Source: Prorocentrum cordatum (Eukaryota). From it: DNA of 64,000 bases. The notes below the pieces were generated by a model. The model made no database searches. It worked only from the letters and a program-made list of their open reading frames with translations, and was not told the DNA's origin. Positions within the stretch are counted from its first letter, which is position 1, and each line of letters begins with the position of its first letter. This document shows positions 1-64,000 of this stretch, in pieces. The stretch spans positions 186,001 through 250,000 of the forward strand of contig CAUYUJ010000092.1 in the NCBI GenBank assembly GCA_963575745.1, written 5' to 3'. A program made the translations under genes and the position numbers.

Positions 1-2859
1 TCGAAAGCTTTACTGCAATGCTAAAAGGATGCTTCTTGAGCAAGCCACGCTGGATTGACATGGGCATCTGCTCTGTCCGTCTGGGTCCTTCCTTTCTTGC
101 ATCCACCGCGTCGAGGCGCAATGGACCTCTGGCTAAAAATGGAGCGCAGTGCAGCGAGGCTCGGCCTGAAGGTGCAGCTTAGCGCCAGGTCCAGATCTCT
201 GACGTCTGGCTGGCGGAGATTCCCGAGCATACACTTTGACCAACGAAGGAGCGTGTGCTTCCTACGTTTTTGGGGGGCAACCTGGGGGCACGTTACCTGG
301 GCATACGTTTGGTACCCCAGGGTGCAATGAGATGCAGGTATTTTGGATGGATGGATACAGCTTCGCGGGCGGACCGTCAGATATGTGTAGCATCCGTCCA
401 GGGTAGGGTGAGTCGGTGATCGTGCGTGCCCGTCAGCGGGCGAGTTGACTCGCATTGGTGTTACCATCTGGTCGCCAGACGCCCCTGGACAGTGTGCTTG
501 GGGGGGTCCCACTGGTATTCAGAGCGCGCCCCTTAGAGTGATCACGTACGCTCGGTGTGGAAACGTTACTGCCCAGGCTCTTGGACCTGCTGTTGCTAAC
601 CTTTCTTAGTGTTGGCCCTATGCTTGCCTCCTGACGCATGCACCCAGGAAGCAGCTTGTGGGCGTGATCCAGGAGGGCTCATGTGGGTTGCAGTCGATTG
701 CCCGTAAGCACCTGTCCAGAAGACGAGCGGTGGTTCAGCCGAACAGATAGCGATGGGAGCGGTCTTTCGCCACCTTTGGTCACCCGTTGCGCAGCAGGAG
801 TTTTTCCCACGAGCTGAAAGTGATACCCCTGCCAAGGCTGACAACAGTGTTATTTCGATCGGATTCCTCGCTTCAGATTAGGCATCCCCCTGCTCCTCCT
901 CCTCTCCCTCCTCCCTCTCCTGCGAAGGCACGTGCGCTCCTCCTCTTCTCCCTCCTCCTCGTCATCCGCTGCGACGTCACTTGCTGGTAGGAGTCCAGTG
1001 GACCTGACCGTCCAGGAGCCCTGTGGCTCCGTATCCAAGGCTGCGGCATGAAAAGGCTCAGGGGTGGCCGCCACTTTGACCACACGCGCCCTGCCTTCGG
1101 ACGGCCAGAGCGGATTCCGTCGCTGCCATGGGCCACTGCTCGGAGATGTTGGGGCTGGATGGCTCCTCGCTCGGGCGGCAAGGTCACGAGAGCTCAGGCC
1201 ATACCTGCGCCACGGGCTCCGAGCATTGCCTCGGAGCGGCCACAGGAAGGCGCTCGAAGTTTCCAGGAGGCACTGTCGACGTGGAGACTTGCACCCAGCA
1301 TCTCGTATACTTTTCCTTCGGTTGCGGCGTGGTGCCAGCAACTCCTCGTCCTCGTCCCCCTCGTCCTCGTGTCACTCGTCATCCTTCTCCCTTGCTCCCC
1401 GTCCTCAATCCTACCTGTCTCGCTCCCCTCCTGCGTCTACTTCTGTGGTGAAGCCTCTGCAGAGTCGTGCCGATTGCTTTCGCTTGCGAAGAATACCGCA
1501 ACAGACTCGTCGAGGTAAAGTGCATCAATATGAGCCGCACAGCCAGGCTTCAGAAGTTGATAAGTCGCTGCCATCGGCTGGGTGCCCTGATCATGTGAAT
1601 CTTTGAAAAGACACAAATTTTATACCGTTTCTAGATCATCGGATTCGTATATCCCGGATTCATGCCATCGTGCATGTCCTCCTCTTCCTCCTCCTCTTCC
1701 TCCTCCTCCTCCTCCTCATCCTTCTCATCCTCCTATGCCACCCCCCCGCTTCCCTCGCAGCATCGATAAGCCATGCTGTTCGACCTCTCGTGCCTGCGAA
1801 CTTCTGCCGGGGGCTTCTACGCAGCGATGGGGTACCGCAGGGGCTGCTGCGGGGTTCAGTCTGTCGTTGGCCGCCACTGGCGCGTTGGCCCAGCAGCGGC
1901 GTGAACAGAAACGCATCTTCGATGTTCTGCACCGGGTTTCTTGTTTGTGCGGCCTCCTCCTCCTCCTCCTCCTCCTCCTCCCCCCATCCTCCTTTTTTTC
2001 CTCCTCCTCCTCCTCCTCCTCCTCCTCCTCCTCCTCCTCCTCCTCCTCCTCCTCATGCCCTCTTTGGCCTTCCCCCTGTGGCTTGCTCCCTTCTTGTCCT
2101 CCGCTCCTGCCAATCGTCCTCTGACGTACGGAGGCCAGCCGCGTACGCTCGACGCGCCTCCTCTCTGGTCGAACCTGCGGTCCGTCACGCCTCCTTCGAC
2201 ATTCTTCGACCCTCCGTGCCTTGCCCCCTGTCCCCTGAGATGCAGACGTCGGAGGAGGGCCAATGGAGACATCGGCGGCTCCCCTGCCTGGCCTCAGATC
2301 CGTTCCAGAGCGGCCCCCGAACCCCTCCCGGGGATCCGGCCGCAGCAGCGAGAGCCCTCCGGGAGGCCCCGAAAGAGCGAAAGGCGCCAGGGAGGGCCGC
2401 GGTTGTCTCGGCTGGCCCCCCTCGCCGACGTGTATTACAGGCATCACAGCTGAGGTGGTCTAACTTTTCGCGGCGAAGAGAAAAAAAAAAACTCCGAAAG
2501 CAGATCGGCCCGCCGAGGACTTGCTCAACTGCTGGGAGTCCCCGTCGCCCTCCCACGGCGCCCCGTCCGAGGCCCGAGGCGCCGATGCGGGCGCCTCTGC
2601 GGCCGAGGCCGCTCGCGCCGGCACCACCATCTACCCCCCCTTCACCGATTGCTTGTTCCACTCCCCCCTTCTCCTCCTCCTCCTCCTCCTCCTCCTCCTC
2701 CTCCTCCTCCTCCTCCTCCTCCTGTTCCTCCTTTTCCTCCTCCATTCTTCGTCCTTCTGGACAACGCCTCCCTTGTCACACCCCCAGTCGTAGCGGTAGG
2801 GCGGGCCGGTCGTGTCGCCTGAAATGTCTTGACCATGTATGGTTCTGAACATTGAAATG

Positions 2860-3320
2860 TGTAACAGCTTGGCGGATGGAAGGTGGGTGGTTTTCACAAT
2901 GGTGTTCTCGCCGTGGTGCCGCGCACATTCGTCTTGAAGGTTTCTAACAGGTTCAAGGGTGGAGGGTGGGCAGTTTTCAAATGTGCCTTTCTCGCTTCAA
3001 CGCCGCGCACAGTCGTCTCAAAATTGTTCAACAGTGTCGAAGGTGGAAGGTGGTTCGATTTCAAACTGTGGCTCTCGCTTCAGCGCCGTGCACAATGGCT
3101 TTGACAATTCGCAGCAAGTTCAATGATCCGTATGGCTGAAGTCCCAGCAATGGTGTCCTGGCACGACTTAGGGTTGTCAGGACGCAGCAGTCACGTTGGT
3201 TCGTGGCGTTGAAGTCCTAGGAGTGGTGTTCTGGTACGGCTTCGGATTGTCAGGACGAAACAATCACCTTGATCCACTGCGTCGAAGTCCCAGGAATGGC
3301 GTTATGGCATTATTGTTGAT
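2860..3320. repeat. Degenerate minisatellites (~83-bp units, then ~73-bp units)
   Basis: The blocks ggtgga(a/g)ggtgg...ttctcgc...gccgcgcaca and gaagtcc..ggaatgg..ttgtcaggacg recur. Confidence 0.6.
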
Positions 3321-4994
3321 TATCAGACGGTTGCCTTCTAATGGATCATTTCTCGCAACGGCCCTATTTTTTTGATGGCCCATGACGAGGGAACTCCGAG
3401 GGAAGCTTTATTGCAACATATCGTTGATTCGTCGTGAGTTTACACTGGTCCTGCTCTTTCTCTTCCTCGACCACTTGATCCTCAATGTGAGGGATGAGGG
3501 GAAGGAGAAGGCGGCGGCGTAGCGGTATGGGGCCGAACATTGTTCAAACCGAGCTGAACACACAGCGGGAGTTTACGATGTGCGATGTACACCGTGCGAA
3601 CCGAATCGACGTCGGATGGAAGATGGCCCCTCTTCGTGGGGAGCCCCGATTTGTCTTCGCTCCAGGGGGTAGGAGGAGGAAGAGGAAGGAAAACACCCAC
3701 AGGCAGGACTCCCTCAGCTCCTTTCTGCAGGCCCTCTCAGCTGCAATGAAAAAGAGTCCTCCTTGCCTGCGTGCGCTCCTTGACCACCTCGTCTTTGCTT
3801 TGCCCGTTGCAGTCTGAGCTCCCCAGTGCGAAAAGCAACAAGGTTGTTGGCATTGATTCCACTGCGCGAATTCCACTTGATGTGAAGTCCTTCCGAAGCC
3901 CTCATGAGAGCAACCCCTCCCCCTGCCACTGTAAGTTGCAAGGACTGGGAACTCTGAAGTGTGTCGCTGGTGTGCAGCAGTTCCGACACCAGCCCTTGGC
4001 CCGTGTATCCCATTGCCTGAGTGTTCTTGGCATAGCGGTGCGTGGCGATGGCGTCCCGACGACGTCCGATTCAAGGGCGCTGGTACTCATAAGCCGAACG
4101 ACTTCAAACAAGTATCTTCCTCTTCCACCTCCAACTCGGTTCCTCCTCCTCCTCCGCCTCCCTCTCCTCAGCCTCCTCCTCCTCCTCCTCCTCCTCCTCC
4201 TCCTCCTCCTCCTCTGCCTTCCTCTCCTGCTCCTCCTCCCTCTCGCCCCCTTCCTCCTCATCCGCCTCCTCCCCCAATCACCCCGGCTCCTGGCGCCAAG
4301 GCGGGCACCTCTGTGGCGGAGGCCGTGATCGCTGGCCTCGCCATCGCACCGGTGTGGTTCGCCTCCCAGTGGACCTACAGCGCCGGGGTCGCCAGGACGT
4401 CCGTAACGTCCTCCACGGTGATCTCCACAACCAGCGTGGTGCCCAGGAGAGGCCCACAGACCTCCAGGCGTCACAGAGAGTCACGGCTGACTTCGTTCTC
4501 GATTTCGGCGCCAGGGGATCGTATTCCTCGCTCCTGAACCGCAGGTGTAGCCTTAGGTCGGGCACGTCCTCCTACGGGCGGATTATGGGAGAAAGATGAA
4601 AAAGAGCGAACAAATCTTCAAAAATAGTCAGACATTGTCGAAGAATCCTCCCCAGGCTATCTTTTACTATGTTGGAATTTCCCCTCCTGTAGAGGGACAT
4701 GCCCGACGTACGTTTAGCCCTCCAGCTGGCGGGCACGTTGCACCGCAGGCGAGCCGGCGGCACATTGCCCCAGGAGGTCCCTGGCCAGGTGCGCTGGAAC
4801 TGAGGCACTCACGTTGCCAGCCCACCTGGCCAGTGACCTCCTGGTCCAGGATTCCCCACATGACAGCAGGCCTTCACCTGTGTCATCGCCAGTTCCCGTC
4901 CAGGGTGTCCCAGGATTGCCCAACAGGTCCCTGGCCTGCTGTCCCTGGTGCGCTCATATTGTCCCTGGAGCCCTGTGAGCGCACCAGGGCTTTT

Positions 4995-5217
4995 GGGCCC
5001 TCCTCAGGGCAGTCGAAGCAGTATTGCAAGCCCACCAGAGCGAGGGGGGAGGATTTTGGGCCCTCCTCGGGGCAGTCGAAGCAGTATTGCAAACCCGCCA
5101 GAGCGAGGGGTGAGGATTCTGGGCCCTCCTCGGGGCAGTCGAAACAATATTGCAAACCCGCCAGAGCGAGTGGGGAGGATTCTGGGCCCTCCTCGGGGCA
5201 GTCGAAACAGTATTGCC
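4995..5217. repeat. 63-bp tandem repeat, ~3.5 copies
   Basis: gggccctcctc(a/g)gggcagtcgaa starts at 4995, 5058, 5121 and 5184. Confidence 0.9.
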
Positions 5218-5253
5218 AAGGACTTGCGGCCGGAGCCGCCGCCCCTGAAGGGG

Positions 5254-5254
<1 letters not shown>

Positions 5255-5297
<43 letters not shown>

Positions 5298-5301
5298 TGA
5301 T

Positions 5302-5356
<55 letters not shown>
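5255..5356. repeat. (GAC)n/(GACGGC)n microsatellite
   Basis: Direct reading. Confidence 0.95.
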
Positions 5357-7843
5357 CTGACTCTCTGGAGCCGAAAGCTTCTCCCAGGTAGGGGTGCCCC
5401 ACCAAGGGGTGGGGAAGTCACCAGGTAGGGGTGCCCCCCTAGGTGGGGGGGAGGTCAGAACCCCCAGAACCCCCACCCCCTGGGCGAGCGAGGGATCAAA
5501 GGGAAGGGGCTTCCCTTCGACTCTGTTACGATGGTGCTCGGTTTCCCTCGACGTTGCTCGACTGCCCTCATGCGAGACGACGACGACGACGACGACGACG
5601 AAAACGGAAAAGCGTCTCATACACGCTGGCAGGGTCGGCGAATTCTTGGCCGTGTTGGCCATCCTGTGGCGAGCGGTGTGCTCTTGAAAATGAGCTGAGA
5701 CAGAATTGAACAGAATTCGTGACGCTTCGCGCATCTCAACCAGCCCATCCAGCAACGATTCCTAGGCGAGTTGCCCTGACCAGGGACGTGTAGAAACGGG
5801 CGGTGACACAAAGAGAAGGGCAACCGCCTTACCACCTGCACGCTCCCCCCCTCGTACCCTTTTCGGTATGCTCAAAGGCCGCATGGCTGACTGCTGGCGT
5901 GTGGCCCGTGTGGCTGACTGCTGACTTTGTCGTTGCACCGAAGAGTGTGAAGAAGCCAGGAGTCAAGCATCTAAGTGTTTTCGCTTTGGGGGGCCAGGGC
6001 TCTCAGGGGGCCTTTTTGTTGGAGGCATTGGGGCTCTCTTGGGTCCTCTTGGGAAACAAACGTTGGGGCCCTCCTTGGACGACAGAACACGTCTTGAAGT
6101 GCACCTGCACCCCTCTTGGGGCTCAGGCGATCTTGGGGCCAGCTCGAGGCTTCAGAAGCTTGTAGAGAGCACAATAACGACAGTCCCCCAAATAATCAGA
6201 CACCTGGTGGCGTTCAGAGCATGTGTGCCCTTTGGATGCATCGTTGGAGTCGAGAGGCTCCGTGACCACTTAAAACCGTCCTGGAGCCTGATTAGGAAAT
6301 CTTCGAAATGTCTTGAATGCTATGTTGGCACAATATTGCTCATCGTGAGCGCAGTATTGGAGCCACCCGGAGCGCAAATGGACCCTGGGATCGCTCGGTC
6401 CCATCCCTCCGTCTAGACCTAGGGGGTATGGAGGAAGGGTCGCCTCCCCCCCAGTCGGTGTCGGAGATAGCGTCTTGGGACTATCGTGGGCATTTCTCTG
6501 TGTTTTGGGATGCCTTTGGGTTCGTCTCGGGGCTGTTCTGTGTCCATCTTGAGACCCTCTTCGGCGATGTTGGGGACATCCTGAGGCCTCAGAAGTCCAT
6601 CCGAAGCGAGAAGGCGAGAAACCCCAAACTACCTAGCAAAAACCACGGGTGCCTGATTGACGCTTCGTAATCGTAATCACTCGGAGTCGTGTTGGAGGCG
6701 TCTCATGGCAGGCTGGTCGCAACGTTGGTCTAAGTTGGCGAGGCCATCTGGACGAAGATAAACCACATTGGAACCATCTTAGCCACCAGCGAAGGTTCAC
6801 ATTGCCAACGGGAACGCCTCAAGCTGACTCCCTCACCCCCACCCGCCCTCCCAGCAGATAGGTACGGTAGGTTCGTGTCGTGTCGACCGGCGGCAACGTT
6901 GAACGTCGCAGGCGATCCAGAATCGTTCCAGGTTGAACGATCCCCGCGGTGTCAGAAACCAACGCCGAAGTCAGCACGACACGAACCTGACGCAGCACTC
7001 GAGACTCAGCCCAGGCAGAAGTCGCCATCGGATGAGCACACCGTGGGACCTCGTGCAGACGCCAGGTGTGCGGCGCTCGCGGGGTGCGCCATGGGCGCCA
7101 CGGGCGCTGCGAGGCGTGCCAGGCGGGCCGGGTGCGCCAGATCCGCCACGTGCGCCAAGTGCGCCGCCTGCTCCAGTCAGTATCGTTTAGCCGATCCCTA
7201 CGTATCCCCATTCCCATCCCCATCCCGGTCCCCACTATCCCACCACCCCAGTTGGGGACCTGCCCCTCGAAGCCCAGGGAGCCGCCTATAACCCCATCTC
7301 GGGGGTAAATCAGCCTGTGGGGCCCAGGCCACGCCAGTGGAGGTGGGTATCGGTTGAACGATGCTCATCGCGCCGAGCCAGGTGCGCGACGCGCACAGGG
7401 GAGCGCCAGGTGCACCAGTGCACGCGGGCAGCACGCATCAGGCAATACGTCGACTCCCCGACCATCCGTGCCAGAAAGCCATGGCAGAGTGCTCGCGGGC
7501 GTCCCCACTCACGATCCAGATGTTGCCGCCACGTGACTTCGCATTGTTGTTTGTATCGTTTTTGAAAGGTTGATGGGGGTGGCCCTCGTGGTTCCTGGTT
7601 GGCGGCCAGCCCAGTGGCGGAGGGAGCGTGTAAGAGCAAGGGCCAGAGGGGACGAAGGGGGCTGGGAAAGTGGGCCCCTTTAACCACTTACACCTGGATA
7701 GCTGGAGGGATTAGCAATGCACGAGGTGCTCATGTGAAGGAGTTGTACCGTCCAGATCCTCCTCTCCCCCTCCCCTTCGGTGGGCACGAACATACCTACA
7801 CGGTAACGTGTGTTGCACATCTACTTATGTACCTTTTCTCAAG

Positions 7844-8520
7844 GTATGGACACTGCTGGCTAGCTGGATGTTCCTGGGCGAGAAGCTCACACCAGTCAAG
7901 TTGCTTGGGATCGCGGCTTGCATGGCTGGCAACGTGGCGACGCTATGGGGGAACGACATCGAGTCTGGGCAGAGGGACCACTTCTCTGGAGACGTACTGT
8001 GCCTTGTCGCGGCGATGTTGTACGCTACCTACACCACGATGCTGATGGTCCTCACCACAGAGGACACTTGCATCAACCTCGTCTTTGGTGCAGTGGGCGT
8101 AGCCATGTTGGTGTTCGCCTCTCCTGTAGTCCTCCTTCTCAGAGGCGACGCAGTGCGCACAATGAGCTCCGAGATTTTCGGGCTGCTCATTTTCAACGGC
8201 GTGTTCGATAACGTCCTCTCCCAGTACGCATGGGCCAAAGGGGTACAGTGGACGTCGCCCACAAGTGCCACCGTTGGCCTTTCGCTCACGATTCCCCTGA
8301 GCATGGTAGCGGATGTCGTCCGTAGGAAACCGCTCACGGTCTGGTCGTTCGTCGCCGCAGCGCTGGTGGTGCTGGGCTTTGTGTTGGTCACGCTGTCATC
8401 GTCGCCTGGTCGCGACGGCGATGGGGTCAAGGCGCGGCGGCCAGCTGCCGCGATGCCAGCGGACCAGGCCGACGGTGGTTCGCTGAGCGAGCCGCTCTCC
8501 CCGTCCGACGCAAGGAGTGG
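7844..8520 (+). CDS. Internal or terminal exon of a DMT/EamA-family (SLC35F5/Thi74-like) membrane transporter, C-terminal half
   Basis: ORF 7808..8656 has consecutive hydrophobic helices and the family motifs GDVLCLVAAMLYATYT and FDNVLSQYAWAKGVQWTSPTSATVGLSLTIPLSMVAD. A pyrimidine tract plus AG|G acceptor (ttttctcaag|gtatgg) sits in frame at 7843/7844. The 3' end is uncertain: a donor near 8515-8520 or the stop at 8656. Confidence 0.85.
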
Positions 8521-8999
8521 GACGAGAAATCTGAGTGGCGAAGCGCTCCTCCTTCACATCTCTCCCCCATTCAGTCTCCTCCGCCACTTCCTCCCTCGAC
8601 CTCTTCCTCCCCTCTCCTCCCCCTCCTTCTCCCATTCCCATTACTCGGGCCTGTGAGGATGCATCCCGAGGGCAACACGGAGACCTTTGCCCAGCCCGCA
8701 TTCGGAGTGAGGCCTAGCATTCGTGATACCACCGACGCCGGTAAAGCCAACGCGGAGATTCTCTCACCCTCGTAGGGTGTGCTTCGATGGGCGCAGTTGC
8801 CCTCCTCATCCTCATCCTTCTCCTCCTCTCTCAGAGTCCCTCTCCTCTCCGTGCCTCTTGCCTATGTGTATCTCTATAGATGTCTGTATATGTGTATATA
8901 TACACCCACGCATACTTCCTCCCCAGTCTCGTGTCTCGTGCTGGCCACTCGTGTCTCGTGCCAGCCACTCGTCGCCCACGTAAGGCATCTCGTTTCTCG

Positions 9000-9119
9000 T
9001 TCCTCCCTCTTTCTCTCTCCCTCTCTCTGTCTCTCTCTTTCTCTCTCTCTCTCGCTCTCTCTCTTTCTGTTTCTCTCTTTCTCTCTCTCTCTGACTCTCT
9101 CTCGTTCTCTCTGACTCTC

Positions 9120-9158
<39 letters not shown>

Positions 9159-9280
9159 GTGTTTCTCTCGCTATCGCTCTCCCTCTGTCTCCCTCTCTAT
9201 ATCTAGGTGTATGTACTTCCCTCTTTCTCTCGCTTTCTCTCTCTCTCTCTCTCCCTCCCTCCCTCTCCCTCTCTCTCCTC
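9000..9280. repeat. (CT)n microsatellite
   Basis: Direct reading. Confidence 0.95.
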
Positions 9281-9694
9281 ATCCCTGTTGTTGTGCGGCC
9301 TGCTCTGACATGGTGGAGCCCCCGCCCCAGGAGATAGGAAGCTGGCAACTGTCATCACAGGGCCTCCGCAACAAAAAACTCCCTCTCGCCACAGCACCCA
9401 AACGTGTCGGCAGAGCAGGCCCGGCGTCCCGCCCGAGACATCTTCGTTTGTTTGTGATGTCGAGGCTTGGAGCATCCGCCTGTTGCCAAGGGAGGAAAAA
9501 ACACCCAGACCGGACAAGTGGCGTTTACTAAACGGCCTTGGGCGTTTACTAAGCAGCCCTGCCCTGTTCGGTGTCTTCTGTGGGGGCGTTCAGTAAACGG
9601 CCTCGCTTGTCGGGGTGGTTGTTATGGGGGTGGATGTTTTGCCCTCTATGTTGAACAGGTGGATGGCGGATGGCTTCTCTCGAAGAAGGAGAAG

Positions 9695-9859
9695 CGCCAT
9701 AAGCATAAACTTTTGGCGCTCTGCGCGGATTTCTTGGATCCGCACTGAGCCCCCCCGGCGGCGCCTCCGGCGCCGCCCCTGGCGCGCTCCGCGCGTCAGG
9801 GAGGGGGGTCCAGCGCAGATCCAAGAAATCCGCGCGGAGCGCCATTTATGCTTATGGCG
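9695..9859. mobile_element. Palindromic MITE-like element, copy 1 (related copies at ~10668-10805 and ~53605-53768)
   Basis: The left arm cgccataagcataaa...gcgcggatttcttggatc is the reverse complement of the right arm gatccaagaaatccgcgc...tttatgcttatggcg. The GC-rich core is shared by all three copies. Confidence 0.75.
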
Positions 9860-10667
9860 TTTTTTTTTGCTGCTCTCACCGTGTGGCTCCCCCTCATCGC
9901 GAGGCACACACTCTGCCCAGATTGAGGGCGCATAGCTGTCAAAGTGTCTCCCTCGCCTTAGCGCCACGCACACGCGTGCTGAAACATCCCCTATAGTTGC
10001 ACTGGCGGACGGCGACTCAATGTATGCATGATGTTCTCGCTTGAAGCGTCTTCAGAGCCGATGCCCCGAAATCTAGAAGCTGTGCAACAGTTACGGTCCG
10101 AGGGCACATGTTTTGCAAAATGGTACTACTCTCGCCTGACGCGACCCCAGGCGTTTAAGGTTACATGTGCAAGTGCACGCCAGCAATAGGTACATGGATG
10201 GAGGGAGGCCCTTTGTCAACAAAACGGGCCATCTTTGGACATCCCTTAGACTTCCATGAGCATACATCTGGGCATTCCGTATGACTGGAAAGGGGAGGGC
10301 CGCTATGCCTGGAAGCGCGGCTCCTCGCCGCAACACGGCAGGCACAGGGGGCGCTCCGCCCAGCGGAGCGCAGCTCCCGCCGTGAAAAAAAAAGGCATCC
10401 GTGCACTGCCCTGTGAGGAGCGGGCTTGGGACGATAGTCGGGGGTGGACAGAACCCCCAACAGTGACACGTCGATTAGTGAATTGTCCGGTTTCGGTTCT
10501 CGAGAGGGCGCCGTGGCCGTTATTTTCCATGTTTGCGCCCGCCAGGTTTGGGCATCAGGTCGTTTTCACTAAACCACGTTTTACTAAAGGGGGGTCTGTC
10601 CATCCCCGAGATAGGCCTTATCCCGATTCGGCATGGTTAGGGGAACGAGCGATGGCAGAAACACGAC

Positions 10668-10805
10668 AACTCGGAGGTCCGCGCGGATTTCTCGGATCGG
10701 CGCTGGGGCCCCTGGCGGCGCCTCTGGCGCCGCCCTTGGCGCGCTCCGCGCGCCAGGGAGGGGGGTCCAGCGCGGATCCAGGAAAGCCGCGCGGACCTCC
10801 GAGTT
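10668..10805. mobile_element. Palindromic MITE-like element, copy 2
   Basis: Arms aactcggaggtccgcgcggatttc and gaaagccgcgcggacctccgagtt; same core as 9695-9859. Confidence 0.7.
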
Positions 10806-11691
10806 TTTATGTTTATGTCAGTTTTCGTTCCCCACCTGGTTGATGAATCTTCGATTGCTTATGATCCTTCCTCCTCCCCCTGCTCCTCTGCTCCTCCGCA
10901 AAGCCCGGTCACGCTGACTGGGCCGCAGTTTCGTCTTCCAGCCGCATGTTTCGACCACGAAGAATTATCCCGTGGCCTTGCGACCACGCAGCCCAGATTC
11001 TGCAGAGAAGCCCTATTCTTCGGACGGGAGCCGAGATTAATGACAGGCCCGATCATTGGTCAAGATACGGACGCGACGCCGCATTTGCAGATCAAAATCA
11101 TTGAAGTCACGTGGGGTTGTAGGCACGTTGCAACCCGCTTGTTCGCGCACGCGCGTGCTACAAAGATCACGCATCATACTTGAATGTCCCGCCCGCCCGC
11201 CAGGCTGTTTGAGCCCCGCCCGCCGCCCGACCCGCCCGCCATTCAGGTCTGCTTGCCCGACTTGACCCGCTCGTTTGGGCATGCGCGCATAACCAACTTG
11301 ACGGATCGTTCCGAGCCAATTGTCCTAAGAGTGTCCGGCTTTGTTGGGTTATAGACATGACCATGGTCATGTCCACGATCAAGTTCTAGACATGGCCATG
11401 GTTACGTGGAAAATCACTTGTTTTCGCATCTGCACCCTTCTCTTGATCATCGTCTCACCGTCGTCACCGTCATTATCGTCATCATCGCTACCGTCATCAC
11501 CAGCATCACCGTCATCATTGCCATCCTCGTTCCCACCGTCTTCACTGGGTCACCATCGTCATCAGCGTCGCCCTCTTGAAAGCATCTTGGGCCGTCCTGA
11601 GGCCATCTTGCAGGCATCTTGGGCCATCTTTGCGGCTTTGGTGGCCTCCCCGGTCCGTCCTGGAAGCCACCTCGGGCATCTTGGACGCCTT

Positions 11692-11890
11692 AGAGAGTGC
11701 CAGGGACGTGTCAGGGCGCCAGCGGAGGCTCGGGAAGAGACGGCGGTGAGCGCAGGTAGGCGCTACGAGAGGGGGGGGCGTGTTTGGAATGACACCAGAG
11801 AAGAGCCCCAATCAGTGGATGGTTTTCGCTGAGGAGAGCGACCGGGAAGCCGGGAGCCTGAGAACCCAAAACCCACCGAAATCGGCCCGG
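11692..11890 (+). repeat. ~200-bp dispersed direct repeat, copy 1 (copy 2 at 15986-16184)
   Basis: agagagtgccagggacg...cccaccgaaatcggcccgg is near-identical at both loci. Confidence 0.9.
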
Positions 11891-12779
11891 AACCAATAAC
11901 CGGGAACCCGGGAACCCGGGAACCCGGGAACCCAGCTTGCTACCCAAATCGGCGGGAAACGTTCGTCGAGTCTTCCAACTTCCGCTTGGACCCCTTCAGT
12001 GCAAGCACTGATTGGGGAAAAACTCCCGACTGTAATCCCTCACCGTGCCGACCTCCTCCGCCAACCTCGCAGGTCGCTCCACGAGGGCCGCGCGACCCCC
12101 CGGACGCGCTGGGCCCCGTGCGATCGTGGAGGGCCCCAGTGCTTCGGAGTAGAACTTGTTCCCGACGATCTTGTGCGTGCTTAGGATCAGGAGGGAAAGA
12201 TACACACACAGACACAATTAATCGTCGATTCCCCAGATAATATGGGAAAACATGGGGAGTGGGGGGGAAGACGAAAACCCCCAAAAAATAGGAAAACATG
12301 GGGAATCTTTTTATTTGTGTGTATTGAGTTGTGTGCCCAAGGGCCCCTTTCATAGGATCATTCCGTAGCCCCACCAGACAGCTCACGGGCATGTGCGCAC
12401 GCCACCGCCGTGCAGGCACGGCGGCGGACCTTGCGCTCGGACTCTGCGCAGGAGGCCCTGCGGGCTCCCAGCGGCCACCGAGGTGGACAGGTCGCCCTGC
12501 CGGCACCTCGTGCCACAGACGTGCAACTTCGAAGGGTAACGAGGCAGCAGGGTGGGGCTCGCTGGCCAGAAAGTATCGACAGAACGGTTCGAGGCACGAG
12601 GTCTGTTCAAACATATGTTGGAGGATATCTCGACATTCGTTGGAGCTCGCAGCATTTTTCCCCTGCTCTTTGTTCTTAGAGCTGGTTGCTACCTGATCAG
12701 GCCGATCATAATATTTTAGTGACGAGATCTGATAGGGCGGGTGAAGGTTCCGAGACTGTTTCTGACATGTGAGGCTCCT

Positions 12780-13380
12780 ATTTCAATTTAGCGCAAGTTA
12801 TAGGCAAGCTGTCGAGCCCTCGCAGACACTGCGATATGTCCATAACCAGTATGCATAGCGAGAAATATTTGAAAACAAATCTGAACCTGAGAAATATTAC
12901 GACTGATGGTGGTGCTCTTTTGAATTTAGTCCAAGCTGCAGAGAAGATGCGTATCTGAGCAGAATGTTCGCGCACATCTCAGCGACAACATAAGACATGC
13001 AAGTTCGCCACATATCGCGAGACATAGTCGAATACAAGGTCGTAGTTGGTAACTATGTTGGGATATGTCGGTAGTATGTTCACTTCCGTTCAAGTTGGAG
13101 GCAAGTTGCGCAGCTAATAATTCCAGTGGTTGCCGCAGTAAGTTCCAACGCGAGACTTCCTGCATGGCATTGTTCGTTCCGAGTGTGTTCCACCAGCATT
13201 CGTACTTGGGAAATAGTTGGATGATTCTGGGGAGGCTTGTCTGATTTCCCTAAAAGATACGATTCCCAAGAAGTGATTATGTAGACGACGAGGTATTGTG
13301 CTTCTATGCGGGATATATGTCCAGTGCTTCTTGTTTGCCAGTTTGCCTCTGTAGTTCCCTTTCTGTTCCATTATGTATTG
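12780..13380 (-). pseudogene. Degenerate non-LTR (LINE) reverse-transcriptase fragment
   Basis: Minus-strand frames give, in RT order: REIRQASPES (GxRQGxP-like), TYCGN (YxDD/YADN-like) and E...RIFSAAWTKF (thumb RI..AW..F-like). The segment is frameshifted and AT-rich. Confidence 0.5.
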
Positions 13381-15639
13381 ATTCGTTTATTGCTTCTTTT
13401 TCTGTTCAAGTCCGCTGCTTCATAAATTCGTCCTCTGTGTAGTAGAACATGTAACAGTTAGATCTGTGACATCTCTGTCTCTCGGTATATCTCTCTCTCT
13501 CTCTCTCGTTCTCTGTCGCTCTCTCTCTCTCTCTTTCTCCATCTCTCTCTCTCTCTCTCTCTCTCCCTGTTTATTTCTATGTTTTATGTTGTTGTTGCGG
13601 AACTTCTCAACGACGCGGTTTGATGTTCCATGTGAGGTATTGTGTTCATGTGTCATATGTTGAAGTTGCTGCGAGGGCTATGCAGCAAGCGCACATGTTG
13701 TGTTGTGGGCAGTGAAACTGTTGTTTCTTTGATTTGTTTCTCGGATGGCCTCCGGCCCATCCCGCCACCACGCTTGGCTTCTGAGCTTGAGGTGCCCTGG
13801 ATGCATACCAGGGTATGTTGGGATGCCTGTCGGGGGCCTCTCAGAGGCGTATTGGTTGTCCCTCTTGGGGGCGTCTTGGGGCCCTCTTGGGGACATCCCA
13901 GGGACCTCTTGGAGCAGAAAGCTCGGAATTGTTGTTCGTGGTCCCCTTCTTGGGCCCCGTCTTGAGGGCCTCTTTGGCCGTCGTGTGGCGGTCGTGAGGG
14001 CTTCTTGAGCCGTCTCGGAGCGCCGAGAAGCTAAAAAGGTGAGAAAGTGCCACGGAAAGGGGCGATGAGGGGATGTTGTATGCACTACATTCCCGTTGCC
14101 ACTTGGGCCCAAGGAGTGCACACCCGACTTGCTTGTGTATTGTACGCTTGCGCGCTGGACACAATTTGCGGGGTGGTGTGAACAAGGACCCCTCCTTACA
14201 TCGCCCCAATTATCTCCCAACAGTGAGCTTTCACCCATGTTCATTTCGACTTGGTAGCGGAGCTGTCAGATCCTTTCTGGCTGCTCTGCAAGCCACTCTC
14301 GCTGAAGCCCTGCTGCTGGCATTCATCACGTGCGGGGCGCTGCTCTCACGAACGGCGGCATATCCAGGGACATTTGTCCCAGCACTCGACACTGACGAGG
14401 CGCGATCCAGACCAGCTGCGAGGCCTACCACCACAAGGACAGGTACTGGAACGCGACCACTGCCACGACTCCGATACGATTTGTTTCTTTCAGATGGATC
14501 GAAGCAGTTCGACCTGACGTCTCGCCGTAGCAACACACGCGCGGTGGCCCGACTCATCCGTCTCCCACGGGTCGTTTCACAGGGACCCCACCGACGGATT
14601 GCGCACCATCGATCCCAGCTACCCTTCCGACGGATCACGTAACCGTGACCCCCACGCCGTCATCCACCACAAGCAGTTTGAGATCGACCACCTCGATTTT
14701 CTTCACAAATCGGTGGGACGTTGCCGTTTCCTACGGTATTGCCTCAGCAGAATTTGGCAGTTGGATAGCATGTGCGATGAGGGACCCCGACAGCACCAAT
14801 GGACCACCATAGGGCCCAGCCAGCAGGCGGTGGCCCTTCAGCGAGGACTGCACGGTCTAGCACTCATAACGCTAATCATCGTGGTCAATTTCGACGCCCA
14901 TATCGAGGGCGTCCACACAGACCCTGCGACGGACTTCCCATTGTTTCTGTTTGCAGCGGTTCGAGGCCCTCGAGGCCGAACGCCAGCTGCAACAAGGTTT
15001 GGAGTCACTAGACATCAGCACGGGCTTGAACGAGCGCATCGACCACGTCTTGGCCCGCTGGGAGGTTGCCCACTGGGAGGCTTCCGCGGCTAGATTTGAC
15101 ATCCAGAGTAGCCAGCTAGTATCAACGCAACTACCACGAGCACTAGGCCTACCTCCAAACGGAGCAGTATTTCTTTCGCAGAACTACGACAATCAGATGT
15201 CACAGTTTCAGCAGCAATGCAACCACTTGGCGGAGACAATGTGGCACCAGAGGCACAGATATGAGCGCACCCCTGGCAACGACCCCCAGATCCCCAACGA
15301 TCAGAACCGCTCCGACATCCACCTCGCCGCGACCAAGGAGCCCCGGGCGCTACTCGCAGGGGGTCGCAGCGACGCGAACCCAGGAGGGCTTGCCCTTGAA
15401 GCCTGGGGGCCACATCGAACTTCTGGGGCTCAGGCTTACCAACAGCAGCATTCACCCCAGGGAATCTTGGCCCGAATGCGACTGCCAGCAATTTTGAAGC
15501 GACACTATTCGGCGCTCCAGTGGATGACGACTGCGGCGCAGACACAGCCGCTATATCCCCCTTGGGAGATACTGCTTACGACTGGGCAGATACACAAGAC
15601 ATGGGCTACAGCCAAGCGGCTCAAGAATTGTTGTGGCTG

Positions 15640-15980
15640 AGGCAGCGCGCCGACGGGCCGCTGGCGCCGCTGCGTGCGCGAGCCTGCGCGTTGAGTGCGC
15701 AGGTTCCCGAAGCGCGAGCTGATGACGAAAGGCCAAGGCAAGGGGCGACGTCGTCGCCTGACAGGTCGCGGCCTCACGGCCCGCATGGCGGCCTCATCCC
15801 AATACGCATGCGAAGAGCTATTCTTCGGTGGGCGCGGCCGCTCCCAGGGGCGCGGCAACGGCCGCGGGCCCGCCGGCGCGCGAGCGGGGCGCCAACAGGA
15901 ACCGAGCGGGAGAATGGGCCGGACATTGAAATGGCCCAATTGCGAAGACCCGAGGCATCTCGCAAGAGACTGCCCGGGAC
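15640..15980 (+). pseudogene. Gag/nucleocapsid-like remnant with a degenerate CCHC zinc knuckle
   Basis: ORF 15695..16081 has a GR/GK-rich tract followed by W-PN-C-EDPR-H-LARD-C. This is CX2CX4HX4C spacing with W replacing the first Cys (one base change from TGY). Confidence 0.5.
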
Positions 15981-15985
15981 GCATC

Positions 15986-16184
15986 AGAGAGTGCCAGGGA
16001 CGCGTCAGGGCGCCAACGGAGGCTCGGGAAGAGACGGCGATGAGCGCAGGTAGGCGCTACGAGAGGGGGGGGCGTGTTTAGAATGACACCAGAGAAAAAC
16101 CACAATCAGTGGATGGTTTTCGCTGAGGAGATCGACCGGGATACCGGGAGCCTAGGAACCCAGAACCCACCGAAATCGGCCCGG
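15986..16184 (+). repeat. ~200-bp dispersed direct repeat, copy 2
   Basis: Matches 11692-11890. Confidence 0.9.
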
Positions 16185-16199
16185 CACGGGCATTGGGGG

Positions 16200-19100
16200 C
16201 CGACGCGTCTACAACAGCGACCGCGATGACAGGCCTCGCCGAGCACAGCGACCCCGCGGACTTCGACCCGATTGAGCAGATTTACCCCACCACCGACCAA
16301 GAGGAGGTCTCGTAGTACTTCTGTCTCACCCTCTTATGGTTCGTCAGCCCTGAGACCACCGGCGTAGAACAAGAAGCAGCACAACAAGCACAACGATAAC
16401 AACAAGCAGAGAGCACCAGGGCCAAAATGCAGCACGCCTCATCATGGCAAATGCGACCGGGTCCACAGACTGGAGTCCACAGAGCCAACCAGCATCACCA
16501 GCTACGTATCAGCACGGGTGAGCGGCACCAGCAAGCCACGCAAGCTTACATGCAGCGCCAGTTTGAGACGTCACGCATATACAAAACAGCACAGATGCAA
16601 TCTGAAAGATGGCATGCCGAACGGGAAGATGCACGCACTGCTTCACTGAGACAGGCGACTGTTGACCAAGGAAAAAAATTGCATCAGTACTTCCACCAAT
16701 GGACCAGCCAGCGCCAGGATTGGCCCACGGCATCGAGGACGAATTGATCGACCATGAGCGCCAACATCGAGAAGAAGAACGACACGAAGTACAAGTGCAA
16801 GACGAAGTTCAACGGATTCCGGACGAGCTCGGGCACATCTTCGGCGACGGGTTTGACGGCATGGACGACGTTGAGAACCGCGCCATCCCACCTTTGACTT
16901 GCATGCTATACAGCAGTTCACGGATACTAACCTGCATAACAACCGCATCGTTGCGGATCACCAGTTCGAGTCGAATCATCACCGAACCGCCGTTGATGCC
17001 GACAGATGTATTTTCTGGCAAACCTCCCCCACCCCCCCCACTCCACAACGCCACGCTCGCAAAAAAGAGAACCGCCGACCACCAGCAGGCGATGCGCCGC
17101 AATGCATCAGCGCACCGCAACAACACGGGACAGTTGAGCAATACGAAGCACTGCAACACTTCGCCGAGGTGCAGCCCTTAGCCCTACAGCGCAAGGTCAT
17201 CGCCAGGTCAAGCCCTAGCGATCGACCGCGAGCCCCCCGCTCGCCCCCTAGGCACGCATCGCAGTATTCACTGGCAGCGGCCGGGGCCTCGGAGGCCGCG
17301 ACGGCGTCAGCAGATCCTCAGCGCGAGGCCGACCTACTGGGACCAAAAAACTGGCAGCCGACTCATCCCCAGCGGTGGCGCGGTCGAGTGCAGACACGCC
17401 CGCGGCGCCGCCCCACTCGACGGCCGCTGACGCAGTTCTCGGCCCCACAACCTCACTTGACCAGACTGGAGAGGTCAGTGCTTTTAGACAGGTTCCACGA
17501 GAGAACCCAGAGCACAGTAGAGCAAGCCGCGCGACTCCCGCTCTCCGCGCGGCTAGCAGGCTCATTCACCACATCCGGCAGCCCTCGCCAGACAACCAGT
17601 ATAACCAGCCTTACGTTACACGCAGCCACATTTGCAGCACTCAACCTTTACAATCAGCAACGACCGACATGTTCCTTAATCCTCACGTGCCCAGATGGCC
17701 CACTACAACGAATCAAATTAGATTCAGCGCGGGCAGCTGTCAAATACGACGAGCACGTGCCAGCGCCATGCGCGGCCGCGATGCGGGCAGCATCCCCCGC
17801 GGCATCTACAACGCTGCCGACCGCGACAGCCCAGACGGCGCAAGAGTAGAGCTCGCAGCCATTGCCCTGGCAGTTTTCTTCGCGGCGCAGCAGGCGCCGC
17901 ACCTAAGCAGAAGCATGGTGACTCTGCCAGCGCCAGACATACACTAACCCATTTCGCACAGCGACGACCCAGTCATCGGGATAGCTCAGACTTTTCATTA
18001 GCAGACCAGAGAGCTCACAGCATCACATTGTTTTACGTACAGAACCACGACGGACATCCATGGAATGAATTGGCAGACGCATCAGCAGAGCGCCATGCAA
18101 CATTACACTCGGACCCAGAATCGGCAATATTGACGGACAGCAGAGACCCAAAGCCAGAAGACGCTGAATATCGTCAGTTGCAGACCATTCTCTACGGTTC
18201 TGGACCACGCGCCAGAAGAACACCACGACGAATTACCCTGCATATACCATGATATTGAGCGGCGGGCTTCTATTATGAAACCGCCACTCATGTTGAACAA
18301 CCACCGCTTACAACCACCATGGCGACTTGCAGCAACTCGACAAGACTAGCACGAACAACTCACCGACGGCAGCGCCACAACCACAATACATAAGTCTAAC
18401 GATCGTAACCTATAATGTACAAAGTGCGAAGTTCGAGGCCATAAGCGAAGGTGCACAAGCCCACAACCAGACCGCTATACAGCGCATGACGAGAGGACAG
18501 CACATGCGAGCACGATCACTGCTCTAGAGGAGCAGAGGGAACAACAGCAAGGAACGACTACAGCACTGCCGACACGTCGATGCAATTTAATTTATTACAC
18601 CACAATTCCCATTCAAACTAGAATGCAGTTTATTAGTTCCCACAGCGTTGCTTAACGCAACCACTCCAAAGCGAACATCTTATGCCAAGCACGGGCACTG
18701 CAGAGTCCTACACTCCTCGCACAGACTGCTCATCGTCAAGCTCGCGGCCTCACTCATATCAGAGAGTACACGCGTAGCTCGCACACCAGACTTGCACCGC
18801 GATGCGCGCCACACTGCGCAGCGGTGGCAAACCTTTCACGACCCCACAGACACGTGACCACCTGCCATTTTACCAGCTGGTTTCAACGCGAGCATGAGCA
18901 CGACCCCATCACCTGGCCCAGGGACCGTCGCACCTCCTACACACCCGCAAAAGTTGACGACGACAACGCTGCACAGGCCAGGTTCACCACGGCAGCAAAC
19001 AACCCCACGCGCATCAATTCGGTACAGCACCACGAACCCGCGCACACATTCGTTGAAAAGCCCAAAAGCAAAACCGCCTTCCAAATAAACGACTGCATTG

Positions 19101-20160
19101 ACACACGCAATGACAGGACGCCATGAGTCACCGACTTTCACATCGACTGCGCCCACGACTCGGGACAAAAAACGAGGATCACTGCCCAGTCAATTTCACT
19201 CACCATTGAGCACACGCGTCAGCACAATCAGACACGAATGGAACTACTACAACCGCTTCACGACGCCACGAAGACGCAGGAGCCAGAACGCCAACAACAA
19301 TTGCACAACGACTTGGCAATCAGCCGCTGCCTACATGGAACACACCTGTTGACGACCATTACAGGCATGCCGCTCAAACATTTCAGCTCGCAGCCGCTGA
19401 ATGTTTCCCCACCGACGGGTTCACTCCGAATCAGAATATGTTTCTGCAGACGCGATGAAGCCGATTGGACTCCAACGACACGCAGTAGCAGTCCTACGAC
19501 TAGAACGGCGCACTACTACGAGCACCACGCTTTACAAGCTCTATCAGAAAATCGACTATTACTTTACAGGCAGACTCACTGACTACCACACCAACCAGCT
19601 CAACCTTGCACTACACTCTGCATCAACAGGTCCACCATACAATTCCGAAAAGGCGGTGCGGACCTCCCTGCGCAAACACGCACACCACTAGCACACCAAC
19701 TACGACAGGACAGACCAAACCACCTCACAGTATGATCCACTTCGTTCCAACGCTTCCACGACTAACACGAGCAAATTGCGGCATGGCATTACGCTAAAGC
19801 ATCTCTTAGCTATGGCCCTAGCACCAGGAAGAGAGCAACCAGGGCTCAGACCATGCCATACTTCACAGACCACGGCAAAGTATTCGAGAACGACCAACAA
19901 CAGGGCGAAGAATTCGCCAGATACTTCGCACGACAAGAAGAAGCGATTACCACAGACAACGAAAGAGTCCAAATGTTTTACACTGACATGACCTACGCCC
20001 AGCACGCCAGGTAGATTCGAGTACGTCATCACATTGCCACGCAGTACGACACCCATCAAGAAAGCCAAACGGATGAAGCAACGTGGGCTCGACCGAATTA
20101 CCACCGACCTGCTCACGGCACGGGCAAGATAAGTTGTCATCAACGCCGGCAGTCGAGCTT
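16200..20160 (+). mobile_element. Heavily decayed, 3'-truncated LINE-like element (RNase H-like, APE endonuclease-like and pre-RT remnants)
   Basis: The strand is A/C-skewed. Remnants in order: TAQTA..ELAAIALA and HDGHPWNELADASA (RNase H-like), LTIVTYNVQS and SSHRLLIVKL (APE-like), KQRGLDRITTDLL (KAPGPDGI-like). Many stops and frameshifts. Confidence 0.6.
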
Positions 20161-21557
20161 TGAGTCTCTGGAGGCTTCTAGGATCCTGTAGAGTCCCCTC
20201 CGCCCCCCTCCCCGCTCTCCCTCCCCGCGCGCTGGCCCAGCGGCAGCCCCGCCGAGCAGCGCCGCGAGCGCCGCCCGGCGAGCGCGAGCGCCTGGCGCAG
20301 ATGCTCGGCACGCCGCCGTCGCCCGAGGCGCCGCCCGTCGCAGCGGCGCCGCGGAGCTTCGCGGTCGTCCCCTCGCAGGTCGGCGGGCCCGAGGAGGGCA
20401 TGGGCAACGACAGAGGGGGGGGGGAGCTGGCTGGTTGAGGGGCGGGGGTGGAGCATCGACCCTCCATCTCCAGGCCTCCCAGGTGGGCTCCGAGCGGACG
20501 GGGTCGAAAGGTGGCACCGCATCGCCGACGCGGCGCGATGTGGAGTCCTGCCTTCGCCACCCCGACGTCGCTGCTGCATCGCTGACGTCGCCGATGCAGT
20601 GTCAGTGCATCGGCGATGCATCGGCGATGCGGCGCTATCCTCCGACACCATCTGCCCGGACCCGGGAGGCTACTAGGAGGTTTCTGCAATCAACTCCTCA
20701 CCTTTCTCCTCCTCTTCCTCCTCTACCGGGACCCATCCTCCTCCTCATCCTCCCAGGAAGCTTCTACAATCACCCTGTCATCGCCAGCCGGAGCCTGGGC
20801 CCCCCGCTCAGCCCAGGAGCGTGTGCTTTTGTTTGCGGTCGGGGGCCTAGCGTTGGGCACTGTCGAATGGAAAACGAGCGCCACAGTCGCACGCCGTTCA
20901 AGCGAGAGCACAGTCTTGGAAATAAGCTGCCTAGCTGAAGAGGTGCCACGGGTAGGGTCACAACGCTTCACGGCGTGTGCAGCGGAATGCTGTCTTTGAA
21001 AAAGGCCGTCTTCCATCCGTCGGTAATGTATCGCCACCCTGGGCCAGTCCCCCCGTCGACTCCCCTCAGGGCGGAGCATGGGGAGCCAGGAGGAGAGGGG
21101 GAGAGGAGGGGAGGTAGACAGGGTGTGCACGTGCACTGCCCCGTGTATCTGCTTGTGGGTATATGTGCACATCTGTGTGTGCGTGAGCACACGCGCGTAA
21201 GACGAGCTGCGCCGCCGTACATAGCGTGTGCGCGTACAGATGCGCAGGCGTAGTCATGTGCATGTGTTGCCTGCGCGTGCATGTTTTACAGGTGTGCGTG
21301 CGTGTGCATGTGCTACACATTTGCGTGCGGTACACGTACATGTGTTGTTGTTACATGTGTTACATGTGTTACGTGTGTGCATGTGCCTGTACGCATATAT
21401 GCATGCGGTCATGTGTGTGTGCGTGTGCGTGCGTGTGCTGCCTGTGCGTGCACGTGCTGCACACGCGTGCCTGCGCACGGCTGCCCCAGGGCCGGTGCCC
21501 CCCGGGCGTCTCCGGGGCTGGCCCTCCTTCCCAGGGCCTCTCCAAGACCCTCGGCTC

Positions 21558-21677
21558 TCCTCCTCCTCCTCCTCCTCCTCCTCCGCCTCCTCCTCCTCCT
21601 CCTCCTCCTCCTCCTCCTCCTCCTCCTCCTCCTCCTCCTCCTCCTCCTCCTCCTCCTCCTCCTCCTCCTCCTCCTCC
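21558..21677. repeat. (CCT)n microsatellite, preceded by an alternating purine-pyrimidine tract at ~21120-21480
   Basis: Direct reading. Confidence 0.95.
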
Positions 21678-23062
21678 CCTCCGTGCATGGGAGGGCCCAG
21701 GGCGTTCCCGGGGCGCCCCCGGGGCTCTCCCGCGCACGTGCGCTGCTCCTCCTGCAGGCCTGCGCGCCGCTGCCGGCGGGCGAGCCGTGCGTGCTGAGGC
21801 CCGACTGCTTCTCGGGCGGCCGAGGCCGTCGCGGTGCTGCTCCTGCTCCTGGGGCGGTGCTAGAGCAGCGCAGCGCAGAGGGGCTCCATCCCTCCCTCCA
21901 CGGGGGAGGGGAGGGGAGGGAGGAATGGGGGAGGGAAGGAAAGGGAGGGAGGGAAGGGAGGGGAGGGGACGGAGGGAAAGGAGGGAAGGGAAGGAAGGGC
22001 GGCAAGGAGGTAGGAAGAGCGGGCCAAGACAGCTCCCTCTCCCACCTCCCTCGCCCCCTTCCCCTCACTTCCGTGGGCTAGGCAGGAATGAAGGGCGCGG
22101 AAGCAGGGAGAGGTGAGTACGGAGGAGGAAGGGAGGAGGACGTAGGAGAGCACAAGGACAATGCAAGAGGAGGGAAGAGGAGGGAGCAAGGATGGAGGAT
22201 GGAGGTCAGAGGGACAAGGCAGCATGGGTCAGCGATGAGGGGGATGGAGATGGGAGAGGTGAAAAGAGGAAGGATGATACTTATAATGAAGATTGTGGTG
22301 CTGGTAGTGATGATGGTGGTGCTGTAGTTGATGGCGAAGCGGAGAAAACAAGAGAAGGAGGACGAGGAGAGATAAGGCGGGAGGAGAAAGAGGCGGAAGT
22401 AGGGGGAGGGCGGAGTGTGGAGGGGAGCGGCAGGGAGACGATGAAGAGGAGGAGCGGAACAAGGGGGAAGAGGATCACAATGATGATTGCGATGATGGTA
22501 CGGAGGGTGGTCATTGGGACGATGAGAGCGGTGACGAGGATGAATGCGAATGAGGCGGATGAGGAGGATAAGGAGTGGGCGAAGGACCCGAGTCAACACC
22601 GCACTCACTGCTGATGCTGCAATACGCCCTCCGGTACTAGGCCCACACCTCATGCGCAAGTCATTACAAGTGTGGAAGGTCAGGCCCCCCGTGGCATAAG
22701 GTCATTGAGACGCCTACTACTTACGGCTTGGACAGGATAGGATTGGGTCACGCGCTTCATTGGAGAATAGGAAGGAGGCCCAGGGCATTAAGGCTGTATG
22801 GGCCTGGTGTCACTTCGCTGCGCACGCAAGATACGGTGGCGGATAAGGAATCGGGATGGCAGGTGAGGCGTGAGGGAGAGGAAGAGTGTTGGCCACTGTG
22901 AAAGGCACGGGGCAGAGCATGGAGCTGGAGAGAAGAACAGGGAAGGCACGGAACAGGGCGGAGGAATATGGAGTGGAAGAAGCCGGGCGGGGGAGGGGGA
23001 GGGGGAATGTATGTTCGCAGGGGAACGGGATAGCAGACGGGGAAGGGGGGATGACGATGGCG

Positions 23063-23790
23063 GAGGAGGAGGAGGAGGAGGAAAAACGAATGCGCGTTGA
23101 GGAAGGAGGAGGGGGAGGAGGAGGAGGAGGAGGAGGAGGAGGAGGAGGAGGAGGAGGAGGAGAAGGAGGAGGAGGAGGAGGAGAGGGGAGGAGGAGGAGG
23201 AGGAGGAGGAGGAGGAGGAGGGAAGAGGAGGAGGAGGAGGAGGAGGAGGAGGAGGAGGAGGAGGAGGAGGGTGGAATCGTGCAAAATAGAGAGGGTATTG
23301 AAGAGAGGAGCGATGAATGAGGATTGGTGAGGAGCACGAGGGAGAGAAAGAAATTCACGGGTGGAATGGGGAAGGGATGATGGATAGTGTGATAGGGGGA
23401 GGGAGGAGCAGAGAGAAGGCGGGATGATAGTGGAGCGAGGAACGGGGAGCGAGTTGCGAAGAGCGGGGGTGCATTGAGCAGGGCGATCAAGAGCGAGGGA
23501 GGACAAATGAGGAGCGAGGGGTGATGAGCGAGGAGGCGGGAGGGGAGGAGAAAACTGAGGAGGAGGAGGAGGCGGAGGAGGAGAAGGATGAGCAGGAGGA
23601 GGAAGACGAGGAGGAGGAGGAGGAGGAGGAGGAGGAGGAGGAGGAGGAGGAGGACCAGTAGGAGGAGCAGCATGGGGATGGAATGTGTATGGAGGGAGGG
23701 GAGGAGGAGGGAGGGAGATTGGTGGACGGAGGCGCATAGGGCAGTTTGGAGGAAGCGAGGAGGAGGAGGAGGAAGAAGAAGAAGAAGCAG
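23063..23790. repeat. (GGA)n-rich low-complexity region
   Basis: Direct reading. Confidence 0.95.
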
Positions 23791-24944
23791 AAGGCAGCTC
23801 GGAGCTCAGGCGGAAGCGCGGACGACGTCTTTGCACGCTTCGCAGAGATAGACCGCAAGCTCGACGTCGCCGTGAGCAAGCTGGAGGTAGTCTGACATCC
23901 AACTCAGGGTGTCAGTGTGGCTGTCCCGCCGTCTCCTTCCCACGGAAGCTTCGAGGGGGCCGAGGAGGACGTTGCAGCCCGCCGGCGTGCAACCGCCAGA
24001 GATGTTCCAGACGTTCTGCTTCTAAAATTGCGCCCAAATGATGAGTTCGCCTCCAAGTCGGCCGGGAGGCTTGTCAGAAGCTCCGCGGGGACCCCAGGAG
24101 GATACCCAAGACGTCCTTTTGACGGGAAAACCATTGGTGCCCCATGAGGCGTGTTGAAGATGTCGGTGTGTTTCTTCTTTTGGAGCGAAGGGCGTCTGCG
24201 ACAGCCCACGAGGCTTCCAGAATCGACTCGCGTGGCTTTCTGGCGGACCCGAGAAACCCAAAGAGGGCCCCAATACGCTTCCAAGACGGAACGAAGAGAC
24301 CCAAAGCGCATCCAAGAAGGGAAGGATATCCCCAAGAGGCTTACATGAAGCCCCGAGAAAGACGCGCCAGAGGATGCAGGTCGCATTGCAGATCACAATG
24401 GTTGGGTGATTTTTGAGTTCCAGCTTTTCCCGCCTTAAGAGAGGAGCGACAACACAAGGGGCTATCAGGATCGCCTCAAGGTGGCTCAAATGGGCCCCGC
24501 GAGGCTTTCCGGCGGGCCCAAGCAATCGCCCCAAAAGCCCAACAGCATGCCATGAGGGCCCCAAGGCGGCCCCGAGAATGCCTTCGAGGGGTCCAAAGTC
24601 ATGCCAGCGAGCCTCTTCATGTGAGCCCGCGGCATATGCACGGGGAGCCCCACGGAGGGCCCCTATAGGAGGCTCCGAGGCGCCCCCCCCCAGAGTTGAA
24701 ACAGCGTTCCAGAGTGGACCAGATGGCGCCTGTGCTGCCCGGGGATTGTCTGGTAGTAAATGCCCAGCGACAGTAAAAAAACACGATGGCAAATGCCGTG
24801 CCATCCGAAACGCAGCACGACATGCAAATCGAAGTACCTTGCGCCATTCCGCCGCCCCCCCCAGAAGGAGCGAGAGCTTGCGACGTTCTTGGAAGTTATC
24901 CAGTGGGTCACGAGCAGCTTGGATACACATAATGAGGCTCGCAG

Positions 24945-25580
24945 GAAGCCTCTCAAGGGGCCTCTTCGAGGCCTCTTGGCGGCATCTGGGGGGAGGCCTC
25001 TTGGGCTTTCTTGGAGGCCTCTTGGGGGTGGGGGCCTCCTAGGGACGCCTCGGAGGCCTCTTGTGACACCTTGTGGATCTTAGGGCCTCTTGGGGCTCTC
25101 CTGGGCCGCCTTGGGGGCCCCTGCGGCCGTCGTGGGGCCCTCTGGGAGGCCTCAGTTGCCTTGTTGGAACAATCTCTTGGGGCTCCTTGGGCCGTCGTGG
25201 ACGCTGCCAAGAGGAAAAAGGCGAATATATTTTGCCTTCGGCCCATCCCGCCACCGTGCGTTGGGTGTGGGTGGGTCCGAGTTCTCAGGGGGTCTTCTTG
25301 AGGTCTCTTCGGAGCGCTCTCGGGGGCCTCTTGGGGGCAGTGCTGGGGCCTCTGGGGGGCCTCTTGGGAGCCTCTCGGGAGCCTCTTGGGGGCCTCTTGG
25401 GGGCCACGGGGGGACCTCGTGGGGGCTCCTGGTGGGCCCTTCGGGGCTGAGGGCTCGACACGTCCGTTCGGTTCCCCCATATGGGCCCCCTCTTGGGGCC
25501 GTCAGTTGGGCCTCTTGGGCCGCCCTGGGCACCTCTTGGGCCGTCGTGAGGCCCAATTGGGCCGTTTTGGGGACCTCTTA
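24945..25580. repeat. GGCCTCTTGG/GGCCGTCTTGG satellite patch
   Basis: Same ~10-11-bp motif family as 27.3-32.9 kb. Confidence 0.85.
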
Positions 25581-27136
25581 CGCACAACGACCTGCCCCTG
25601 AGTGTAAGCAAGACTTAACACAATTCCGCAGGTCAAATTTCGAATCGAAGTGCAAATCCACGTATAATCGAAACGTGCATCGAGCAGCGAATCGACATGC
25701 ACATCAAAGTGAAAGCCCCCGTCCCCCTCCCAAACTTCCTTATAACCTGAGGGGCGGTCTACGTATGACGTGCTCATGTACACCTGTCTCAATAATCAGC
25801 TAGGCCATTCGGTCGGTAGGTCCTTCGTTGGATTGTTCGCTGATTGATTAGGCGGAGGAGGGGGAGAAGGACGATAAGGCGCTGTTTCCGCTGCACGGGT
25901 CCTTCTGGTCTCTGGCTACCAAGATTGGCCGCCCTTGCGGAGGAGGCACAACCGATATGTGTAGTCTTCGCTTGTTGTATGATTGTATACATATATATAT
26001 ATATACATACATACACGTGTATTTATATATATATATACACATATATGCAATTCGTTGGGCAGTGCGTTTGTATAATCGTGATGGTACTGATGAGTATGAG
26101 GAGGCGGAGGATGAGGAGGTGGAGGAGGAGGAGGAGGAGAAGGGGGTAGGATAAGGGGACGACGAGCAGCGCGTGGAGAGACGAAGGGGAGGAGGATGCC
26201 TGGATGGACGTGAAGCAGGGATGGAGGGGAGGGCGCAGGGATGACGGAGGGCGGGAAGGAAGAAACAGAGCATGGGAGGAAGGCGGGAACAGGGTAGAGG
26301 AGAACGGCCGCTCGAATTTTACGTAGAGCGGGGTTGTCGAGGAAGATGTGCTCACCACTTGGGTGTAGATGTCTGCCTCTGCGCCGACTGGCGGCCAGCC
26401 AGCGAACGCAGCGCCGACATTGTCACATGTATCGCCGCCTTCGCGGTGCCTCCGCCACAGCTTCTAGCAGGGATTTGCCGGCTTCACCCCAACATACTAA
26501 TACTACGTGGTGCGCGCTTTCTGGCCACAAAGCTCGGGAAACGATATGCTACCAAATGGGTTTACTACATGTTCGGGTCGGGCGCGCACCTCCAAGGAGA
26601 ACATACAGTGTTAGTGTGTCCGCGTGCATCTGATTTTGGGCGGAGGAGACCCACGCGGCTTTCCACGTCACACTGGGATGTGAGGCGGCTTCAGGTGCCA
26701 AGGCGCGCGAGGGGGGGCTGAGAGCACCGCTGCGTCGACTGGCCTTCCCAAGGTTGGGACAACGAGTGCCGTTGGCAGCTCGATGCGTGGCCGTGCGTCT
26801 TCGGAGCCGCCATGGCAGGTGCCAACTGAACATCGAGGTGCGTTGACTCAATTGGTTTGACGTGCACCATGACGGCGATTCCATCTAGCATCGAGGATAA
26901 GAAGCATATGTGTCCGTGCTCCCACCCATCGGTCCACTCACCGACGATCCCTCAGTTCCTCTCACCTGCCGTAAGACTTGTCCGGGTCGTCCGTTCGGTC
27001 GATTGAAGTTCTGTGGGGCGGTGATTAGATGGCCACTCATTGGCTGCATTAGCGAGCCTTCAACGATAATTCTCATTAAACACAGCCTCGCTGGACATGT
27101 CTACATATATGTATATATACACACAGACTTAATACA

Positions 27137-32593
<5,457 letters not shown>

Positions 32594-33442
32594 TCGTGGC
32601 CTTCGGCCCATCTCGTCACCGTTGTGGGTCACAGGCCTCCGGGATGTTCATTGGGAGGCCGGGGTCCTGATGGGTGCCGTTTGAAGCCTCTTGGGAGCCG
32701 TTTTGTTGTTTCTTGGGGCGTATGTGGGGCTTCTTGGAGGTCTCCTGTGGCCTATCGGGGGCCTCCTGGGGAACCTCATGGGGCGGAAGACTCAGATTTT
32801 CGGTGTGTGTTCCCGTTCTTGGACCCTTCTTGGGGCTGTCTCTGAGCCCTCCTGGGCCGTCTTGAGGCCCTCTTGGGCCGTGTTGTGGCCATCTTGAAAA
32901 CCGTTTTGGGCTTCTTCGGGCGGTCTTGGGGGCCTCTTGGGCTGTCTTGGAGCGTCGGGAGCTTGAAAAGTAGAGGACCCCAAAAGTAAGTCATGCGAGA
33001 AGATCCGCTGCAGCCCAGGGAACCGCAACAAGCCCAAGAAGATTTGGCAATTTGGGCTTCGGGCCCTTTAAAAGACTCCCTAGGAATGAGGACTGATGCT
33101 TAGAGGATTGGGCAAAGGACCTGAGGGCACGCCCACTCCGTGCCCATTGACACGGTGGCGGAGACACGCGTGCAGTGGCCATACACATCAGCCGAGATGG
33201 CAAACATGCAGCTATACCGGCAGGGTAATTGGATTGCCAATCCGACGCGATGTTGTCGCATATTGAAGTTTGCACCCATCTCACCCGCCCGTCCGAAACA
33301 GAAGCATGTATTCGGCATCCGAAGGATTGTCCCATGTACGACTTCGCGAACAGGGCAGCGGCGAGGGAACAGGTGGAAGGGAGAAGGGAGGAGAGAAGGG
33401 AAAAGAAGGAACGGAGGAGGGGGAGAAACGGGAAGGACCGGC

Positions 33443-33867
33443 ACGACGATGATGATGATGATGTTGTTGTTGTTGTTGATGATGTTGTTACTGATGATGA
33501 TGCTTAAGATGATGCTGATGCTGATGCTGATGCTGATGTTGATGTTGATGTTGATGTTGATGCTGCTGCTGCTGGTGATACTGATGCTGATGATGATGAT
33601 GATGATGATGATGCTGAAGCTGATGGTGATGATGATGATGTGGTGATGGTGGTGGTGATGGTGGTGGTGGTGATGGTGGTGGTGACGGTGATGATGATGG
33701 TGGTGGTGATGATGTTGATGCTAATAGTGATGCTGATGTTGGAATAATGAATGGATGAATGAACGAATGCTGATTATGGTATTGATGCTGATGATGGTGT
33801 TGTTAATAGTGATGATGGTGATGCTGATGATGCTGATGCTGCTGATGATGATGCTGCTGATGCTGAA

Positions 33868-33903
<36 letters not shown>

Positions 33904-34090
33904 GGTGATGGTGATGGTGACGGTGAAGGTGATGATGATGATGATGATGGTGGTGGTGATGATGATGTTGATGCTAATACTGATGCTGATGCTGGATGAA
34001 TGAATGAATGAATGAATGATCGAATGCTGATGATGGTAATGATGCTGATGCTGGTGTTGATAATAGTGATGATGGTGATGCTGATGCTGC

Positions 34091-34143
<53 letters not shown>

Positions 34144-34145
34144 GT
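33443..34145. repeat. Compound (GAT/GCT/GGT)n trinucleotide tract
   Basis: Direct reading. Confidence 0.95.
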
Positions 34146-35750
34146 GGAGAAGGGGGAAGGGGAGGGCGCGGGGAAGGACGAGGAGGCGGCTGACAGGGGC
34201 CTCTGCCAGGTCTGCGCGGCCGGGGTCGACCTGCTCAAGAAGCACCAACTGCACGGGGAGCGCGGGCGCCGAGGGCGTGCGGAGGCTCCGAGCTTTTCGC
34301 CATCGCCGTCGTCGTCTTCGTCGTATTCCGTCCGCGTCCTCACCTTCGGGCTCCATTTCATCCTCTTCTGGTTCTCCCTTCTCCTCCTCCTCCTCCTCCT
34401 CCTCCTCCTCCTCCTCCTCCTCCTCCTCCCTCCACCTCCTCCTTCCCCCTCCTCCTTTCCCCTGCTTGCACTTATGACTCCTTCTCCTTCCTGGGCCCCT
34501 CCTCTCCGTCCTAGGTTCCCTTCTATCCTCTACGTATTCTCCTTCTCTCCGTCATCCTCCTCTTCGTCGTCCTATTTCCCATGCTCTTCGGTATCCTCGT
34601 CCTTCCTCCCCCCTCTCAAGCACCGCTGGTTGAAACCAGGTTGGCGGCATCGAGCCGGTTAAAACCGGGCTTTTCAGTCCGCGCCGACCCTCGGCTCATT
34701 GGTTGTCTTTGGTCGAGCTTCGCGGTGGAAGGGCTCCGTTGGCGTCCAGGGGATGAGGGGAGTCCAGCGGGCGTGGGCGCCCGCCGCCAAGAGAGTTTTG
34801 AAAGGTGGCCACTAAGATGTGCTGCATCCCTTCCTTCGCGCACGGGGAGCGTGTTCCAAGCTTCCAGTCAACTGGTACTTCCAGCCTGAAGTCGTGGCCC
34901 GTTGTGTATTCCGCTGCTCGTCTGCTGATCTGAATTGATGTCCGCGCGACCGCGCGATGTGCGCCAATGTGAAATGTTAGGGCGATTTGCGTCACGTGGT
35001 CGATGTGGTTAGATTATTATACAAAGGTGGCATCACGACCTGGTTTCTGCTTTTATGCATTGGCCTGTGAACTCGCGCGTTCAGCCGTTCAATGTGTGAG
35101 TAGCAGATGCGTCGCCGGGCATGCCACCCTTCTCGCCCTCTTCCGTCCGTGAGCTTGAGCGCTCCTGTGCAGTGCCACGTGTTCCTGTTCCTTCGGCGAG
35201 CGCTCGGTAGTTTCACGCCGCGGCGGCAAGGAAGCGCCACGAGGTGCTCGCAGGCTGCAGACTGCGCGGCAGACACAGGTGCACAGGTATCGGGTAAGGG
35301 TCGTGATTCACAACCTCACCGTGTGCGCAGCAGCAATCCCGACAAACAATCCCTCTCCGCCTCTTCCCTCTCCCCCCTCCTTCTCATCCGCATCACCCCC
35401 TGCCCCTGCTCCGACGCCCTCCTTCTCCTCCGTCTCCCTCTCCATCTCCTCCTCATTTTTCTTCCTTCCAACTCCTCCCCATCTTTCTCCCTCTCCATCT
35501 CTTCTTCTCCTTCCTCCTTCATCTTGTTCTTCCATATCCACCTTCTCCTTCGGTCCCCCCCTCCTCGCAGGCGTCCAGCTCGTCCGGCTCGGACAAGGGC
35601 AGCCGCCGCGGCTCTTTGGTCCGGCCGCTGCAGAAGACCGCGAAGTTGAAGAAGGACGAGGGCGAGGAGCAGCGGCGGGCGCCAATCCCAGACTTCCCTG
35701 ATCCCAGAATTCCACCGCGTTCTTGCCGTTGTTCTTCTCTCTCTATCTTC

Positions 35751-35940
35751 GGGGGCGGAAAAGAGGGGGGTGATGACTGAGGGGGGGTGGATATCATGGC
35801 GGGGGGCATGATATTTCCTCAGATTTCATGGCGCCTCTTCTTATTTCATTACGTCCCTGGCCCCCCAGCTGGGCCGCGCACATGCCGCCGGTCATGATTT
35901 GCACCCCCCCCTCTTGGACACCCCCCTCTTTGCCGCTCCC
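35751..35940. mobile_element. MITE-like element with terminal inverted repeats
   Basis: ggggcggaaaagaggggggtg ... cacccccctctttgccgctcc, with a second inner ggggggtg/caccccccc pair. Confidence 0.55.
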
Positions 35941-36724
35941 GATATCTCTGTCTCTCGCTCGCTCTCTTCCTCTTCTCCCCAAGCAGCATAAGGAATTGGG
36001 CCCGTCCACGGCCCCCTCCCGTCCTTCGCTGCCCCATGTGTCCAAACAGCAGGGCCGTCCGCGGCCCCGGCGGCCCCGTTCCCGCCTGTCGCTGCCGCCC
36101 CGTTTCCCCCCTCCCGTGGCACTGCAGTCGCATTGCGTTGCGCTGCAGTCGTTTTGCATTGCATTTCAGTCGCAGTGCATAGCGTTGCACCGCATTGCTG
36201 TAGGTCGTATCACATCACGTTGCATTTCTTTGCAGTGATTTGCGCCACGTAGACTGCGCCACATGGATTGCGCCACCTAGATTGCACCACATTGATTGCA
36301 CCACCTAGACTGCACCGCAGTGGCGTCAAGGAATCATTGGTTGGGTCCACGCAGGCTACATCTGTCTCTCTCTCTCTCTCGGTCTCTCTCGTTCTCTCTC
36401 TTTCTCTCTCTCTCCCTCTCTGTTGTTGATGACGTGTGTTGTCAAGTTCGGCGTCCAGAGGCCATTTTCGAGGCCGTGGGCCAGAATAAAGACGCCCCGG
36501 GTGCAAAATGACCCCCCGGGCGGGGGCCACAGCTCTGGTGGACCTCGTCGCGAAGAGATCACGCCGCCAAAAATCAGGGCGTCCACGCGTGTGCTCAATC
36601 ACTTGTCGTCTGAACCCGCCTGTGACTGCACGAGAGCTCCGCCCGCGTCACTCGCTAGTTCACTCGAGCCCCGAGCCCCTCTCCCCCAAGCACACGGCAC
36701 TGCCCAAAGCTCTGCACGCACGAA

Positions 36725-36909
36725 ATGGGTATTGAAAGAATGGGTACAATGCCCAACAGCGGATCTGGTTCATTTTGAACAGGGCTCGCTGTCCACGCCG
36801 CCGCGGCCTGTGTCCATTCGAGACAGGAGGCCGCCTGCCCAACAGCGGCCGCTGTTGGTTTGGGACAACATTTGCAGTTGGACATTGTACCCATTTTTTC
36901 GGTACCCAT
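36725..36909. mobile_element. MITE-like element with 36-bp TIRs
   Basis: atgggtattgaaagaatgggtacaatgcccaacagc versus the reverse complement of 36874-36909 (atgggtaccgaaaaaatgggtacaatgtccaactgc): 31/36 identical. Confidence 0.7.
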
Positions 36910-38109
36910 GTCGGGCGTCCAAAAAAGCAGGCGGTGCCCGCCGCAGCCGAGGTGCCGACGCGATTGGTACGAAGAACGGATTTCAGCACGTTGATCAGGA
37001 GGGGGGGGGGCCGGGGGAAGAGGGCATCCACTTGCACCGTACCATGCAAATCCTGCGCCTGAGATCCTACGCCAGCGTGGCGCATCCATGGATGATGGGT
37101 TCATGGCTTCATCTTGACAGATTGCCAGCGCAAGCGGATACGTAGCCGGACTCCTCCCGAGGAGGGGGCGCCGAGCGCAGTGAAGGTTCCTCACGCGTGC
37201 GGACCAACGTTTTCTTCGCGACCATTGGTTCCAGCAAAAAGAAGATCCCCTTTCGGAGCGAGCGGGTCGAAGCTCCTTGCCATTCGTTCTGATCCTGCTC
37301 CTGTTGTTCCTCTCTCCTCCCTCCTTCCTCCTCCCACCCTCCTCCTCCCACAGATCGCGATTCTGCTACGACAGATGCCGACTCCCGAATCAAAGCTGCG
37401 CGGAAAAAGTCCGGCCTGCAAGCTCGCGCTCTTCACGAGACAGTTTGCGATTGTGCAGCGGCATTCTCATTCCCGTTCGACATTGTGCTGGCCCTTGGCA
37501 AGTGACAGTTCCGCTGGAGTCACGGGTGCTGTCCATGCACCGCCACGTGCTCAGGATGATTCTTCGACTTCCACGCCGCAGCACCAGATGCGGCATCCCA
37601 GCAGTAGTAACAGAACGACCACCGCATGCGGCTCCACCAGCAGACTAAAGCAGCAACGACGTCACCGCGTTATCGAGCCCATGCTCCCGCACAAACGCCA
37701 CGGGAGCCATGGCAAGCGTGGGTCTGGCTCACGACGGAACAGATTGAATAATATTGTGCCGAACTTGGGTACGAGTCTAACACGGTTGTAACCAATTTGG
37801 GTACGAATCTAATCCGGTTGTAACCAGCACATATTGACAGTTTCAATGGAGCTCTTTTTGGGAAGCGCTGATAATCGGAAGCACCGCACAACGCGAGCAG
37901 CGCCATTATCACAACGAGCGGCACGCATGGCGTGTATAAGTGTGGGAGTGGGGTCGAATAACCCCATGCTGCAGATAATAAGCCCTAAGGGATAATAAAG
38001 TTCTGGGTTTTCGGGGGGATAATAAAAGTTGCCCGCCAGAGCCAGCATAAAGAGATATCAGGAGGAAAAAGCCAAAGATATCTTGAGAACCCTTGGTGTT
38101 TGGTCCTCT

Positions 38110-38270
38110 ATGAGACATCCTCAACAATGATTTTTCTCGGTTGAGGCATCCTCAACGAATTTTTTGTTTCGCTTGAGACATCCTCGAAATATTTGCCTGT
38201 TTCGCTGGAGACATCTTCAAATTATTGCTTATTTCGCTTGAGACATCCTTGAAATCATTGCTTGTTTCGA
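38110..38270. repeat. 32-bp repeat array (left terminal, ~5 units)
   Basis: Core GTTTCGCTTGAGACATCCTCGA plus a ~10-nt variable linker. Confidence 0.9.
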
Positions 38271-38286
38271 AAAAAAACTACTAAGG

Positions 38287-38691
38287 CTAGGGCGCACCCT
38301 CGAGCGCCCACTTGCGCTGGAGCCGCTCGGAGAGCGCCTCTACAACAGGCTCGGGCTCAAGCTTCGGGCGCTTGCCGCTGCCGTCCTCGGGCTCGTCGTC
38401 CTCGGGCTCCTCGTCCTCTGGTTGCGGTGCGGACTTGCGGCGCTTGGCGTTCTGCCAGGCTCGCTTCTCCTCGTTGTCACTGCTGCGAGGGATCTCCTCC
38501 AGCTCCTTGGTGCGCTTCTGGCTCTTGACGTCCTCGAGCGGTTTCTCGTTCCCGCTCCCCTTGGAGTCCTGGAGCGGTTTCTCCTCCTTCTTGGGGTCCT
38601 CGCGCTTCTCGCTCTCCATGGGTGCCTCGAGCGGTAGCTGCGTGTTTATCTCGGGCATATCACCCATGTCGAAGAAGCTCGGCAAAGACAT
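38287..38691 (-). CDS. Accessory gene 5: 134-aa charged, disordered protein with NLS-like AKRRK and KRPK
   Basis: The first in-frame ATG downstream of the SL-like motif is at 38691, with GC3-rich codons. The upstream part of the 193-aa ORF is repeat-array read-through. Confidence 0.65.
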   Translation of the reverse strand: MSLPSFFDMGDMPEINTQLPLEAPMESEKREDPKKEEKPLQDSKGSGNEKPLEDVKSQKRTKELEEIPRSSDNEEKRAWQNAKRRKSAPQPEDEEPEDDEPEDGSGKRPKLEPEPVVEALSERLQRKWALEGAP

Positions 38692-38768
38692 CCTTGATAC
38701 TCGGAGCTGTGGCGCTCTGTCGCGTTGGCTTGGGCCTTGGTTTGTGAAACTTTTGGGAAGCTCTGAAT

Positions 38769-38792
38769 CTTGAGCCACCAAATGGCTACGGA
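38769..38792 (-). promoter_or_regulatory. Genome-encoded dinoflagellate spliced-leader-like motif
   Basis: The minus strand reads TCCGTAGCCATTTGGTGGCTCAAG, which is DinoSL DCCGTAGCCATTTTGGCTCAAG with a 2-nt insertion. It lies 77 nt before the ATG. Confidence 0.85.
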
Positions 38793-38805
38793 GATCAGTC
38801 TTGCT

Positions 38806-39125
38806 TGTTTCGCTTGAGACGTCCTCAAAGAAAGCATTCCTTGTCTCGCTTGAGGCATCCTCGACCAATCTCTCGTTTCGCTTGAGACACCCTCTAAATA
38901 AATGTTTGTTTCGCCTGAGGCATCCTCAAAGAATTGCTGGTTTCGCTTGAGACATCCTCGACATGATTGTCTGCTTCGCTTGAGACCTCCTCGAACTAAG
39001 TGTTGGTTTCGCCTGAGACATCGTCAAATAATTCCTTATTTCGCTTGAGACATCATTCAAGTAAGTGTTTGTCTCGCTTGAGGTGTCCTCGAACAATTGC
39101 TTATTTCGCTTGAGACATCCTCGGA
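38806..39125. repeat. 32-bp repeat array (~10 units) upstream of gene 5
   Basis: Same core motif and orientation as the other arrays. Confidence 0.92.
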
Positions 39126-39196
39126 ATCGCATTGTGTGTTGTTTTGTTTTGCTAGGGTCTCGCGCAGAAGCTCGGAACAGCTGAGACTGCTCGCAG

Positions 39197-41112
39197 TCAA
39201 ATATTCATAACCTTGCTCTCGAACTCCTTGGCTGCCCTCGCAAGGAAACCCTTCTTGCGCACCGCCTCGAAGTGCTCGCCCATGCACGCCCTGCATCCTT
39301 TGGACCCGTCCTTGAGCATCTCGCATGTCTTGCAATCTTTGGCCGCTTGCAGGGTTGCCTCGAGGGTGGCGTGCTTGGGCTCGGTCTCCAGCGGATCCTT
39401 GGCCTTGCTCTTGGCCTTGCCCCTGGGTTTGGCCTTGCCCTTTGCCTTGGCCTGGGCGGCAGCGTTGTCGCTCGCATCTAGCAGCTTCTGGATCCACTCG
39501 TTGCCTCGCGAGTAGATGTCCTTGATGGTGCTCGGAGGCAGGCGGCCTTCGCCGCGGATCTCGCGCAGGGCGCGCTCGAACCACCTCGTCACCCACAGGC
39601 CGCAGGACCACCCGTCAAGTTGAAACCTCGTGTTGCTCGGAGTGGGGCACTCGACCTCAGGGCCCAGGAGCTTGTGGAGGATCCTCGTGGCCGCCTGCTT
39701 GGCGGACTCGGACGGTACCTTGAGGGCGTCTCGGTACTCGATGGCCTTGTTGGCGTGCTCCTTGGTCACCTTGAGGTAGGCGTAGTGCGCTGGGTTCTCG
39801 CTGTGGACGCAAATGAGGATGCGCTTGGCGTTCTCGACTTTTTCGAGGCAGGCCTTCTGCTCGTTCTGGGCCTCGGTCGCGGGCTCGTCGTCGCCTTGGT
39901 CTCCTCGAGCCCAGGTGACAGCGATTGTCGGCTCGATCAGCAGGACATCCTCGGGAACGCCCGCTCGCTCCTCGATCTCGCCTATCAGGGCTCGCACTGT
40001 GCCGAGCTCGAGGGTGCGGTTCTTCTTGACGAATTCGCAATTCGTGATCGCCAGATGCTTGGCGAGCTCGGTGCGCCTGAACATCCTGCACACTCGCCAA
40101 TCTATATTGAGGGGCTTGGCGGGCGTCCACTCCTGCTCGACCACGACCTCCCAGGCTCGAGGGCCGATGGGCCACTGGGGGCGACCTCCCGCTCGGCTTC
40201 CGCTGCCCTTCCGCTCGGCTTCCGCGCGAGCTCCCGCTCGGCTTCCGCGTCAGATTCCGCCCTGCTTCCGCTGGCCCTTCTGCTCGGCTTCCGCCCATGC
40301 CCCATTGCCCTTCGAGCCTGGCTGGAACGGATCTGGAAGATCGCCGCCGTCCCGACCTCGAGCACCCGGAGCTGGCACTCGCCCTCGCAGTCTTTGACGC
40401 GTCAGACGTATTGAACTCTGCCGCGCCTGCCCTCGTGCAAGCACTCCTCGTCGACCCGCGCGATCTTGCCGTGCCAGGGCGAGTCCTTGCAAGGCTCGAG
40501 GCCCCCGTTCTGCTTCTTCTTGTCTGTTGCCGTCTTGTTATGCTTCGCTTTCAGTTTCTGCTTGAGCCCTTTTCTGAGAAGGAGGTCTTCGGCTTGGGGG
40601 CTCGCCCTGTCGGCGTCGCTCTGGCGATGCCTCGACTCTTGCTCTCGAGTGCGTCTCGGCCCTTCTGCTCGCGATTCGCCTTGTTCCACTTGGCCGCCAG
40701 CTTGCCCGCGCGCTGGCCTCGGAACTTGCCCGCCCACTTGTTCTTGCGCTCGCTTCCCTTGCGAAGCCTGACTCGGCCTTCCAGGGCGCGCGGGAACTGG
40801 GTATTCTTGATGCGCTCCTCTGGCGGCTTGAGCATCTCTCGCTGCTCGTCTGCGAGCCCGAGGTCTAGCCCTGCAAGCTCGAGGAGGCAGGGGTTCTCGT
40901 CGTCCGCGTAGCCCCTCGGCAAGTCCTCGACTGCGAAGCACTCGCCGTCTAGCAAGCTCCAGTCGGGCACTGGGGGCACGTTCTCGGGCCAGCTCGCAGC
41001 GGCCTCGAGCTTCCCCCTGGCCAGTCTCGGCTCGATGCCTCTGCCAGCCTCGATGGTGCAGCTCCAGGGTCCGTCGCCCGTCGCGATCTTCAGCTCGTTC
41101 TGCTCGGTCGGC
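39197..41112 (-). pseudogene. Exon 2 of the transposase fusion: basic linker, Ulp1/C48-like cysteine protease and C-terminal CxxC...CxxC; disrupted by two frameshifts and one stop
   Basis: ILICVH..AHYAYLKV, YRDAL and RFQLDGWSCGLWVTRW give the H-D-Q-C order of clan CE/Ulp1 proteases. The tail contains CKTC..GCRAC. Coding-like sequence is stitched from ORFs 40551..40979, 40402..41259 (3' part), 40102..40365 and 39197..40144. Confidence 0.75.
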
Positions 41113-41257
41113 CTCGCCGCGACTCGCCCCCCTCCTCATCCTTGGCCTCCTCCTCCTTGCCCTCTCCCTCCCCCCCCCCCCCCCCCCCCCCCACCCCCAC
41201 CCCCCCCTCTTCCGGGCGCCGCGGGGCGAGGGGGGGGGGAGATATAAGGTTATATAC

Positions 41258-41316
<59 letters not shown>

Positions 41317-41329
41317 AAAAAAAAAAAAA

Positions 41330-41392
<63 letters not shown>

Positions 41393-41402
41393 AAAAAAAC
41401 CT

Positions 41403-41494
<92 letters not shown>

Positions 41495-41599
41495 TATGAT
41501 CAAACAAAATCCAAAGAACACGCATACATATAAAGGAAAAGAAGAAGAGCAGGGGGAGCAGGAGGAGGAGAGAGGAGCGGAGAAGGAAGAAGCGAAAAC

Positions 41600-42842
41600 C
41601 CAAAGTTCAAAACTAATTAGATTTAATTTGTAAACGATTAATGAAAATTAAGATTTTCATCTGGTCGTGTAGGGTAGCTCATGCGCTTAGTTTTCCCAGG
41701 AACGCGTCGGCTTTTTACATTTTTATCGCGCAGAACTGAAGCTCGGAGGTGCGCGCGCGCGTGCGCCTCTGAGCTTCACTTCTATATTATTCACCATTAA
41801 TAAATCTATGTCAAAAACGAAATCGAAAATTTCTCTGAAGGAACGCGTCTTTTTTTGTATTTTTTAATGCAGAACTGAAGCTCGGAAGCGCGCGCGCGCC
41901 GTGGCCGGGCCACCCGCGCGCGCGCGCGGGCGGCCCGGTCACCGCGCGCGAGCTTCAGCTCTGTATTATAAAAATATTGAAAAGCCGACACGTTCTTCAG
42001 CCTCCGTAAAGGGCCCCAGAAATTTTCGATTTCGTTTTTGGCATGGAATGTAGATTTATGAATGGTGAATAATATAGAAGCGAAGCTTGGTGGAGCGCCG
42101 CCGCGCGCGCGGCGGCGCGCCTCCGAGCTTCAATTCTACATTTGATAAATACAAAAAGATTCAAATGGTTTCTACAGAATTTTGCGCGCATTCCTGTAAT
42201 TCTTATAGGTCCCCTAAGATTCCGACTGGTTTCCATAGAGATTCCTATTGGTTTCTTCAGAGATTCCCCATGTGCCTCGTTTTCCCAGGATATTCAACCA
42301 CAGCGATAAACAAGTTCAGGGGGGCAGGGGGAGGAGAAGAAATATATAAAGATAAATAGAAATATAGAAAGAGAAGAGGAGGTAGAGGAGGAAGAGGAGG
42401 AGGAGGAGAAACAGCGAGAGGAGGAGAGGAGAAGGAGATAGCAACAATCCAAAGTTTAAAACTTATTACATTTAATTTGTAAACGCCTAATGAAAATTAA
42501 AATTTCCATCTGCTCATGTAGGGTAGCTCATGTGCTTAGTTTCCCCAGGATGATCAACCCCAGCGATGAGCAAGTTCAGGGGGGCGGGGAGACAGGAAGA
42601 AAAAGAAGTAGAAAGAGAGAGATAGAGAAATAAGAAAAGAAACATGGGAATAATGAGAAGGAGGAAGAGCACGAGAAGCAGAGGAAGAGGAAGAAGCAAA
42701 CATCCAAAGTTCAAAACTTACTAGATTTAATTTGTAAGCGCTTCGTAAACATTAAAATTTCCATCTCTTCGTGCAAGGTAGCTCATGCGCTTAGTTTTCC
42801 CAGGATAACCAACCCCAGCGACGAACAAGTTCAGGGCGCCAG
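41600..42842. repeat. ~135-bp AT-rich dispersed module (copies ~41600, ~42279 partial, ~42449, ~42704; also ~49330, ~49572)
   Basis: caaagttcaaaact.attagatttaatttgtaa...gtagctcatg(c/t)gcttagttttcccagga...aacaagttcaggg recurs, separated by purine-rich tracts. Confidence 0.88.
41700..42160. other. Nested multi-hairpin/foldback element
   Basis: Three GC-cored hairpins with GAAGCT...AGCTTC stems (~41731-41783, 41869-41963, 42075-42139). 41700-41727 is inverted at 41968-41995, and 41772-41834 is inverted at 42018-42087. Confidence 0.8.
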
Positions 42843-43714
42843 GAGGGGGGGAGGAGAAAGAGATAGAGAAATATATAGAGATATATAGATAGGGGAGAGA
42901 GAGAGAGAGAGAGAGAAAAAATGAAGAAAGAAATAAAGAAAGAAAGAGAGAGAGAGAGAGAAAAAAAAAGGAAAACGTGAGAGAGGAAGAAGAGGAGGGA
43001 GAGAGAATAAGGAGGAGGAGGAGGAGGACGAGCAGGAAGAGGAGAGAAGGTAGGGGAGCAGGAGGCAGAGGAGGGGGAGGGGAAGGGGCAGGATGAGAAG
43101 GAGGAGAAGGAGGAAAAGAAAGGAGGAGCAGGAGGAGGTGGAACAGAACAGGATTCCTCAAGCACTGCTTGTTTCGCTTGAGACATCCTTGAACAAACGC
43201 CTGATTCGCTTGGGACATCCTCGAACGAATGCTTGAGGTCGTCTTGGAAGCTTTCTCGGAGATCCTCCTGGGATTCTCTTGAATTCGTTGAAGATCCAAG
43301 CTCCAGGCTCGAGATCCCCCTCCTCCTCCTCCTCCTCGACCCCCTCCTCCTCCTCCTCTTCTTCCTCTTCTTCCTCTTCCTCCTCCTCCCCCCTCCTCCC
43401 TCCTCCCTGCTCCCTCCTCCCTCATCCCTCTTCCCTCCCGCCTCCCTCTCCTCCTCCTCCTCATCCTCCCCCTCCTCCTCCTCCTCCTCCTTATCCTCCT
43501 CCCGCCCGCCGCCTCGCTGCGAGCATCTGGTTCGCTTGAGACATCCTTGAACAAACGCCTGATTCGCCTGAGACATCCTCGAACGAATGCTTGAGGTCGT
43601 CTTGGAAGCTTTCTCGGAGATCCTCTTGAGATTCTCTTGGAATCGTTGAAGATCCAAGCTCCAGGCTCGAGATCCTCCTCCTCCTCCTCCTCCTCCTCCT
43701 CCTCCTTGACCTCC

Positions 43715-43746
<32 letters not shown>

Positions 43747-43946
43747 CTCCTCCCCCCTCCTCCCTCCTCCCGCCCCCTCCTCCCTCCTCCCCCTCCCTCC
43801 CCCCCACCCCTCCTCCCTCTCCTCCTCCTCCTCCTCCTCCTCCTCCCCTCTCCTCCTCCTCCTCCTCCTCCTCCTCCTCCTCCTCCTCCTCCTCCTCCTC
43901 CTCCTCCTCCTCCCTCCTCCTCCTCCCTCCTCCTCCCTCCTCCTCC

Positions 43947-43977
<31 letters not shown>

Positions 43978-44101
43978 TCCTCCTCCCCCTCCTCCTCCTC
44001 TCCTCCCCTCCTCCTCCTCCTCCTCCTCCTCCTCCTCCTCCTCCCCTCCTCCTCCCTCCCCCCATCCTCCTCCCCCTCCTCCTCCTCTTCCCTCCCACCG
44101 C

Positions 44102-46236
44102 CTCGCTGCGAGCATCTGGTTCGCTTGCATGCCTTGGAGCGGCACGGCCTCCTTGTTCCCCTCGCGGAAGCGCTTGTAGGCCTCGGGGATGCAGTAGATG
44201 CACTCGTAGGGCCCCCAGCTGCTCGGGTACCTGTAGTCTTTGGTGGGGTCGGCCTTGGCCCCCTGGAACCACTCCTGCTCGACCGCCCAGTGGATCTGGC
44301 TCTTGACCTTGCGGATCGCCGCCTTGAGCTGGCTGTGCTCGCGGGCGTCGGGTTCTTGGAGGAAGCTCGCCACGTCTGGGGCCGTCGGCGCGTAGACGAT
44401 GTTCTTGAGCCAAGCTCGGAGCGTCGCGCTCTCGGTCCACTGGCTCGACAGGCAATCTGCGAAGACGAGGGCTTGGCCGTGCTCTTGCTCGATGAAGTCA
44501 ATGGTCCAACTTGCAATGAGCTCGTCCGTCCAGGCTCCCGGCTGGCCCCAGATGCCGATCTGCTCGAAGATCTCGGCGCGCTCCTCGGGGTCGAACTCGA
44601 GGAGGGCTTGGCGCCAACCCTTCATGATCGTGCCGATGTTCTCGCCTGCTCGGAAGACCTCGGCCTCGCCGTCGCTCCGCTCGTAGCGGACGTCTCGGAG
44701 CCAGGTGCCGCTCTCGAGGTTCATGTCGGAGATCTTGCAGTGCCTCGCGCACGGGACTGGGGGCACGCTGCGCTTCTTGGCCGACCTCGGCCCCCGGCTC
44801 GGGTCGAACCACCCCTCGACGCCCGAGATGTTGATGAGCGTGAGCCTGTACTTGTCGCCCGCGCTCGAGTATGCTTGGTCTACTTGCTGCTTCTTGTCGC
44901 CTTGCTCACCGTAGAACTTCTCTCGCTCGGCCCCCCAAGCTGCCCTGTCTGTCTCGGCCTGCGTCTCGCGGAACTTGCGGCGGAGCTTCTGGATCCGGGC
45001 CTTGTGGCTTGCGCCCTGGAGCTCGGACTCGTGGAGGTAGACTTTCTCCTCGCCTCGGAGCTTGAGCCAGAGCGCGGTCGCGTCGACGACGACCACGCTC
45101 GCGTCTCGCCTGCGCTCGGCGAAGGCCTCGGCGTCTTCGACGAAGAGGCTGAGCTCCTCGGCGCTGCCCCTCGCCACGAGGTGCTGGAACCTGTCGGCAG
45201 TGGCCCAGGTCAGCTTGGCCTTGCTCTCGGAGAGGGTCTTGTTCATCTGTTCCGAGAGGCGCTGGCCCTTGTGCCCTGACGCGCGCAGCCTCGGGAGCAC
45301 GACTTCGTTGATCCACTTCGAGTCCTTGCGGGCCAAGTTGTTGATCTTGAAGGTCGCGAGCCGCTGGGTGATTCTCTTGAGAATCTCGGCGTTGTACCAG
45401 GGGTGGCTCGTGTTCTTGAGATGGAGCTGCTTGTCCTTCTCCCACTCGAGCTCGTACTTGAGCCTGGTCAAGATCGTCTTGTGGCGAACTTCGTGGCCGT
45501 ACATGTGTCCCCGCTTGAACCAGATCTCGAGTCGGCCCACGACTCCCTCGAGGGGGCGCTTGGGGCACGCCAGGCCAGGAGTGAAGTTGTGCACTCTCGC
45601 GCCCTGGCTCTTGTTTGCCTTTGCCTGATGCGGCCGGACTCGGCCGCAGGCTCGGATGCCGTTCTTGCCGAGCCTCGCCACGGCGACCAGCTTCTCGAGA
45701 GACGCCCCCTTCTTGTTCCAGTTCTTGACTGCCTCGTAGGGCCAGCGCCACTTCTCGGTGAGCTGAGTCTTGACGCCGACTGGGGGCTGGGAAAAGTCCG
45801 CGAGCTCGTGCTTGTCGGCCTGCTTGCACCAGCCGAGTACGATCTGGAGCTTGCACTGCGCGGGCGGGTCTCGGCGCAGGGTGGGAGCTGCTCGGGGCTT
45901 GTGCGTCCCGCGGTACTTGCGACTCGAACCCTGGGGTCTGCCGCCCCTCTTCGGCCCCCGAGCGACGCCTCGGCCGCTGTCGTCGGGGCCGAGCACCTTC
46001 CCCTCGGTGCTCGCCTTCGCTCGGCGCTCAGCAGCGGCTGCGAGGCGCTCCTGCTCGGTCGTCTCCGCCTCGAGCCTCTTCGCCTCGAGCTCCTGGAAGA
46101 ACATCGCCTTTGCCTCGGGGGACAGGTAAGGCGAGCTCCTGAGCTTCTTGTGGGAGCTCGGGGATTCCACCGGACTCGAGCTTGCAAGTCCACATAAGCT
46201 TGACAGGCTCGACTGCCGCTTGATCGGCGCGCCCAT
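44102..46236 (-). CDS. Exon 1: pogo/Tc5-like (DDE_1 family) DDD transposase
   Basis: Putative triad VVVDATALW ... VFADCLSSQ ... ASFLQEPD, with 35 residues between D2 and D3 (DD35D). CENP-B/Tc5 HTH-like LEIWFKRGHMYGHEV. The frame is open for ~711 codons; the rest of the 1169-aa ORF is microsatellite. Confidence 0.8.
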
Positions 46237-46302
46237 GTCGACTGGCTCTTGACTGGCGCGCTCGAGAGGCGAAACTTCTGCGCGAGTGGCGTGCTCGAAA
46301 GG

Positions 46303-46325
46303 CTTGGGGCAAGAACGGATACGGA
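46303..46325 (-). promoter_or_regulatory. Degenerate SL-like motif upstream of the transposase
   Basis: The minus strand reads TCCGTATCCGTTCTTGCCCCAAG followed by CCTTTCGAG, 66 nt before ATG 46236. Confidence 0.55.
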
Positions 46326-46438
46326 TGTTGTCCTTGCGGAGCTGCTGCTGCCTGAGACCTCGAATACGTGCCTGTATCGTTTGAGAGCTGTTGCTGTTGT
46401 TCGCTTGAGACGCCCTCGAATAAGAAAAGGAAGGGAAG

Positions 46439-46670
46439 CTAGGGTAGGCCTAGGGTAGACCTAGGGTAGGCCTAGGGGTAGGCCCTAGGGGTAGGCCTAG
46501 GGGTAGGCCTAGGGGTAGGCTCTAAGGGTAGGCTCTAAGGGTAGGCCTAGGGTAGGCCTAGGGATGGGCCTAGGCGTGTAGGCCTAGGCCCATCCCTAGG
46601 CTTACACGCCTAGGCCTACCCATTCCTTTTCTTGTCTCGCCATCCCTAGGCCTACACGCCTAGGCCTAGG
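46439..46670. repeat. CCTAGG/TAGGGTAGGCC satellite (inverted counterpart at 48885-49184)
   Basis: Direct reading. Confidence 0.9.
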
Positions 46671-46910
46671 TACGTCCTCGAGTAAGTTCTTGTTTCGCCT
46701 GAGACATCCTCGAACGAATCTCTCGTTTCGCTTGAGACATCCTCGGCAAATCTCTCATCTCGCTGGAGACATCCTCGAGCAATTGCCTGTTTCGCTTGAC
46801 ACATCCTCGAAAAACATATCTCGTTTCGCTTGAGACAGCTTCGACAACTCTCTCGCTTTGCTTGAGACGCCCTCGAGTATATGCTTGTTTCGCTTGAGAC
46901 ATCCTCGAGG
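46670..46910. repeat. 32-bp repeat array (~7-8 units)
   Basis: Same core motif. Confidence 0.92.
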
Positions 46911-47022
46911 GTTCTCTTGGGGTTCTCTTGAATTCATCGAGTGGGAGCCTCGATACTGGGCCGCTCGACATTTTTCTTCGCGTCCAGCCTCGGTTAGCTC
47001 GCAAGAGTAGCGCCTCGGCCAT

Positions 47023-47373
47023 CTAGAGTGGCTCACTCGAATCAACCCTGGGTTCTCTCGACTGAAGCTCGTCGTCCTGGAACTGCGTGGGCTCGCCTGG
47101 CTGGAGCTGCTCGGCTGTCTTGCCGCGCACGAGAGAGGCCCTCCACTTGTTCTCTTGGGTGGGGTCGAGCTCGGTCTCGACCTCCGTCTCGGTCTCCGCC
47201 CTCTGCTGCTTGACGTCGGTCTTGACCGCAGTCTCGATCTTGAGCTCCGTCTCGATCTTCACGGTTGTCGGCTTGGACTTCCTCGAGTTCTGCGTTGTTT
47301 TTTTCGCGACAGAAGGCTTGGGCTCCCTCGGCGCCTGCGCTGGCTTCTTGGAGACAGTCGCCCGCTTGGCCAT
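47023..47373 (-). CDS. Accessory gene 3: 116-aa protein with a basic N-terminus and tandem psi-K-x-E/D motifs
   Basis: ATG 47373 (MAKRATVSKKPA) follows an SL-like motif; the protein contains VKIE, LKIE and VKTD. Confidence 0.6.
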   Translation of the reverse strand: MAKRATVSKKPAQAPREPKPSVAKKTTQNSRKSKPTTVKIETELKIETAVKTDVKQQRAETETEVETELDPTQENKWRASLVRGKTAEQLQPGEPTQFQDDELQSREPRVDSSEPL

Positions 47374-47425
47374 GTCGCCTGCAGCGCGCCCGCTCCAGGT
47401 GCGTTCCTCGCTCGTGCTCGAAATC

Positions 47426-47448
47426 CTTGAGCCAGAGTGAACTACTGG
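47426..47448 (-). promoter_or_regulatory. Degenerate SL-like motif
   Basis: The minus strand reads CCAGTAGTTCACTCTGGCTCAAG then GATTTCGAG, 52 nt before the ATG. Confidence 0.6.
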
Positions 47449-47449
47449 A

Positions 47450-47820
47450 AGAGACATCCTCGAAAGCACTCTCGCTTCGCTTGAGACATCCTCGACGAAT
47501 CACTTCTCTCTCTCTTGCCAGATCTTCGAAATTATGTGTTACTTCGCTTGAGAGATCCTCGGCACATAGCTTGTTTCGCTTGAGACGTCCTCGACATACT
47601 TGTTTGTTCCGCTTGAGACTCCTCAGGCAATTGATGCGTTTGCTTGAAACATCCTTGAAATAATTTGATGTTTCGCTTGGGACATCCTCAAACAATTGCT
47701 TGTATCGTTTGAAACGTCCTCGCATGCGTGCTCGTTTTGCTTGAAATATCATCGAACAAATGTTTATTCCGATTGAGACATCCTCTGCAACTCTGTCGCT
47801 TCGCTTGAAACGCCCTCGAG
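47450..47820. repeat. 32-bp repeat array (~11 units) upstream of gene 3
   Basis: Same core motif. Confidence 0.92.
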
Positions 47821-47883
47821 CCATTTTCGACGCACGATAGGGAAATCTTCCTTGTTTGCTCGAAGCACTCCGAGCGCACGCAT

Positions 47884-48670
47884 CTAACTCGAGCGCCCTT
47901 CGAGTATCCACTGGCTGTGCGTGCGCTCGTAGGGCGCCCTGGCTTGCGCCTCGGCGTCTGAGGCTGGCTCGGTCGCCCCAGCGTCGGGGCCCGAGAACAC
48001 TGCGTAAACCTCGGGTTCCTCTACTAGGCGCTTGCCCTCCTCGGGCACGAGCTCCTGGCGCTCGGCGCCCTCGTCGTCAAGCTCGTCGGTATCGCTCTCG
48101 GGCTGCTCTGGTGTTTCGGGCTCTCGAGACCTCGGGCTCCCGACCTCGTCCTCGGACTCCGCGGGCGTCTCGAATTCGTCTCGGTCTCGTCATCGCTTCT
48201 TCTCGCCGCTGCTGATGACGGCCTGGGGCTCCTTCTCGCGGGCCTCGATTTCCTCGGGCGTCTCGGGTTCCTCGAGCTCTTGGCGCTTGGTGCCCTCGTC
48301 GTCAAGCTCGTCGGTCTCGCCCTCGGGCTTCTGGTGTCTCGGGCTCTCGAGACCTCGGGCTCTCGGCCTCGTTGTTCGGGAGCTGGGCGTTCTCCTCGAG
48401 CGCCTCCTGCTCCTCGAGACACTGCGCGTTCTCGGGCGGTCCTGTGAGCCCGAGCTCTTGCCGCATTGCCTCGAACATGTCTTGGGCGTTCCCGAACGTC
48501 GCGAGGCTCTCCTCGGAGAAGATGTCTCGCCAATCGCTCGGGAGACGAGCAGCCATGTCCTCGGGAAAGATGCCTCGCCAACGGCTGCGGGGGCGGTCAG
48601 CCATTGATCTCGGCGATGTCGATCGAGACCCTTGCCTCTGAGATTGCCCGAACTCGATGCGCTGTTCCAT
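47884..48670 (-). pseudogene. Accessory gene 2: acidic protein with an internal repeat; one frameshift (~48330) and one internal stop (48190-48192)
   Basis: ORF 48302..48670 continues into the frame of 48190..48834 and through TGA to the stop at 47884. SPRSREPETPE.PE..TDELDDEG..RQEL occurs twice. Confidence 0.6.
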
Positions 48671-48707
48671 TGTCGCCTTGGAGCAAATATCTTGGATAGC
48701 TCGAAAT

Positions 48708-48729
48708 CTTGAGCCACCAAATGGCTACG
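48708..48729 (-). promoter_or_regulatory. Genome-encoded SL-like motif (same GG-insertion variant as 38769)
   Basis: The minus strand reads CGTAGCCATTTGGTGGCTCAAG then ATTTCGAG, 37 nt before ATG 48670. About three 32-bp repeats lie immediately upstream (48745-48830). Confidence 0.85.
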
Positions 48730-48884
48730 TATATTTCTGCTGCTCGTTTCGCTTGAGACGTCTTCGAAGAACGTGTTTGTTTCGTTTGGATGGTCCTCGA
48801 CGAGCGTGCTCGTTTCGCTCGAAGCCTCCTCCAACCTTTACTAGTATCGCTGGAGGGGCCCTTTGAGGCCTTTCCCATGCTACC

Positions 48885-49184
48885 ATAGGGCCTACCTCTA
48901 GGCCCGCCCTAGGCCCACCCCTAGGGCCTACCCCTGGGGCTACCCCAGGCCTACCCCTAGGGCGTGCCCCTAGGCCTACCTTAGAGGGCATGCCTCTAGA
49001 GCCTACCCCTAGGGCCTACCCCCACGCCTACCCCTAGAGCCTAAAATTAGGCCTACACCCCATAGGTCTACCCCTAAGCCTACCTCTAGGCCTACCCCTA
49101 GAGCCTTCCCCTAGGCCTACCCTAGGCCTACCCCTAGGGTATCCCTAGGCCTACCCTAGGCCTGCCCATAGGGCCTTCAGTAGG
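48885..49184. repeat. GGCCTACCCCTA satellite (reverse complement of the 46439-46670 motif)
   Basis: Direct reading. Confidence 0.9.
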
Positions 49185-49743
49185 GCGCCAGGGGTGAGGA
49201 GAATAAATGTTGATAGTTAAATAGACAGATAGGAAGAGAAGAAGAGGAAGAGGAGGCAGGGGAGGAAGAGGAGGAAGAGGATAAGGAGGAGGAGAAAGAG
49301 CAAGAGGAGGAAAAAGAGAAGCAAAACACCAAAGTTCAAAACGCATTAGATTTAAATTACAAGCGCTTAATGAAAATTGCAAGTTTAGCTCATGTGCTTA
49401 GTTTTCCCCGGGTAATCAACCCCTGCGATAAACAAGTTCAGGGTGGCAGGGAGACAAGAAGAAAAAGAAATAGAAAGAGAGAGAGAGAGATACATAAATA
49501 AGACACGAAAGAACCGAAGGATGAGAAGGAGGAAGAGCAGGGGAAGCAGAGGAAGAAGAATATGCAAAAATCCAAAGTTCAAAACTTATTAGATTTAATT
49601 TGTAAGCGCTTAATGGAAATTAAAATGTTCATCTGCTCGCGTAGGGTAGCTCATGCGCTTAGTTTTCCCAGGATAATCAACCCCAGCGATAAACAAGTTC
49701 AGGGCGCCAGGGGGAGGAGGAGAAAGAATGAGAGAGAGATAGG

Positions 49744-49785
<42 letters not shown>

Positions 49786-49989
49786 TATATATAGAGAGAG
49801 AGAGAGAGACAGAGAGAAAGAGAGAGAGAGACAGAGAAAGAGAGAGAGAGAGAGAAAGCAATAACAAAAAAAAAAGAGAAAGAGAAAGAGAAAGAGAGAG
49901 AGAGAGAGAGACAGGACGAGGGAGGAGGGAGGAGGAGGGAGGAGGAGCAGGAGGAGGAGGCCCATGACAGGATTCCTTAAGCACTGCTT

Positions 49990-50409
49990 GTTTCGCTTGA
50001 GACGTCCTTGCGAATTTGGTTGCTTCGCTTCAGGCATCCTTGAAAACATGCTTGCTTCACTTGAGACATCCTTGGACAAACGCTTGATTCGCTTGAGGCA
50101 TCTCGAAAGAATGCTTGGGGTCCTCTTGGGGCCCTTCTCGGGTATTCCCTTGGCGTGTCCTTGGTCGAGGGTCCAAGCTCGAGGCTCCAGGCCCGAGATC
50201 TCAGCTCGAAGCCCAGTGGGCCTCGAGAGCGTCGAGGTTCGAGGCTTGCCTCGACGCTCGTCGCCGCCACCGGAGGGAGGAGAGGCGGCGACGGCACCGG
50301 CGACGGCAGATGCGACGACGGCGACGACGACGACGACGACGGCGGCAGCGACGACGGCGTCGTCGTCGTCGTCGCCGTCGCCGCCGCCACCGCCTTCATC
50401 CTGCCTCCG

Positions 50410-50449
<40 letters not shown>

Positions 50450-50740
50450 CCTCCTCCTCTTCCTCCTCCTCCTCCTCCTCCGCCTCCTGCTCCTCCTGCT
50501 GCCCCCCTCCCTCCCCTCCCTCTCCCCCCCCATCTCCCCTCTCACATCCCCGAGCAATTTCTTGTTTCGCTTGAGGCGTCCTCGAGCAAATCTCTCGTTT
50601 CGCTTGAGACATCCTCGACAAATCTCTCGCTTTGCTTGAGACATCCTCGAGTATTCGCTTGTTTCGCTTGAGACGCCCTCGACGAGCCTCTCGCTTCGCT
50701 TGCGACATCCTCGAGCAATTCTTTGTTTCGCTTGAGACTC
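49990..50740. repeat. 32-bp repeat arrays (~4 and ~6 units) separated by microsatellites
   Basis: Same core motif. The start acaggattcct.aagcactgcttgtttcgcttgagac is duplicated at ~43148. Confidence 0.88.
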
Positions 50741-50769
50741 CCTCTCCTCCCTCCCCCCTCCGTCCTCGG

Positions 50770-51067
50770 TCGACCCTCGGGTCGAGAGTCCAAGGTTCTC
50801 GGGCCAGGGATCCGAGATCTCGTGATCTCGGATCAACGATGGCCCGAGGCTCTCGGAGCCTCGATCCGAAGATCGATCGAGGATCGAGCCTCGCCGAAGG
50901 GATCTAAGACGAGATGACCTTGAGACAGGGGCTCGATCCTCGATCGACCCTCGGATCGAGAGCCCAAGGTTCTCGGGCCAGGGATCCGAGATTTTGTGAT
51001 CTCGGACCAACGATGGCCCGAGGCTCTCGGAGCCTCGATCCGAAGATCGATCGAGGATCGAGCCTCG
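50770..51067. repeat. TCGA/GATC-rich duplication with 174-bp period, 3' of gene 1
   Basis: tcgaccctcgg...gatcgagcctcg starts at 50770 and 50944. Confidence 0.85.
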
Positions 51068-51211
51068 ACGGAGTTGCGCTCGGTGTTACGCTCGAGAAGG
51101 GGCTGGCGAAGCCTCTCGGGAAACCTCTCGGAAAGCTCGAGGGAACGGGCCTTGATCGCCACTCGCTCCTCGATGAGGCCTCGATGAAACCTCGCGCTGG
51201 GCCTGCTCGGC

Positions 51212-52279
51212 TCAAACCTCCATCTCGATCTTCTCGAACTCCTGCTTGCTCGTCTTCTCGACCTTCATCTCCTCGTACTCATTGTTGGTCTTCGCGTAGC
51301 TCGGGAAGCTAGTCTTGATGAACACATCGAAGAGCATATTCTGATGCTCGAGCTTCTTCTTCTCCTCGATGTCCTCGTCGCGCTTGAGGCGCTTGGCGGC
51401 GGTGTACTTGTGCACGTCGAGCTCGAAAGCCTTCTTGGCCACCTTGCTGACTTGCCAGCGCCGCGCCACGATGGCGCTCGTGGCGCAGATGCGCTCGCTT
51501 GCGTCACCCTCGAGGCAAAACCGCTTGAACTCGTCGAAGTAGTCCTTGGCCTTCTTGGGCATGATTGCTACCGACTCGAACTGCTCCTTGCCCTTCTTGG
51601 CGCTGGCCCTCGGCAAGACAGACTTGAATTGCTTGTTCACTGGAAGCATCACCACGTACAGCGCTTGCAGATCTTGGGGGGTCTCGCCGAGGACCTGCTT
51701 GACGACCTTGGTCGCGGCTCTCTCGGGCATCATCTCGGCCTTGTCGCCGAGGAGCGCGTCGTGCGTTTTGGCCTCGTCGAGCAACTCCGCTCGGAAGCTC
51801 GGCAGCATCCTGAACAACTTCTCGACGTTCGTGTCCTGGTCGTCGAAGCCGTCGAACATCTCGGTGCTCCCCTCGATGTGCGTCTTGTAAAAGATCGCAC
51901 AGAGCAGCTCGCCGCGCCGCTTGTCCTTGCCGTGGAAGATGCCCTCGTACTGGATGCCCTCGAGGCTCCCCGTCTTGAGGGCGCTCGCGAGGGCGGCGTT
52001 CTTGCTGTTCTTGTGCCACAGCGCGGAGCCGCCCCGGCAGTAAAAGTTCGCCATTCTCGAAGCGTCGGTAGCCTCGCCGCTCGATTGGCACTGCCTCATC
52101 TCGGCGCAGCCTGCCTTCTCGGCGATGTACTCGAGTGTCTTGTTCTGCACCTCGATGGCCTCGTTCTGCTTCTCGAGCAGCTTGGACATCTGCTCCAAAA
52201 CCTGGTTGTTTTGCTTGAGCAGCTCGATGACTTGGCTGTCCTCCGCGAGCTGGGGGCTCGACGCCTTGGGCGACGCCAT
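51212..52279 (-). CDS. Accessory gene 1: intact 355-aa protein of unknown function (N-terminal coiled coil, globular core)
   Basis: ATG 52279 (MASPKASSP) follows an SL-like motif. Heptad-like LLKQNNQVLEQMSKLLEKQNEAIEVQNKTLE and strong GC3 bias. The upstream part of the 540-aa ORF is repeat array. Confidence 0.8.
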   Translation of the reverse strand: MASPKASSPQLAEDSQVIELLKQNNQVLEQMSKLLEKQNEAIEVQNKTLEYIAEKAGCAEMRQCQSSGEATDASRMANFYCRGGSALWHKNSKNAALASALKTGSLEGIQYEGIFHGKDKRRGELLCAIFYKTHIEGSTEMFDGFDDQDTNVEKLFRMLPSFRAELLDEAKTHDALLGDKAEMMPERAATKVVKQVLGETPQDLQALYVVMLPVNKQFKSVLPRASAKKGKEQFESVAIMPKKAKDYFDEFKRFCLEGDASERICATSAIVARRWQVSKVAKKAFELDVHKYTAAKRLKRDEDIEEKKKLEHQNMLFDVFIKTSFPSYAKTNNEYEEMKVEKTSKQEFEKIEMEV

Positions 52280-52338
52280 GGCTCGGGAAGCTGAATCTCG
52301 AAAGCTTCGAAAGCTCGAAAGCTCGAAATCTCGAAGCG

Positions 52339-52359
52339 CTCGAGCCAGAACGGTTGCGG
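52339..52359 (-). promoter_or_regulatory. SL-like motif
   Basis: The minus strand reads CCGCAACCGTTCTGGCTCGAG: 16/21 identical to DinoSL, with all differences transitions. It is followed by tandem TTTCGA(G) copies. Confidence 0.7.
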
Positions 52360-52380
52360 GCGGGAGCAGGAGACTAGCTC

Positions 52381-53035
52381 GTTTCGCTGGATACATCCTC
52401 GAAAACGTGCTCGTTTCGCTTGAAACATCCTCGAACAAATCTCTCGTCTCGCTTGAGACATCTTCGACAAATCTTTCATTTCGCTGGAGACATCCTCGAG
52501 CAATTGCTTGTTTCGCTTGAGACACCCTCGAACAAAATTTGTCGTTTCGCTTGAGACGTCCTCGACAAATTTCTCCTTTCGCGTGACAAATCCTCGAGTA
52601 TATGCTTGTGTCGCTTGAGACATCCTTAAGAAACGTATTGTGTCGCTTGAGACGTCCTTCAGTGTATGCAAGTTTCGCTGGAGACATCCTCGAATGTATG
52701 CCTGTTTCGCTTGAGACATCCTCGACAACGTGCTCGCTTCGCTGGATACATTGTCGAAAACGTGCTCGTTTCGCTGGAGACATCCTCGAACAAATCTCTC
52801 GTTTCGTTTGAAACATCCTCGACAAATCTCTCATTTCGCTTGAGACATCCTCGAGTATATGCTTGTTTCGCTTGAGACATCCTCGACAAGTTATCGCCTC
52901 GTTTGAGACATCCTCAAATATTTGCTGGTTCCGCTTGAGACATCCTTGAAATATTGATCGTTTGGTTTCAGGTTGCCTCCCAAAATTATTGGTTTCGCTT
53001 GAGACATCCTGAAAAAACGTGTTCGCTTCGCTTGA
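52381..53035. repeat. Largest 32-bp repeat array (~20 units), at the right end of the element
   Basis: A 22-bp conserved core plus a 10-11-nt semi-variable linker; period 32-33. Confidence 0.95.
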
Positions 53036-53604
53036 TGTTGTTATCTCAACATGAGAAGGAAGTAACCTCGATGGCGAACTTTTCCCGTGATAATGAAGTT
53101 CGGCCTCCGCGCCCCCGCGCCCCCGACCAAACTCTTATTGGCCGACGATAAAAAACTCTAACTACTTAAGGGGGGATGGACATTATTATCGTGGGCATGC
53201 GGTTATGTTGCCTCCTCAAGGGGCGCTTACTGGCCAAATCTGCAGCAATCGGGTCGAGGGGGCCGAGGAGGACACATTATAGAACCCGGCACGTTTGGCA
53301 ACCAGCCCATCCACGAAGACGAAATGTCAATCAGGAATTTGATCGTAGAGTCGTGTTTCGTCATTCGCCTGCCGTTGCTCGGACGCGGCGGCTAATTACG
53401 AGCATGAGGACGACGACGAGGACGAGGACGGCAACGACGACGACGACGTCGTTTGGGCGCCGCAGCGGCGAGGGCGAGGGCGAGGACGAGGACGGCGACG
53501 AAGACGACGACGAATGGCGTCGACGACGACGTTGACAAGGACGACCAGGACGAGGACGGCGACGACGACTGTGAAGACGATGACGATTCGAGGAACAAGC
53601 AACG

Positions 53605-53768
53605 GCATAAACACAAATGTTTGAAGCTGCGCTGATTTCTTGGATCGGTGCCGGACCCCCCTTCCCTGGCGTGTGGAGCGCGCCAGGGGCGGCGCCAGAG
53701 GCGCCACTAGGGTGCTCCAGCGCCAATCTGAGAAATCCGCGCGGACCTCCGAAAATGTCATGCTTATG
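53605..53768. mobile_element. Palindromic MITE-like element, copy 3 (core inverted relative to copies 1-2)
   Basis: gatttcttggatc...gaaatccgcgcggacctccga arms, with core tggagcgcgccaggggcggcgcc. Confidence 0.65.
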
Positions 53769-55301
53769 AAGTTGTTTGTTCCCCGAGTCATTCCATTTTG
53801 GTCGCAAGCACGCTTATGGAGACCATTGCCGAGGACCAGGCCTCAAGACGTCATGAGGGCGTGTGCAGGAATGGTTTCAGCATGTTGGGTAAGCTTCTGT
53901 ACGACAGCGGCACGTTGGACATGCTTCGGCTATGCGTGCAGAGCGCGCATCTTCTAGTGACCAGCTGGCCTGGTATCTGGAAAGGCACGCAACGCAAAGT
54001 CTCTCCGCGCCTGGAAAGATAGCTGAAAGGCAAATGTAGAGGGTAATAAGGGGGGGCGAGATTTCTCTTGGTGATTGCTGTGCCCGTCCGATCACGCTCG
54101 GAAGTGGCAGGGGGTGCTAGATCACTTTCTTCTCGCGGCGGGAACCGCAGAATCTCCCGGGAGTTTGCGAAAAGATAGATCGAAGCCCTCCTTGAGACAG
54201 GTGCGCGCCACGGCGGTCGGGCGCGACGCCGCCAGGGGCCGCCTCGCTGGAGCCTACTCGGCAACCGTGCTGGAGCGGCTGGGCATCGCAGGGCCGCGCA
54301 GGCCGAAGACTCCTCCACCTCCTCCTCCTCCTCCTCCTCCTCCTCCTCCTCCTCCTCCTCCTCCTCCTCCCTCCTCCTCCTCCTCCTCCTCCTCCTCCTC
54401 CTCCTCCTCCTCCTCCTCCTCCTCCTCCCTCCCTCCCTGGGGCGCCCGCCCCCCCAGCCCCCGCCGCACGCGACGGGCGACGTCGGCGGTGGGGGGGGGC
54501 CCCTTCCACGGCGGGTCCGATGCGGGGGTTCCTCCATGACCACCGCCTGGGGGATCGATCTTCGGGGGCCTCGGCTGGCGGAGGGTGCGATCGCATTCGA
54601 GCTCTGGGAGGGCCAAGTATATCCACATCCACCGCCCGCCCGGGAGGTCCACGAAGATCGATCCCCCGCCAGAGGGTATGGAGAAGTCCCCGCCTCGCAG
54701 CCAAGCACCCTAGCGAGGGCGAGCGGGTGTGTCAGAGCCCCGAATCATCAGGAGTAACTCGGGTCAGGGCTAGCGGGCGATTTGGGGGGCAGGAAAATTT
54801 TGGGGCTGGCCTTATTCGTGGCCTCTGGGCTTCCTGGCCTTCGGGCTTCCATGCGTCCCGCGGCCTGGCTACCCCAGGAGGGGTGCGGCGGAGTGCGTTC
54901 GCCCTCTCAGCCTTTGGCCGCTTAGCGGTGGCGGATTTCGGCGTGGGGCTGCCACGCTGTCTGCTCTCCTTCCTCCTTCTTTCTGCTGTCTGGTGAGGTT
55001 GGCTGATTGGATTCCGTCGCGTGGCGGCCCCTGGGCACGCCACTGGCCGCGCGCGGCCATTGCCACAGCGAGCGCGGAGGCATTTGCGGGGGTTACGCGC
55101 ATGCCCCGCTGGGCTCGCTGTGCAGCTTGCGGGCCCTGCAGTATGGTGACGCCACCAGTCTGTGCCGATCTGGATGCATTGGGCCCTGGAGGAGTTCCAG
55201 TTCGGGCCAGCCTGGCGGTGCCGGTTCTTTTTCGCATGCCCACAGTTGGTGCGAGAGCGCCGCCCTACTCTGGCATGTTGGTACAGCCCAACAATATTTT
55301 C

Positions 55302-56216
55302 ATGATTCATAAACTCGTTTATGCTGCAGGAAAACTATGAGGAGCAGCCCCACGTGTGTTCGCCTCCACTCCTCAGTTCCTGCACGCTCAATGCCTGCGC
55401 AGCGGGCTGCGGTGTCGGCGGCCGGCGCTTTTCTGCGCGAAGCGGCGGAAGTATGCCCACCTTGCTCTGTTCGTGTGTATTCTGGTGCGGTCTCGCATGG
55501 CGGTTCGCCCGCGGTGCTGGGGTCTCGTCTGCTGGGCCGATCGTGTCTCGCAGTTCTTCTGTTGCTGCTCCCCCGCGCTGGCTCCTTGAAGCCAAATCGA
55601 GAACGCTCCCTGATAGGAGCAGCGGCGAAAAACTCGCTGACAGGGGCTGCACAAACAAGACAGGCTCCCTGATAGGAGCGGCGCCTCCGAAGCCCCCTGA
55701 AAGGAGCTGCGCCTGCGTGCTCCCTGATAGGAGCTAGCGGTGCCTAGCGCTCCCTGAAAGGAGCTGCGCCTGCGTGCTCCCCGACAGGAGCGGCGCCCTA
55801 AAGCTCGTTTTTTGCGTGTTCCCTGACAGGAGCAGCGGCCGAAAACTCCTTGACGGGAGCGGCGCCCCAAAGCTCCCTGATAGGAGCGGCGCTTCAAAGC
55901 TCCCTGACAGGAGCGGCCCCCCAGAACAGAAATTCGCCGAAGGGGGCGGCGCCCAATGCTCCCTGAAAGGAGCTGCGCCTGTGTGCTCCTCGACAGGAGC
56001 GCTGCCCCCCAGAGCTCCTTCCTGTGCTCCCTGACAGGAGCAGCACCCCCAAGCTCCCTGAAAGGAGCTGCGCCTGTGTGCTCCCAGACAGGAGCGGCGC
56101 CCCCGAAACTCTCTAGCAGGAGTCGCGCCTGTGTGCATCCTGGGGCGGCTCCGTGGCGCTGCGCCAGCGCGCTCCCCAGTGACAGCTTGGCGCCTGTCTG
56201 CCAGCTTTCTGTCCGC
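55302..56216 (+). repeat. Split direct repeat A1
   Basis: Begins atgattcataaactcgtttatgctgc, as at 59035 and 63605. Contains a GCTCCCTGA(C/T/A)AGGAGC array. Confidence 0.92.
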
Positions 56217-57275
56217 GTGGAAGATGGACGGCAGTTTGTGGCATCTGGGCCTTGCGAATGTTGTGCTCTGCCCAATTGCGGTTTTCGGGGTCGGATGTGT
56301 GGAGGCGGCAGAAGCTAGTCCTTGATGGGGGGGCATTGGCTAACCCCCCACCTGCACACAACGGGGGCGGGCGTGTTTGCCCGCCCCCGACCGACGCCGA
56401 GACCCTGCGTCCAATGGCGCACGTGGTCTGAAGTCCATGCTGACGCCTTTTCACGAGCGTACTCAGAATTCAATTCTGGTGCGGCTCGTGGAAATCTGGC
56501 CCAGGAGGCTAAACATTGATGCGGATTCCGGCGGGTTTTTTTTTACCGATTTCGGATTTCGCAAGTCGGCCGTCCAGGTCGGATGATTTCTCAAGGCTGG
56601 CTCTAATCAGCTATTCTGCTGAGCTGCAGTCCACCGCCGAGGGCTGCAAGTAGCGGGGAACGTGCGTAAGCCTTCCCGCGAACCGCCCAGGAGGACAGCA
56701 TCGCCTAAAACGGGCGCTCTACCATCCATTATTCAGTCCCCCTCCATCTCCTCTGGTTGGCTCGACGGCGAATGTGCGGGCGCAGCTGCGGGCGTGAACT
56801 GGAATAGATAAAGATTTCAGACAGGGTCGTAGCAGACGCCGCGTGCCCGCGGATTGATGTGGACACTGCCGCCGCATATGCAAACACTGAGCGGAGATGC
56901 TCAGTTCGGCGGTGGGGTGTCCCTGTTGTCTGTACGGCCGCGCCCCTATGACGCCCTCTGCTGGCCTGGATGGCGCATTCAGGTCGCAGAGGGGGATAGG
57001 GGGCGGAAGGGTTCTTCTGCTCTTTCCATAAACAGCAACTCGCCTCCAGCGCCCGTCACGTGTCGTGCGCCGCCGGCGCGCAGCCATTTCTGGCAAGTGC
57101 TTTCACATGAAGGTATTCAGTCGGAGGGACTGGCCATTGCTGGAGAGTTTGGTCATGATGCTATCTGTCGCCTTCTAGGCTCCAGTGAACCACTATTGCT
57201 GGGATTGAAATCCTTCGGCGCATTGCAGCGTGCTCTTCAATTGTACGTTGCAACATCAACCCTGCCGTGCCCACC

Positions 57276-58598
57276 ATGGCTTTCTCCCCCGGCGACGTCT
57301 CTGCCATGATTGCCACTGCGCCGAGCGGGGCCTTCAACAAGGCCAGCGCTGACCAGATCCGCGACTGGGTCGACTTCGCGCTGAATGTCGAGCCCAGCGC
57401 GGCGGAGAAACACGACCTGTTCTACTACGTGTCGGTGGCCCGCCTCTTGGCGGAAACGATCGGCAGCACCTCGCTCTCGGATTTCGAGGATCCACGCATG
57501 CGCGAGATGATTGAGGCAGCGATTGTTGCGAACGATTTGCCTTGCGCCGCAGAGCAGGATCCAGCATGGAAGGCCTGTCGTCTTCGCACTCAAGGTGCAG
57601 ACCAAGTGCGCCCAAGCTGCACCACCCGCCCGCTCGGCCCCAGAAGCCGGCGCTGGGTCGAGCGACGCGGCAGGAATGGCCGAAGCTGTGAAACAGCTCG
57701 CAGAACTACAGACCCAGGCGCTCCAGAACGGCAAGCCGGAGGGTCTCAGCTTCAAGCTTCAAGACAGGATCGATGAAGTGGGCTTGCAGAATTTCGATAA
57801 AGACACCCTCCCGTCCGAGGAAATCTTGGCGAAGTTCGAGGCCGGAGCCAAGATCGCCAACGACCAGGGCCAGGCTTGGATCGGCTCTGCAGAAGGAGAA
57901 GATCTCCGCGATCATCACCGCCCAGCACGGAGTCGCACCCCTCTCGTCGACGCGGTCGTGGGCGACGGCTCCTACGAGGATCGCGCGAGACAGAGTGCGG
58001 CCGCCAAGCGCGGAAGCGCTTGGATCGATAAGATCGATTACGTGAGCTTCGCGACCTTCATGGGGCATCTCCACGAGTGGGGTTTCAAGGTAATCCTCAC
58101 GAAGGCGTGCAGCATGGCGGACTTTTTCTCCCACGTGCACATTATGATCCGCATCGCTGAGGAGAACGCCGGGGTCAGGACGGCGTTTCAATGCGACGTC
58201 CTCCAGCGGAGGGCCATGGCCAAAGCGCTCGAGAGGGACGAGACCGATTTGAGCAGGTACCTTACAAGGATCGATGTTGATCTCCTGCGCACGGCCAAAG
58301 ACAAGGTGGATAAACGCTTCGCGGAGCTCGCTCGTGCATCTGGCGCGCCCAAGGGTCAGTCCAAGGGCCAGCCCAAGGGCGCCTCCAAGAGCTACGGCGA
58401 CGGGGGCAGCCACGCCTCCAGAGCGCATCCTCCGGCGGCAAGGGCGGCGAGAGCGCTAAGGGCGACAACCGGCGCGTGCGTTCGCCGCCCGCGCGGCACA
58501 AGGGCAGCGCCGGTGGCGGCCAGCAGCATCGGTCGCGCAGCCCACGCGCTGGATGGCAGCAGTCCGGCCAGTGGGACAAGCAGTCCTGGAGCAAGTGA
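57276..58598 (+). pseudogene. ORF1/gag-like protein with two compensating frameshifts (~57545 and ~58420)
   Basis: ccaccATGG start (MAFSPGDVSAMIA). The middle is in the frame of ORF 57511..58782. The KG/RSRSPR-rich tail GGKGGESAKG...WSK* returns to the first frame. Confidence 0.7.
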
Positions 58599-61500
58599 GC
58601 GGTCACGCCGCTCGCTGACACTGCCGACGGTCAGCAGTCGGAGAGCGAGTCAGGGGGCGATGAGCCCTTGGAGCGCTCTTCGGCTCGTCCCAGCGTTGAT
58701 TTTAAGCATTTTAAAGCTGGGCTGTCACATGTCAGTGCGCGTGTACATAGCTTTCTCGCTCGCGATGATTTGCGTCGCCTAGATCCGTGGGATCACTTGG
58801 AGTGGGCGTCGGCCTTGCCTGTTTGCGCAGAAGTTCCTCTTTTGCCGCACTTTTTGGAGAAAGGCTGCGACCGCGTGACAAGATTGACCCCTGCGGAATT
58901 GCATTCGGCTCGTAAATTAGCGCTTGCTTACTGGTCGGAGAGGAAGCGAGTGACGGAACCCTGCTGGCAGCCCGCGTTCGCGCAGCTGCCAGCGCACTGC
59001 CAAGGTGTCTTAGGGCCCCGGAAAAATTTGTTTCATGATTCGCAAACTCGTTTATGCTGCAGGAAAACCATGAGGAGAAGCCACACGTGCGTTCGCCTCC
59101 ACTCCTCAATTCCTTCGCGCTCAATGCCTGCGCAGCGGGCTGCGGCGTCGGCGGCCGGCGGTTTTCTGCGCGAAGCGGCGGAAGCACGCTCACCTTGCTC
59201 CGTTCGTGTGTACTCTGGTGCGGTCTCGCATGGCGTTTCGCCCGCGCTGCTCGGGTCTCGTCTGCTGGGCCGATCGTGTCTCGCAGTTCTTCTGTTGCTG
59301 CTTCCGCGCGCTGGCTCCTTGAAGCCAAATCGAGAACGCTCCCTGATAGGAGCAGCGGCGAAAAACCAGGGGCTGCACGAACAAGACAAGCTCCCTGATA
59401 GGAGCGGCGCCTCCGAAGCTCCCTGAAAGGAGCTGCGCCTGCGTGCTCCCTGATAGGAGCCAGCGGTGCCTAGCGCTCCCTGAAAGGAGCTGCGCCCGCG
59501 CGCTCCCCGACAGGAGCGGCGCCCTAAAGCTCCCTTTTTGCGTGTTCCCTGAAGCAGCGGCCGAAAACTCCTTGACGGGAGCGGCGCCTCAAAGCTCCCT
59601 AATGGGAGCGGCGCTTCAAAGCTCCCTGACAGGAGCGGCCCCCCAGAACAGAAGTTCGCCGAAGGGGGCGGCGCCTAATGCTCCCTGAAAAGGAGCTGCG
59701 CCTGTGCGCTCCTCGACAGGAGCGCTGCCCCCCAGAGCTCCTTCCTGCGCTCCCTGACAGGAGCAGCGCCCCCAAGCTCCCTGAAAGGAGCTGCGCCCGT
59801 GCGCTCCCGGACAGGAGCGGCGCCCCCCAAGCTCTCTAGCAGGAGTCGCGCCTGCGCGCCTCCTGGGGCGGCTCCGTGGCGCTGCGCCAGCGCGCTCCCC
59901 AGCAACAGCCTGGCGGCTGTCTGCCAGCTTTCTGCCCGCCCTCATGCCGCCCCATGGCCCGCGCCGGCGTCCTGCCCTGGCTGGGAGCCCAAGGGGCGGG
60001 TTCCCAGAAGGCCCCTGCCAGCCAGGCAGCGCCGCTCACACGCCCTATGCTGGCGCAAGGACGCCGGCCACTCTACAGTGGGCCTGGCTACCGCAATGGT
60101 TTTCTCCTTAGCGAGATGCTTGAGTCCATCAGCTGGCCAGACGCCACGCTGATTAGCAATTTAATGCACAGTTTTCCTCTTGTCGGCTTGCCCCCAGCGG
60201 GTGGGGCGCGCGCTCCGACAGGGAACGCAGCGCCGGAGGTAACCAAAGCTGCTCTATTGGCCACTGCGAGCGTTCAGAACAGAGACATTTTGCGGCGATC
60301 GTCTTTGCCACTCGGGATGGACAGATCTGCCTGTGAAGTTTTTGCTTCTGCGTGCGACCGGGAGGTCGCGGACGGCAAGGCTAGACGTCCACTGAACATA
60401 GAAATTTGTGTTTTAACGCCGAGATTCCCAATCGTGCAAGGTTGGAAGACCGTAGGCTGGGAAACGTTTCCCAAAGTTAGATGCATCGATGATTTTTCTG
60501 CGTCGCGTATCAATGAAGGCACGCAAGTATCCGAGAATATGCTTCCCGACACGCTAGACTCACTTGTAGCGCTGGTGTTTAAGATCAAGAAATCAAGAAC
60601 AATGCGCATTCGTTGGCGCAAAGATGATTTTGTGCAAGCCTTCAAAACATTACAAATATGCAGCTCTCACCTTCCATTTGCAGTTGTCGTGTGGCCGGAG
60701 GCGTTGGCTAAAGACCAGTGTCTCCAGCTCCTGGCAATGCCCTTTGGCTCTTCCGCCTCCGTGTCCGCCTGGGAGCGGTTCGGTTTGGCAATTCAGGGTG
60801 TGCTTGCGCAGATTTTCCTAGCGCTATACCCTCGCTTTGTCGACGATTTGTTTTCGGGCGACGCGATGGAAGAGCGAATAGATTTTGGCGGAGACCCTCT
60901 GACGGGCCCCGCTGGCACTGCCAAGCTGGCCAGGTACGTAATTTCAGATCTTCTCGGCTGGGATTTGGATGCCGCCAAGGCTGTCACAGAACAGTCATCC
61001 GCCACCATTCTCGGCGTCGGCGTTCGTTTTGATGACGCCCGGCAAGAGATAGTTTTTGACGTGGGTCCGGAGAAGCTCGAGTCGTGGAGCTCCCAAATCG
61101 TCAGGGCCCTCAAGGCGGCCGCGTTGCCGCCGGCAGAAGCGCAGAAGCTGGCCTTGCGTTTGAGTTGGGGTGCCAGCTCAGTTTTTGGCAAGGGGGCGCG
61201 TGCTCCGCTGGCAGCTTTGTTCTTTCATGGCGCAGGCCGCACCAGCCGTCTCACTGCGAGGGCGAGGCTCGCGCTCACATGGTGGCATAAGTTTTTGCAA
61301 TCGCCACCCTCGCGGCGCGTGCCGCTGCAACTCCGCGAGCGCCAGCGGTGCATTTTGCACAGCGACGCAACCGGCACTGGCATGATTGCGCGGGTGCTGC
61401 ACGCTCCTTTCGCCAAAGTCTGGGCCGCCACCAGTGTGCCCGACAGCGCCCGCCAATGGGCACACTGGCGAAAGAACCAGATCGGCACCTGGGAGCCGAT

Positions 61501-61828
61501 GGCAGCGATCTGCGCATTGAAATGGATTCTATATCTTGGCCAAGCAGATCTCGAGATCATCTGCTTCGTCGATAACAAAAGCGCATTGGGTGCGCTTGTG
61601 CGAGGTTGTTCACGGAAGTCCGATTGGAATTGTCTGATTGGCAATATGTGGCTTCTCGTCGCCGACAAGGCACATGTCTTGCATCTTTGGCATGTGCCTT
61701 CGCATTTGAATATCGCAGATGCCCCCGCGCGGCCGCCTGAGAAGGCAGAGCAAATTGCCGAGCTGCAGGCGCGAAATTTTCAACGCGTTGAGTGGCTGTT
61801 TCCGCCGGATGCACCCTGGGGCGGCTGA
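58599..61828 (+). pseudogene. pol: reverse transcriptase plus RNase H, interrupted by a 1070-bp solo repeat (59035-60104)
   Basis: RT motifs KVRCIDDF, KDDFVQAFKTL, AMPFGSSAS and RFVDD. RNase H motifs HSDATG, TWEPMAA, FVDNKSA and VPSHLNIADAPAR. Removing the insert joins KNLF to LLSEML in frame. Confidence 0.9.
59035..60104 (+). mobile_element. Solo A-B repeat unit of the same YR retroelement family
   Basis: A is 59035-59939, then a 42-bp spacer, then B at 59982-60104. TTTC occurs at both junctions (59031-59034 and 60101-60104). Confidence 0.9.
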
Positions 61829-61917
61829 AGCAAAAGTGAAACAATAACATGTGCACAGGTTTTGATTGGAGGAGGGATGCCATGCGTCAGTCTTGCCTTT
61901 TCAGTAGCATCGGCTGA

Positions 61918-63374
61918 ATGCTTAGTTTTGTAAACGTGAGCCGAAGCAAGCGTCTGCGTGCTGAAGGTGCCCCGCCCCGGCAGGCGAGCGATGTGAACTC
62001 GGTTTTCGCTCGCGTGCTGCAGGGCGTGGCTGGCATGAATATGGTTGACATTTCTGGTCTTTGCGAAGCTCTGGAAAACGGCGGCTTCCAGCATTTGTCC
62101 GATTTGGGCGGCTCGGAAGCAAATGAATTGGTAGATCTCGCCCCTGCGTTTTCTGGACAGAACGTTGCGCTCGTCAAAGCCTTCTTGGCGCAGTGTCAGC
62201 GCCGGGCCGACCGGGAGTTAGTGGCCGCGGCGTGCCGACAGGCAACGCGCACCGAGGCTACCTCGCCCTCTTCAGGGGCCGGGGCAGAGGCACAAACCCG
62301 AGTTGCGAGCCAAAGCGATCCACGTGAGGCAGCCAACGACGAGCAAGGTCGTGCTGGCTTGATCTTGCTTGGTGAATCGCGCCGTGCTCGCGTTGTTCCC
62401 GAACCTGCTGTGCTAGCAGCCGCAGCGGCGGCCGCCGCCTGCTGCAATTGCTATCCAGGGGCGGAACCAATTGGCAGGCCCCGTGAAGAAGTCAAACGTG
62501 CACGTCGCGATGTTCCTGGCGGAGATCATCTCCATCTCCACACTCTGTGGATCGAGTTCGCTGCCTGGCGAAAAAGTGCTCCACTATACGCTTCCGCCGT
62601 CCGCTTGTGGGGCGAAGCTGCCAGGGCCATTTCGGCGCGCAGCTGGCCACCGTCCGAATCTGTTCTCAATGCCTTTGTGGGGTTATTCCGTAATTGGAAC
62701 TGTCTCCCTCTCGGTGTTCTCGACGACACAGAAAGGCTGGCCAGAGGTGCCGAGAAAATTACCCGAGACGTATTCAGGAGAGCGAAGATCCGGGCGACGG
62801 CGGAAGAAACCAAACTCATCCGCAAGTGGTGCGCTGAAGCTGGATATCCGCTGTTGGCGGCGTCGTGGGTGATCGCTCGCCAATTCTGTTTGCGTTACTC
62901 TGAGTTGCTGCTCCTCGGGTCAAATGTTGCGACATTCCGCTTCAGCGGCGATGAACGCAAAACCTGTGCCATTCGTTTTGCGCAGCGCAAATGTTCCAAC
63001 GAACCGTGTGAGACAACCAGACGTTGCATTTGTCAGCTGCACGGGCGCTCCTTGTGTGGCGTCTGCGAATTATTCTCTGTAGGAGCAGCAGTGTCGGTCC
63101 CCTTCGCGAGCGCGCAGTATGCCGACGCTCCTGCTGTTCTCAAACTTGCAGCAGCCGCTTTGCAGCTGCGGAGTGCTGCGGCCTGGGGCACGCACGCTTT
63201 CAGGCGAGGCTTTGCAGACGAGGCCAACAAGGAGGGCCCGCAGCTTTGTTTTTCAGTGGTGGTTGGAAGGGCGTGGCGGCTTTCGGTTACGTCAGCGCCC
63301 AAAGTCGCGGTGCTTTGTCGGCGGCCGAATGGCTAGTTGACCACTCCGACTCAAGTGACGGCGAGCAAGCCTGA
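61918..63374 (+). pseudogene. Tyrosine recombinase with a frameshift near 63225
   Basis: Catalytic-type residues LRYSE (R) and THAFRRG (HxxR); then, in the frame of ORF 63024..63374, GGWKG (W) and AFGY (Y). Confidence 0.88.
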
Positions 63375-63481
63375 CTGTGGCATCGTGCGCGTGGGGTTGT
63401 AAAACAAATTGGAACAGGAAGCGGTCCTCGCGATGTACCCCTGTCAGGCGCTGCCGCGCAGTCCGTCGCCTTCTGGCGCAT

Positions 63482-63604
63482 TGGGAGCCCAAGGGGCGGG
63501 TTCCCAGAAGGCTCCTGCCAGCCAGGCAGCGCCGTTCACACGCCCTATGCTGGCGCAAGGACGCCGGCCACTCTACAGTGGGCCTGGCTACCGCAATGGT
63601 TTTC
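63482..63604 (+). repeat. Split direct repeat B1 (123 bp), abutting A2
   Basis: tgggagcccaaggggcggg...ccgcaatggttttc is nearly identical to 59982-60104. Confidence 0.93.
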
Positions 63605-64000
63605 ATGATTCATAAACTCGTTTATGCTGCGGGAAAACCATGAGGAGCAGCCCCACGTGTGTTCGCCTCCATTCCTCAGTTCCTGCGCGCTCAATGCCTG
63701 CGCAGCGGGCTGCGGTGTCGGCGGCCGGCTGTTTTCTGCGCGAAGCGGCGGAAGTGTGCTCACCTTGCTCTGTTCGTGTGTATTCTGGTGCGGTCTCGCA
63801 TGGCGGTTCGCCCGCGCTGCTCGGGTCTCGTCTGCTGGGCCGATCGCGTCTCGCAGTTCTTCTGTTGCTGCTCCCCCGCGCTGGCTCCTTGAAGCCAGAT
63901 CGAGAATGCTCCCTGATAGGAGCAGCGGCTAAAAAACTCGCTGACAGGGGCTGCACAAACAAGACAGGCCCCCTGATCGGAGCGGCGCCTCCGAAGCTCC
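63605..64000 (+). repeat. Split direct repeat A2 (truncated by the window)
   Basis: Matches 55302 onward. Confidence 0.93.

Follow-up and report, generated by a model that had tools for sequence, protein, structure and literature searches.

The region 38110..53035 of a 64,000-nt window (the whole stretch of DNA analysed here: Prorocentrum cordatum, assembly GCA_963575745.1, contig CAUYUJ010000092.1, forward-strand positions 186,001-250,000) holds five open reading frames (ORFs) of one direction, each preceded by a DNA-encoded spliced-leader (SL) motif. The reading that we favour, with about an even chance of being right, is a cluster of relict-SL retrogene cassettes whose module of repeat array, SL and leader was spread by local duplication and recombination. 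The setting would be a one-directional cluster of SL-tagged gene copies in the nuclear genome of a Prorocentrum-like dinoflagellate. The encoded 22-nt DinoSL relict of each ORF would mark a copy of a trans-spliced mRNA (mRNA recycling or retroposition), as such relicts are interpreted in those parts of the literature that give the canonical DinoSL sequence and the relic model (PMC7245778, PMC12014239, PMC9651163). Arrays of a lineage-specific 32-bp minisatellite would separate the copies, and the cluster would have grown by local duplication and unequal or microhomology recombination of the module, not by five independent events and not by cut-and-paste arrival.

All five ORFs lie on the minus strand, with ATGs at 52279, 48670, 47373, 46236 and 38691 (genes 1 to 5), and all have coding-type GC3 (0.76-0.90). 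In 5/5 cases a DinoSL-like motif on the same strand ends 37-77 nt before the ATG (59, 37, 52, 66 and 77 nt, in gene order). The initial annotation had described five minus-strand genes behind a 32-bp repeat and an SL-like motif at this distance, and recomputing the positions of repeats, motifs and ATGs confirmed it; the succession of array, encoded SL and ORF is real and non-random. Eight DinoSL matches were found in the window at up to 5 edits, whereas 12 block shuffles gave 2.2 on average (range 0-4), and five of the eight are those in front of the ATGs. Motif 2 (CGTAGCCATTTGGTGGCTCAAG; 48708..48732, minus strand) and motif 5 (TCCGTAGCCATTTGGTGGCTCAAG; 38769..38794, minus strand) equal the canonical DinoSL apart from one common 2-nt insertion (GG). 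The other three are degenerate and match 16-17 of 21 bases, namely motif 1 (52339..52359; 16/21, followed by (TTTCGAGC)n), motif 3 (47426..47448) and motif 4 (46303..46324), all on the minus strand. A search of the window against Rfam returned no matches. An interpretation as SL-RNA donor genes was ruled out, the bases next to the motifs being CG, AT, GA, CC and AT, never GT.

The 32-bp unit occurs about 66 times in a single orientation and consists of 22 conserved bases, TCGAGGATGTCTCAAGCGAAAC, and then about 10 variable ones (63 units). A 19-nt core gave 56 matches in the whole window at up to 3 mismatches, all of one orientation and all at 38135-53011, against an expectation of 0.00 in 100 shuffles. 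With a 20-nt core and up to 5 substitutions, 68 minus-strand and 0 plus-strand matches were obtained, 66 of them at 38134-53011; the remaining two (57810 and 9445) carry 5 mismatches each, so that the earlier statement that the repeat is absent elsewhere in the window was borne out. On the minus strand, array A1 (52377..53035; about 20 units, TRF period 32, 19.9 copies) stands upstream of gene 1, A4 (48741..48831; about 2.8 units) of gene 2, A5 (47451..47825; about 10 units) of gene 3, and A8 (38801..39127; 10 units), which begins about 70 nt past the gene 4 stop, of gene 5. Immediately before SL 4 there are only one or two degenerate units (46398..46420, minus strand), in agreement with the few degenerate copies noted earlier in front of the transposase-like gene.

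A repeat before each gene is, however, only part of the picture: five of the eleven arrays stand before an SL and ORF and six do not. Arrays with no SL and ORF after them include A2 (50544..50744, minus strand; 6 units), A3 (49985..50117, minus strand; 4 units), which opens a composite repeat block homologous to the block inside gene 4, two short arrays at 43529-43580 and 43171-43222, and the terminal array A9 (38111..38269, minus strand; 4-5 units), which begins 17 nt past the gene 5 stop. Since six of the eleven behave in this way, the arrays are not strictly gene-start elements. They could instead be 3′ features of genes, because tandem repeats follow the gene-4-type stop codon in the window as well as in two other contigs, L002 and L004. 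The arrays are related to one another, as seen from a higher-order repeat of three units (96-98 bp) that recurs in four of them and from A6 (46675..46908, minus strand; 7 units), which matches part of A1 along 236 bp with 85.6% identity.

Growth at the DNA level is argued from the leaders. In cassettes 2 and 5 these share about 85% identity between the last unit and a point about 25 nt inside the UTR, beyond which they diverge, and the small proteins of the two cassettes have no significant likeness. Judged from this comparison of sequences, the leader module (last unit, SL and 5′UTR) is truly common to unrelated ORFs, and such homology of array, SL and first part of the 5′UTR suggests that the cluster grew at the DNA level. 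The shared GG insertion, together with the UTR homology, points to copying of the leader and not to independent SL addition.

The same junctions can be read in another way, in which a pre-existing 32-bp satellite served as the preferred landing site for reverse-transcribed SL-mRNAs and several independent retrocopies inserted in one orientation at unit boundaries, giving a eukaryotic look-alike of a cassette array. Units do lie on both sides of every cassette in one phase-consistent orientation, the SL of cassettes 2 and 5 begins where the next unit core would, and in four of the five cassettes the array downstream resumes at a unit start or close to one. Furthermore, TCGAGGATGTCTC is present on both sides of cassette 3, and CGAAACAAGCAA on both sides of cassette 5. 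Yet the phase argument is post hoc and based on five cases, a "duplicated" flank in a periodic array is indistinguishable from a deletion, and the Pfam scan of 43 window ORFs revealed no reverse transcriptase or integrase. The signs of leader copying and the lack of poly(A) tails at the 3′ junctions also speak against such a capture array, which we regard as unlikely.

Some observations count against the retrogene cluster as well. No A-run that could be a poly(A) remnant occurs at any of the five cassette 3′ junctions, no clear target-site duplication was seen at the cassette 3′ ends, where flanks are periodic and their identities ambiguous, and no intron-bearing parent genes were identified. 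Leader homology beyond the SL is clear for cassettes 2 and 5 only. At its 3′ end, gene 5 has a T8 run immediately before a unit.

Gene 1 (P0001; 51212..52279, minus strand; 355 aa, GC3 0.90) is intact and belongs to a conserved dinoflagellate family of unknown function, with no match in Pfam or PDB. Its relatives also occur as stand-alone gene models and on single-gene contigs of 1.2-2.1 kb. Gene 2 (47886..48670, minus strand) is broken, a point missed earlier; compared with its closest relative, P0168, its frame shifts by 1 nt near 48330 and is interrupted by a TGA at 48190-48192. P0168 is a Prorocentrum cordatum protein model in which a part resembling gene 1 (75% identity) is fused to one resembling gene 2 (86-88%), which places the gene 1 - gene 2 pair side by side at a second locus. 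Parts of the cluster, at least these two genes, may thus have been copied elsewhere by segmental duplication. Gene 3 (P0004; 47023..47373, minus strand; 116 aa, GC3 0.83) and the acidic gene 5 (P0005; 38287..38691, minus strand; 134 aa, GC3 0.86) are, like gene 1, uninterrupted ORFs.

Gene 4 is probably a worn copy of a widespread dinoflagellate family that would combine a pogo/DDE_1-like core, an Ulp1-like cysteine protease and a Cys-rich tail. The window copy is broken by a 2.98-kb repeat block (41124..44103, minus strand) and by frame changes. Part 1 (44104..46236, minus strand) covers the N-terminal region and the DDE_1-like core, and parts 2-4 (39197..41123, minus strand), in three reading frames, cover a linker, a CE-clan/Ulp1-like protease motif and the Cys-rich tail. 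The end assigned to the gene at 42727 was wrong, the coding parts being 46236-44104 and 41123-39197, and the protease and tail had been overlooked. Besides low-complexity tracts, the block holds 255-bp repeats and 2+2 of the 32-bp units, and GC(A/G)GCGAGGC stands at both its edges as a direct repeat. It also contains a hybrid junction, where a unit passes, at the CAAGCGAAC common to both, into a second copy of the sequence that ends gene 4 part 1, indicating that units recombine with coding DNA.

The label "pogo-like" given to gene 4 in the initial annotation gained weak support. Among its ESM features, 25 of 30 matches were DDE_1 clusters (top score 0.95), and PF03184 was detected in 2 of 67 relatives, both below the 22-bit cut-off (E 0.0015 and 0.011; 18.6 and 15.8 bits). 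On the other hand, the window's own protein gave no match in the Pfam scan, and two overlapping sets of relatives gave 0/20 and 0/30 for PF03184. Candidate catalytic residues, read off the sequence, are D385, D594 and D630; the D..D..D layout, in which 36 residues separate the last two acidic positions, resembles that of pogo/Tigger (DDE_1), as does a K-x-R-L-T-L-I strand motif. The 5′ part may tentatively be called pogo/DDE_1-like. In contrast to pogo/Tigger elements, no terminal inverted repeats (TIRs) or TA duplications were found, and gene 4 is SL-tagged, carries a C-terminal protease and belongs to a family that seems to spread through cDNA-type or tandem copying.

In the protease part, the motif H..D..Q-x5-C reads HYAYL...YRD...QLDGWSCG, and the tail includes CRACMGEHFE. 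A profile of the gene 4 family matched XopD (E=0.013) and ChlaDub2 (E=0.036) in PDB, with aHY/W..DS..Q.DGwsCG aligned, and PF02902 appeared weakly in 1/30 members (E=0.21). Ginger1 and Mutator-like transposases, as treated in the relevant part of PMC2836005, likewise join a DDE-type enzyme to a C-terminal CE-clan cysteine protease, although their cores are integrase-like or MULE-type, that of gene 4 is pogo-like, and its protease match is weak.

The family comprises 484 clusters at E<=1e-3 and has no Pfam domain. Among the related metagenome contigs (1.1-4.7 kb), L002 and L004 encode a whole gene-4-type protein of about 1200 aa in one uninterrupted frame, each with tandem repeats of its own behind the stop codon. 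A perfect DinoSL lies upstream of the gene in L002, and two tandem SL-like copies in L004, where gene-4-type copies also follow each other head to tail. The family apparently multiplies as SL-tagged, uninterrupted copies, but among the four contigs covering the N-terminus together with 270 nt or more of upstream sequence, an SL is present in only two, L001 and L006 having none, which also counts against the retrogene reading.

The initial annotation had proposed a cargo-bearing transposon of about 15 kb. In such a true mobile element, the block or a sub-block would move as a unit, driven by the pogo-like/Ulp1-like protein or another enzyme, with the 32-bp arrays as internal or terminal repeats and genes 1, 2, 3 and 5 as cargo or accessory genes. 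The DDE_1-like reading of gene 4 agrees with this, as do the fusions of transposase and Ulp1 protease known from Ginger1 and Mutator elements (in the part of PMC2836005 concerned), the multi-copy families of genes 1 and 4 and the repeated gene 1 - gene 2 pair. The 32-bp repeat and the SL-tagged ORFs are moreover confined to one block that has arrays at both ends and holds 53 of the 61 CTCGAG sites of the window. However, a blastn-short comparison of 36000-38300 with 52950-55000 found no TIRs, only direct matches of 32-bp units and low-complexity sequence, and none of the arrays is inverted. The transposase-like gene is itself SL-tagged and broken, and its relatives elsewhere stand alone or in tandem with themselves (one has its own copy upstream), with no relatives of gene 1, 2, 3 or 5 alongside; relatives of gene 1, too, occur as stand-alone models and on single-gene contigs. 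Since the proteins of the paralogous pair share only 75-88% identity, a move, if one took place, would not be recent. A 15-kb cargo transposon is unsupported by these results and unproven, and we hold a multi-gene mobile element of any extent to be improbable, even though the transposase-like gene, the multi-copy families and the repeated pair are compatible with one.

CE-clan proteases also occur in large DNA viruses. This, the distinct composition of the block with its concentration of CTCGAG and the very repeat-rich nature of the region might suggest an endogenous viral element or an assembly error among the repeats. We consider both very unlikely: the repeat core, gene 4 and gene 1 had no relatives in 2.9 million viral contigs, Pfam scans of the 43 ORFs showed no capsid, polymerase or packaging gene, the nearest relatives that have names are nuclear proteins of dinoflagellates, and the ORFs run on uninterrupted across array junctions in sequence free of Ns.

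For the favoured cluster of retrogene cassettes, a mode of expression can be sketched, in which we infer the promoter and acceptor roles purely from the letters. The whole cluster would be transcribed one way, and the T-rich boxes of the arrays and of the relict SLs may act as weak promoter elements. TTTCGAG, whose 12 minus-strand sites in the window all fall inside the region, would stand as TTTCGAG|N in each of the units and immediately behind four of the five relict SLs (ATTCAGAG in the fifth). It might thereby give pyrimidine-AG acceptors at which a fresh SL is trans-spliced, yielding one capped mRNA per ORF.

Known relict-DinoSL retrogenes share with this block an encoded DinoSL directly upstream of the 5′UTR, mostly uninterrupted ORFs and multi-copy families. 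Here, in contrast, five different ORFs stand together and have in common, beyond the SL, an upstream array of the 32-bp repeat as well as part of the UTR, tandem 15-nt relic SLs are not seen, and neither are poly(A) remnants or identifiable parent genes. The tandem single-exon gene arrays of Polarella glacialis, as far as they are described in the portion of PMC7245778 used here, are similar in their one orientation, short spacers, relic-SL link and paucity of introns, and the head-to-tail copies of L004 resemble them; those arrays repeat one gene, whereas this block sets unrelated ORFs behind one spacer-leader module.

By analogy only, integron arrays and trypanosomatid polycistronic units also place unrelated same-direction ORFs behind the same short repeated junction element, and SL trans-splicing would resolve transcripts here as in trypanosomatids. 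An integron-type array was itself rejected, with no tyrosine integrase among the 43 window ORFs and no hairpin attC-like sites; four 98-nt stretches of the repeat folded no better than shuffles (z -0.9 to +0.5). A further idea, to which we give quite a low probability, is that the oriented 32-bp array, encoded SL and short leader near the ATG form a portable expression and assembly module, which recombination at the CTCAAG / CAAGCGAAC core could join to any SL-bearing cDNA or coding sequence. In that case the lineage would build and copy multi-gene blocks cassette by cassette, in a manner functionally comparable to integron arrays, and the pogo-like/Ulp1-like protein might help in their assembly. 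We know of no such system described in eukaryotes.

Dinoflagellate genomes are huge and contain many duplicated genes that lack an explanation, and very little is known of their promoters and mRNA-processing signals. The block offers a compact candidate for cis control of dinoflagellate transcription or transcript processing, and a candidate case of the assembly of retrocopied genes into one-directional clusters. It has also brought to light a large Pfam-less family with a putative pogo-like core and Ulp1-like protease, whose apparent spread as SL-tagged copies would be an unusual life cycle for a DNA-transposase gene. Should the region be only a local, decaying duplicate, its value would lie mainly in serving as an annotated example. 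Other repeats surround the genes: a CT-rich tract with 255-bp repeats (49258..49960, minus strand) is 78% identical to 42375-43080, and a 12-bp satellite, (GGCCTACCCCTA)n, at 48889..49176 is inverted relative to 46439-46588, within its partner satellite at 46439..46618.

The window is GC-rich (about 0.58) eukaryotic DNA, dense in repeats. The 19-nt core of the 32-bp repeat, with ≤3 mismatches allowed, matches it at 56 sites, which share one orientation and all fall at 38135–53011; none is expected by chance. With a 20-nt core and ≤5 substitutions, the window's minus strand has 68 matches and its plus strand 0; 66 of these are within 38134–53011, and the other two, outside, carry 5 mismatches each. 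Across 63 units, 22 bases are conserved (TCGAGGATGTCTCAAGCGAAAC, coding strand) and about 10 vary; the variable parts are of a few types, which form a three-unit higher-order repeat of 96–98 bp in four arrays. The array at 46671–46905 is 85.6% identical to 52392–52626, which shows that the arrays are homologous and were copied from one another. Folding of the repeat into hairpins or attC-like structures was considered and rejected, as four 98-nt stretches of units showed no advantage over shuffles (z −0.9 to +0.5). Descent of the unit from a decayed dinoflagellate spliced leader (DinoSL) was also set aside as speculation, since CTCAAG alone is common to both and upstream of it 5 of 16 compared positions match (manual count), which is the chance level.

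The canonical DinoSL is DCCGTAGCCATTTTGGCTCAAG (PMC7245778). At ≤5 edits it has 8 matches in the whole window, against 0–4 (mean 2.2) in 12 block shuffles. Five of these matches are DinoSL-like motifs on the minus strand before the five ORFs of the block: motif 1 (52339–52359) ends 59 nt before the ATG at 52279, motif 2 (48708–48732) 37 nt before that at 48670, motif 3 (47426–47448) 52 nt before that at 47373, motif 4 (46303–46324) 66 nt before that at 46236, and motif 5 (38769–38794) 77 nt before that at 38691. The succession of array, encoded leader and ORF reported in the initial annotation is thus confirmed and extended, with five same-strand coding ORFs that carry DNA-encoded DinoSL relicts 37–77 nt upstream; third-position GC is strong in all five (0.76–0.90). 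Motifs 2 and 5 are the canonical leader with an identical GG insertion (CCATTTGGTGGCTCAAG), and motifs 1, 3 and 4 are worn, with 16–17 of 21 positions matching. Because none of the five is directly followed by GT, they are not SL-RNA donor genes; Rfam and ARAGORN scans of the window returned 0 matches and 0 tRNAs, respectively.

The sequence around the leaders is also shared in part. Immediately 3′ of the leader, four of the five cassettes read (A/C)TTTCGAGC and the fifth ATTCAGAGC, and all 12 TTTCGAG sites on the window's minus strand lie inside the block. From the last repeat unit to ~25 nt into the UTR, leader included, cassettes 2 and 5 are ~85% identical; GCGACA is common to both further along the UTR, after which similarity is lost entirely, and no relationship was detectable between their proteins. 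A spacer-plus-leader module is therefore common to unrelated ORFs, and on this point the core of the original observation holds.

An encoded DinoSL is described in three papers as the mark of a copy made from trans-spliced mRNA (PMC7245778, PMC12014239, PMC9651163), and P. minimum/cordatum is described as having many relict-SL retrogenes, genes that run mostly in one direction, and a 64.8% share of dispersed duplicates. The block would fall among these known kinds, relict-SL retrogenes and one-directional dinoflagellate gene arrays. We favour, at about an even chance, an origin from retrocopied SL-tagged genes with growth by DNA-level duplication and recombination of the module. Retrocopied genes would have founded the block; the unit of array, leader and adjoining UTR would then have spread by DNA-level duplication and by unequal or microhomology recombination, leaving the arrays in their present role of intergenic spacers. 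The arrays' T-rich boxes and TTTCGAG|N sites may provide weak promoter elements and acceptors for trans-splicing; PMC12014239 and PMC9651163 mention the idea that a TTTT box within DinoSL acts as a promoter. A block that served as a capture array for independent retrocopies is an unlikely alternative.

The individual genes differ in condition. Gene 1 is intact and codes for 355 aa (P0001). Twelve relatives were found at E ≤ 1e-3, of which four are Prorocentrum cordatum proteins, 49–55% identical over the full length apart from the partial P0168, and the others lie on short contigs; one relative cluster comprises 18 near-identical members, on contigs 0.9–2.1 kb long. The gene 1 family has no match in Pfam or among solved structures (PDB), and its ESM atlas score of 0.76 is uninformative. 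In the 3′ region of gene 1, a 131-bp tandem duplicate (50763–51067, 95% identical) lies in a stretch that is also partly self-complementary. The partial relative P0168, a P. cordatum model of 331 aa, is 75% identical to gene 1: its residues 1–146 correspond to the end of gene 1, and residues 147–223 and 223–331 to gene 2, each stretch in its own frame. Gene-1-like and gene-2-like sequences therefore adjoin in the same order at another locus, and the pair has been duplicated elsewhere. Against P0168, gene 2 is broken by a 1-nt loss near 48330 and by a TGA at 48190–48192. Genes 3 and 5 encode small, charged proteins. Diverged paralogy of genes 2, 3 and 5 was rejected, as their local protein alignments scored only weakly above composition-matched shuffles (score reached by 12–33 of 500). 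A Pfam scan of the block's five ORFs gave nothing meaningful.

Gene 4, the second decayed gene of the five, is larger than first annotated and differs from that description. Its 1169-aa ORF is genuine to about residue 710, and the tail is read-through of low-complexity repeats. Mapping with the full-length relatives P0010 (1210 aa), P0012, P0021 and P0007 gave four minus-strand segments in three frames, at 45975–44104, 41123–40554, 40713–40357 and 40150–39248. The first two are separated by a 2.98-kb block (41124–44103) of Gly/Glu-type simple repeats, two pairs of 32-bp units, a CT-rich tract and 255-bp tandem repeats, edged by a 10-bp direct repeat, GC(A/G)GCGAGGC. Inside it, a 32-bp unit runs via a common CAAGCGAAC into a further copy of the final ~40 nt of segment 1, and 32-bp units have thus recombined with coding DNA. 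Given the repeat content, the direct-repeat edges and this hybrid junction, we read the insert, from its sequence, as a probable recombination or insertion scar rather than a clean intron; a GC...AG intron is the possible alternative. A colinear composite repeat block lies between genes 1 and 2 (49200–50541), with components in matching order, and 42375–43080 is 78% identical to 49258–49960 over ~700 bp.

Relatives of gene 4 are numerous: among 1.84 billion representatives, 484 clusters match at E ≤ 1e-3, 244 at 1e-10 and 52 at 1e-30. Pfam detects no domain in the window protein, 20 relatives or 30 alignment members (overlapping sets), and a profile search from alignment A1 returned family members only, 0 with a Pfam domain. 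On the other hand, DDE_1 clusters supply 25 of 30 ESM atlas matches to residues 330–715 (top score 0.95, 193 features in common), and among 67 further relatives PF03184 is the sole family matched twice (E 0.0015 and 0.011, below the cut-off), over a stretch corresponding to residues ~567–644 of the window protein. The motif layout, DATALW ... GDKYRLTLINISG ... ADC ... 36 residues ... LQEPD, agrees with what we take to be pogo signatures. The label "pogo-like" in the initial annotation accordingly keeps some footing, in the atlas, sub-threshold and motif matches, though the window protein itself has no Pfam match, and we retain it as a weak assignment. The family profile of the C-terminal domain aligns with the CE-clan proteases XopD (E = 0.013) and ChlaDub2 (E = 0.036), including the H, D, Q and C positions; the window protein reads QLDGWSCG there, followed by a terminal Cys-rich CKTC...GCRACMGEHFE tail. 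Ulp1 domains at transposase C-termini are known from Ginger1 and Mutator elements (PMC2836005). Gene 4 would resemble these in its Ulp1-like C-terminus, while its core appears pogo-like.

Nine metagenome contigs code for gene 4 relatives. Two, L002 and L004, encode the entire ~1200-aa protein in one frame. In L002 a perfect DinoSL lies 84 nt from the contig start, with the coding match to P0010 beginning ~320 nt further on. L004 carries a tandem pair of SL-like copies with 3 mismatches each and, ~520 nt upstream of these, the C-terminal end of another gene 4-type copy; its start and end overlap (gene C-terminus plus 57-bp repeats), so that a unit of ~4.4 kb was tandem or circular in the source. 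L001 and L006, which extend over the N-terminus and ≥270 nt of upstream sequence, have no SL at ≤6 mismatches, and tagging is therefore seen in two of four judgeable contigs. L002 and L004 carry their own 57–65-bp tandem repeats, in three copies, directly after the stop codon; in the window, array A8 (38801–39127) starts ~70 nt past the gene 4 stop. The 32-bp core and relatives of genes 1, 2, 3 or 5 are absent from all nine contigs. L009 runs simple repeat, SL-like motif, chimeric ORF, simple repeat, SL-like motif; its small ORF (209–855), after a worn SL, has two transposase motifs, LQEPDTHEHSQIK and DKYRITLIN, whose order is reversed, and is a scrambled derivative of the family. L004 1–130 and 4520–4749 and the start of L008 resemble sequencing-adapter remnants.

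These findings bear on the proposal of a ~15-kb cargo-bearing transposon. A mobile or copyable multi-gene unit would fit the repeated occurrence of genes 1 and 2 as a pair, the restriction of both repeat and SL-tagged ORFs to one block, and the concentration of CTCGAG there (53 of 61 window sites at 38000–53100), although the last may simply follow from heavy use of CTC-GAG codons in coding DNA poor in introns. However, the flanks share no inverted repeat and only direct unit copies bound the block; the transposase-like gene 4 carries an SL tag and is decayed, the genes related to it stand alone or in tandem, and gene 1 relatives exist as stand-alone models. We therefore keep the array–SL–ORF layout and its module on different ORFs, and consider a true multi-gene mobile element unlikely. 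A virus or a misassembly is less probable still; a search of viral contigs found nothing related to gene 1, to gene 4 or to the core of the repeat. Literature searches on dinoflagellate pogo, transposase or Ulp1 found no pogo-type Ulp1 fusion in dinoflagellates, those on DinoSL with transposase no description of the gene 4 family or the block layout, and those on dinoflagellate minisatellites with spliced leaders nothing. Neither a common minisatellite-plus-leader module on unrelated ORFs nor a large SL-tagged, putatively pogo-like/Ulp1-like gene family turned up in these searches.

Several other repeats were noted. Mutually inverted arrays of a 12-bp satellite (GGGTAGGCCTAG) at 46439–46618 and 48889–49176 bracket cassettes 2 and 3 and resemble foldback-type ends made of subrepeats. 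Segmental tandem repeats at 55297–56216, 59031–59939 and 63600–63997 are 91–96% identical at 3.7–4.6 kb spacing, and arrays of a 27-bp unit (GCTCCCTGACAGGAGCAGCGCCCCCAA) occur in each. At 24950–32950, 11/21/32-bp repeats built on GGCCTCTTGGG make up a long tract, which contains a 418-bp higher-order repeat (27441–28613); a (GT)245 microsatellite occupies 29029–29519. Pfam searches of 38 further window ORFs gave one match, an EamA-like transporter at 7715–8653 on the plus strand (E = 9e-15).

Follow-up and report, generated by a model that had tools for sequence, protein, structure and literature searches.

Relict-like spliced leaders precede all five genes of an array-structured, multicopy unit in Prorocentrum cordatum

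DinoSL is a 22-nt leader that is trans-spliced onto dinoflagellate mRNAs, and the locus described here raises the question of why versions of it are written into the DNA ahead of every gene of one gene cluster. The window we analyzed is a 64,000-nt stretch of a Prorocentrum cordatum contig (CAUYUJ010000092.1, positions 186,001 to 250,000), for which a sequence-only reading had quoted five DinoSL-like strings and argued for a leader module propagated within an element. All five strings read exactly as quoted, at the coordinates it gave, on the minus strand and 37 to 77 nt 5' of the ATGs of five same-strand open reading frames (ORFs) (Table 1), a distance in the usual range of 5' untranslated regions (UTRs). 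Our preferred reading, to which we give a probability of roughly 0.55, takes all five motifs for true relict spliced leaders: each would be the 5' end of an mRNA that was reverse-transcribed, and would now pass down as DNA together with a multicopy unit. A relict leader is a known scar of RNA-copied genes; what is unusual here is that each gene of one multigene unit has a leader and a shared box.

Table 1. Features of the unit, in window coordinates; edits are relative to the 21-nt DinoSL core
Feature	Position	Strand	Description
Unit	38100..53030	-	Array-structured, TCGAG-rich gene cluster ("element"), ~15 kb; all arrays and five genes on the minus strand
Array A	52381..53011	-	18 units of the 32-33-bp repeat; ends at leader A
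Leader A	52339..52359	-	CCGCAACCGTTCTGGCTCGAG; 5 edits, all transitions; ATG at 52276, 62 nt on
Boxes, leader A	52313..52328	-	Two tandem TTTCGAGC amid a run of TTCGAG-type 8-9-mers
Gene A	51212..52276	-	354 aa; no Pfam family
Arrays B1 and B2	49990..50744	-	B1, 50564-50744; B2, 49990-50105; no ORF or leader behind
Array C	48746..48831	-	2 units detected; ends at leader C
Leader C	48708..48729	-	CGTAGCCATTTGGTGGCTCAAG; 3 edits; 2-nt insertion as in leader G; ATG at 48670, 37 nt on
Box, leader C	48699..48706	-	TTTCGAGC
Gene C	48302..48670	-	122-aa ORF
Array D	47474..47817	-	10 units; ends at leader D
Leader D	47426..47448	-	CCAGTAGTTCACTCTGGCTCAAG; 5 edits; ATG at 47373, 52 nt on
Box, leader D	47416..47423	-	TTTCGAGC
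Gene D	47023..47373	-	116-aa lysine/glutamate-rich ORF; no family
Array E	46675..46908	-	7 units; between it and leader E lie a (GGGTAGGCCTAG)n block and, at 46399, a single degenerate unit
Leader E	46303..46325	-	TCCGTATCCGTTCTTGCCCCAAG; 5 edits; ATG at 46236, 66 nt on
Box, leader E	46293..46300	-	TTTCGAGC
Gene E (largest)	39197..46236	-	~1,200 aa read against relatives; N-terminal 719 aa, C-terminal 295 aa; interrupted; two frame changes
Interruption of gene E	41113..44101	-	2,989 nt, low complexity; both edges GCRGCGAGG
Array G	38801..39127	-	10 units; ends at leader G
Leader G	38769..38792	-	Full-length DinoSL relic TCCGTAGCCATTTGGTGGCTCAAG; 2 edits, the 2-nt insertion; ATG at 38691, 77 nt on
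Box, leader G	38761..38768	-	Degenerate, ATTCAGAG
Gene G	38287..38691	-	134 aa, acidic/lysine-rich; 4 weak homologues
Array H	38103..38269	-	5 units; begins ~20 nt past the gene G stop; last array, no leader behind

The unit is sharply bounded (38.1 to 53.0 kb) and filled with one-way arrays of a 32-33-bp repeat. The minus strand holds all 70 matches to the 20-nt array core GAGGATGTCTCAAGCGAAAC: 67 fall within arrays and were used to build the array consensus, and the other three are single, weak (4 edits), and inside coding sequence. Minus-strand TTCGAG and TCGAGG are concentrated between 38 and 54 kb when counted in 2-kb bins (38/42 and 75/84, respectively). The idea that the leader strings are array units was rejected, since these units are at least 7 edits from the 21-nt DinoSL core CCGTAGCCATTTTGGCTCAAG, our reference for edit distances.

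The count of five genes is correct provided that the 295-aa ORF at 39197-40084 is taken as the C-terminal part of gene E. The N-terminal 719 aa of this gene are pogo/DDE_1-like, with a candidate DD35D triad (D385, D594, and D630), the C-terminal part has a C48-like H..D..C motif, and the protein-language-model neighbors are DDE_1 clusters (0.94). It belongs to a large, unnamed dinoflagellate family of 1,021 clusters, and none of the 24 family members scanned has a Pfam DDE_1 match; as a lead only, gene E resembles a DD35D transposase of the pogo/DDE_1 type that carries a C48-like tail. Its interruption, a possible GC..AG intron, holds pieces of arrays as well as 700 nt that match 49258-49960 at 78% identity. 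Interrupted and with two frame changes, gene E is unlike a fresh retrocopy, which counts against the relict reading. Seven homologues of gene A were found, four of them named uncharacterised Prorocentrum cordatum proteins, and a frame change has probably truncated gene C here. In gene model P0030 a gene C homologue is fused to a gene A-like part; A-like and C-like sequences thus adjoin at another locus, and multigene order has therefore been copied as DNA.

We compared the window with 150 dinucleotide shuffles of it, both strands included. Two matches to the DinoSL core were observed at ≤3 edits and three at ≤4 edits, against shuffle means of 0.027 and 0.16; at ≤5 edits there were nine counts against 2.53, representing eight distinct sites because 38776 and 38769 are one relic. 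The sequence-only reading had named non-significance of the degenerate three against shuffled sequence as a ground for refutation: the two strong strings stand out by count, whereas the three weak ones (D, E, and A) are not significant on the whole-window count alone but become so by position. Five of the eight sites fall within the five 100-nt stretches directly before the five ATGs, which amount to 500 of 128,000 strand positions (binomial P = 1.1e-10 for n = 9, smaller for n = 8), and for the weak three alone the Poisson probability of three matches in 300 nt is 3.5e-8. The box is likewise real and non-random. TTTCGAG stands at +2 to +12 behind four leaders, as had been claimed, with the degenerate form behind the fifth, leader G; the 8-mer TTTCGAGC occurs seven times in the window (3.3 expected), five of these within 25 nt 3' of a leader (P = 1.9e-14). 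It resembles the start of the array unit without being identical to it (TTTCGAGC at leaders versus tTCGAGGATG in the array consensus).

All five leaders are full length, with no cut after nt 7, lie on the gene strand, and retain the terminal AG. In favor of the relict reading too, a leader stands at the end of each of the five arrays ahead of an ORF and of none of the three arrays that lack one. Leaders G and C, in which the sequence-only reading had noticed an identical insertion variant, match at 25/25 nt, including the derived 2-nt insertion and the ATT after AG, and their flanks match at 30/40 (upstream array units) and 18/40 positions. Because the adjoining 5' 12 nt are unrelated and the 3' similarity is down to array-level values by ~25 nt, the first base of the leader is precisely where the shared block begins, as for the end of an mRNA. 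Since the insertion is shared and derived, not all five leaders are independent; the earlier contention that they are not five independent retrocopies stands for this pair, and five independent captures of a canonical leader are not the whole story. The 25/25 identity with diverged flanks counts against the relict reading, since it calls for gene conversion, selection, or a leader source of variant sequence. Leaders D, E, and A no longer have TTTT, and E and A have also lost the internal GTAG acceptor; these losses, at positions needed for a mimic or acceptor role, look like relic decay, and the decay itself looks mutational, leader A differing by five transitions and the odd base of leader D being canonical in other copies.

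Other copies of the unit carry the leaders as well. Leader E is spanned by contigs of four runs and leader A by one contig (run X3), at 85-99% identity. Base 47446 in other copies is C on the minus strand (depth of 68.9/71.3 in run X1 and 10.9/10.9 in X3), so that CCAGTAG of leader D becomes CCCGTAG, restoring the canonical CCGTAG. Among relatives of gene E (35-50% amino acid identity), five loci extend 200 nt or more upstream of the match, and three of these, all from metagenomes, have a DNA-encoded leader: L002 (0 edits), L008 (1 edit), and L004 (two tandem copies, 3 edits). TTCGAG lies behind the leader in all three, so that the claim of a shared downstream motif extends beyond the window; in the 240-260 nt upstream of the matches at the other two loci, L001 and L006, there is no leader, and neither match includes the N-terminal 80-100 residues. 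The motifs are DinoSL-derived, as the sequence-only reading proposed, and both other copies and distant relatives have them as DNA. The invariance of TTCGAG in 4/4 leaders of the big-gene family hints at constraint, against the relict reading, and the divergent gene pair of L008, with a near-perfect leader and TTCGAG before both genes, is awkward for random retro-insertion. At L002 the gene is a single uninterrupted ORF; at L004 both gene halves are in one frame, and a stop or frame change must lie between 780 and 1113 because the longest ORF starts only at 1113. The L004 gene copies are head to tail, and the two full-length leaders there, 2 nt apart and with the same three changes, are what would result from splicing of a fresh leader immediately 5' of an existing one and copying of that mRNA back into DNA. 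These features point to RNA-mediated copying, to which the capture of mature mRNAs at the arrays, offered earlier as an alternative, comes close.

Identity, position, non-randomness, inheritance as DNA, and recurrence in relatives are observed; reverse transcription is what we infer as the origin of the leaders. Leader-bearing mRNAs of these genes would have been reverse-transcribed and integrated (retroposition, or "mRNA recycling"), so that the leaders would mark the former mRNA 5' ends of the five same-strand genes, pass on as ordinary DNA whenever the unit is copied, and decay to different degrees. The TTTCGAGC box would be the first stretch of the old 5' UTRs, and we propose that it recurs because the ancestral splice acceptor directly preceded a TCGAG-type repeat of the unit's own noncoding DNA. 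Independent retrocopies alone are insufficient for the cluster, since multigene order has been copied as DNA (P0030); candidates for the clustering are stepwise capture at arrays, reverse transcriptase template switching between mRNAs with shared array-rich 3' ends, and later duplication. Template switching is known to make chimeric retrocopies for LINE-1 and would yield head-to-tail mRNA copies in one orientation, each from a true 5' end and without poly(A) between them, although as the source of this unit it is purely inferential. No poly(A) remnant was found between genes of the unit, the only trace being an A-rich 22-mer after gene E; this counts against the relict reading.

The strongest competitor, which we consider possible but unlikely, is a selected, portable cis-module of a transposon-like family, in which the encoded leader and a TTCGAG(C) box were copied to each gene to act as a trans-splice acceptor (through the internal GTAG or the terminal AG), a core promoter of the TTT(T/G) type, or a leader mimic that would make transcripts resemble processed host mRNAs. 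Such a cassette would suit the presence of a leader at the end of all five ORF-preceding arrays and none of the three ORF-less ones (B1, B2, and H), the identity of leaders G and C despite diverged flanks, the intact terminal AG in 5/5, the near-perfect leaders with TTCGAG (4/4) before a gene E family at 35-45% protein identity, and the double occurrence at L008. A promoter role has been proposed for relict leaders (PMC5585692, PMC6050394), re-splicing at the relict's AG is described as the commonest pattern in retrogene transcripts (PMC12014239), and a dinoflagellate RNA virus has been suggested, as a speculation, to mimic the leader (PMC10235124). Against it, 5/21 positions have changed in three of the five leaders, including the TTTT and GTAG losses, and L001 and L006 lack a leader in the upstream sequence covered, though their matches are N-terminally incomplete. 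Fold z-scores of the leader RNAs run from -2.34 to +1.99, below -2 only in leader A, where the value is repeat driven, and reveal no conserved, significant fold. To our knowledge the leader sequence is identical across all dinoflagellates, and perfect leaders in distant relatives are therefore equally expected from fresh retroposition.

More doubtful is a single acquisition of the leader, followed by duplication or gene conversion of an array-leader-box block before the other genes through array recombination. The insertion and ATT shared by G and C with their 30/40 upstream array units, the 11 nt common to leaders D and E (TTTCGAGCACG), the CCGTTCT common to A and E, and the three changes common to both tandem L004 leaders all fit this idea. 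However, leaders G and C have unrelated 12-nt sequences directly on their 5' side and a 3' likeness that falls to array level by ~25 nt, what D, E, and A have in common varies with the alignment and could reflect parallel transitions, and the common changes of L004 may be that organism's own leader sequence.

It is very improbable that the weak motifs D, E, and A arose by chance or by divergence of array units. The array unit does contain CTCAAG, the leader's last six bases (its core ends ..GTCTCAAG), about 2.5 matches at ≤5 edits are expected per window, and one such match, at 44404, lies inside coding sequence, as does a look-alike recurring in relatives. Nevertheless, chance would have to meet the positional P of 3.5e-8, no array unit comes under 7 edits, and outside CTCAAG the unit, read from its consensus, equals the leader at 4/11 positions; TTTCGAGC follows all three motifs, leader D has the canonical CCGTAG in other copies, and the changes in leader A are all transitions. 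Least credible of all is an origin of the motifs as spliced-leader RNA genes or pseudogenes dispersed among the arrays, which would explain the identity to the leader exon but not the bases after the leader AG (AT, AT, GA, CC, and CG, with a GT donor or spliced-leader intron behind none of the five), the absence of an RNA family match at the leader sites in an Rfam scan, or the placing of every motif one UTR's length before an ORF.

Among known systems, pogo/DDE_1 (DD29-56D) transposons and domesticated relatives such as CENP-B (PMC7386202; PMC4231638) resemble gene E in its DDE_1 neighbors, DD35D candidate triad, and large family. The differences are that none of the 24 gene E family members scanned has a Pfam DDE_1 match, that no terminal inverted repeats or TA duplication were found, that the unit is 15 kb long with four extra ORFs and internal arrays, and that the C-terminal C48-like domain is a non-pogo feature. 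Endogenised dinoRNAV genes (PMC10235124) are likewise non-housekeeping, parasite-type genes tagged by relict dinoSL; that account interprets them as retroposed and speculates that the virus transcript may mimic the leader. There the leader lies within 500 bp of 6/26 ORFs, whereas here it stands at UTR distance from 5/5 genes of a DNA-transposon-like unit in which no viral hallmark was found. The doubled leader of L004 fits the repeated cycles of splicing and copying back seen in DinoSL-DinoRL retrogene transcripts (PMC12014239). However, the relicts described there are cut after the AG at nt 7 (15-nt DinoRL) and lie 3' of a new leader, while the leaders here, both L004 ones included, are full length, with one per gene in the window; that survey of 43 transcriptomes also reports leader variants to be absent.

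Relict leaders as such are established and common. They are reported as best kept at -50 to -100 and, by a lenient test, as preceding 22-23% of gene models (Song et al. 2017, PMC5585692), and also at 412 and 252 genes by a stricter test (10.1101/783902), and in 25-26% of leader-bearing Alexandrium expressed sequence tags (PMC3229502). The closest match is provided by recycled dinoflagellate genes with a relict DinoSL (Slamovits & Keeling 2008 via PMC3229502; PMC5585692), which, as described there, have the same 22-nt DNA copy on the gene strand, the same UTR distance to the ATG, variable decay, and mostly single-ORF genes. In contrast to those genes, the five here belong together in a single multicopy unit that is array-structured and bears a putative transposase, and every one of them has a leader followed by the shared TTTCGAGC box; two of the leaders share a private 2-nt insertion, no poly(A) remnants were found, and the gene order has been copied as DNA.

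The five DinoSL-like strings that the sequence-only reading placed on the minus strand were recovered there with letter-for-letter identity; their distances to the 21-nt DinoSL core, scored as edit distances with indels allowed, are listed in the table with the surrounding features. As a chance baseline we used 150 dinucleotide-preserving shuffles of the whole window, which contained on average 0.027, 0.16, and 2.53 matches at ≤3, ≤4, and ≤5 edits, respectively; the window itself holds eight distinct sites at ≤5 edits (a raw count of nine, one relic having been scored twice). By count, the two strong leaders stand out from chance but the three weak ones do not, a weakness that had been foreseen from the sequence alone. 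Position nevertheless settles their significance: of the eight sites, five occupy the 100-nt intervals that immediately precede the start codons of five ORFs on the same strand (P = 1.1e-10 at n = 9, smaller at n = 8), and for three 5-edit matches in 300 nt the Poisson P is 3.5e-8, so that the weak three are significant by position only. The remaining three sites comprise two on the plus strand (14113 and 57097) and one within coding sequence (44404). Neither plus-strand string is part of the cluster; no TTCGAG is close to the first, and 10 nt beyond the second is ATGAAG/GTATTC, possibly a short first exon. This puts the rough local background at ≤2 such strings in 49 kb, whereas the cluster has 5 in 15 kb.

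Positions of the leaders, genes, and other features (window coordinates unless a metagenome locus is named)
Feature	Position	Strand	Edits to DinoSL core
Leader of gene A	52339-52359	minus	5
Gene A	51212-52276	minus	
Segment resembling the gene E interruption	49258-49960		
Leader of gene C	48708-48729	minus	3
Gene C	48302-48670	minus	
Repeated coding-like segment 3' of gene C	48106-48330		
Leader of gene D	47426-47448	minus	5
Gene D	47023-47373	minus	
Leader of gene E	46303-46325	minus	5
Gene E (big gene)	46236-39197	minus	
Interruption of gene E	44101-41113	minus	
ORFs matching C-terminal parts of gene E homologs	41117-40405; 40147-39248	minus	
Leader of gene G	38769-38792	minus	2
Gene G	38287-38691	minus	
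Short motifs near cluster edges	37960-38050; 53090-53250		
DinoSL-like string outside cluster	14089-14113	plus	4
DinoSL-like string outside cluster	57077-57097	plus	5
Degenerate 11/21/32-bp repeats	24950-33000		
(GT)245 microsatellite	29029-29519		
ORF with EamA-like domain	7868-8656	plus	
Tandem leaders, locus L004	636-686		
Segment repeated at both contig ends, locus L004	1-260; 4500-4680		
Leaders of divergent genes, locus L008	49-70; 1035-1056	minus; plus	

Relict leaders, DNA copies of the 22-nt DinoSL, are a well-described result of the reverse transcription of trans-spliced dinoflagellate mRNAs and a standard marker of RNA-mediated gene duplication in these organisms. In the unit, all five genes carry a same-strand match of this kind in the 500 bp before the ORF, located at −37 to −77 and with 2, 3, 5, 5, and 5 edits out of 21. 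Published tests are looser, relying on an exact 9-mer or a blastn word size of 9 (PMC5585692, 10.1101/783902). Relict leaders are placed upstream of 22 to 23% of gene models by a lenient test (PMC5585692) and of only 412 and 252 genes by a stricter one (10.1101/783902), and they are reported in 25 to 26% of leader-bearing Alexandrium ESTs (PMC3229502). The leaders described here are all full length, lie on the gene strand, and stand a UTR's length before the ATG (37, 52, 62, 66, and 77 nt), and their decay is uneven and appears mutation-like: leader A differs by five transitions, TTTT is lost in three leaders, and the internal GTAG acceptor is lost in two. Because the five motifs thus show all of the sequence features of relicts, we favor, at somewhat better than even odds (a probability of roughly 0.55), the reading that they are genuine relics left by copying through RNA and are today passed on as part of a multicopy DNA unit.

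Under the relic reading, leader-bearing mRNAs would have been reverse transcribed and copied back, and the leaders would then have been passed on as DNA with the unit. Its simple version is opposed by the absence of poly(A) remnants between the genes (the intervals from stop codons to the following arrays contain no A-tract, at most AGCAAAACAAAACAACACACAA downstream of gene E), by an order of genes A and C that is conserved elsewhere, and by an insertion common to leaders G and C amid diverged flanks. One possible route to a one-way cluster lacking poly(A) would be reverse-transcriptase template switching, in which the enzyme, on reaching the 5' end of one mRNA, would jump to the array-rich 3' end of a second.

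The claim that an identical GG-insertion variant sits on two genes was borne out: leaders G and C carry the variant string CCATTTGGTGGCTCAAG, have a derived 2-nt insertion in common, and agree at 25 of 25 nt. In the flanks, only 30 of 40 positions upstream and 18 of 40 downstream match, and the 12 nt directly 5' of the leader are unrelated. A simple block duplication does not fit this pattern because it would preserve the leader's 5' junction, nor would canonical leaders captured five times independently have the insertion in common. The pattern is compatible with the use of one variant leader for two mRNA ends, with gene conversion over a short tract, or with selection acting on the leader. 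No leader variants were reported from 43 surveyed transcriptomes (PMC12014239).

The cluster is sharply bounded, at about 38.1 and 53.0 kb, and is filled with tandem 32- to 33-bp arrays whose best-kept core is GAGGATGTCTCAAGCGAAAC. All 70 matches to this core are on the minus strand, 67 in arrays (from which the consensus was built) and 3 as single weak matches inside coding sequence, and minus-strand TTCGAG and TCGAGG fall largely in the 2-kb bins from 38 to 54 kb (38 of 42 and 75 of 84 occurrences, respectively), being nearly absent elsewhere. Every array that precedes an ORF ends in a leader (5/5); the three arrays with no ORF behind them (B1, B2, and H) have no leader, nor any decayed one at ≤6 edits. 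Descent of the array unit from the leader was rejected: the consensus unit, read by eye, agrees with the leader at only 4 of 11 positions beyond CTCAAG. No array unit comes closer to the leader than 7 edits.

A common box downstream of the leaders, noticed from the sequence alone, proved to be nonrandom: TTTCGAGC occurs seven times in the window against 3.3 expected, and five copies lie within 25 nt 3' of a leader (P = 1.9e-14), the variant at the fifth leader being ATTCAGAG. The box resembles the start of the array unit (tTCGAGGATG), but TTC belongs to the variable part of that unit, and leaders read GAGC whereas arrays read GAGG, so the box is related to the unit's repeats without being simply one of them.

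Near the cluster edges lie short TTATTATC / GATAATAA motifs, with three direct copies at the 3' edge and one direct and one inverted copy at the 5' edge, and a 10-nt inverted match near both edges, TGCTGCAGAT; these are not significant (E = 0.28), although they may be subterminal motifs. Comparing the edges for terminal inverted repeats or a TA-type target duplication of the unit returned only 8- to 10-nt inverted matches (E ≥ 0.28). Outside the cluster, the window also holds degenerate repeats that extend over about 8 kb (with units resembling GGCCTCTTGGG / TCTTGGAGGCCTCTTGGGCCG), a family that differs from the 33-bp arrays, and a (GT)245 microsatellite.

None of the six ORFs of the cluster has a significant Pfam family. 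Genes A, C, D, and G each consist of a single ORF; for gene A (354 aa) there are seven homologs, four of them named as uncharacterized Prorocentrum cordatum proteins (six of the seven are blank in Pfam, and one has a weak ZapB match below the cut-off), and gene G has four weak homologs. In one gene A homolog, gene model P0030, a gene-A-like C-terminal half is joined to gene-C-like sequence, and the model is probably mis-merged across two genes that belong to a different copy of the unit; that A precedes C at another locus indicates that a multigene arrangement was copied as DNA. The public name of P0030 is "HMG box domain-containing protein," and Pfam finds no HMG box in it. Contigs of four sequencing runs cover the cluster genes at 85 to 99% identity with many contigs per place, which points to a multicopy family; leader E is spanned by contigs in four runs and leader A in one. 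Among the 41 of 858 differences listed, one falls within a leader, at 47446, where CCAGTAG reads CCCGTAG in nearly all of the depth of two runs, indicating that other copies retain the canonical CCGTAG. A coding-like segment 3' of gene C (..LDDEG.KRQEL..PETPE..) is repeated, and one contig of run X1 skips 223 nt there, so copies vary in the number of that repeat. Of the 12 ORFs scanned, the one with an EamA-like transporter domain (E = 1.3e-11) is the only one outside the cluster with a Pfam match above the curated cut-off.

The ORF that opens gene E has homologs of up to 1,210 aa whose C-terminal parts match two further ORFs of the window, and we therefore treat the whole as one gene, broken by 2,989 nt of low-complexity DNA and by two frame changes. 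The interruption contains GGA/GAG runs, an 88-nt poly-T, CT/GA runs, and array fragments, has the 9-mer GCRGCGAGG at both edges, and is 78% identical over ∼700 nt to another segment of the cluster; its appearance suggests a repeat module that was inserted here and is perhaps removed by splicing today, with possible GC..AG intron ends. A profile search of 1.84 billion representatives recovered 1,021 family clusters (50% identity) at E ≤ 1e-3 and 181 at E ≤ 1e-30, all unnamed. In a protein language model, the N-terminal 719 aa have DDE_1 (pogo-type) transposase clusters as neighbors (0.94; 194 to 201 of 256 features), and a candidate triad chosen by eye, D385/D594/D630, in which D385 is invariant in the nine-member family alignment, has 35 residues between its last two members, a spacing within the DD29-56D range given for pogo elements (PMC7386202). 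Pfam gave nothing significant for the 9 aligned members, in which PF03184 was absent at E ≤ 5, and PF03184 likewise matched none of 15 long relatives at E ≤ 0.01; 14 of those 15 are blank in Pfam (the other has a weak YopJ match, E = 3.9e-4, below the cut-off), and no PDB entry matches the big protein by sequence. The C-terminal 295 aa carry a C48-like motif (H94, D119, and C161, by eye); their nearest model-feature clusters are C48 at 0.89, with no Pfam match. Motifs and model features make a pogo-like transposase with a C48-like tail a lead, and the family is probably pogo-like. In the openly accessible literature we found no paper on a dinoflagellate pogo/Ulp1 element or on a transposon with an encoded DinoSL, and the big-protein family, the array core, and the GG-variant leader had no match in the viral contig collection.

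Relatives of the big protein, 35 to 50% identical, are encoded at ten metagenome loci. Five of these extend 200 nt or more upstream of the match, and three of the five have a DNA-encoded leader: in L002 it is perfect and preceded by 84 nt of other sequence, in L008 it has one edit, and L004 has two tandem full-length leaders 2 nt apart with the same three changes from canonical DinoSL, possibly that organism's own variant. L001 and L006 have no leader upstream, and both also lack the first 80 to 100 residues of the protein. TTCGAG follows the leader by 3 to 16 nt in all three leader-bearing loci and is invariant in an alignment of four family leaders, but it is common on the coding strand of the relatives' loci, and its recurrence is thus weaker evidence than it appears. 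TCGAG-containing arrays adjoin the gene in all three, with units of different lengths (15, 51, and 64 nt); spacer similarity is weak between L004 and L008 (best E = 0.04) and not significant against the window. The big gene is one ORF in L002 and two halves in the same frame in L004. L004 starts with the C-terminal end of another copy of the big gene, which indicates head-to-tail copies, and the same about 190 nt (big-gene end plus 51-nt repeats) stand at both contig ends, an arrangement that we read as a head-to-tail tandem or a circle of about 4.45 kb. Its doubled leader and head-to-tail copies are the expected trace of repeated splicing and copying back and so argue for the relic reading. 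At its other end, L008 has a second, divergent leader (one edit) followed by TTCGAG, so that two divergent genes, the second truncated by the contig end, each have a near-perfect encoded leader and TTCGAG; between them lies a 414-bp repeat (2.2 copies) holding arrays of the 15-nt unit TCGAGGCAGCCTCCC.

The sequence-only reading had preferred a functional module, formed by encoded leader and box and propagated within the element rather than arising as five independent retrocopies. What stands of this is that the leaders are real, heritable, and, given the G/C insertion, not all independent. A working module would agree with the pattern on all five genes, the conserved box, the near-perfect leaders of distant relatives, and the divergent leader pair in L008; against it, TTTT and the internal GTAG acceptor have decayed in several leaders, fresh retroposition would likewise yield perfect leaders in any lineage, and the leaders have no significant common fold, and we consider it doubtful. 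A conserved hairpin pairing leader GGCTC with box GAGC was rejected, folding no better than shuffles in seven of eight leaders. Somewhat less probable again is that dinoflagellate-specific pogo-like DNA elements hard-wire the host leader and a TTCGAG box before each gene, forming a portable cassette for expression that would spread among an element's genes and have the GG variant on two unrelated genes as its fingerprint; at any insertion site, such a cassette would ensure trans-splicing or would mimic the 5' end of a processed mRNA. That the leaders are SL RNA genes is rejected: where a GT donor would stand, the dinucleotides are AT, AT, GA, CC, and CG, and Rfam is blank at the sites, its only hits being subthreshold miRNA-type matches in low-complexity palindromes.

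The locus bears on whether relict leaders are scars only or also promoters or splice acceptors, and it offers a natural test bed of five unrelated genes in one multicopy unit with leaders decayed to different degrees, in which the private 2-nt tag on two leaders would show in cDNA and make encoded and trans-spliced leaders distinguishable. The mobile DNA of giant dinoflagellate genomes is poorly catalogued, and the locus exposes a large unnamed protein family that travels with TCGAG-type arrays in several dinoflagellate lineages. Relict leaders themselves are known; what is new here is their presence on every gene of an array-structured, putatively transposase-bearing multigene unit with a common box.

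What the first reader, a model, noticed from the sequence alone, without database searches (positions are those of the whole stretch)
52381..53035. Oriented 32-bp arrays with a 22-nt constant core and 10-11-nt variable linker
Seen: ~20 units here and several dozen more in arrays at 38110, 38806, 43170/43530, 46350/46670, 47450, 48745, 49990 and 50540, all in one orientation. Linkers recur as a few types (caaatctctc, gtatatgctt, aaacgtgctc, gcaattgctt). The period is about three helical turns. Inference: phased binding sites (iteron- or promoter-like) for an element-encoded protein, recombination sites for cassette shuffling, or a source of small RNAs. The constant-core/variable-linker pattern implies selection on the core.
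Basis: partly seen in the sequence, partly recalled or inferred. Interest (0 to 1): 0.8.

Follow-up and report, generated by a model that had tools for sequence, protein, structure and literature searches.

The report
Conserved 22-bp box arrays before dinoflagellate genes
The 32-bp repeats are real: a conserved 22-bp box, repeated in tandem, fills the spacers just upstream of several intronless genes that carry a relict spliced leader in a Prorocentrum-like dinoflagellate, which makes it a candidate control element in a group with no defined promoters.

Summary
The core TTTCGCTTGAGACATCCTCGA occurs 50 times at up to 3 mismatches and 66 times at up to 5. All copies are on the + strand and all lie in 38.1-53.0 kb; shuffles give 0.

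The new point is context. The genes here run on the minus strand. Five arrays each end 0-72 nt before a relict dinoflagellate spliced leader (DinoSL), and an ATG-ORF starts 37-77 nt after it.

A metagenome scan with the core alone found 15 contigs. Eight encode the same 355-aa orphan family beside the array, at 29-46% identity for full-length matches. Five carry a relict DinoSL.

Flanks are better conserved than the coding sequence. The same core also occurs with 20-nt and 42-nt spacers. In DNA runs the array has far higher depth than the gene.

My best reading (about 0.45) is a DNA-level protein-binding box array in the intergenic spacer, acting as a promoter-proximal or terminator/insulator element. 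Rivals are a neutral homogenised satellite, a landing pad or portable 5' module for retrocopies, and an RNA-level role. No RNA data were available. The "transposase" is unproven. No paper holding the core string was found.

The parts
52382..53013 (+). Main array: 19-20 units of a 22-bp box plus a 10-11-nt linker. It lies upstream, in gene sense, of the 355-aa gene.
53034..53135 (+). 'Head' sequence at the distal end of the main array. It occurs once in the window but is high-copy in DNA runs.
   Evidence: Depth 1784 (X1) and 2290 (X3) in bin 53052-53135, and loose ends of many contigs read the same sequence. Single copy in the window and absent from the loci.
52339..52361 (-). Relict DinoSL E, 5 edits from the canonical sequence, about 20 nt after the last box.
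51212..52279 (-). Gene E: intronless 355-aa ORF of an orphan family. The ATG is 59 nt after the relict spliced leader (SL).
50770..51065 (-). Two tandem near-perfect hairpins of about 135 nt in the 3' flank of gene E. They are conserved in L003, L007 and L015.
50565..50746 (+). Array of 6 units, downstream of gene E in gene sense.
49991..50107 (+). Array of 4 units.
48747..48833 (+). Array of 3 units.
48708..48731 (-). Relict DinoSL B (3 edits), 15 nt after the last box.
48302..48670 (-). ORF B (122 aa). The ATG is 37 nt after the relict SL. A Prorocentrum cordatum gene model (P0006) is 86-87% identical to the adjoining frames at 48559-48347 and 48288-48007.
47443..47820 (+). Array of about 12 units, some degenerate.
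47426..47449 (-). Relict DinoSL C (5 edits), directly abutting a truncated unit.
47023..47373 (-). ORF C (116 aa, lysine-rich at its start). The ATG is 52 nt after the relict SL.
46693..46908 (+). Array of 7 units.
46399..46419 (+). Single unit 72 nt before relict SL D.
46303..46326 (-). Relict DinoSL D (5 edits).
44098..46236 (-). Gene D: 713-aa conserved part of a long ORF with 9 homologues.
43172..43582 (+). Two pairs of units (43172/43204 and 43530/43562) inside a duplicated block flanked by TCC repeats.
38808..39124 (+). Array of 11 units. It starts about 75 nt after the stop of the protease-like ORF.
39197..40084 (-). ORF of 295 aa that may be a Ulp1/C48-type protease (a lead only).
   Evidence: No Pfam C48 hit.
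38769..38792 (-). Relict DinoSL A (2 edits, full-length), 15 nt after the last box.
38287..38691 (-). ORF A (134 aa). The ATG is 77 nt after the relict SL.
38135..38252 (+). Array of 4 units starting just after the stop of ORF A. It is the last array of the region.

Best explanation
The 32-bp arrays are the intergenic spacers of a co-oriented cluster of intronless genes on the minus strand, in a dinoflagellate genome close to Prorocentrum cordatum. Each gene looks like a retrogene. Each array starts 20-190 nt after the stop of one gene where an annotated ORF precedes it (about 470 nt, beyond two hairpins, after gene E). It ends 0-72 nt before the relict spliced leader (DinoSL) that marks the 5' end of the next gene.

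The working part is the 22-bp box, which reads TCGAGGATGTCTCAAGCGAAAC on the gene's sense strand. The spacer between boxes is free to differ in sequence and length.

I infer that the box is a double-stranded DNA site for a sequence-specific protein. Repeating it in the spacer would build a promoter-proximal control element, or a terminator/insulator, that sets where transcription of the downstream SL-tagged gene starts or where upstream transcription stops.

Shown: the anatomy, the link to relict SLs and ORFs, the cross-locus conservation and the high copy number. Inferred: protein binding and any effect on transcription.
For: 1. Position. Six DinoSL-like hits at up to 5 edits lie on the minus strand of the window. 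Five of them lie 0-72 nt beyond an array end: 38769, 48708, 47426, 46303 and 52339. Six shuffles gave 1-6 such hits per whole window, both strands together. The majority consensus of 8 aligned relicts equals the canonical DinoSL of PMC5585692. ATG-ORFs of 134, 122, 116, over 713 and 355 aa start 37-77 nt after the relicts.

2. The link holds elsewhere. The core alone retrieved 15 metagenome contigs. Seven encode the 355-aa family next to the array, at 29-46% protein identity for the five longer matches. An eighth holds an N-terminal fragment. Five of the 15 have a relict SL at up to 5 edits, always on the strand opposite the cores.

3. Flanks outlast the coding sequence. For the window against L007, the array and leader are 73-83% identical, the coding sequence (CDS) 41-64% and the 3' flank 70-88%. 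For L007 against L015, the array differs at 2 of 141 sites while CDS codon positions 1/2/3 differ at 11.4/10.5/10.2%.

4. The core is independent of its spacer. The same box occurs at a 64-bp period with a 42-nt GC-rich spacer (L013, L008; also seen in runs X1 and X4) and at a 41-bp period (L001, L014). The 42-nt spacer is not detectably related to the 32-bp unit.

5. A DNA-level role. In L003 and L004 two near-perfect boxes (0-1 mismatch) lie upstream of the same gene family in the flipped orientation. A + strand hairpin in the core shows no covariation.

6. Specificity. The scans found 0 viral contigs. In 185,579 prokaryote genomes there were 2 isolated single hits, against about 1 expected by chance by my own arithmetic.
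Against: - No expression, transcription-start or binding data exist here. No RNA run was listed.
- Six of the 11 arrays in the window are not followed by a relict SL within 100 nt. These are 38135, 43172, 43530, 46693, 49991 and 50565; they abut low-complexity DNA or the region's end.
- Arrays vary from 1 to 20 units, show a 3-unit higher-order repeat, and have summed word depths from about 100 to about 7800 against 20-90 for the gene in X1. All of this is typical of satellite DNA.
- Once unit subtypes are controlled, the core is only 1.7-fold more conserved than the linker: 10.8% against 18.2%. The pairs are not independent and the alignments were chosen as the best.
- Pooled over 5 close locus pairs, core against outside is 3.0% against 5.3%, P = 0.07.
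- The strict co-orientation may simply be inherited with duplicated cassettes.
- Each box carries an ATG on the gene strand. That argues against the boxes lying in mature 5' UTRs, but says nothing for binding.
Confidence: 0.45

Rival explanations
1. The repeat is a neutral minisatellite or satellite family. It expands by unequal crossing-over in the spacers of a duplicated gene cluster and is kept uniform by concerted evolution. It has no function, and the core/linker contrast is a by-product of old unit subtypes.
For: - A 97/98-bp higher-order period scores higher than the 32-bp period.
- Array length varies from 1 to 20 units.
- Summed depth of the array bins is very high in 4 of 4 DNA runs.
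- Units with identical linkers still differ at 14% of core sites (17 pairs). Linker types are therefore discrete inherited subtypes.
- Six of 11 arrays have no relict SL after them.
Against: - The same 22-bp box is kept with unrelated spacers of 20 and 42 nt.
- It stays next to the same gene family where the protein has diverged to 29-46% identity.
- L007 and L015 share position-specific unit variants, yet differ at only 2 of 141 array sites against about 10% at third codon positions. Homogenisation with other arrays would erase those shared variants.
Confidence: 0.25
2. The array, alone or together with the relict SL and the first part of the leader, is a preferred landing site or a portable 5' module for reverse-transcribed mRNAs. 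Unrelated retro-copied ORFs would then accumulate behind it in one orientation. They could arrive by site-specific target-primed insertion or by recombination at the SL.
For: - Five unrelated ORFs in a row each begin with a relict SL just after an array.
- ORFs A and B share the same SL variant and about 25 nt of leader, although their proteins differ.
- A TTTCGAGC-like motif follows the SL in B, C, D and E and in L007.
- The SL begins 15-20 nt after the last complete box in A, B and E.
- Retrogenes are reported as common in Prorocentrum minimum: 477 in a transcriptome survey (PMC12014239, passages read).
Against: - No poly(A) remnant or target-site duplication is visible at the 3' junctions of A, C or E.
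- Unit phase is not continuous across ORF C.
- The 355-aa family keeps the array and the same diverged relict (CAACCG... form) in members only 33% identical. This means the array, SL and gene are copied together, not joined anew each time.
- No reverse transcriptase or endonuclease gene lies in the region (Pfam scans).
Confidence: 0.15
3. The units act as RNA. One option is that they form part of the outron or 5' leader removed by trans-splicing. The other is that they are a source or target of small RNAs that silence this repeated gene cluster.
For: - The units keep a strict polarity relative to gene direction in the window (66 of 66). For the 355-aa family the polarity holds in 7 of 9 loci.
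- The gene-sense strand of the unit has no stop codon in any frame and carries AG dinucleotides.
- A 5-bp stem with a tetraloop can be drawn on the + strand.
Against: - The stem shows no covariation: there is 1 double change among 128 units and many one-sided breaks.
- Flipped boxes in L003 and L004 remain near-perfect (0-1 mismatch).
- A unit with no stop in any of three frames is expected by chance about 1 time in 5 (my estimate).
Confidence: 0.1
4. The units are iteron-like or subterminal binding sites for the transposase of a large DNA transposon that spans roughly 38-53 kb.
For: - The array-bearing region has sharp limits. There are no units outside 38135-53013.
- A high-copy 'head' sits at one end.
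- The region holds a long conserved ORF whose best, weak structural matches are the CENP-B DNA-binding domain (Z 6.7) and Mos1 transposase (Foldseek E 0.36-0.38).
- A possible C48 protease ORF is also present.
Against: - The transposase identity is not established: no Pfam or PDB sequence hit, and a model with pLDDT 55.
- Arrays at the two ends point the same way, not inverted, and are spread through the whole region.
- Only a match of about 10 nt was seen by eye as a possible terminal inverted repeat.
- The genes each carry a relict SL, which a DNA transposon's own genes should not.
- Arrays stand beside the 355-aa gene on short contigs. None of those contigs shows the 713-aa family, though they are only 1.1-2.3 kb long.
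Confidence: 0.05

Closest known systems
Relict-DinoSL retrogenes of dinoflagellates (Slamovits and Keeling 2008, cited within PMC5585692; Song et al. 2017, PMC5585692, abstract and passages read; PMC12014239, passages read)
   Same: Intronless ORFs are preceded, within 37-77 nt of the ATG, by a DNA-encoded copy of the 22-nt spliced leader. Several such genes are co-oriented. The T-run of the relict is well kept.
   Different: Published relict arrays are repeats of the SL itself, adjacent or with gaps, most often about 30 bp (PMC5585692). Here the repeated unit is not detectably SL-derived (P about 0.2). It is a different 22-bp box standing upstream of a single relict. No paper read here describes such a box.
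Repeated protein-binding elements of ribosomal DNA intergenic spacers, such as Xenopus 60/81-bp enhancers and the mouse Sal-box terminator repeats bound by TTF-I (recalled; no call)
   Same: A short conserved box is repeated in one orientation, with variable spacing, in the spacer between co-oriented transcription units. It lies both after one unit and just before the next promoter.
   Different: Those are Pol I systems with known binding proteins. Here the genes encode proteins, no binding factor is known and no function has been tested. This is a likeness in layout only.
Satellite or minisatellite DNA with higher-order repeats
   Same: Head-to-tail copies, a 3-unit higher-order period, variable copy number and very high genomic abundance.
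   Different: The arrays are tied to gene starts and relict SLs. One sub-segment is conserved with interchangeable spacers of 10-42 nt.
Subterminal repeats of CACTA (En/Spm), Mutator and hAT transposons, and plasmid iterons (recalled)
   Same: Many copies of a short site for an element-encoded protein.
   Different: Those sit within a few hundred bp of inverted termini, in both orientations. Here the copies are direct, dispersed over 15 kb between genes, and no transposase is proven.

Membership tests
Relict-DinoSL retrogene | A DinoSL-like sequence within 500 bp upstream of the ORF | tested here: met
   Five relicts at 2-5 edits lie 37-77 nt before ATG-ORFs. The consensus of 8 relicts equals the canonical SL. 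The SL sequence was taken from PMC5585692.
Relict-DinoSL retrogene | An uninterrupted, intron-free coding sequence | tested here: met
   Genes E (355 aa) and D (713 aa conserved part) align end to end with homologues without breaks. ORFs A, B and C are open, but no homologue was checked for A or C.
Relict-DinoSL retrogene | A poly(A) remnant or target-site duplication at the 3' end, and an intron-bearing parent gene | tested here: not met
   No A-run was seen at the 3' junctions of A, C or E. A parent gene could not be sought, because no genome is held.
Tandem relict-SL array (multiply recycled retrogene) | The repeated unit is itself a full or truncated DinoSL | tested here: not met
   The best local alignment of the unit consensus to DinoSL scores 14, against a shuffle mean of 11.2 (sd 2.4). 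Of the shuffles, 20% score as well. Only the hexamer CTCAAG and an AGCAATTTT stretch resemble it.
Satellite/minisatellite DNA | Head-to-tail tandem copies, higher-order periodicity and high copy number | tested here: met
   TRF periods of 32 and 97/98 bp. Summed word depth of the array bins runs from about 100 to about 7800, against 20-90 for the gene in X1.
Transposase-binding subterminal repeats / iterons | An element-encoded DNA-binding transposase or initiator | tested here: inconclusive
   The 713-aa family has no Pfam or PDB sequence match. The AlphaFold2 model has pLDDT 55. The best structural row is the CENP-B DNA-binding domain at Z 6.7, rmsd 8.6, below the tool's own caution line.
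Transposase-binding subterminal repeats / iterons | Repeats clustered next to inverted termini, in opposite orientation at the two ends | tested here: not met
   All 66 units point one way and lie between genes across 15 kb. No convincing terminal inverted repeat was found.
Structured RNA repeat | Base pairs kept by compensatory change | tested here: not met
   The five candidate pairs are 84-97% paired, with 1 double change in 128 units. Rfam found no family in the window.
Promoter-proximal or terminator protein-binding box array | Sequence-specific protein binding and an effect on transcription | not testable with these tools
   Only position and conservation could be tested.

The most novel reading that the evidence does not exclude
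The 22-bp box array, the DNA-encoded spliced leader and the short TTTCGAGC leader may together form a portable expression module of Prorocentrum-type dinoflagellates. On this reading the boxes recruit a sequence-specific factor, transcription starts at or near the encoded leader, and unrelated retro-copied ORFs are placed or kept behind the module. That would make it the first defined cis-regulatory element of dinoflagellate nuclear genes, and a cassette-like way of giving promoterless retrocopies expression.
Probability: 0.15. Interest if true: 0.85.

Novelty: new variant of a known kind. Interest (0 to 1): 0.6.

Why it matters
Dinoflagellate nuclear promoters and terminators are essentially undefined. 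A 2013 review (PMC5029490, passages read) says intergenic spacers lack known promoter elements and that one proposed 13-nt motif was never confirmed. Later work suggests that the T-run of the relict spliced leader serves as a basal promoter (PMC5585692).

A short, highly conserved box that stands in tandem directly upstream of relict leaders of several unrelated genes is a concrete candidate. It is kept where the neighbouring protein has diverged to about 30% identity, and it can be tested directly by gel shift, DAP-seq, 5'-end mapping or reporter constructs.

If it works, it would also help explain how promoterless retrocopies survive in these genomes. It could supply a part for expression vectors. 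If it proves to be only a satellite, it still marks a distinct class of spacer in a repeated cluster of orphan genes.

Tried and rejected
- **Iterated relict spliced leaders.** The 22-nt core has the same length as DinoSL, but the unit is not detectably SL-derived. Rejected.
- **RNA hairpin in the core.** No covariation. No Rfam family in the window and no tRNA.
- **Coding repeat.** The long minus-strand ORFs over the arrays are passive. The unit lacks stops in all three frames and its period is not a multiple of 3. A protein search with the array translation found 1 ENA protein at E 3e-10.
- **Expression.** No RNA holder was listed among 10 runs, so nothing can be said about transcription.
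- **Read laying.** Only Logan contigs of 4 runs were laid. Joints within the array (skips of 128-408 nt, steps back of 69-249 nt) fit copy-number variants or other copies, and I did not interpret them further. Parts without cover in X3 are not evidence.
- **355-aa protein.** No Pfam family passed its cut-off. There was no meaningful PDB sequence match. The AlphaFold2 model is all-helical at pLDDT 52.7 and was not searched further. The best Atlas score was 0.76.
- **713-aa protein.** See the membership test. No Foldseek row reached E 0.001.
- **Pfam scans.** Forty-six window ORFs gave only an EamA transporter at 7715-8653. Fifty-three ORFs from the loci plus 3 more window ORFs gave nothing.
- **Terminal inverted repeats.** The search was swamped by simple repeats.
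- **Whole genome.** Not held.
- **Earlier notes of the scan.** None near this place and none by sequence.
- **Prokaryote genome scan.** Two isolated single hits, taken as chance. The viral contig scan found none.
- **Supplements.** Those of the papers were not opened. Retrogene lists for P. cordatum or P. minimum there could bear on the claim.
Full report
**What the window is.** It is eukaryotic DNA, 52-66% G+C and very rich in simple and tandem repeats. It has no tRNA and no Rfam family, and no whole genome is held for it. The best protein matches of one of its genes are four "unnamed protein products" of the dinoflagellate Prorocentrum cordatum, at 49-75% identity. Earlier notes of this scan on other pieces of the same genome also called it a dinoflagellate.

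- The 21-nt core TTTCGCTTGAGACATCCTCGA has 50 matches at up to 3 mismatches. All 50 are on the + strand, and 100 shuffles gave none.
- Plus/minus counts are 62/0 at up to 4 mismatches, 66/0 at up to 5 and 74/0 at up to 6.
- All 66 hits at up to 5 mismatches lie between 38135 and 53013.
Most spacings are 32 bp; some are 33 or 34.
- TRF also finds a 97/98-bp (three-unit) period that scores better than the 32-bp one.

**Core against linker.**
- Core positions carry mostly 1-2 bits and linker positions 0.1-0.6 bits.
- Across 63 clean units, mismatch per site is 0.19 in the core and 0.46 in the linker. Units were picked by their core, which biases this figure.
- Seventeen unit pairs have identical linkers yet still differ at 14% of core sites. 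So much of the "variable linker" is a set of discrete subtypes arranged in higher-order repeats.
- In nine long alignments anchored on whole array segments, the core differs at 106 of 977 sites and the linker at 126 of 693, or 10.8% against 18.2%. These pairs were chosen as the best and are not independent.
- The contrast is real but smaller than it looks at first.

**The genes are on the other strand.** The unit has no stop codon in any frame on the minus strand, which creates long passive ORFs there. Real genes also run on that strand.

I scanned the window for the 22-nt dinoflagellate spliced leader. I first typed its sequence from memory and then confirmed it in PMC5585692.
- Six minus-strand hits have up to 5 edits. 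Five of them lie 0-72 nt beyond the end of an array, at 38769 (2 edits), 48708 (3), 47426 (5), 46303 (5) and 52339 (5). The sixth, at 44404, lies inside a coding sequence.
- Six shuffles gave 1-6 hits per window, both strands together.
- When eight relicts from the window and the related contigs are aligned, the majority consensus is exactly the canonical leader.
- Each relict is followed after 37-77 nt by an ATG-ORF of 134, 122, 116, over 713 or 355 aa.

Read in gene sense, the layout is: stop of gene n, then 20-190 nt, then the array, then 0-72 nt, then the relict leader, then a 37-77-nt leader that often begins with a TTTCGAGC-like motif, then the ATG of gene n+1. The array after gene E is an exception, starting about 470 nt past the stop, beyond two hairpins.

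Six arrays (38135, 43172, 43530, 46693, 49991, 50565) are not directly followed by a relict. They abut low-complexity DNA or the end of the region.

**The genes.**
- Gene E (52279 to 51212, 355 aa) has no Pfam family, no solved relative and a poor model. It belongs to a sizeable family. A word-index search found 12 homologues. A profile search of 1.84 billion representatives found 190 clusters at E up to 0.001, 108 at up to 1e-10 and 42 at up to 1e-30.
- Gene D is the 713-aa conserved part of an ORF starting at 46236. It has 9 homologues, no Pfam or PDB sequence match, and a model of pLDDT 55. Its best structural rows are the CENP-B DNA-binding domain (Z 6.7, rmsd 8.6) and, by Foldseek, Mos1 transposase at E 0.36-0.38. 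That is a hint of a pogo/mariner-type protein, not a demonstration.
- The ORF at 40084 to 39197 may be a C48-type protease. This rests on a motif seen by eye, plus Atlas neighbours at 0.88-0.89 in which 16-17% of members carry PF02902. Pfam itself gave no hit.
- One P. cordatum gene model (P0006) joins the C-terminal half of the gene E family to sequence matching 48559-48007. The order of at least two cassettes is therefore repeated on another scaffold.

**Related DNA elsewhere.** A scan of metagenome contigs with the core alone returned 15 short contigs of 1.1-2.3 kb. In every one the boxes are co-oriented, except an inverted pair in L012.
- Seven contigs encode the gene E family right next to the array: L003 at 42%, L004 at 46%, L015 at 34%, L007 at 33%, L002 at 29%, and L009 and L010 as partial matches. 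L005 holds an N-terminal fragment.
- Five contigs have a relict leader at up to 5 edits, always on the strand opposite the boxes. L015 and L005 have weaker versions.
- Counting the window, the boxes are antisense to the gene in 7 of 9 loci. They are flipped in 2, L003 and L004. Those two belong to one subfamily, so the flip was probably one event. The flipped boxes have 0-1 mismatch.

**Conservation profile.**
- Between the window and L007, the array and leader are 73-83% identical, the coding sequence 41-64% and the 3' flank 70-88%. That flank holds two near-perfect hairpins of about 135 nt.
- Between the closer pair L007 and L015, the array differs at 2 of 141 sites, the leader at 7 of 97, and the 3' flank at 15 of 229. 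The three codon positions differ at 11.4, 10.5 and 10.2%.
- In the three informative close pairs, boxes diverge less than the DNA outside: 1.1% against 9.5%, 2.4% against 8.1%, and 6.8% against 11.3%. Pooled over all five pairs, two of which are nearly identical, the figures are 3.0% against 5.3%, P = 0.07.

**The box is separable from its spacer.** L013 and L008 carry the same box at a 64-bp period with a 42-nt GC-rich spacer. That spacer is not detectably related to the 32-bp unit. The same long spacer appears between boxes in contigs of runs X1 and X4 (table 5c). L001 and L014 have it at a 41-bp period, about 110 nt before an ATG-ORF. So the "three helical turns" spacing is not a fixed property.

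**Abundance and specificity.**
- Contigs of four DNA or unknown-type runs were laid on 50700-53200. Array bins reach summed word depths from about 100 to about 7800, while the gene has 20-90 in X1 and 0 in X3.
- The roughly 100 nt beyond the distal end of the array (53034-53135) are equally deep. Many contigs run from a box into this same "head", yet it occurs once in the window and in none of the loci.
- Viral contigs held no match. The prokaryote genome collection held two isolated single matches, about what chance predicts by my arithmetic.

**What it is not.**
- It is not an array of relict leaders. The unit consensus aligns to the leader no better than 20% of its shuffles.
- It is not a supported RNA hairpin.
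- It is not coding.
- It does not look like transposon subterminal repeats. The orientation is direct at both ends, the units are dispersed between genes, and every gene is tagged with a relict leader.

**Most likely mechanism.** I commit to a DNA-level protein-binding box repeated in the intergenic spacer. It would act as a promoter-proximal control element for the SL-tagged gene downstream, or as a terminator/insulator for the gene upstream. My confidence is about 0.45. The anatomy, association and conservation are shown; binding and effect are inferred.

The main rival, at 0.25, is a functionless satellite kept uniform by concerted evolution. The higher-order repeats, variable length, abundance and the six arrays without a gene start all favour it. 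Next, at 0.15, is a landing pad or portable 5' module for retrocopies. ORFs A and B share the same leader variant and about 25 nt of leader in front of unrelated proteins, which favours it. The missing poly(A) and target duplications, and the co-inheritance of array, relict and gene in the gene E family, count against it. An RNA-level role (0.1) and transposase iterons (0.05) follow.

**Literature.**
- Relict leaders and retrogenes are well known. PMC5585692 reports repeated relicts separated most often by about 30 bp, and proposes the leader's T-run as a basal promoter (abstract and passages read).
- PMC12014239 reports 477 retrogenes in P. minimum (passages read).
- PMC5029490 states that dinoflagellate spacers lack known promoter elements (passages read).
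- The P. cordatum genome paper PMC10666404 says nothing on such repeats in the passages found.
- No paper in the library holds either strand of the core. Searches on minisatellite, intergenic, promoter and tandem repeat found nothing on it in the listings.
- Supplements were not opened.

Noticed in passing
55298-56216, 59031-59939, 63600-64000: Three direct copies (93-96% identical, about 920 bp) hold tandem 27-bp hairpin-like units (GCTCCCTGAAAGGAGC...). Each copy stands before + strand ORFs (57511-58779, 59954-61828, 61918-63336) that have no Pfam hit. This is a second, different 'array plus orphan ORF' arrangement, on the other strand.
   Followed up: no
50770-51065 (minus strand): Two tandem near-perfect hairpins of about 135 nt lie in the 3' flank of the 355-aa gene (fold z-score -9.2). 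The flank is 70-90% identical in contigs L003, L007 and L015, although the proteins are only 33-42% identical.
   Followed up: partly
53034-53135: A 'head' sequence at the distal end of the main array is as deep as the array itself in four DNA runs, yet occurs once in the window. It may mark the common start of such arrays or an element end.
   Followed up: partly
L007 vs L015 (gene E family): The three codon positions diverge equally (11.4, 10.5 and 10.2%) while both ORFs stay intact at 352 aa. This looks like relaxed or diversifying evolution of the protein beside much better conserved flanks.
   Followed up: partly
39197-40084 (minus strand): A 295-aa ORF carries a His/Asp/Gln-x-x-Trp-Ser-Cys-Gly pattern like Ulp1/C48 proteases. 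Atlas neighbours carry PF02902 in 16-17% of members (score 0.88-0.89), but Pfam gave no hit.
   Followed up: partly
24900-33000: About 8 kb of degenerate TCTTGGGGCC-type repeats with periods of 11, 21, 32 and 42 bp (about 10.5-bp phasing). A 418-bp higher-order unit spans 27441-28613.
   Followed up: no
46442-46588 and 48889-49172: Arrays of a 12-bp unit (GGGTAGGCCTAG) occur in inverted orientation to each other, bracketing ORFs B and C and their box arrays.
   Followed up: no
38769-38792 and 48708-48731: Two relict leaders share the same variant (TTTGGTGG in place of TTTTGG) and about 25 nt of following leader, in front of unrelated ORFs.
   Followed up: partly
29029-29519; 41312-41399; 7715-8653: A (GT)245 microsatellite, an A88 run beside C42 and (GA)45 runs, and an exon-like ORF with an EamA transporter domain (E 9e-15). 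The EamA hit is the only Pfam family above its cut-off in the window ORFs scanned.
   Followed up: no

Follow-up and report, generated by a model that had tools for sequence, protein, structure and literature searches.

A solo-like A-spacer-B repeat at TTTC within the reverse transcriptase gene of a putative Ngaro-like retrotransposon of its own family

Ngaro retrotransposons of Cafeteria burkhardae are laid out as A1-[ORFs]-B1A2B2, with ORFs for a gag-like protein, a reverse transcriptase/RNase H (RT/RNase H) and a tyrosine recombinase, according to the accessible part of their description (Hackl et al. 2021, PMC8547959). The same text reports isolated genomic AB repeats, which are ascribed to recombination between the 5' and 3' repeats, as well as elements that insert into other mobile elements (PMC8547959). 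For DIRS1-like elements, the available portions of two papers present a model in which a 3-bp circular junction recombines with an identical genomic sequence and generates no duplication, so that copies of this short stretch flank the integrated element (Piednoel et al. 2011, PMC3266345; Malicki et al. 2020, PMC7192593). DIRS-1 insertions are often found in pre-existing DIRS-1 copies (PMC3266345, PMC7192593). Cryptons, which are DNA transposons with a tyrosine recombinase, carry 4-6-bp direct repeats at their ends that the excerpted source treats as target microhomology and not as a true duplication (PMC13465315).

We have analysed a 1,070-nt unit, composed of A, a spacer and B, that lies at 59035-60104 of a 64,000-nt stretch of Prorocentrum cordatum DNA (the window), inside the RT/RNase H frame of an element of the same family. 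Solo AB repeats and short identities between junction and target are already in print, and the present case adds another member. Like the Cafeteria elements in the accessible text of PMC8547959, the present element shows the split-repeat layout, the same ORF order, a solo AB repeat and insertion into a mobile element. It differs from them, as far as that text goes, in its host lineage and the dinoflagellate relatives of its recombinase, in proteins too divergent for the Pfam RT, RNase H and integrase models, in a 39-nt spacer between A and B, and in a solo that lies inside an own-family copy for which the empty site is available. No insertion core is noted for the Cafeteria elements in that portion of PMC8547959, whereas TTTC is found here. 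With DIRS1-like elements, as covered by the excerpts of PMC3266345 and PMC7192593, it shares a short junction/target identity without duplication and nesting in its own kind. Those elements have inverted terminal repeats, an internal complementary region, a methyltransferase domain and an NTT core, whereas the present element has direct split repeats, no room for a methyltransferase and a 4-nt TTTC core. The short flanking repeats as target microhomology are also a likeness to Cryptons, although these, in the available part of PMC13465315, have neither an RT nor split direct repeats. Coordinates of the features are collected in Table 1.

Table 1. Features of the outer element and of the inserted unit (window coordinates).
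Feature	Position	Strand	Remarks
TTTC, outer element left flank	55298-55301	+	flank reads ...CAATATTTTC before A1
A1, 5' split direct repeat	55302-56219	+	95.7% to A2 over 396 nt; 94.2% to insert A
ORF1, gag-like by position only	57511-58782	+	no Pfam match
ORF2 (putative RT/RNase H), N-terminal piece	58599-59034	+	ends ...GPRKNLF plus first base of split codon
TTTC, target-side core copy	59031-59034	+	directly before insert
A part of solo unit	59035-59942	+	starts at exact first base of A (ATGATTC)
Spacer, 39 nt	59943-59981	+	between A and B of insert
B part of solo unit	59982-60104	+	ends AATGGTTTTC; last four bases 60101-60104 are the second TTTC
ORF2 remainder	60105-61828	+	RT and RNase H motifs
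RT motifs in ORF2	IDDFSAS 60485-60505; MPFGSS 60737-60754; FVDD 60836-60847	+	
RNase H motifs in ORF2	HSDATG 61358-61375; NIADAP 61709-61726	+	
ORF3, predicted tyrosine recombinase, broken	61918-63374	+	
LRYSE in ORF3	62890-62904	+	
B1, internal B copy	63482-63604	+	ends AATGGTTTTC, abuts A2
Inverted repeat at B1/A2 joint	63596-63641	+	ATGGTTTTC (63596-63604) pairs with GAAAACCAT (63633-63641)
Inner pair CATAAAC/GTTTATG of joint inverted repeat	63611-63626	+	
A2	63605-64000	+	cut by window end

The outer element extends from 55302 to beyond the window end (64000) and is decayed. Its order in the window is A1-[gag-like, RT/RNase H, tyrosine recombinase]-B1A2, with B2 lying outside; a 5' A is thus followed by an internal B and a second A, which is the split-direct-repeat arrangement of Ngaro. 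A1 contains 11 copies of a 16-nt palindrome, GCTCC-N6-GGAGC, at a spacing of 27 nt. A search of 53000-64000 for inverted pairs of at least 40 nt, as in the inverted terminal repeats of DIRS1-like elements, returned none, and the repeats are direct. No methyltransferase follows the RNase H, a feature that separates Ngaro from DIRS1-like and PAT-like elements: ORF2 stops at 61828, ~100 nt past its last RNase H motif, its homologs stop at the same place, and ORF3 opens at 61918. SymbioDIRS elements of Symbiodiniaceae are reportedly dinoflagellate tyrosine-recombinase retrotransposons that carry a DNA methyltransferase; unlike them, the present ORF2 ends right after RNase H. Relative to related contigs, ORF1 is missing 20 nt after 57576 and 1 nt after 58421. 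ORF3 has a gap of ~16 codons near 62700-62706 and a frameshift between HAFRRG (63193-63210) and GGWKGVAAFGY (63258-63290, in another frame).

None of the ORFs had an RT, RNase H or integrase domain recognized by Pfam, even at E up to 10, nor did Pfam give a relevant family for 10 recombinase relatives; PDB sequences searched with profiles of the RT and recombinase alignments likewise returned nothing relevant. Given these results and the low pLDDT of the models, the enzyme identities are drawn from motifs and from fold matches of middling quality. In a Foldseek search, the RT/RNase H model, whose polymerase half has a pLDDT below 50, matched HIV-1 RT p66 and CaMV RT (E 1.6e-5 to 1e-4, probability 0.93-1.0, TM only 0.11-0.19), with 149 matches at E <= 0.001. 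The FVDD and DAS/NxAD-type motifs are invariant among 11 ORF2 relatives. For the recombinase, VIA-align was used to search 48,161 chains with a model of P0019, an ORF3 relative 89% identical to ORF3 (mean pLDDT 51). Fourteen of the best 15 matches were tyrosine recombinases or type IB topoisomerases (Z 10.7-7.7, residues ~315-486); the best were catalytic domains of integrase, Xer, Cre and topoisomerase IB, the integrases scoring Z 10.7-8.3. The recombinase relatives of ORF3 come from dinoflagellates, and a 40%-identical Prorocentrum protein bears the UniRef name 'Tyr recombinase domain-containing'. R (in LRYSE), HxxR (in HAFRRG) and GGW are conserved among them, and Y (in FGY) is present in eight of the nine rows that cover it. 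From this modelled fold, ORF3 is assigned to the tyrosine recombinases, which agrees with the original prediction of a tyrosine-recombinase retroelement.

The insert opens with ATGATTC at 59035 and closes with AATGGTTTTC at 60104, and it spans exactly from the initial base of A to the final one of B. It consists of A followed by B, has no ORFs between them and belongs to a family with a full copy, as is characteristic of a solo AB repeat. Its length is of the form 3n+2. The left piece of ORF2 is 3n+1 and the right piece 3n+2, which sum to 0 mod 3, and the interrupted codon is c/tc, encoding L, so that removal of the insert restores the frame of ORF2. The restored KNLFLLSEML, anticipated in the original prediction, is native in the homologous protein P0001. 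The target sites, the B1/A2 junction and the insert bounds were likewise all found again where they had been placed. Insert A aligns to A1 with 854 matches, 53 mismatches and 12 gaps (94.2%), and insert B is identical to B1 at 121 of 123 positions (98.4%). Over the first 396 nt, insert A is 93.8% identical to A1 and 92.8% to A2, whereas A1 and A2 are 95.7% identical to each other. Insert A is farther from A1 and A2 than these are from one another, and its source was therefore a different copy and neither end of the outer element. The spacer had no significant match in the rest of the outer element, with scores below the 95th percentile of shuffles. An ATG at 59954, within the spacer, is in frame with the downstream RT.

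Copies without the insert exist. Eight homologous proteins (41-94% identical) extend over the site, and all of them run through it without a break, the uninterrupted relatives reading ...F L L... at this point. In contigs from two of four public runs, X1 (a 2,770-nt contig) and X2 (a 1,697-nt contig), exactly 1,070 nt are skipped. P0001 probably originates from the X2 contig, so that this contig is not independent of the protein evidence. The original prediction had named intact copies carrying the 1,070-bp segment as counter-evidence; all eight spanning homologs are without it, and the proposed nesting of a same-family A-B unit in the family's RT gene holds. Runs X3 and X7 yielded no joint skipping 1,070 nt; none of the runs contained at least half of the sampled words of the stretch, and parts left uncovered carry no evidential weight. 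One X7 contig begins 8 letters before 60100, and these letters are pol-like.

The empty site also bears on a spliceosomal intron in the RT gene, which we regard as next to inconceivable, because the segment copies the element's own terminal repeats and is absent from related copies and from all eight homologs. Splice signals were looked for at each of the five equivalent cut positions; none offers GT/GC...AG, the cut chosen by the aligner being GT..GG. The filled junctions, 59034/59035 and 60104/60105, were absent from the output of the four runs, and the filled site is known from the assembly alone. This, together with the repeat-rich nature of the region, would be compatible with an assembly artefact, or with an A2-B2 end having been copied into the RT gene through ectopic gene conversion or template switching, with no integration at all. 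However, a chimera is unlikely to match the exact start of A, the exact end of B and TTTC on both sides, and the insert, being 6-7% diverged from the A repeats of the outer copy, is no copy of those. We therefore hold such an origin to be very unlikely.

TTTC occupies four junction positions: before A1, before the insert, at the end of the insert and at the end of B1 in the B1/A2 joint. The target side of the insert reads AAATTTGTTTC (59024-59034), that of the outer element CAATATTTTC (55292-55301), and the joint AATGGTTTTC/ATGATTC (63595-63611). At the switch point, the B/A joint is identical to both targets in TTTC only; neighbouring bases on either side differ between the partners, which confines the strand switch to these four bases. 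The frequency of TTTC across the window is 0.004 per position, which gives p ~1.6e-5 for two independent targets both ending in it. An identity limited to TTTC, present once at B1/A2 and on both sides of the insert (59031-59034 and 60101-60104, the flanks given in the original prediction), is expected under conservative site-specific recombination with no duplication of the target; two target sites are available, and both sides are visible for one insertion only. Well-studied tyrosine recombinases have overlap regions of 6-8 bp, and the shorter identity of four bases speaks against this interpretation.

TTTC as the crossover core thus stood, as part of the original prediction; the preference for an upstream AAT that accompanied it was not supported. 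The offset is not constant, AAT occupying -9..-7 in the B end and the pol target and -8..-6 in the outer target, and there are two targets only. The loose pattern AATNNNTTTC was considered as an extended target and dropped as unproven, having 10 sites in the window (three of them within the element) against 5.2 expected. An identical 10-mer at 24126-24135 (minus strand) had no B-like surroundings.

LTR elements use a DDE integrase and generate 4-6-bp target duplications of arbitrary sequence, and a solo LTR is the repeat unit that remains after recombination between the terminal repeats of an integrated copy. The present insert resembles solo LTRs as a leftover repeat unit; unlike theirs, its flanking TTTC is fixed and common to the element's own joint. 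The same four bases on both sides do resemble an ordinary 4-bp target-site duplication, produced by a staggered cut of transposase or integrase type, which would make TTTC at B1/A2 and in the outer flank coincidental. We judge this highly improbable: TTTC also precedes A1 of an independent insertion and occurs once at the internal B1/A2, its frequency per site is low, and no integrase or transposase ORF is found, the third ORF having a tyrosine-recombinase fold.

The reading that we favor, to which we assign a joint probability of about 0.6, is that the outer element, old and dead, belongs to the Ngaro-like (split-direct-repeat) tyrosine-recombinase retrotransposons, that a same-family copy integrated at TTTC in its RT gene and then collapsed to A-spacer-B, and that the 1,070-nt unit is accordingly an analogue of a solo LTR. 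A different copy of the family would have inserted later, in the same orientation, into the RT gene of the outer element. The B/A joint of that copy (...AATGGTTTTC/ATGATTC...), probably in a circular form, would have recombined conservatively and site-specifically with the target TTTC; with each partner contributing one TTTC, the insert would be flanked by TTTC without true target duplication. The two A repeats of the nested copy would later have recombined and left only the 1,070-nt unit behind. Homologous recombination could account for this; equally, the recombinase could have resolved the left junction with the internal B1/A2, which would give an identical product. What the analysis shows is an insertion with exact ends, an identity at TTTC and a recombinase fold; the collapse is drawn from analogy, since a full-length nested copy or intermediate was not seen and direct integration of a short unit would give the same structure.

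Such direct integration, in which the A-spacer-B unit entered as its own small circle, a non-coding passenger mobilized in trans, is a doubtful alternative, although it has several points in its favor. Two B/A-type joints in direct order, such as a full circle or an integrated element carries, would resolve to an A-spacer-B circle with a single B/A joint, which the family's recombinase could then insert at any TTTC. The unit is bounded on either side by an exact element end, and an independent 1,239-nt metagenome contig (P0027) contains the end of A, the same 39-nt spacer, B and then directly the start of A, as in a closed or tandem B/A joint behind A-spacer-B. This order is equally expected from head-to-tail full copies or from a full-length circle. 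P0027 was found through a spurious ORF across spacer, B and flank that was used to harvest other junctions, and was the sole match among 5.8 billion clusters (word-indexed) and 1.84 billion representatives (exhaustive). The original prediction has the outer element close with spacer, B2 and TTTC just beyond the window, and the order of A, spacer and B in both the insert and P0027 lends this indirect support. An exact A-start pattern (20 specified bases) had 0 loci in metagenome_contigs and 0 in genome_contigs. Protein-guided scans gave no loci in viral_contigs and genome_contigs and seven distant loci in metagenome_contigs (L001-L007, 25-41% identical), six of which (all but L006) had no split repeats and no recognisable ends. 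Among the listed joints of the four runs, none leads from the B end of the unit back to the start of A, an absence that carries little weight either way, and the formation of solos by repeat recombination is a common fate of repeat-bounded retroelements.

The B/A joint has its own inverted-repeat structure, which exists only where B abuts A and is a further point for a small circle. As DNA, the B1/A2 joint folds at -10.6 kcal/mol (z -2.8), a value equalled by two of 200 shuffles, and in this predicted fold the TTTC core pairs with GAAA inside A. A more specific proposal, which we consider unlikely, is that A-spacer-B is a 1.07-kb non-coding mobile circle, released by the family's recombinase and re-integrated at TTTC with the folded B/A joint as its site. 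If this were true, such retrotransposons would double as DNA elements that excise and reintegrate, and the folded single-stranded joint might act as a substrate much as integron attC sites do. Single-stranded cDNA is reported for DIRS-1 in the available part of PMC7192593, and the attC-like idea would fit with it.

Under the favored reading of integration followed by collapse, knowledge of how split-direct-repeat elements work is unchanged, and the locus is an ordinary but cleanly resolved example. The integration step of these retrotransposons has been deduced almost wholly from sequence. With an own-family target whose empty site is available, the insertion can be mapped at the level of single bases, and comparison of the filled site with its empty counterpart in sister copies narrows the strand switch down to four bases. 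The B/A joint and the TTTC target form a concrete substrate pair for a recombination assay. For annotators of dinoflagellate-type genomes, the locus indicates that 1-kb A-B units may be read as retrotransposon solos, that such elements interrupt one another, and that their enzymes are missed by standard Pfam models.

Removal of the 1,070-nt segment at 59035-60104 from the RT/RNase H gene (ORF2, "pol") of the outer element restores that gene in frame, as the original prediction had proposed. The segment has length 3n+2 and the flanking ORF2 pieces 3n+1 and 3n+2, so that excision joins the two pieces without a frameshift; the codon split at the joint is c|tc, encoding Leu. A search with the downstream ORF2 piece found 18 relatives, and all eight that span the site (41-94% identical) are uninterrupted, with one residue at the joint, when aligned with both window pieces; the ORF2 homologue P0001 reads ...GPRKNLFLLSEMLES... 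across it. Contigs from four public sequencing runs (X1, X2, X3 and X7) were compared with 54800-64000. An X1 contig (2,770 nt) and an X2 contig (1,697 nt) skip exactly 1,070 nt, from 59029 to 60100, a cut equivalent to 59034|60105 given the T-rich letters that precede the site in those copies. An X7 contig starts 8 letters (AAAAATCT) before 60100, and no joint skipping the insert was seen in the X3 contigs in this comparison. The X2 contig and P0001 are probably the same evidence, since the contig equals that of P0001 in length. With homologues continuous and contigs skipping the 1,070 nt, intact relatives therefore occur without the segment, and it is an insertion; the refuting condition named with the original prediction, intact copies that carry the 1,070 nt as well, did not hold. 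None of the run contigs listed crosses the filled junctions, so the insert's presence in this particular copy is taken from the assembly.

Features of the outer element and its insert (repeat A, 915 nt; repeat B, 123 nt)
Feature	Position	Strand	Remarks
A1	starts 55302		
ORF1	57511-58782	+	
ORF2 (two pieces)	58599-59034 and 60105-61828	+	
Insert, A	59035-59942		94.2% identity with A1
Insert, spacer	59943-59981		39 nt; no match to the rest of the outer element that exceeds shuffled controls
Insert, B	59982-60104		121/123 identity with B1
ORF3	61918-63336	+	
B1	63482-63604		adjoins A2 directly
A2	starts 63605		truncated by window end

Within the window the repeat family is confined to 55297-64000, and the three ORFs are located between A1 and B1. 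A 16-nt palindrome, GCTCC-N6-GGAGC, occurs 11 times in each full A repeat (55605-56068 and 59338-59791), spaced mostly at 27 nt (periods of 27 or 54 in Tandem Repeats Finder); a looser version of it reaches 14-15 per kb within A, compared with 0.07 per kb across window 1-55000. A distant metagenome locus, L004 (38% identical), also starts with an array of palindromic 53-nt units (L004:1-471). Such arrays may act in the 5' region as promoter repeats or as sites for protein binding. Upstream of the element lie a long (CTC)n microsatellite (54292-54470, 0.8 kb away) and a 640-codon open frame on the minus strand (51212-53134) with no Pfam match, the N-terminal half of which consists of repeats of about 32-nt period giving a recurring ...EDVSSE... 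peptide; related repeat blocks occur at 46.7, 47.6 and 50.0-50.7 kb (region 46650-53010).

None of the ORFs was recognised by Pfam and sequence profiles against the PDB found nothing, so folds were tested. For ORF3 this was done through a low-confidence model (pLDDT 51) of P0019, a relative 89% identical to it. Among 48,161 chains searched, 14 of its 15 top matches were catalytic domains of tyrosine recombinases or type IB topoisomerases, the recombinases including staphylococcal and lambda integrase, XerA/H, Cre, integron integrase, HP1 and P2. These matches (Z 10.7-7.7) cover residues about 315-486, where the conserved LRYSE, HAFRRG, GGW and FGY motifs also fall. The closest named relatives are dinoflagellate proteins, and a Prorocentrum cordatum protein, 40% identical, is labelled "Tyr recombinase domain-containing"; the host is probably a dinoflagellate. 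The ORF2 model, confident in its C-terminal half only, matches HIV-1 and CaMV reverse transcriptases (E about 1e-5, low TM), and FVDD and other ORF2 motifs are invariant in 11 relatives. ORF2 ends about 100 nt past its final RNase H motif and a further 90 nt separate it from ORF3, which leaves no room for a methyltransferase domain. Since no such domain fits and the element has no long inverted repeats, it is Ngaro-like (DIRS order), not DIRS1-like or PAT-like.

The outer copy is dead. Its A1 and A2 repeats have diverged at 17 of 395 aligned bases. Relative to related contigs, two stretches are missing from ORF1, 20 nt following 57576 and 1 nt following 58421; ORF3 lacks about 16 codons (about 48-53 nt) near 62700-62706 when compared with related contigs and proteins, and changes frame between 63210 and 63258, ahead of its GGW...Y tail. 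Reading upstream from the RT, the frame remains open across 88 codons of the insert (59840-60104), and the spacer's ATG at 59954 shares the frame of the downstream RT/RNase H, probably by chance, because the copy is dead. C>T and G>A predominate among the differences from the related contigs of all four runs over 54800-64000 (81/360 and 58/360 of the changes listed for X1), the pattern that methylated, deaminating cytosines in these repeats would be expected to leave. Insert A is 93.8% identical to A1 and 92.8% to A2. These two are 95.7% identical to each other, so the insert came from another family member. DIRS-1 is likewise described as habitually inserting into DIRS-1 (Malicki et al. 2020, PMC7192593).

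The left flank of the outer element meets A1 as ...CAACAATATTTTC|ATGATTCATAAA, the pol target meets insert A as ...AAAAATTTGTTTC|ATGATTCGCAAA, insert B meets pol as ...GCAATGGTTTTC|TCCTTAGCG and B1 meets A2 as ...GCAATGGTTTTC|ATGATTCATAAA. The TTTC noted on both sides of the insert is thus confirmed, and it also ends the left flank of the outer element and B1. TTTC occurs once in the joint, once in the uninterrupted site and twice in the filled site, the counts that conservative recombination of the joint with its target gives. The preceding base is G in the target and T in the joint, and the following base T and A, respectively; the visible switch is therefore restricted to TTTC. At a frequency of 0.004 per position, two independent targets would both end in TTTC with a chance of ~1.6e-5. 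The right halves of the junction sequences match at 2/10 positions (manual count). The proposed preference for an upstream AAT is not supported: AAT is common to the pol target and the B end at -9..-7 but is shifted by one base in the outer target, and two sites allow no wider preference to be claimed. In the published integration model, a 3-bp junction sequence recombines with its exact genomic match and leaves no target duplication (Piednoel et al. 2011, PMC3266345; Malicki et al. 2020, PMC7192593), and Cryptons are summarized as using 4-6-bp microhomology (PMC13465315).

The last 9 bases of B (ATGGTTTTC, TTTC included) are the reverse complement of GAAAACCAT, 29 nt inside A (at 59063 in insert A and at 55330 in A1 as well), and a second perfect 7-bp inverted pair, CATAAAC/GTTTATG, lies between them. 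The B1|A2 joint (63596-63641) is predicted to form a two-tier DNA hairpin (-10.6 kcal/mol, z -2.8; 2/200 shuffles as good, in one family); the integrated ends, with B and A separated, give no such fold (z -1.0, +1.3 and -0.1).

Two routes yield the identical solo structure. We favor the collapse of an integrated full copy, at a probability of roughly 0.6: a full copy would integrate and the sequence between its two A repeats would then be lost, either by homologous recombination or through the recombinase acting on the junction at the left end (TTTC|A1) and the joint within the element (TTTC|A2), an option open because core and right arm are common to both. Integration of a short A-spacer-B unit as its own circle is rather unlikely. 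P0027, a protein from a 1,239-nt metagenome contig, runs from the A end through the same 39-nt-equivalent spacer and B directly into the first 12 codons of A. The A-B unit thus regularly includes the spacer, and a B|A joint does exist behind A-spacer-B; however, head-to-tail tandems, a full-length circle and a mini-circle would each be equally expected to show this order. In keeping with collapse of a full copy, "isolated AB repeats" of Cafeteria Ngaro elements have been ascribed to recombination between 5' and 3' repeats and likened to solo LTRs (Hackl et al. 2021, PMC8547959).

In the openly readable main-text literature, no base-level core was found for a dinoflagellate split-direct-repeat element. 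The finding is a correct and neat account of an ordinary event in an already known type of element, and the 4-nt core, which rests on two sites, is a small new datum.
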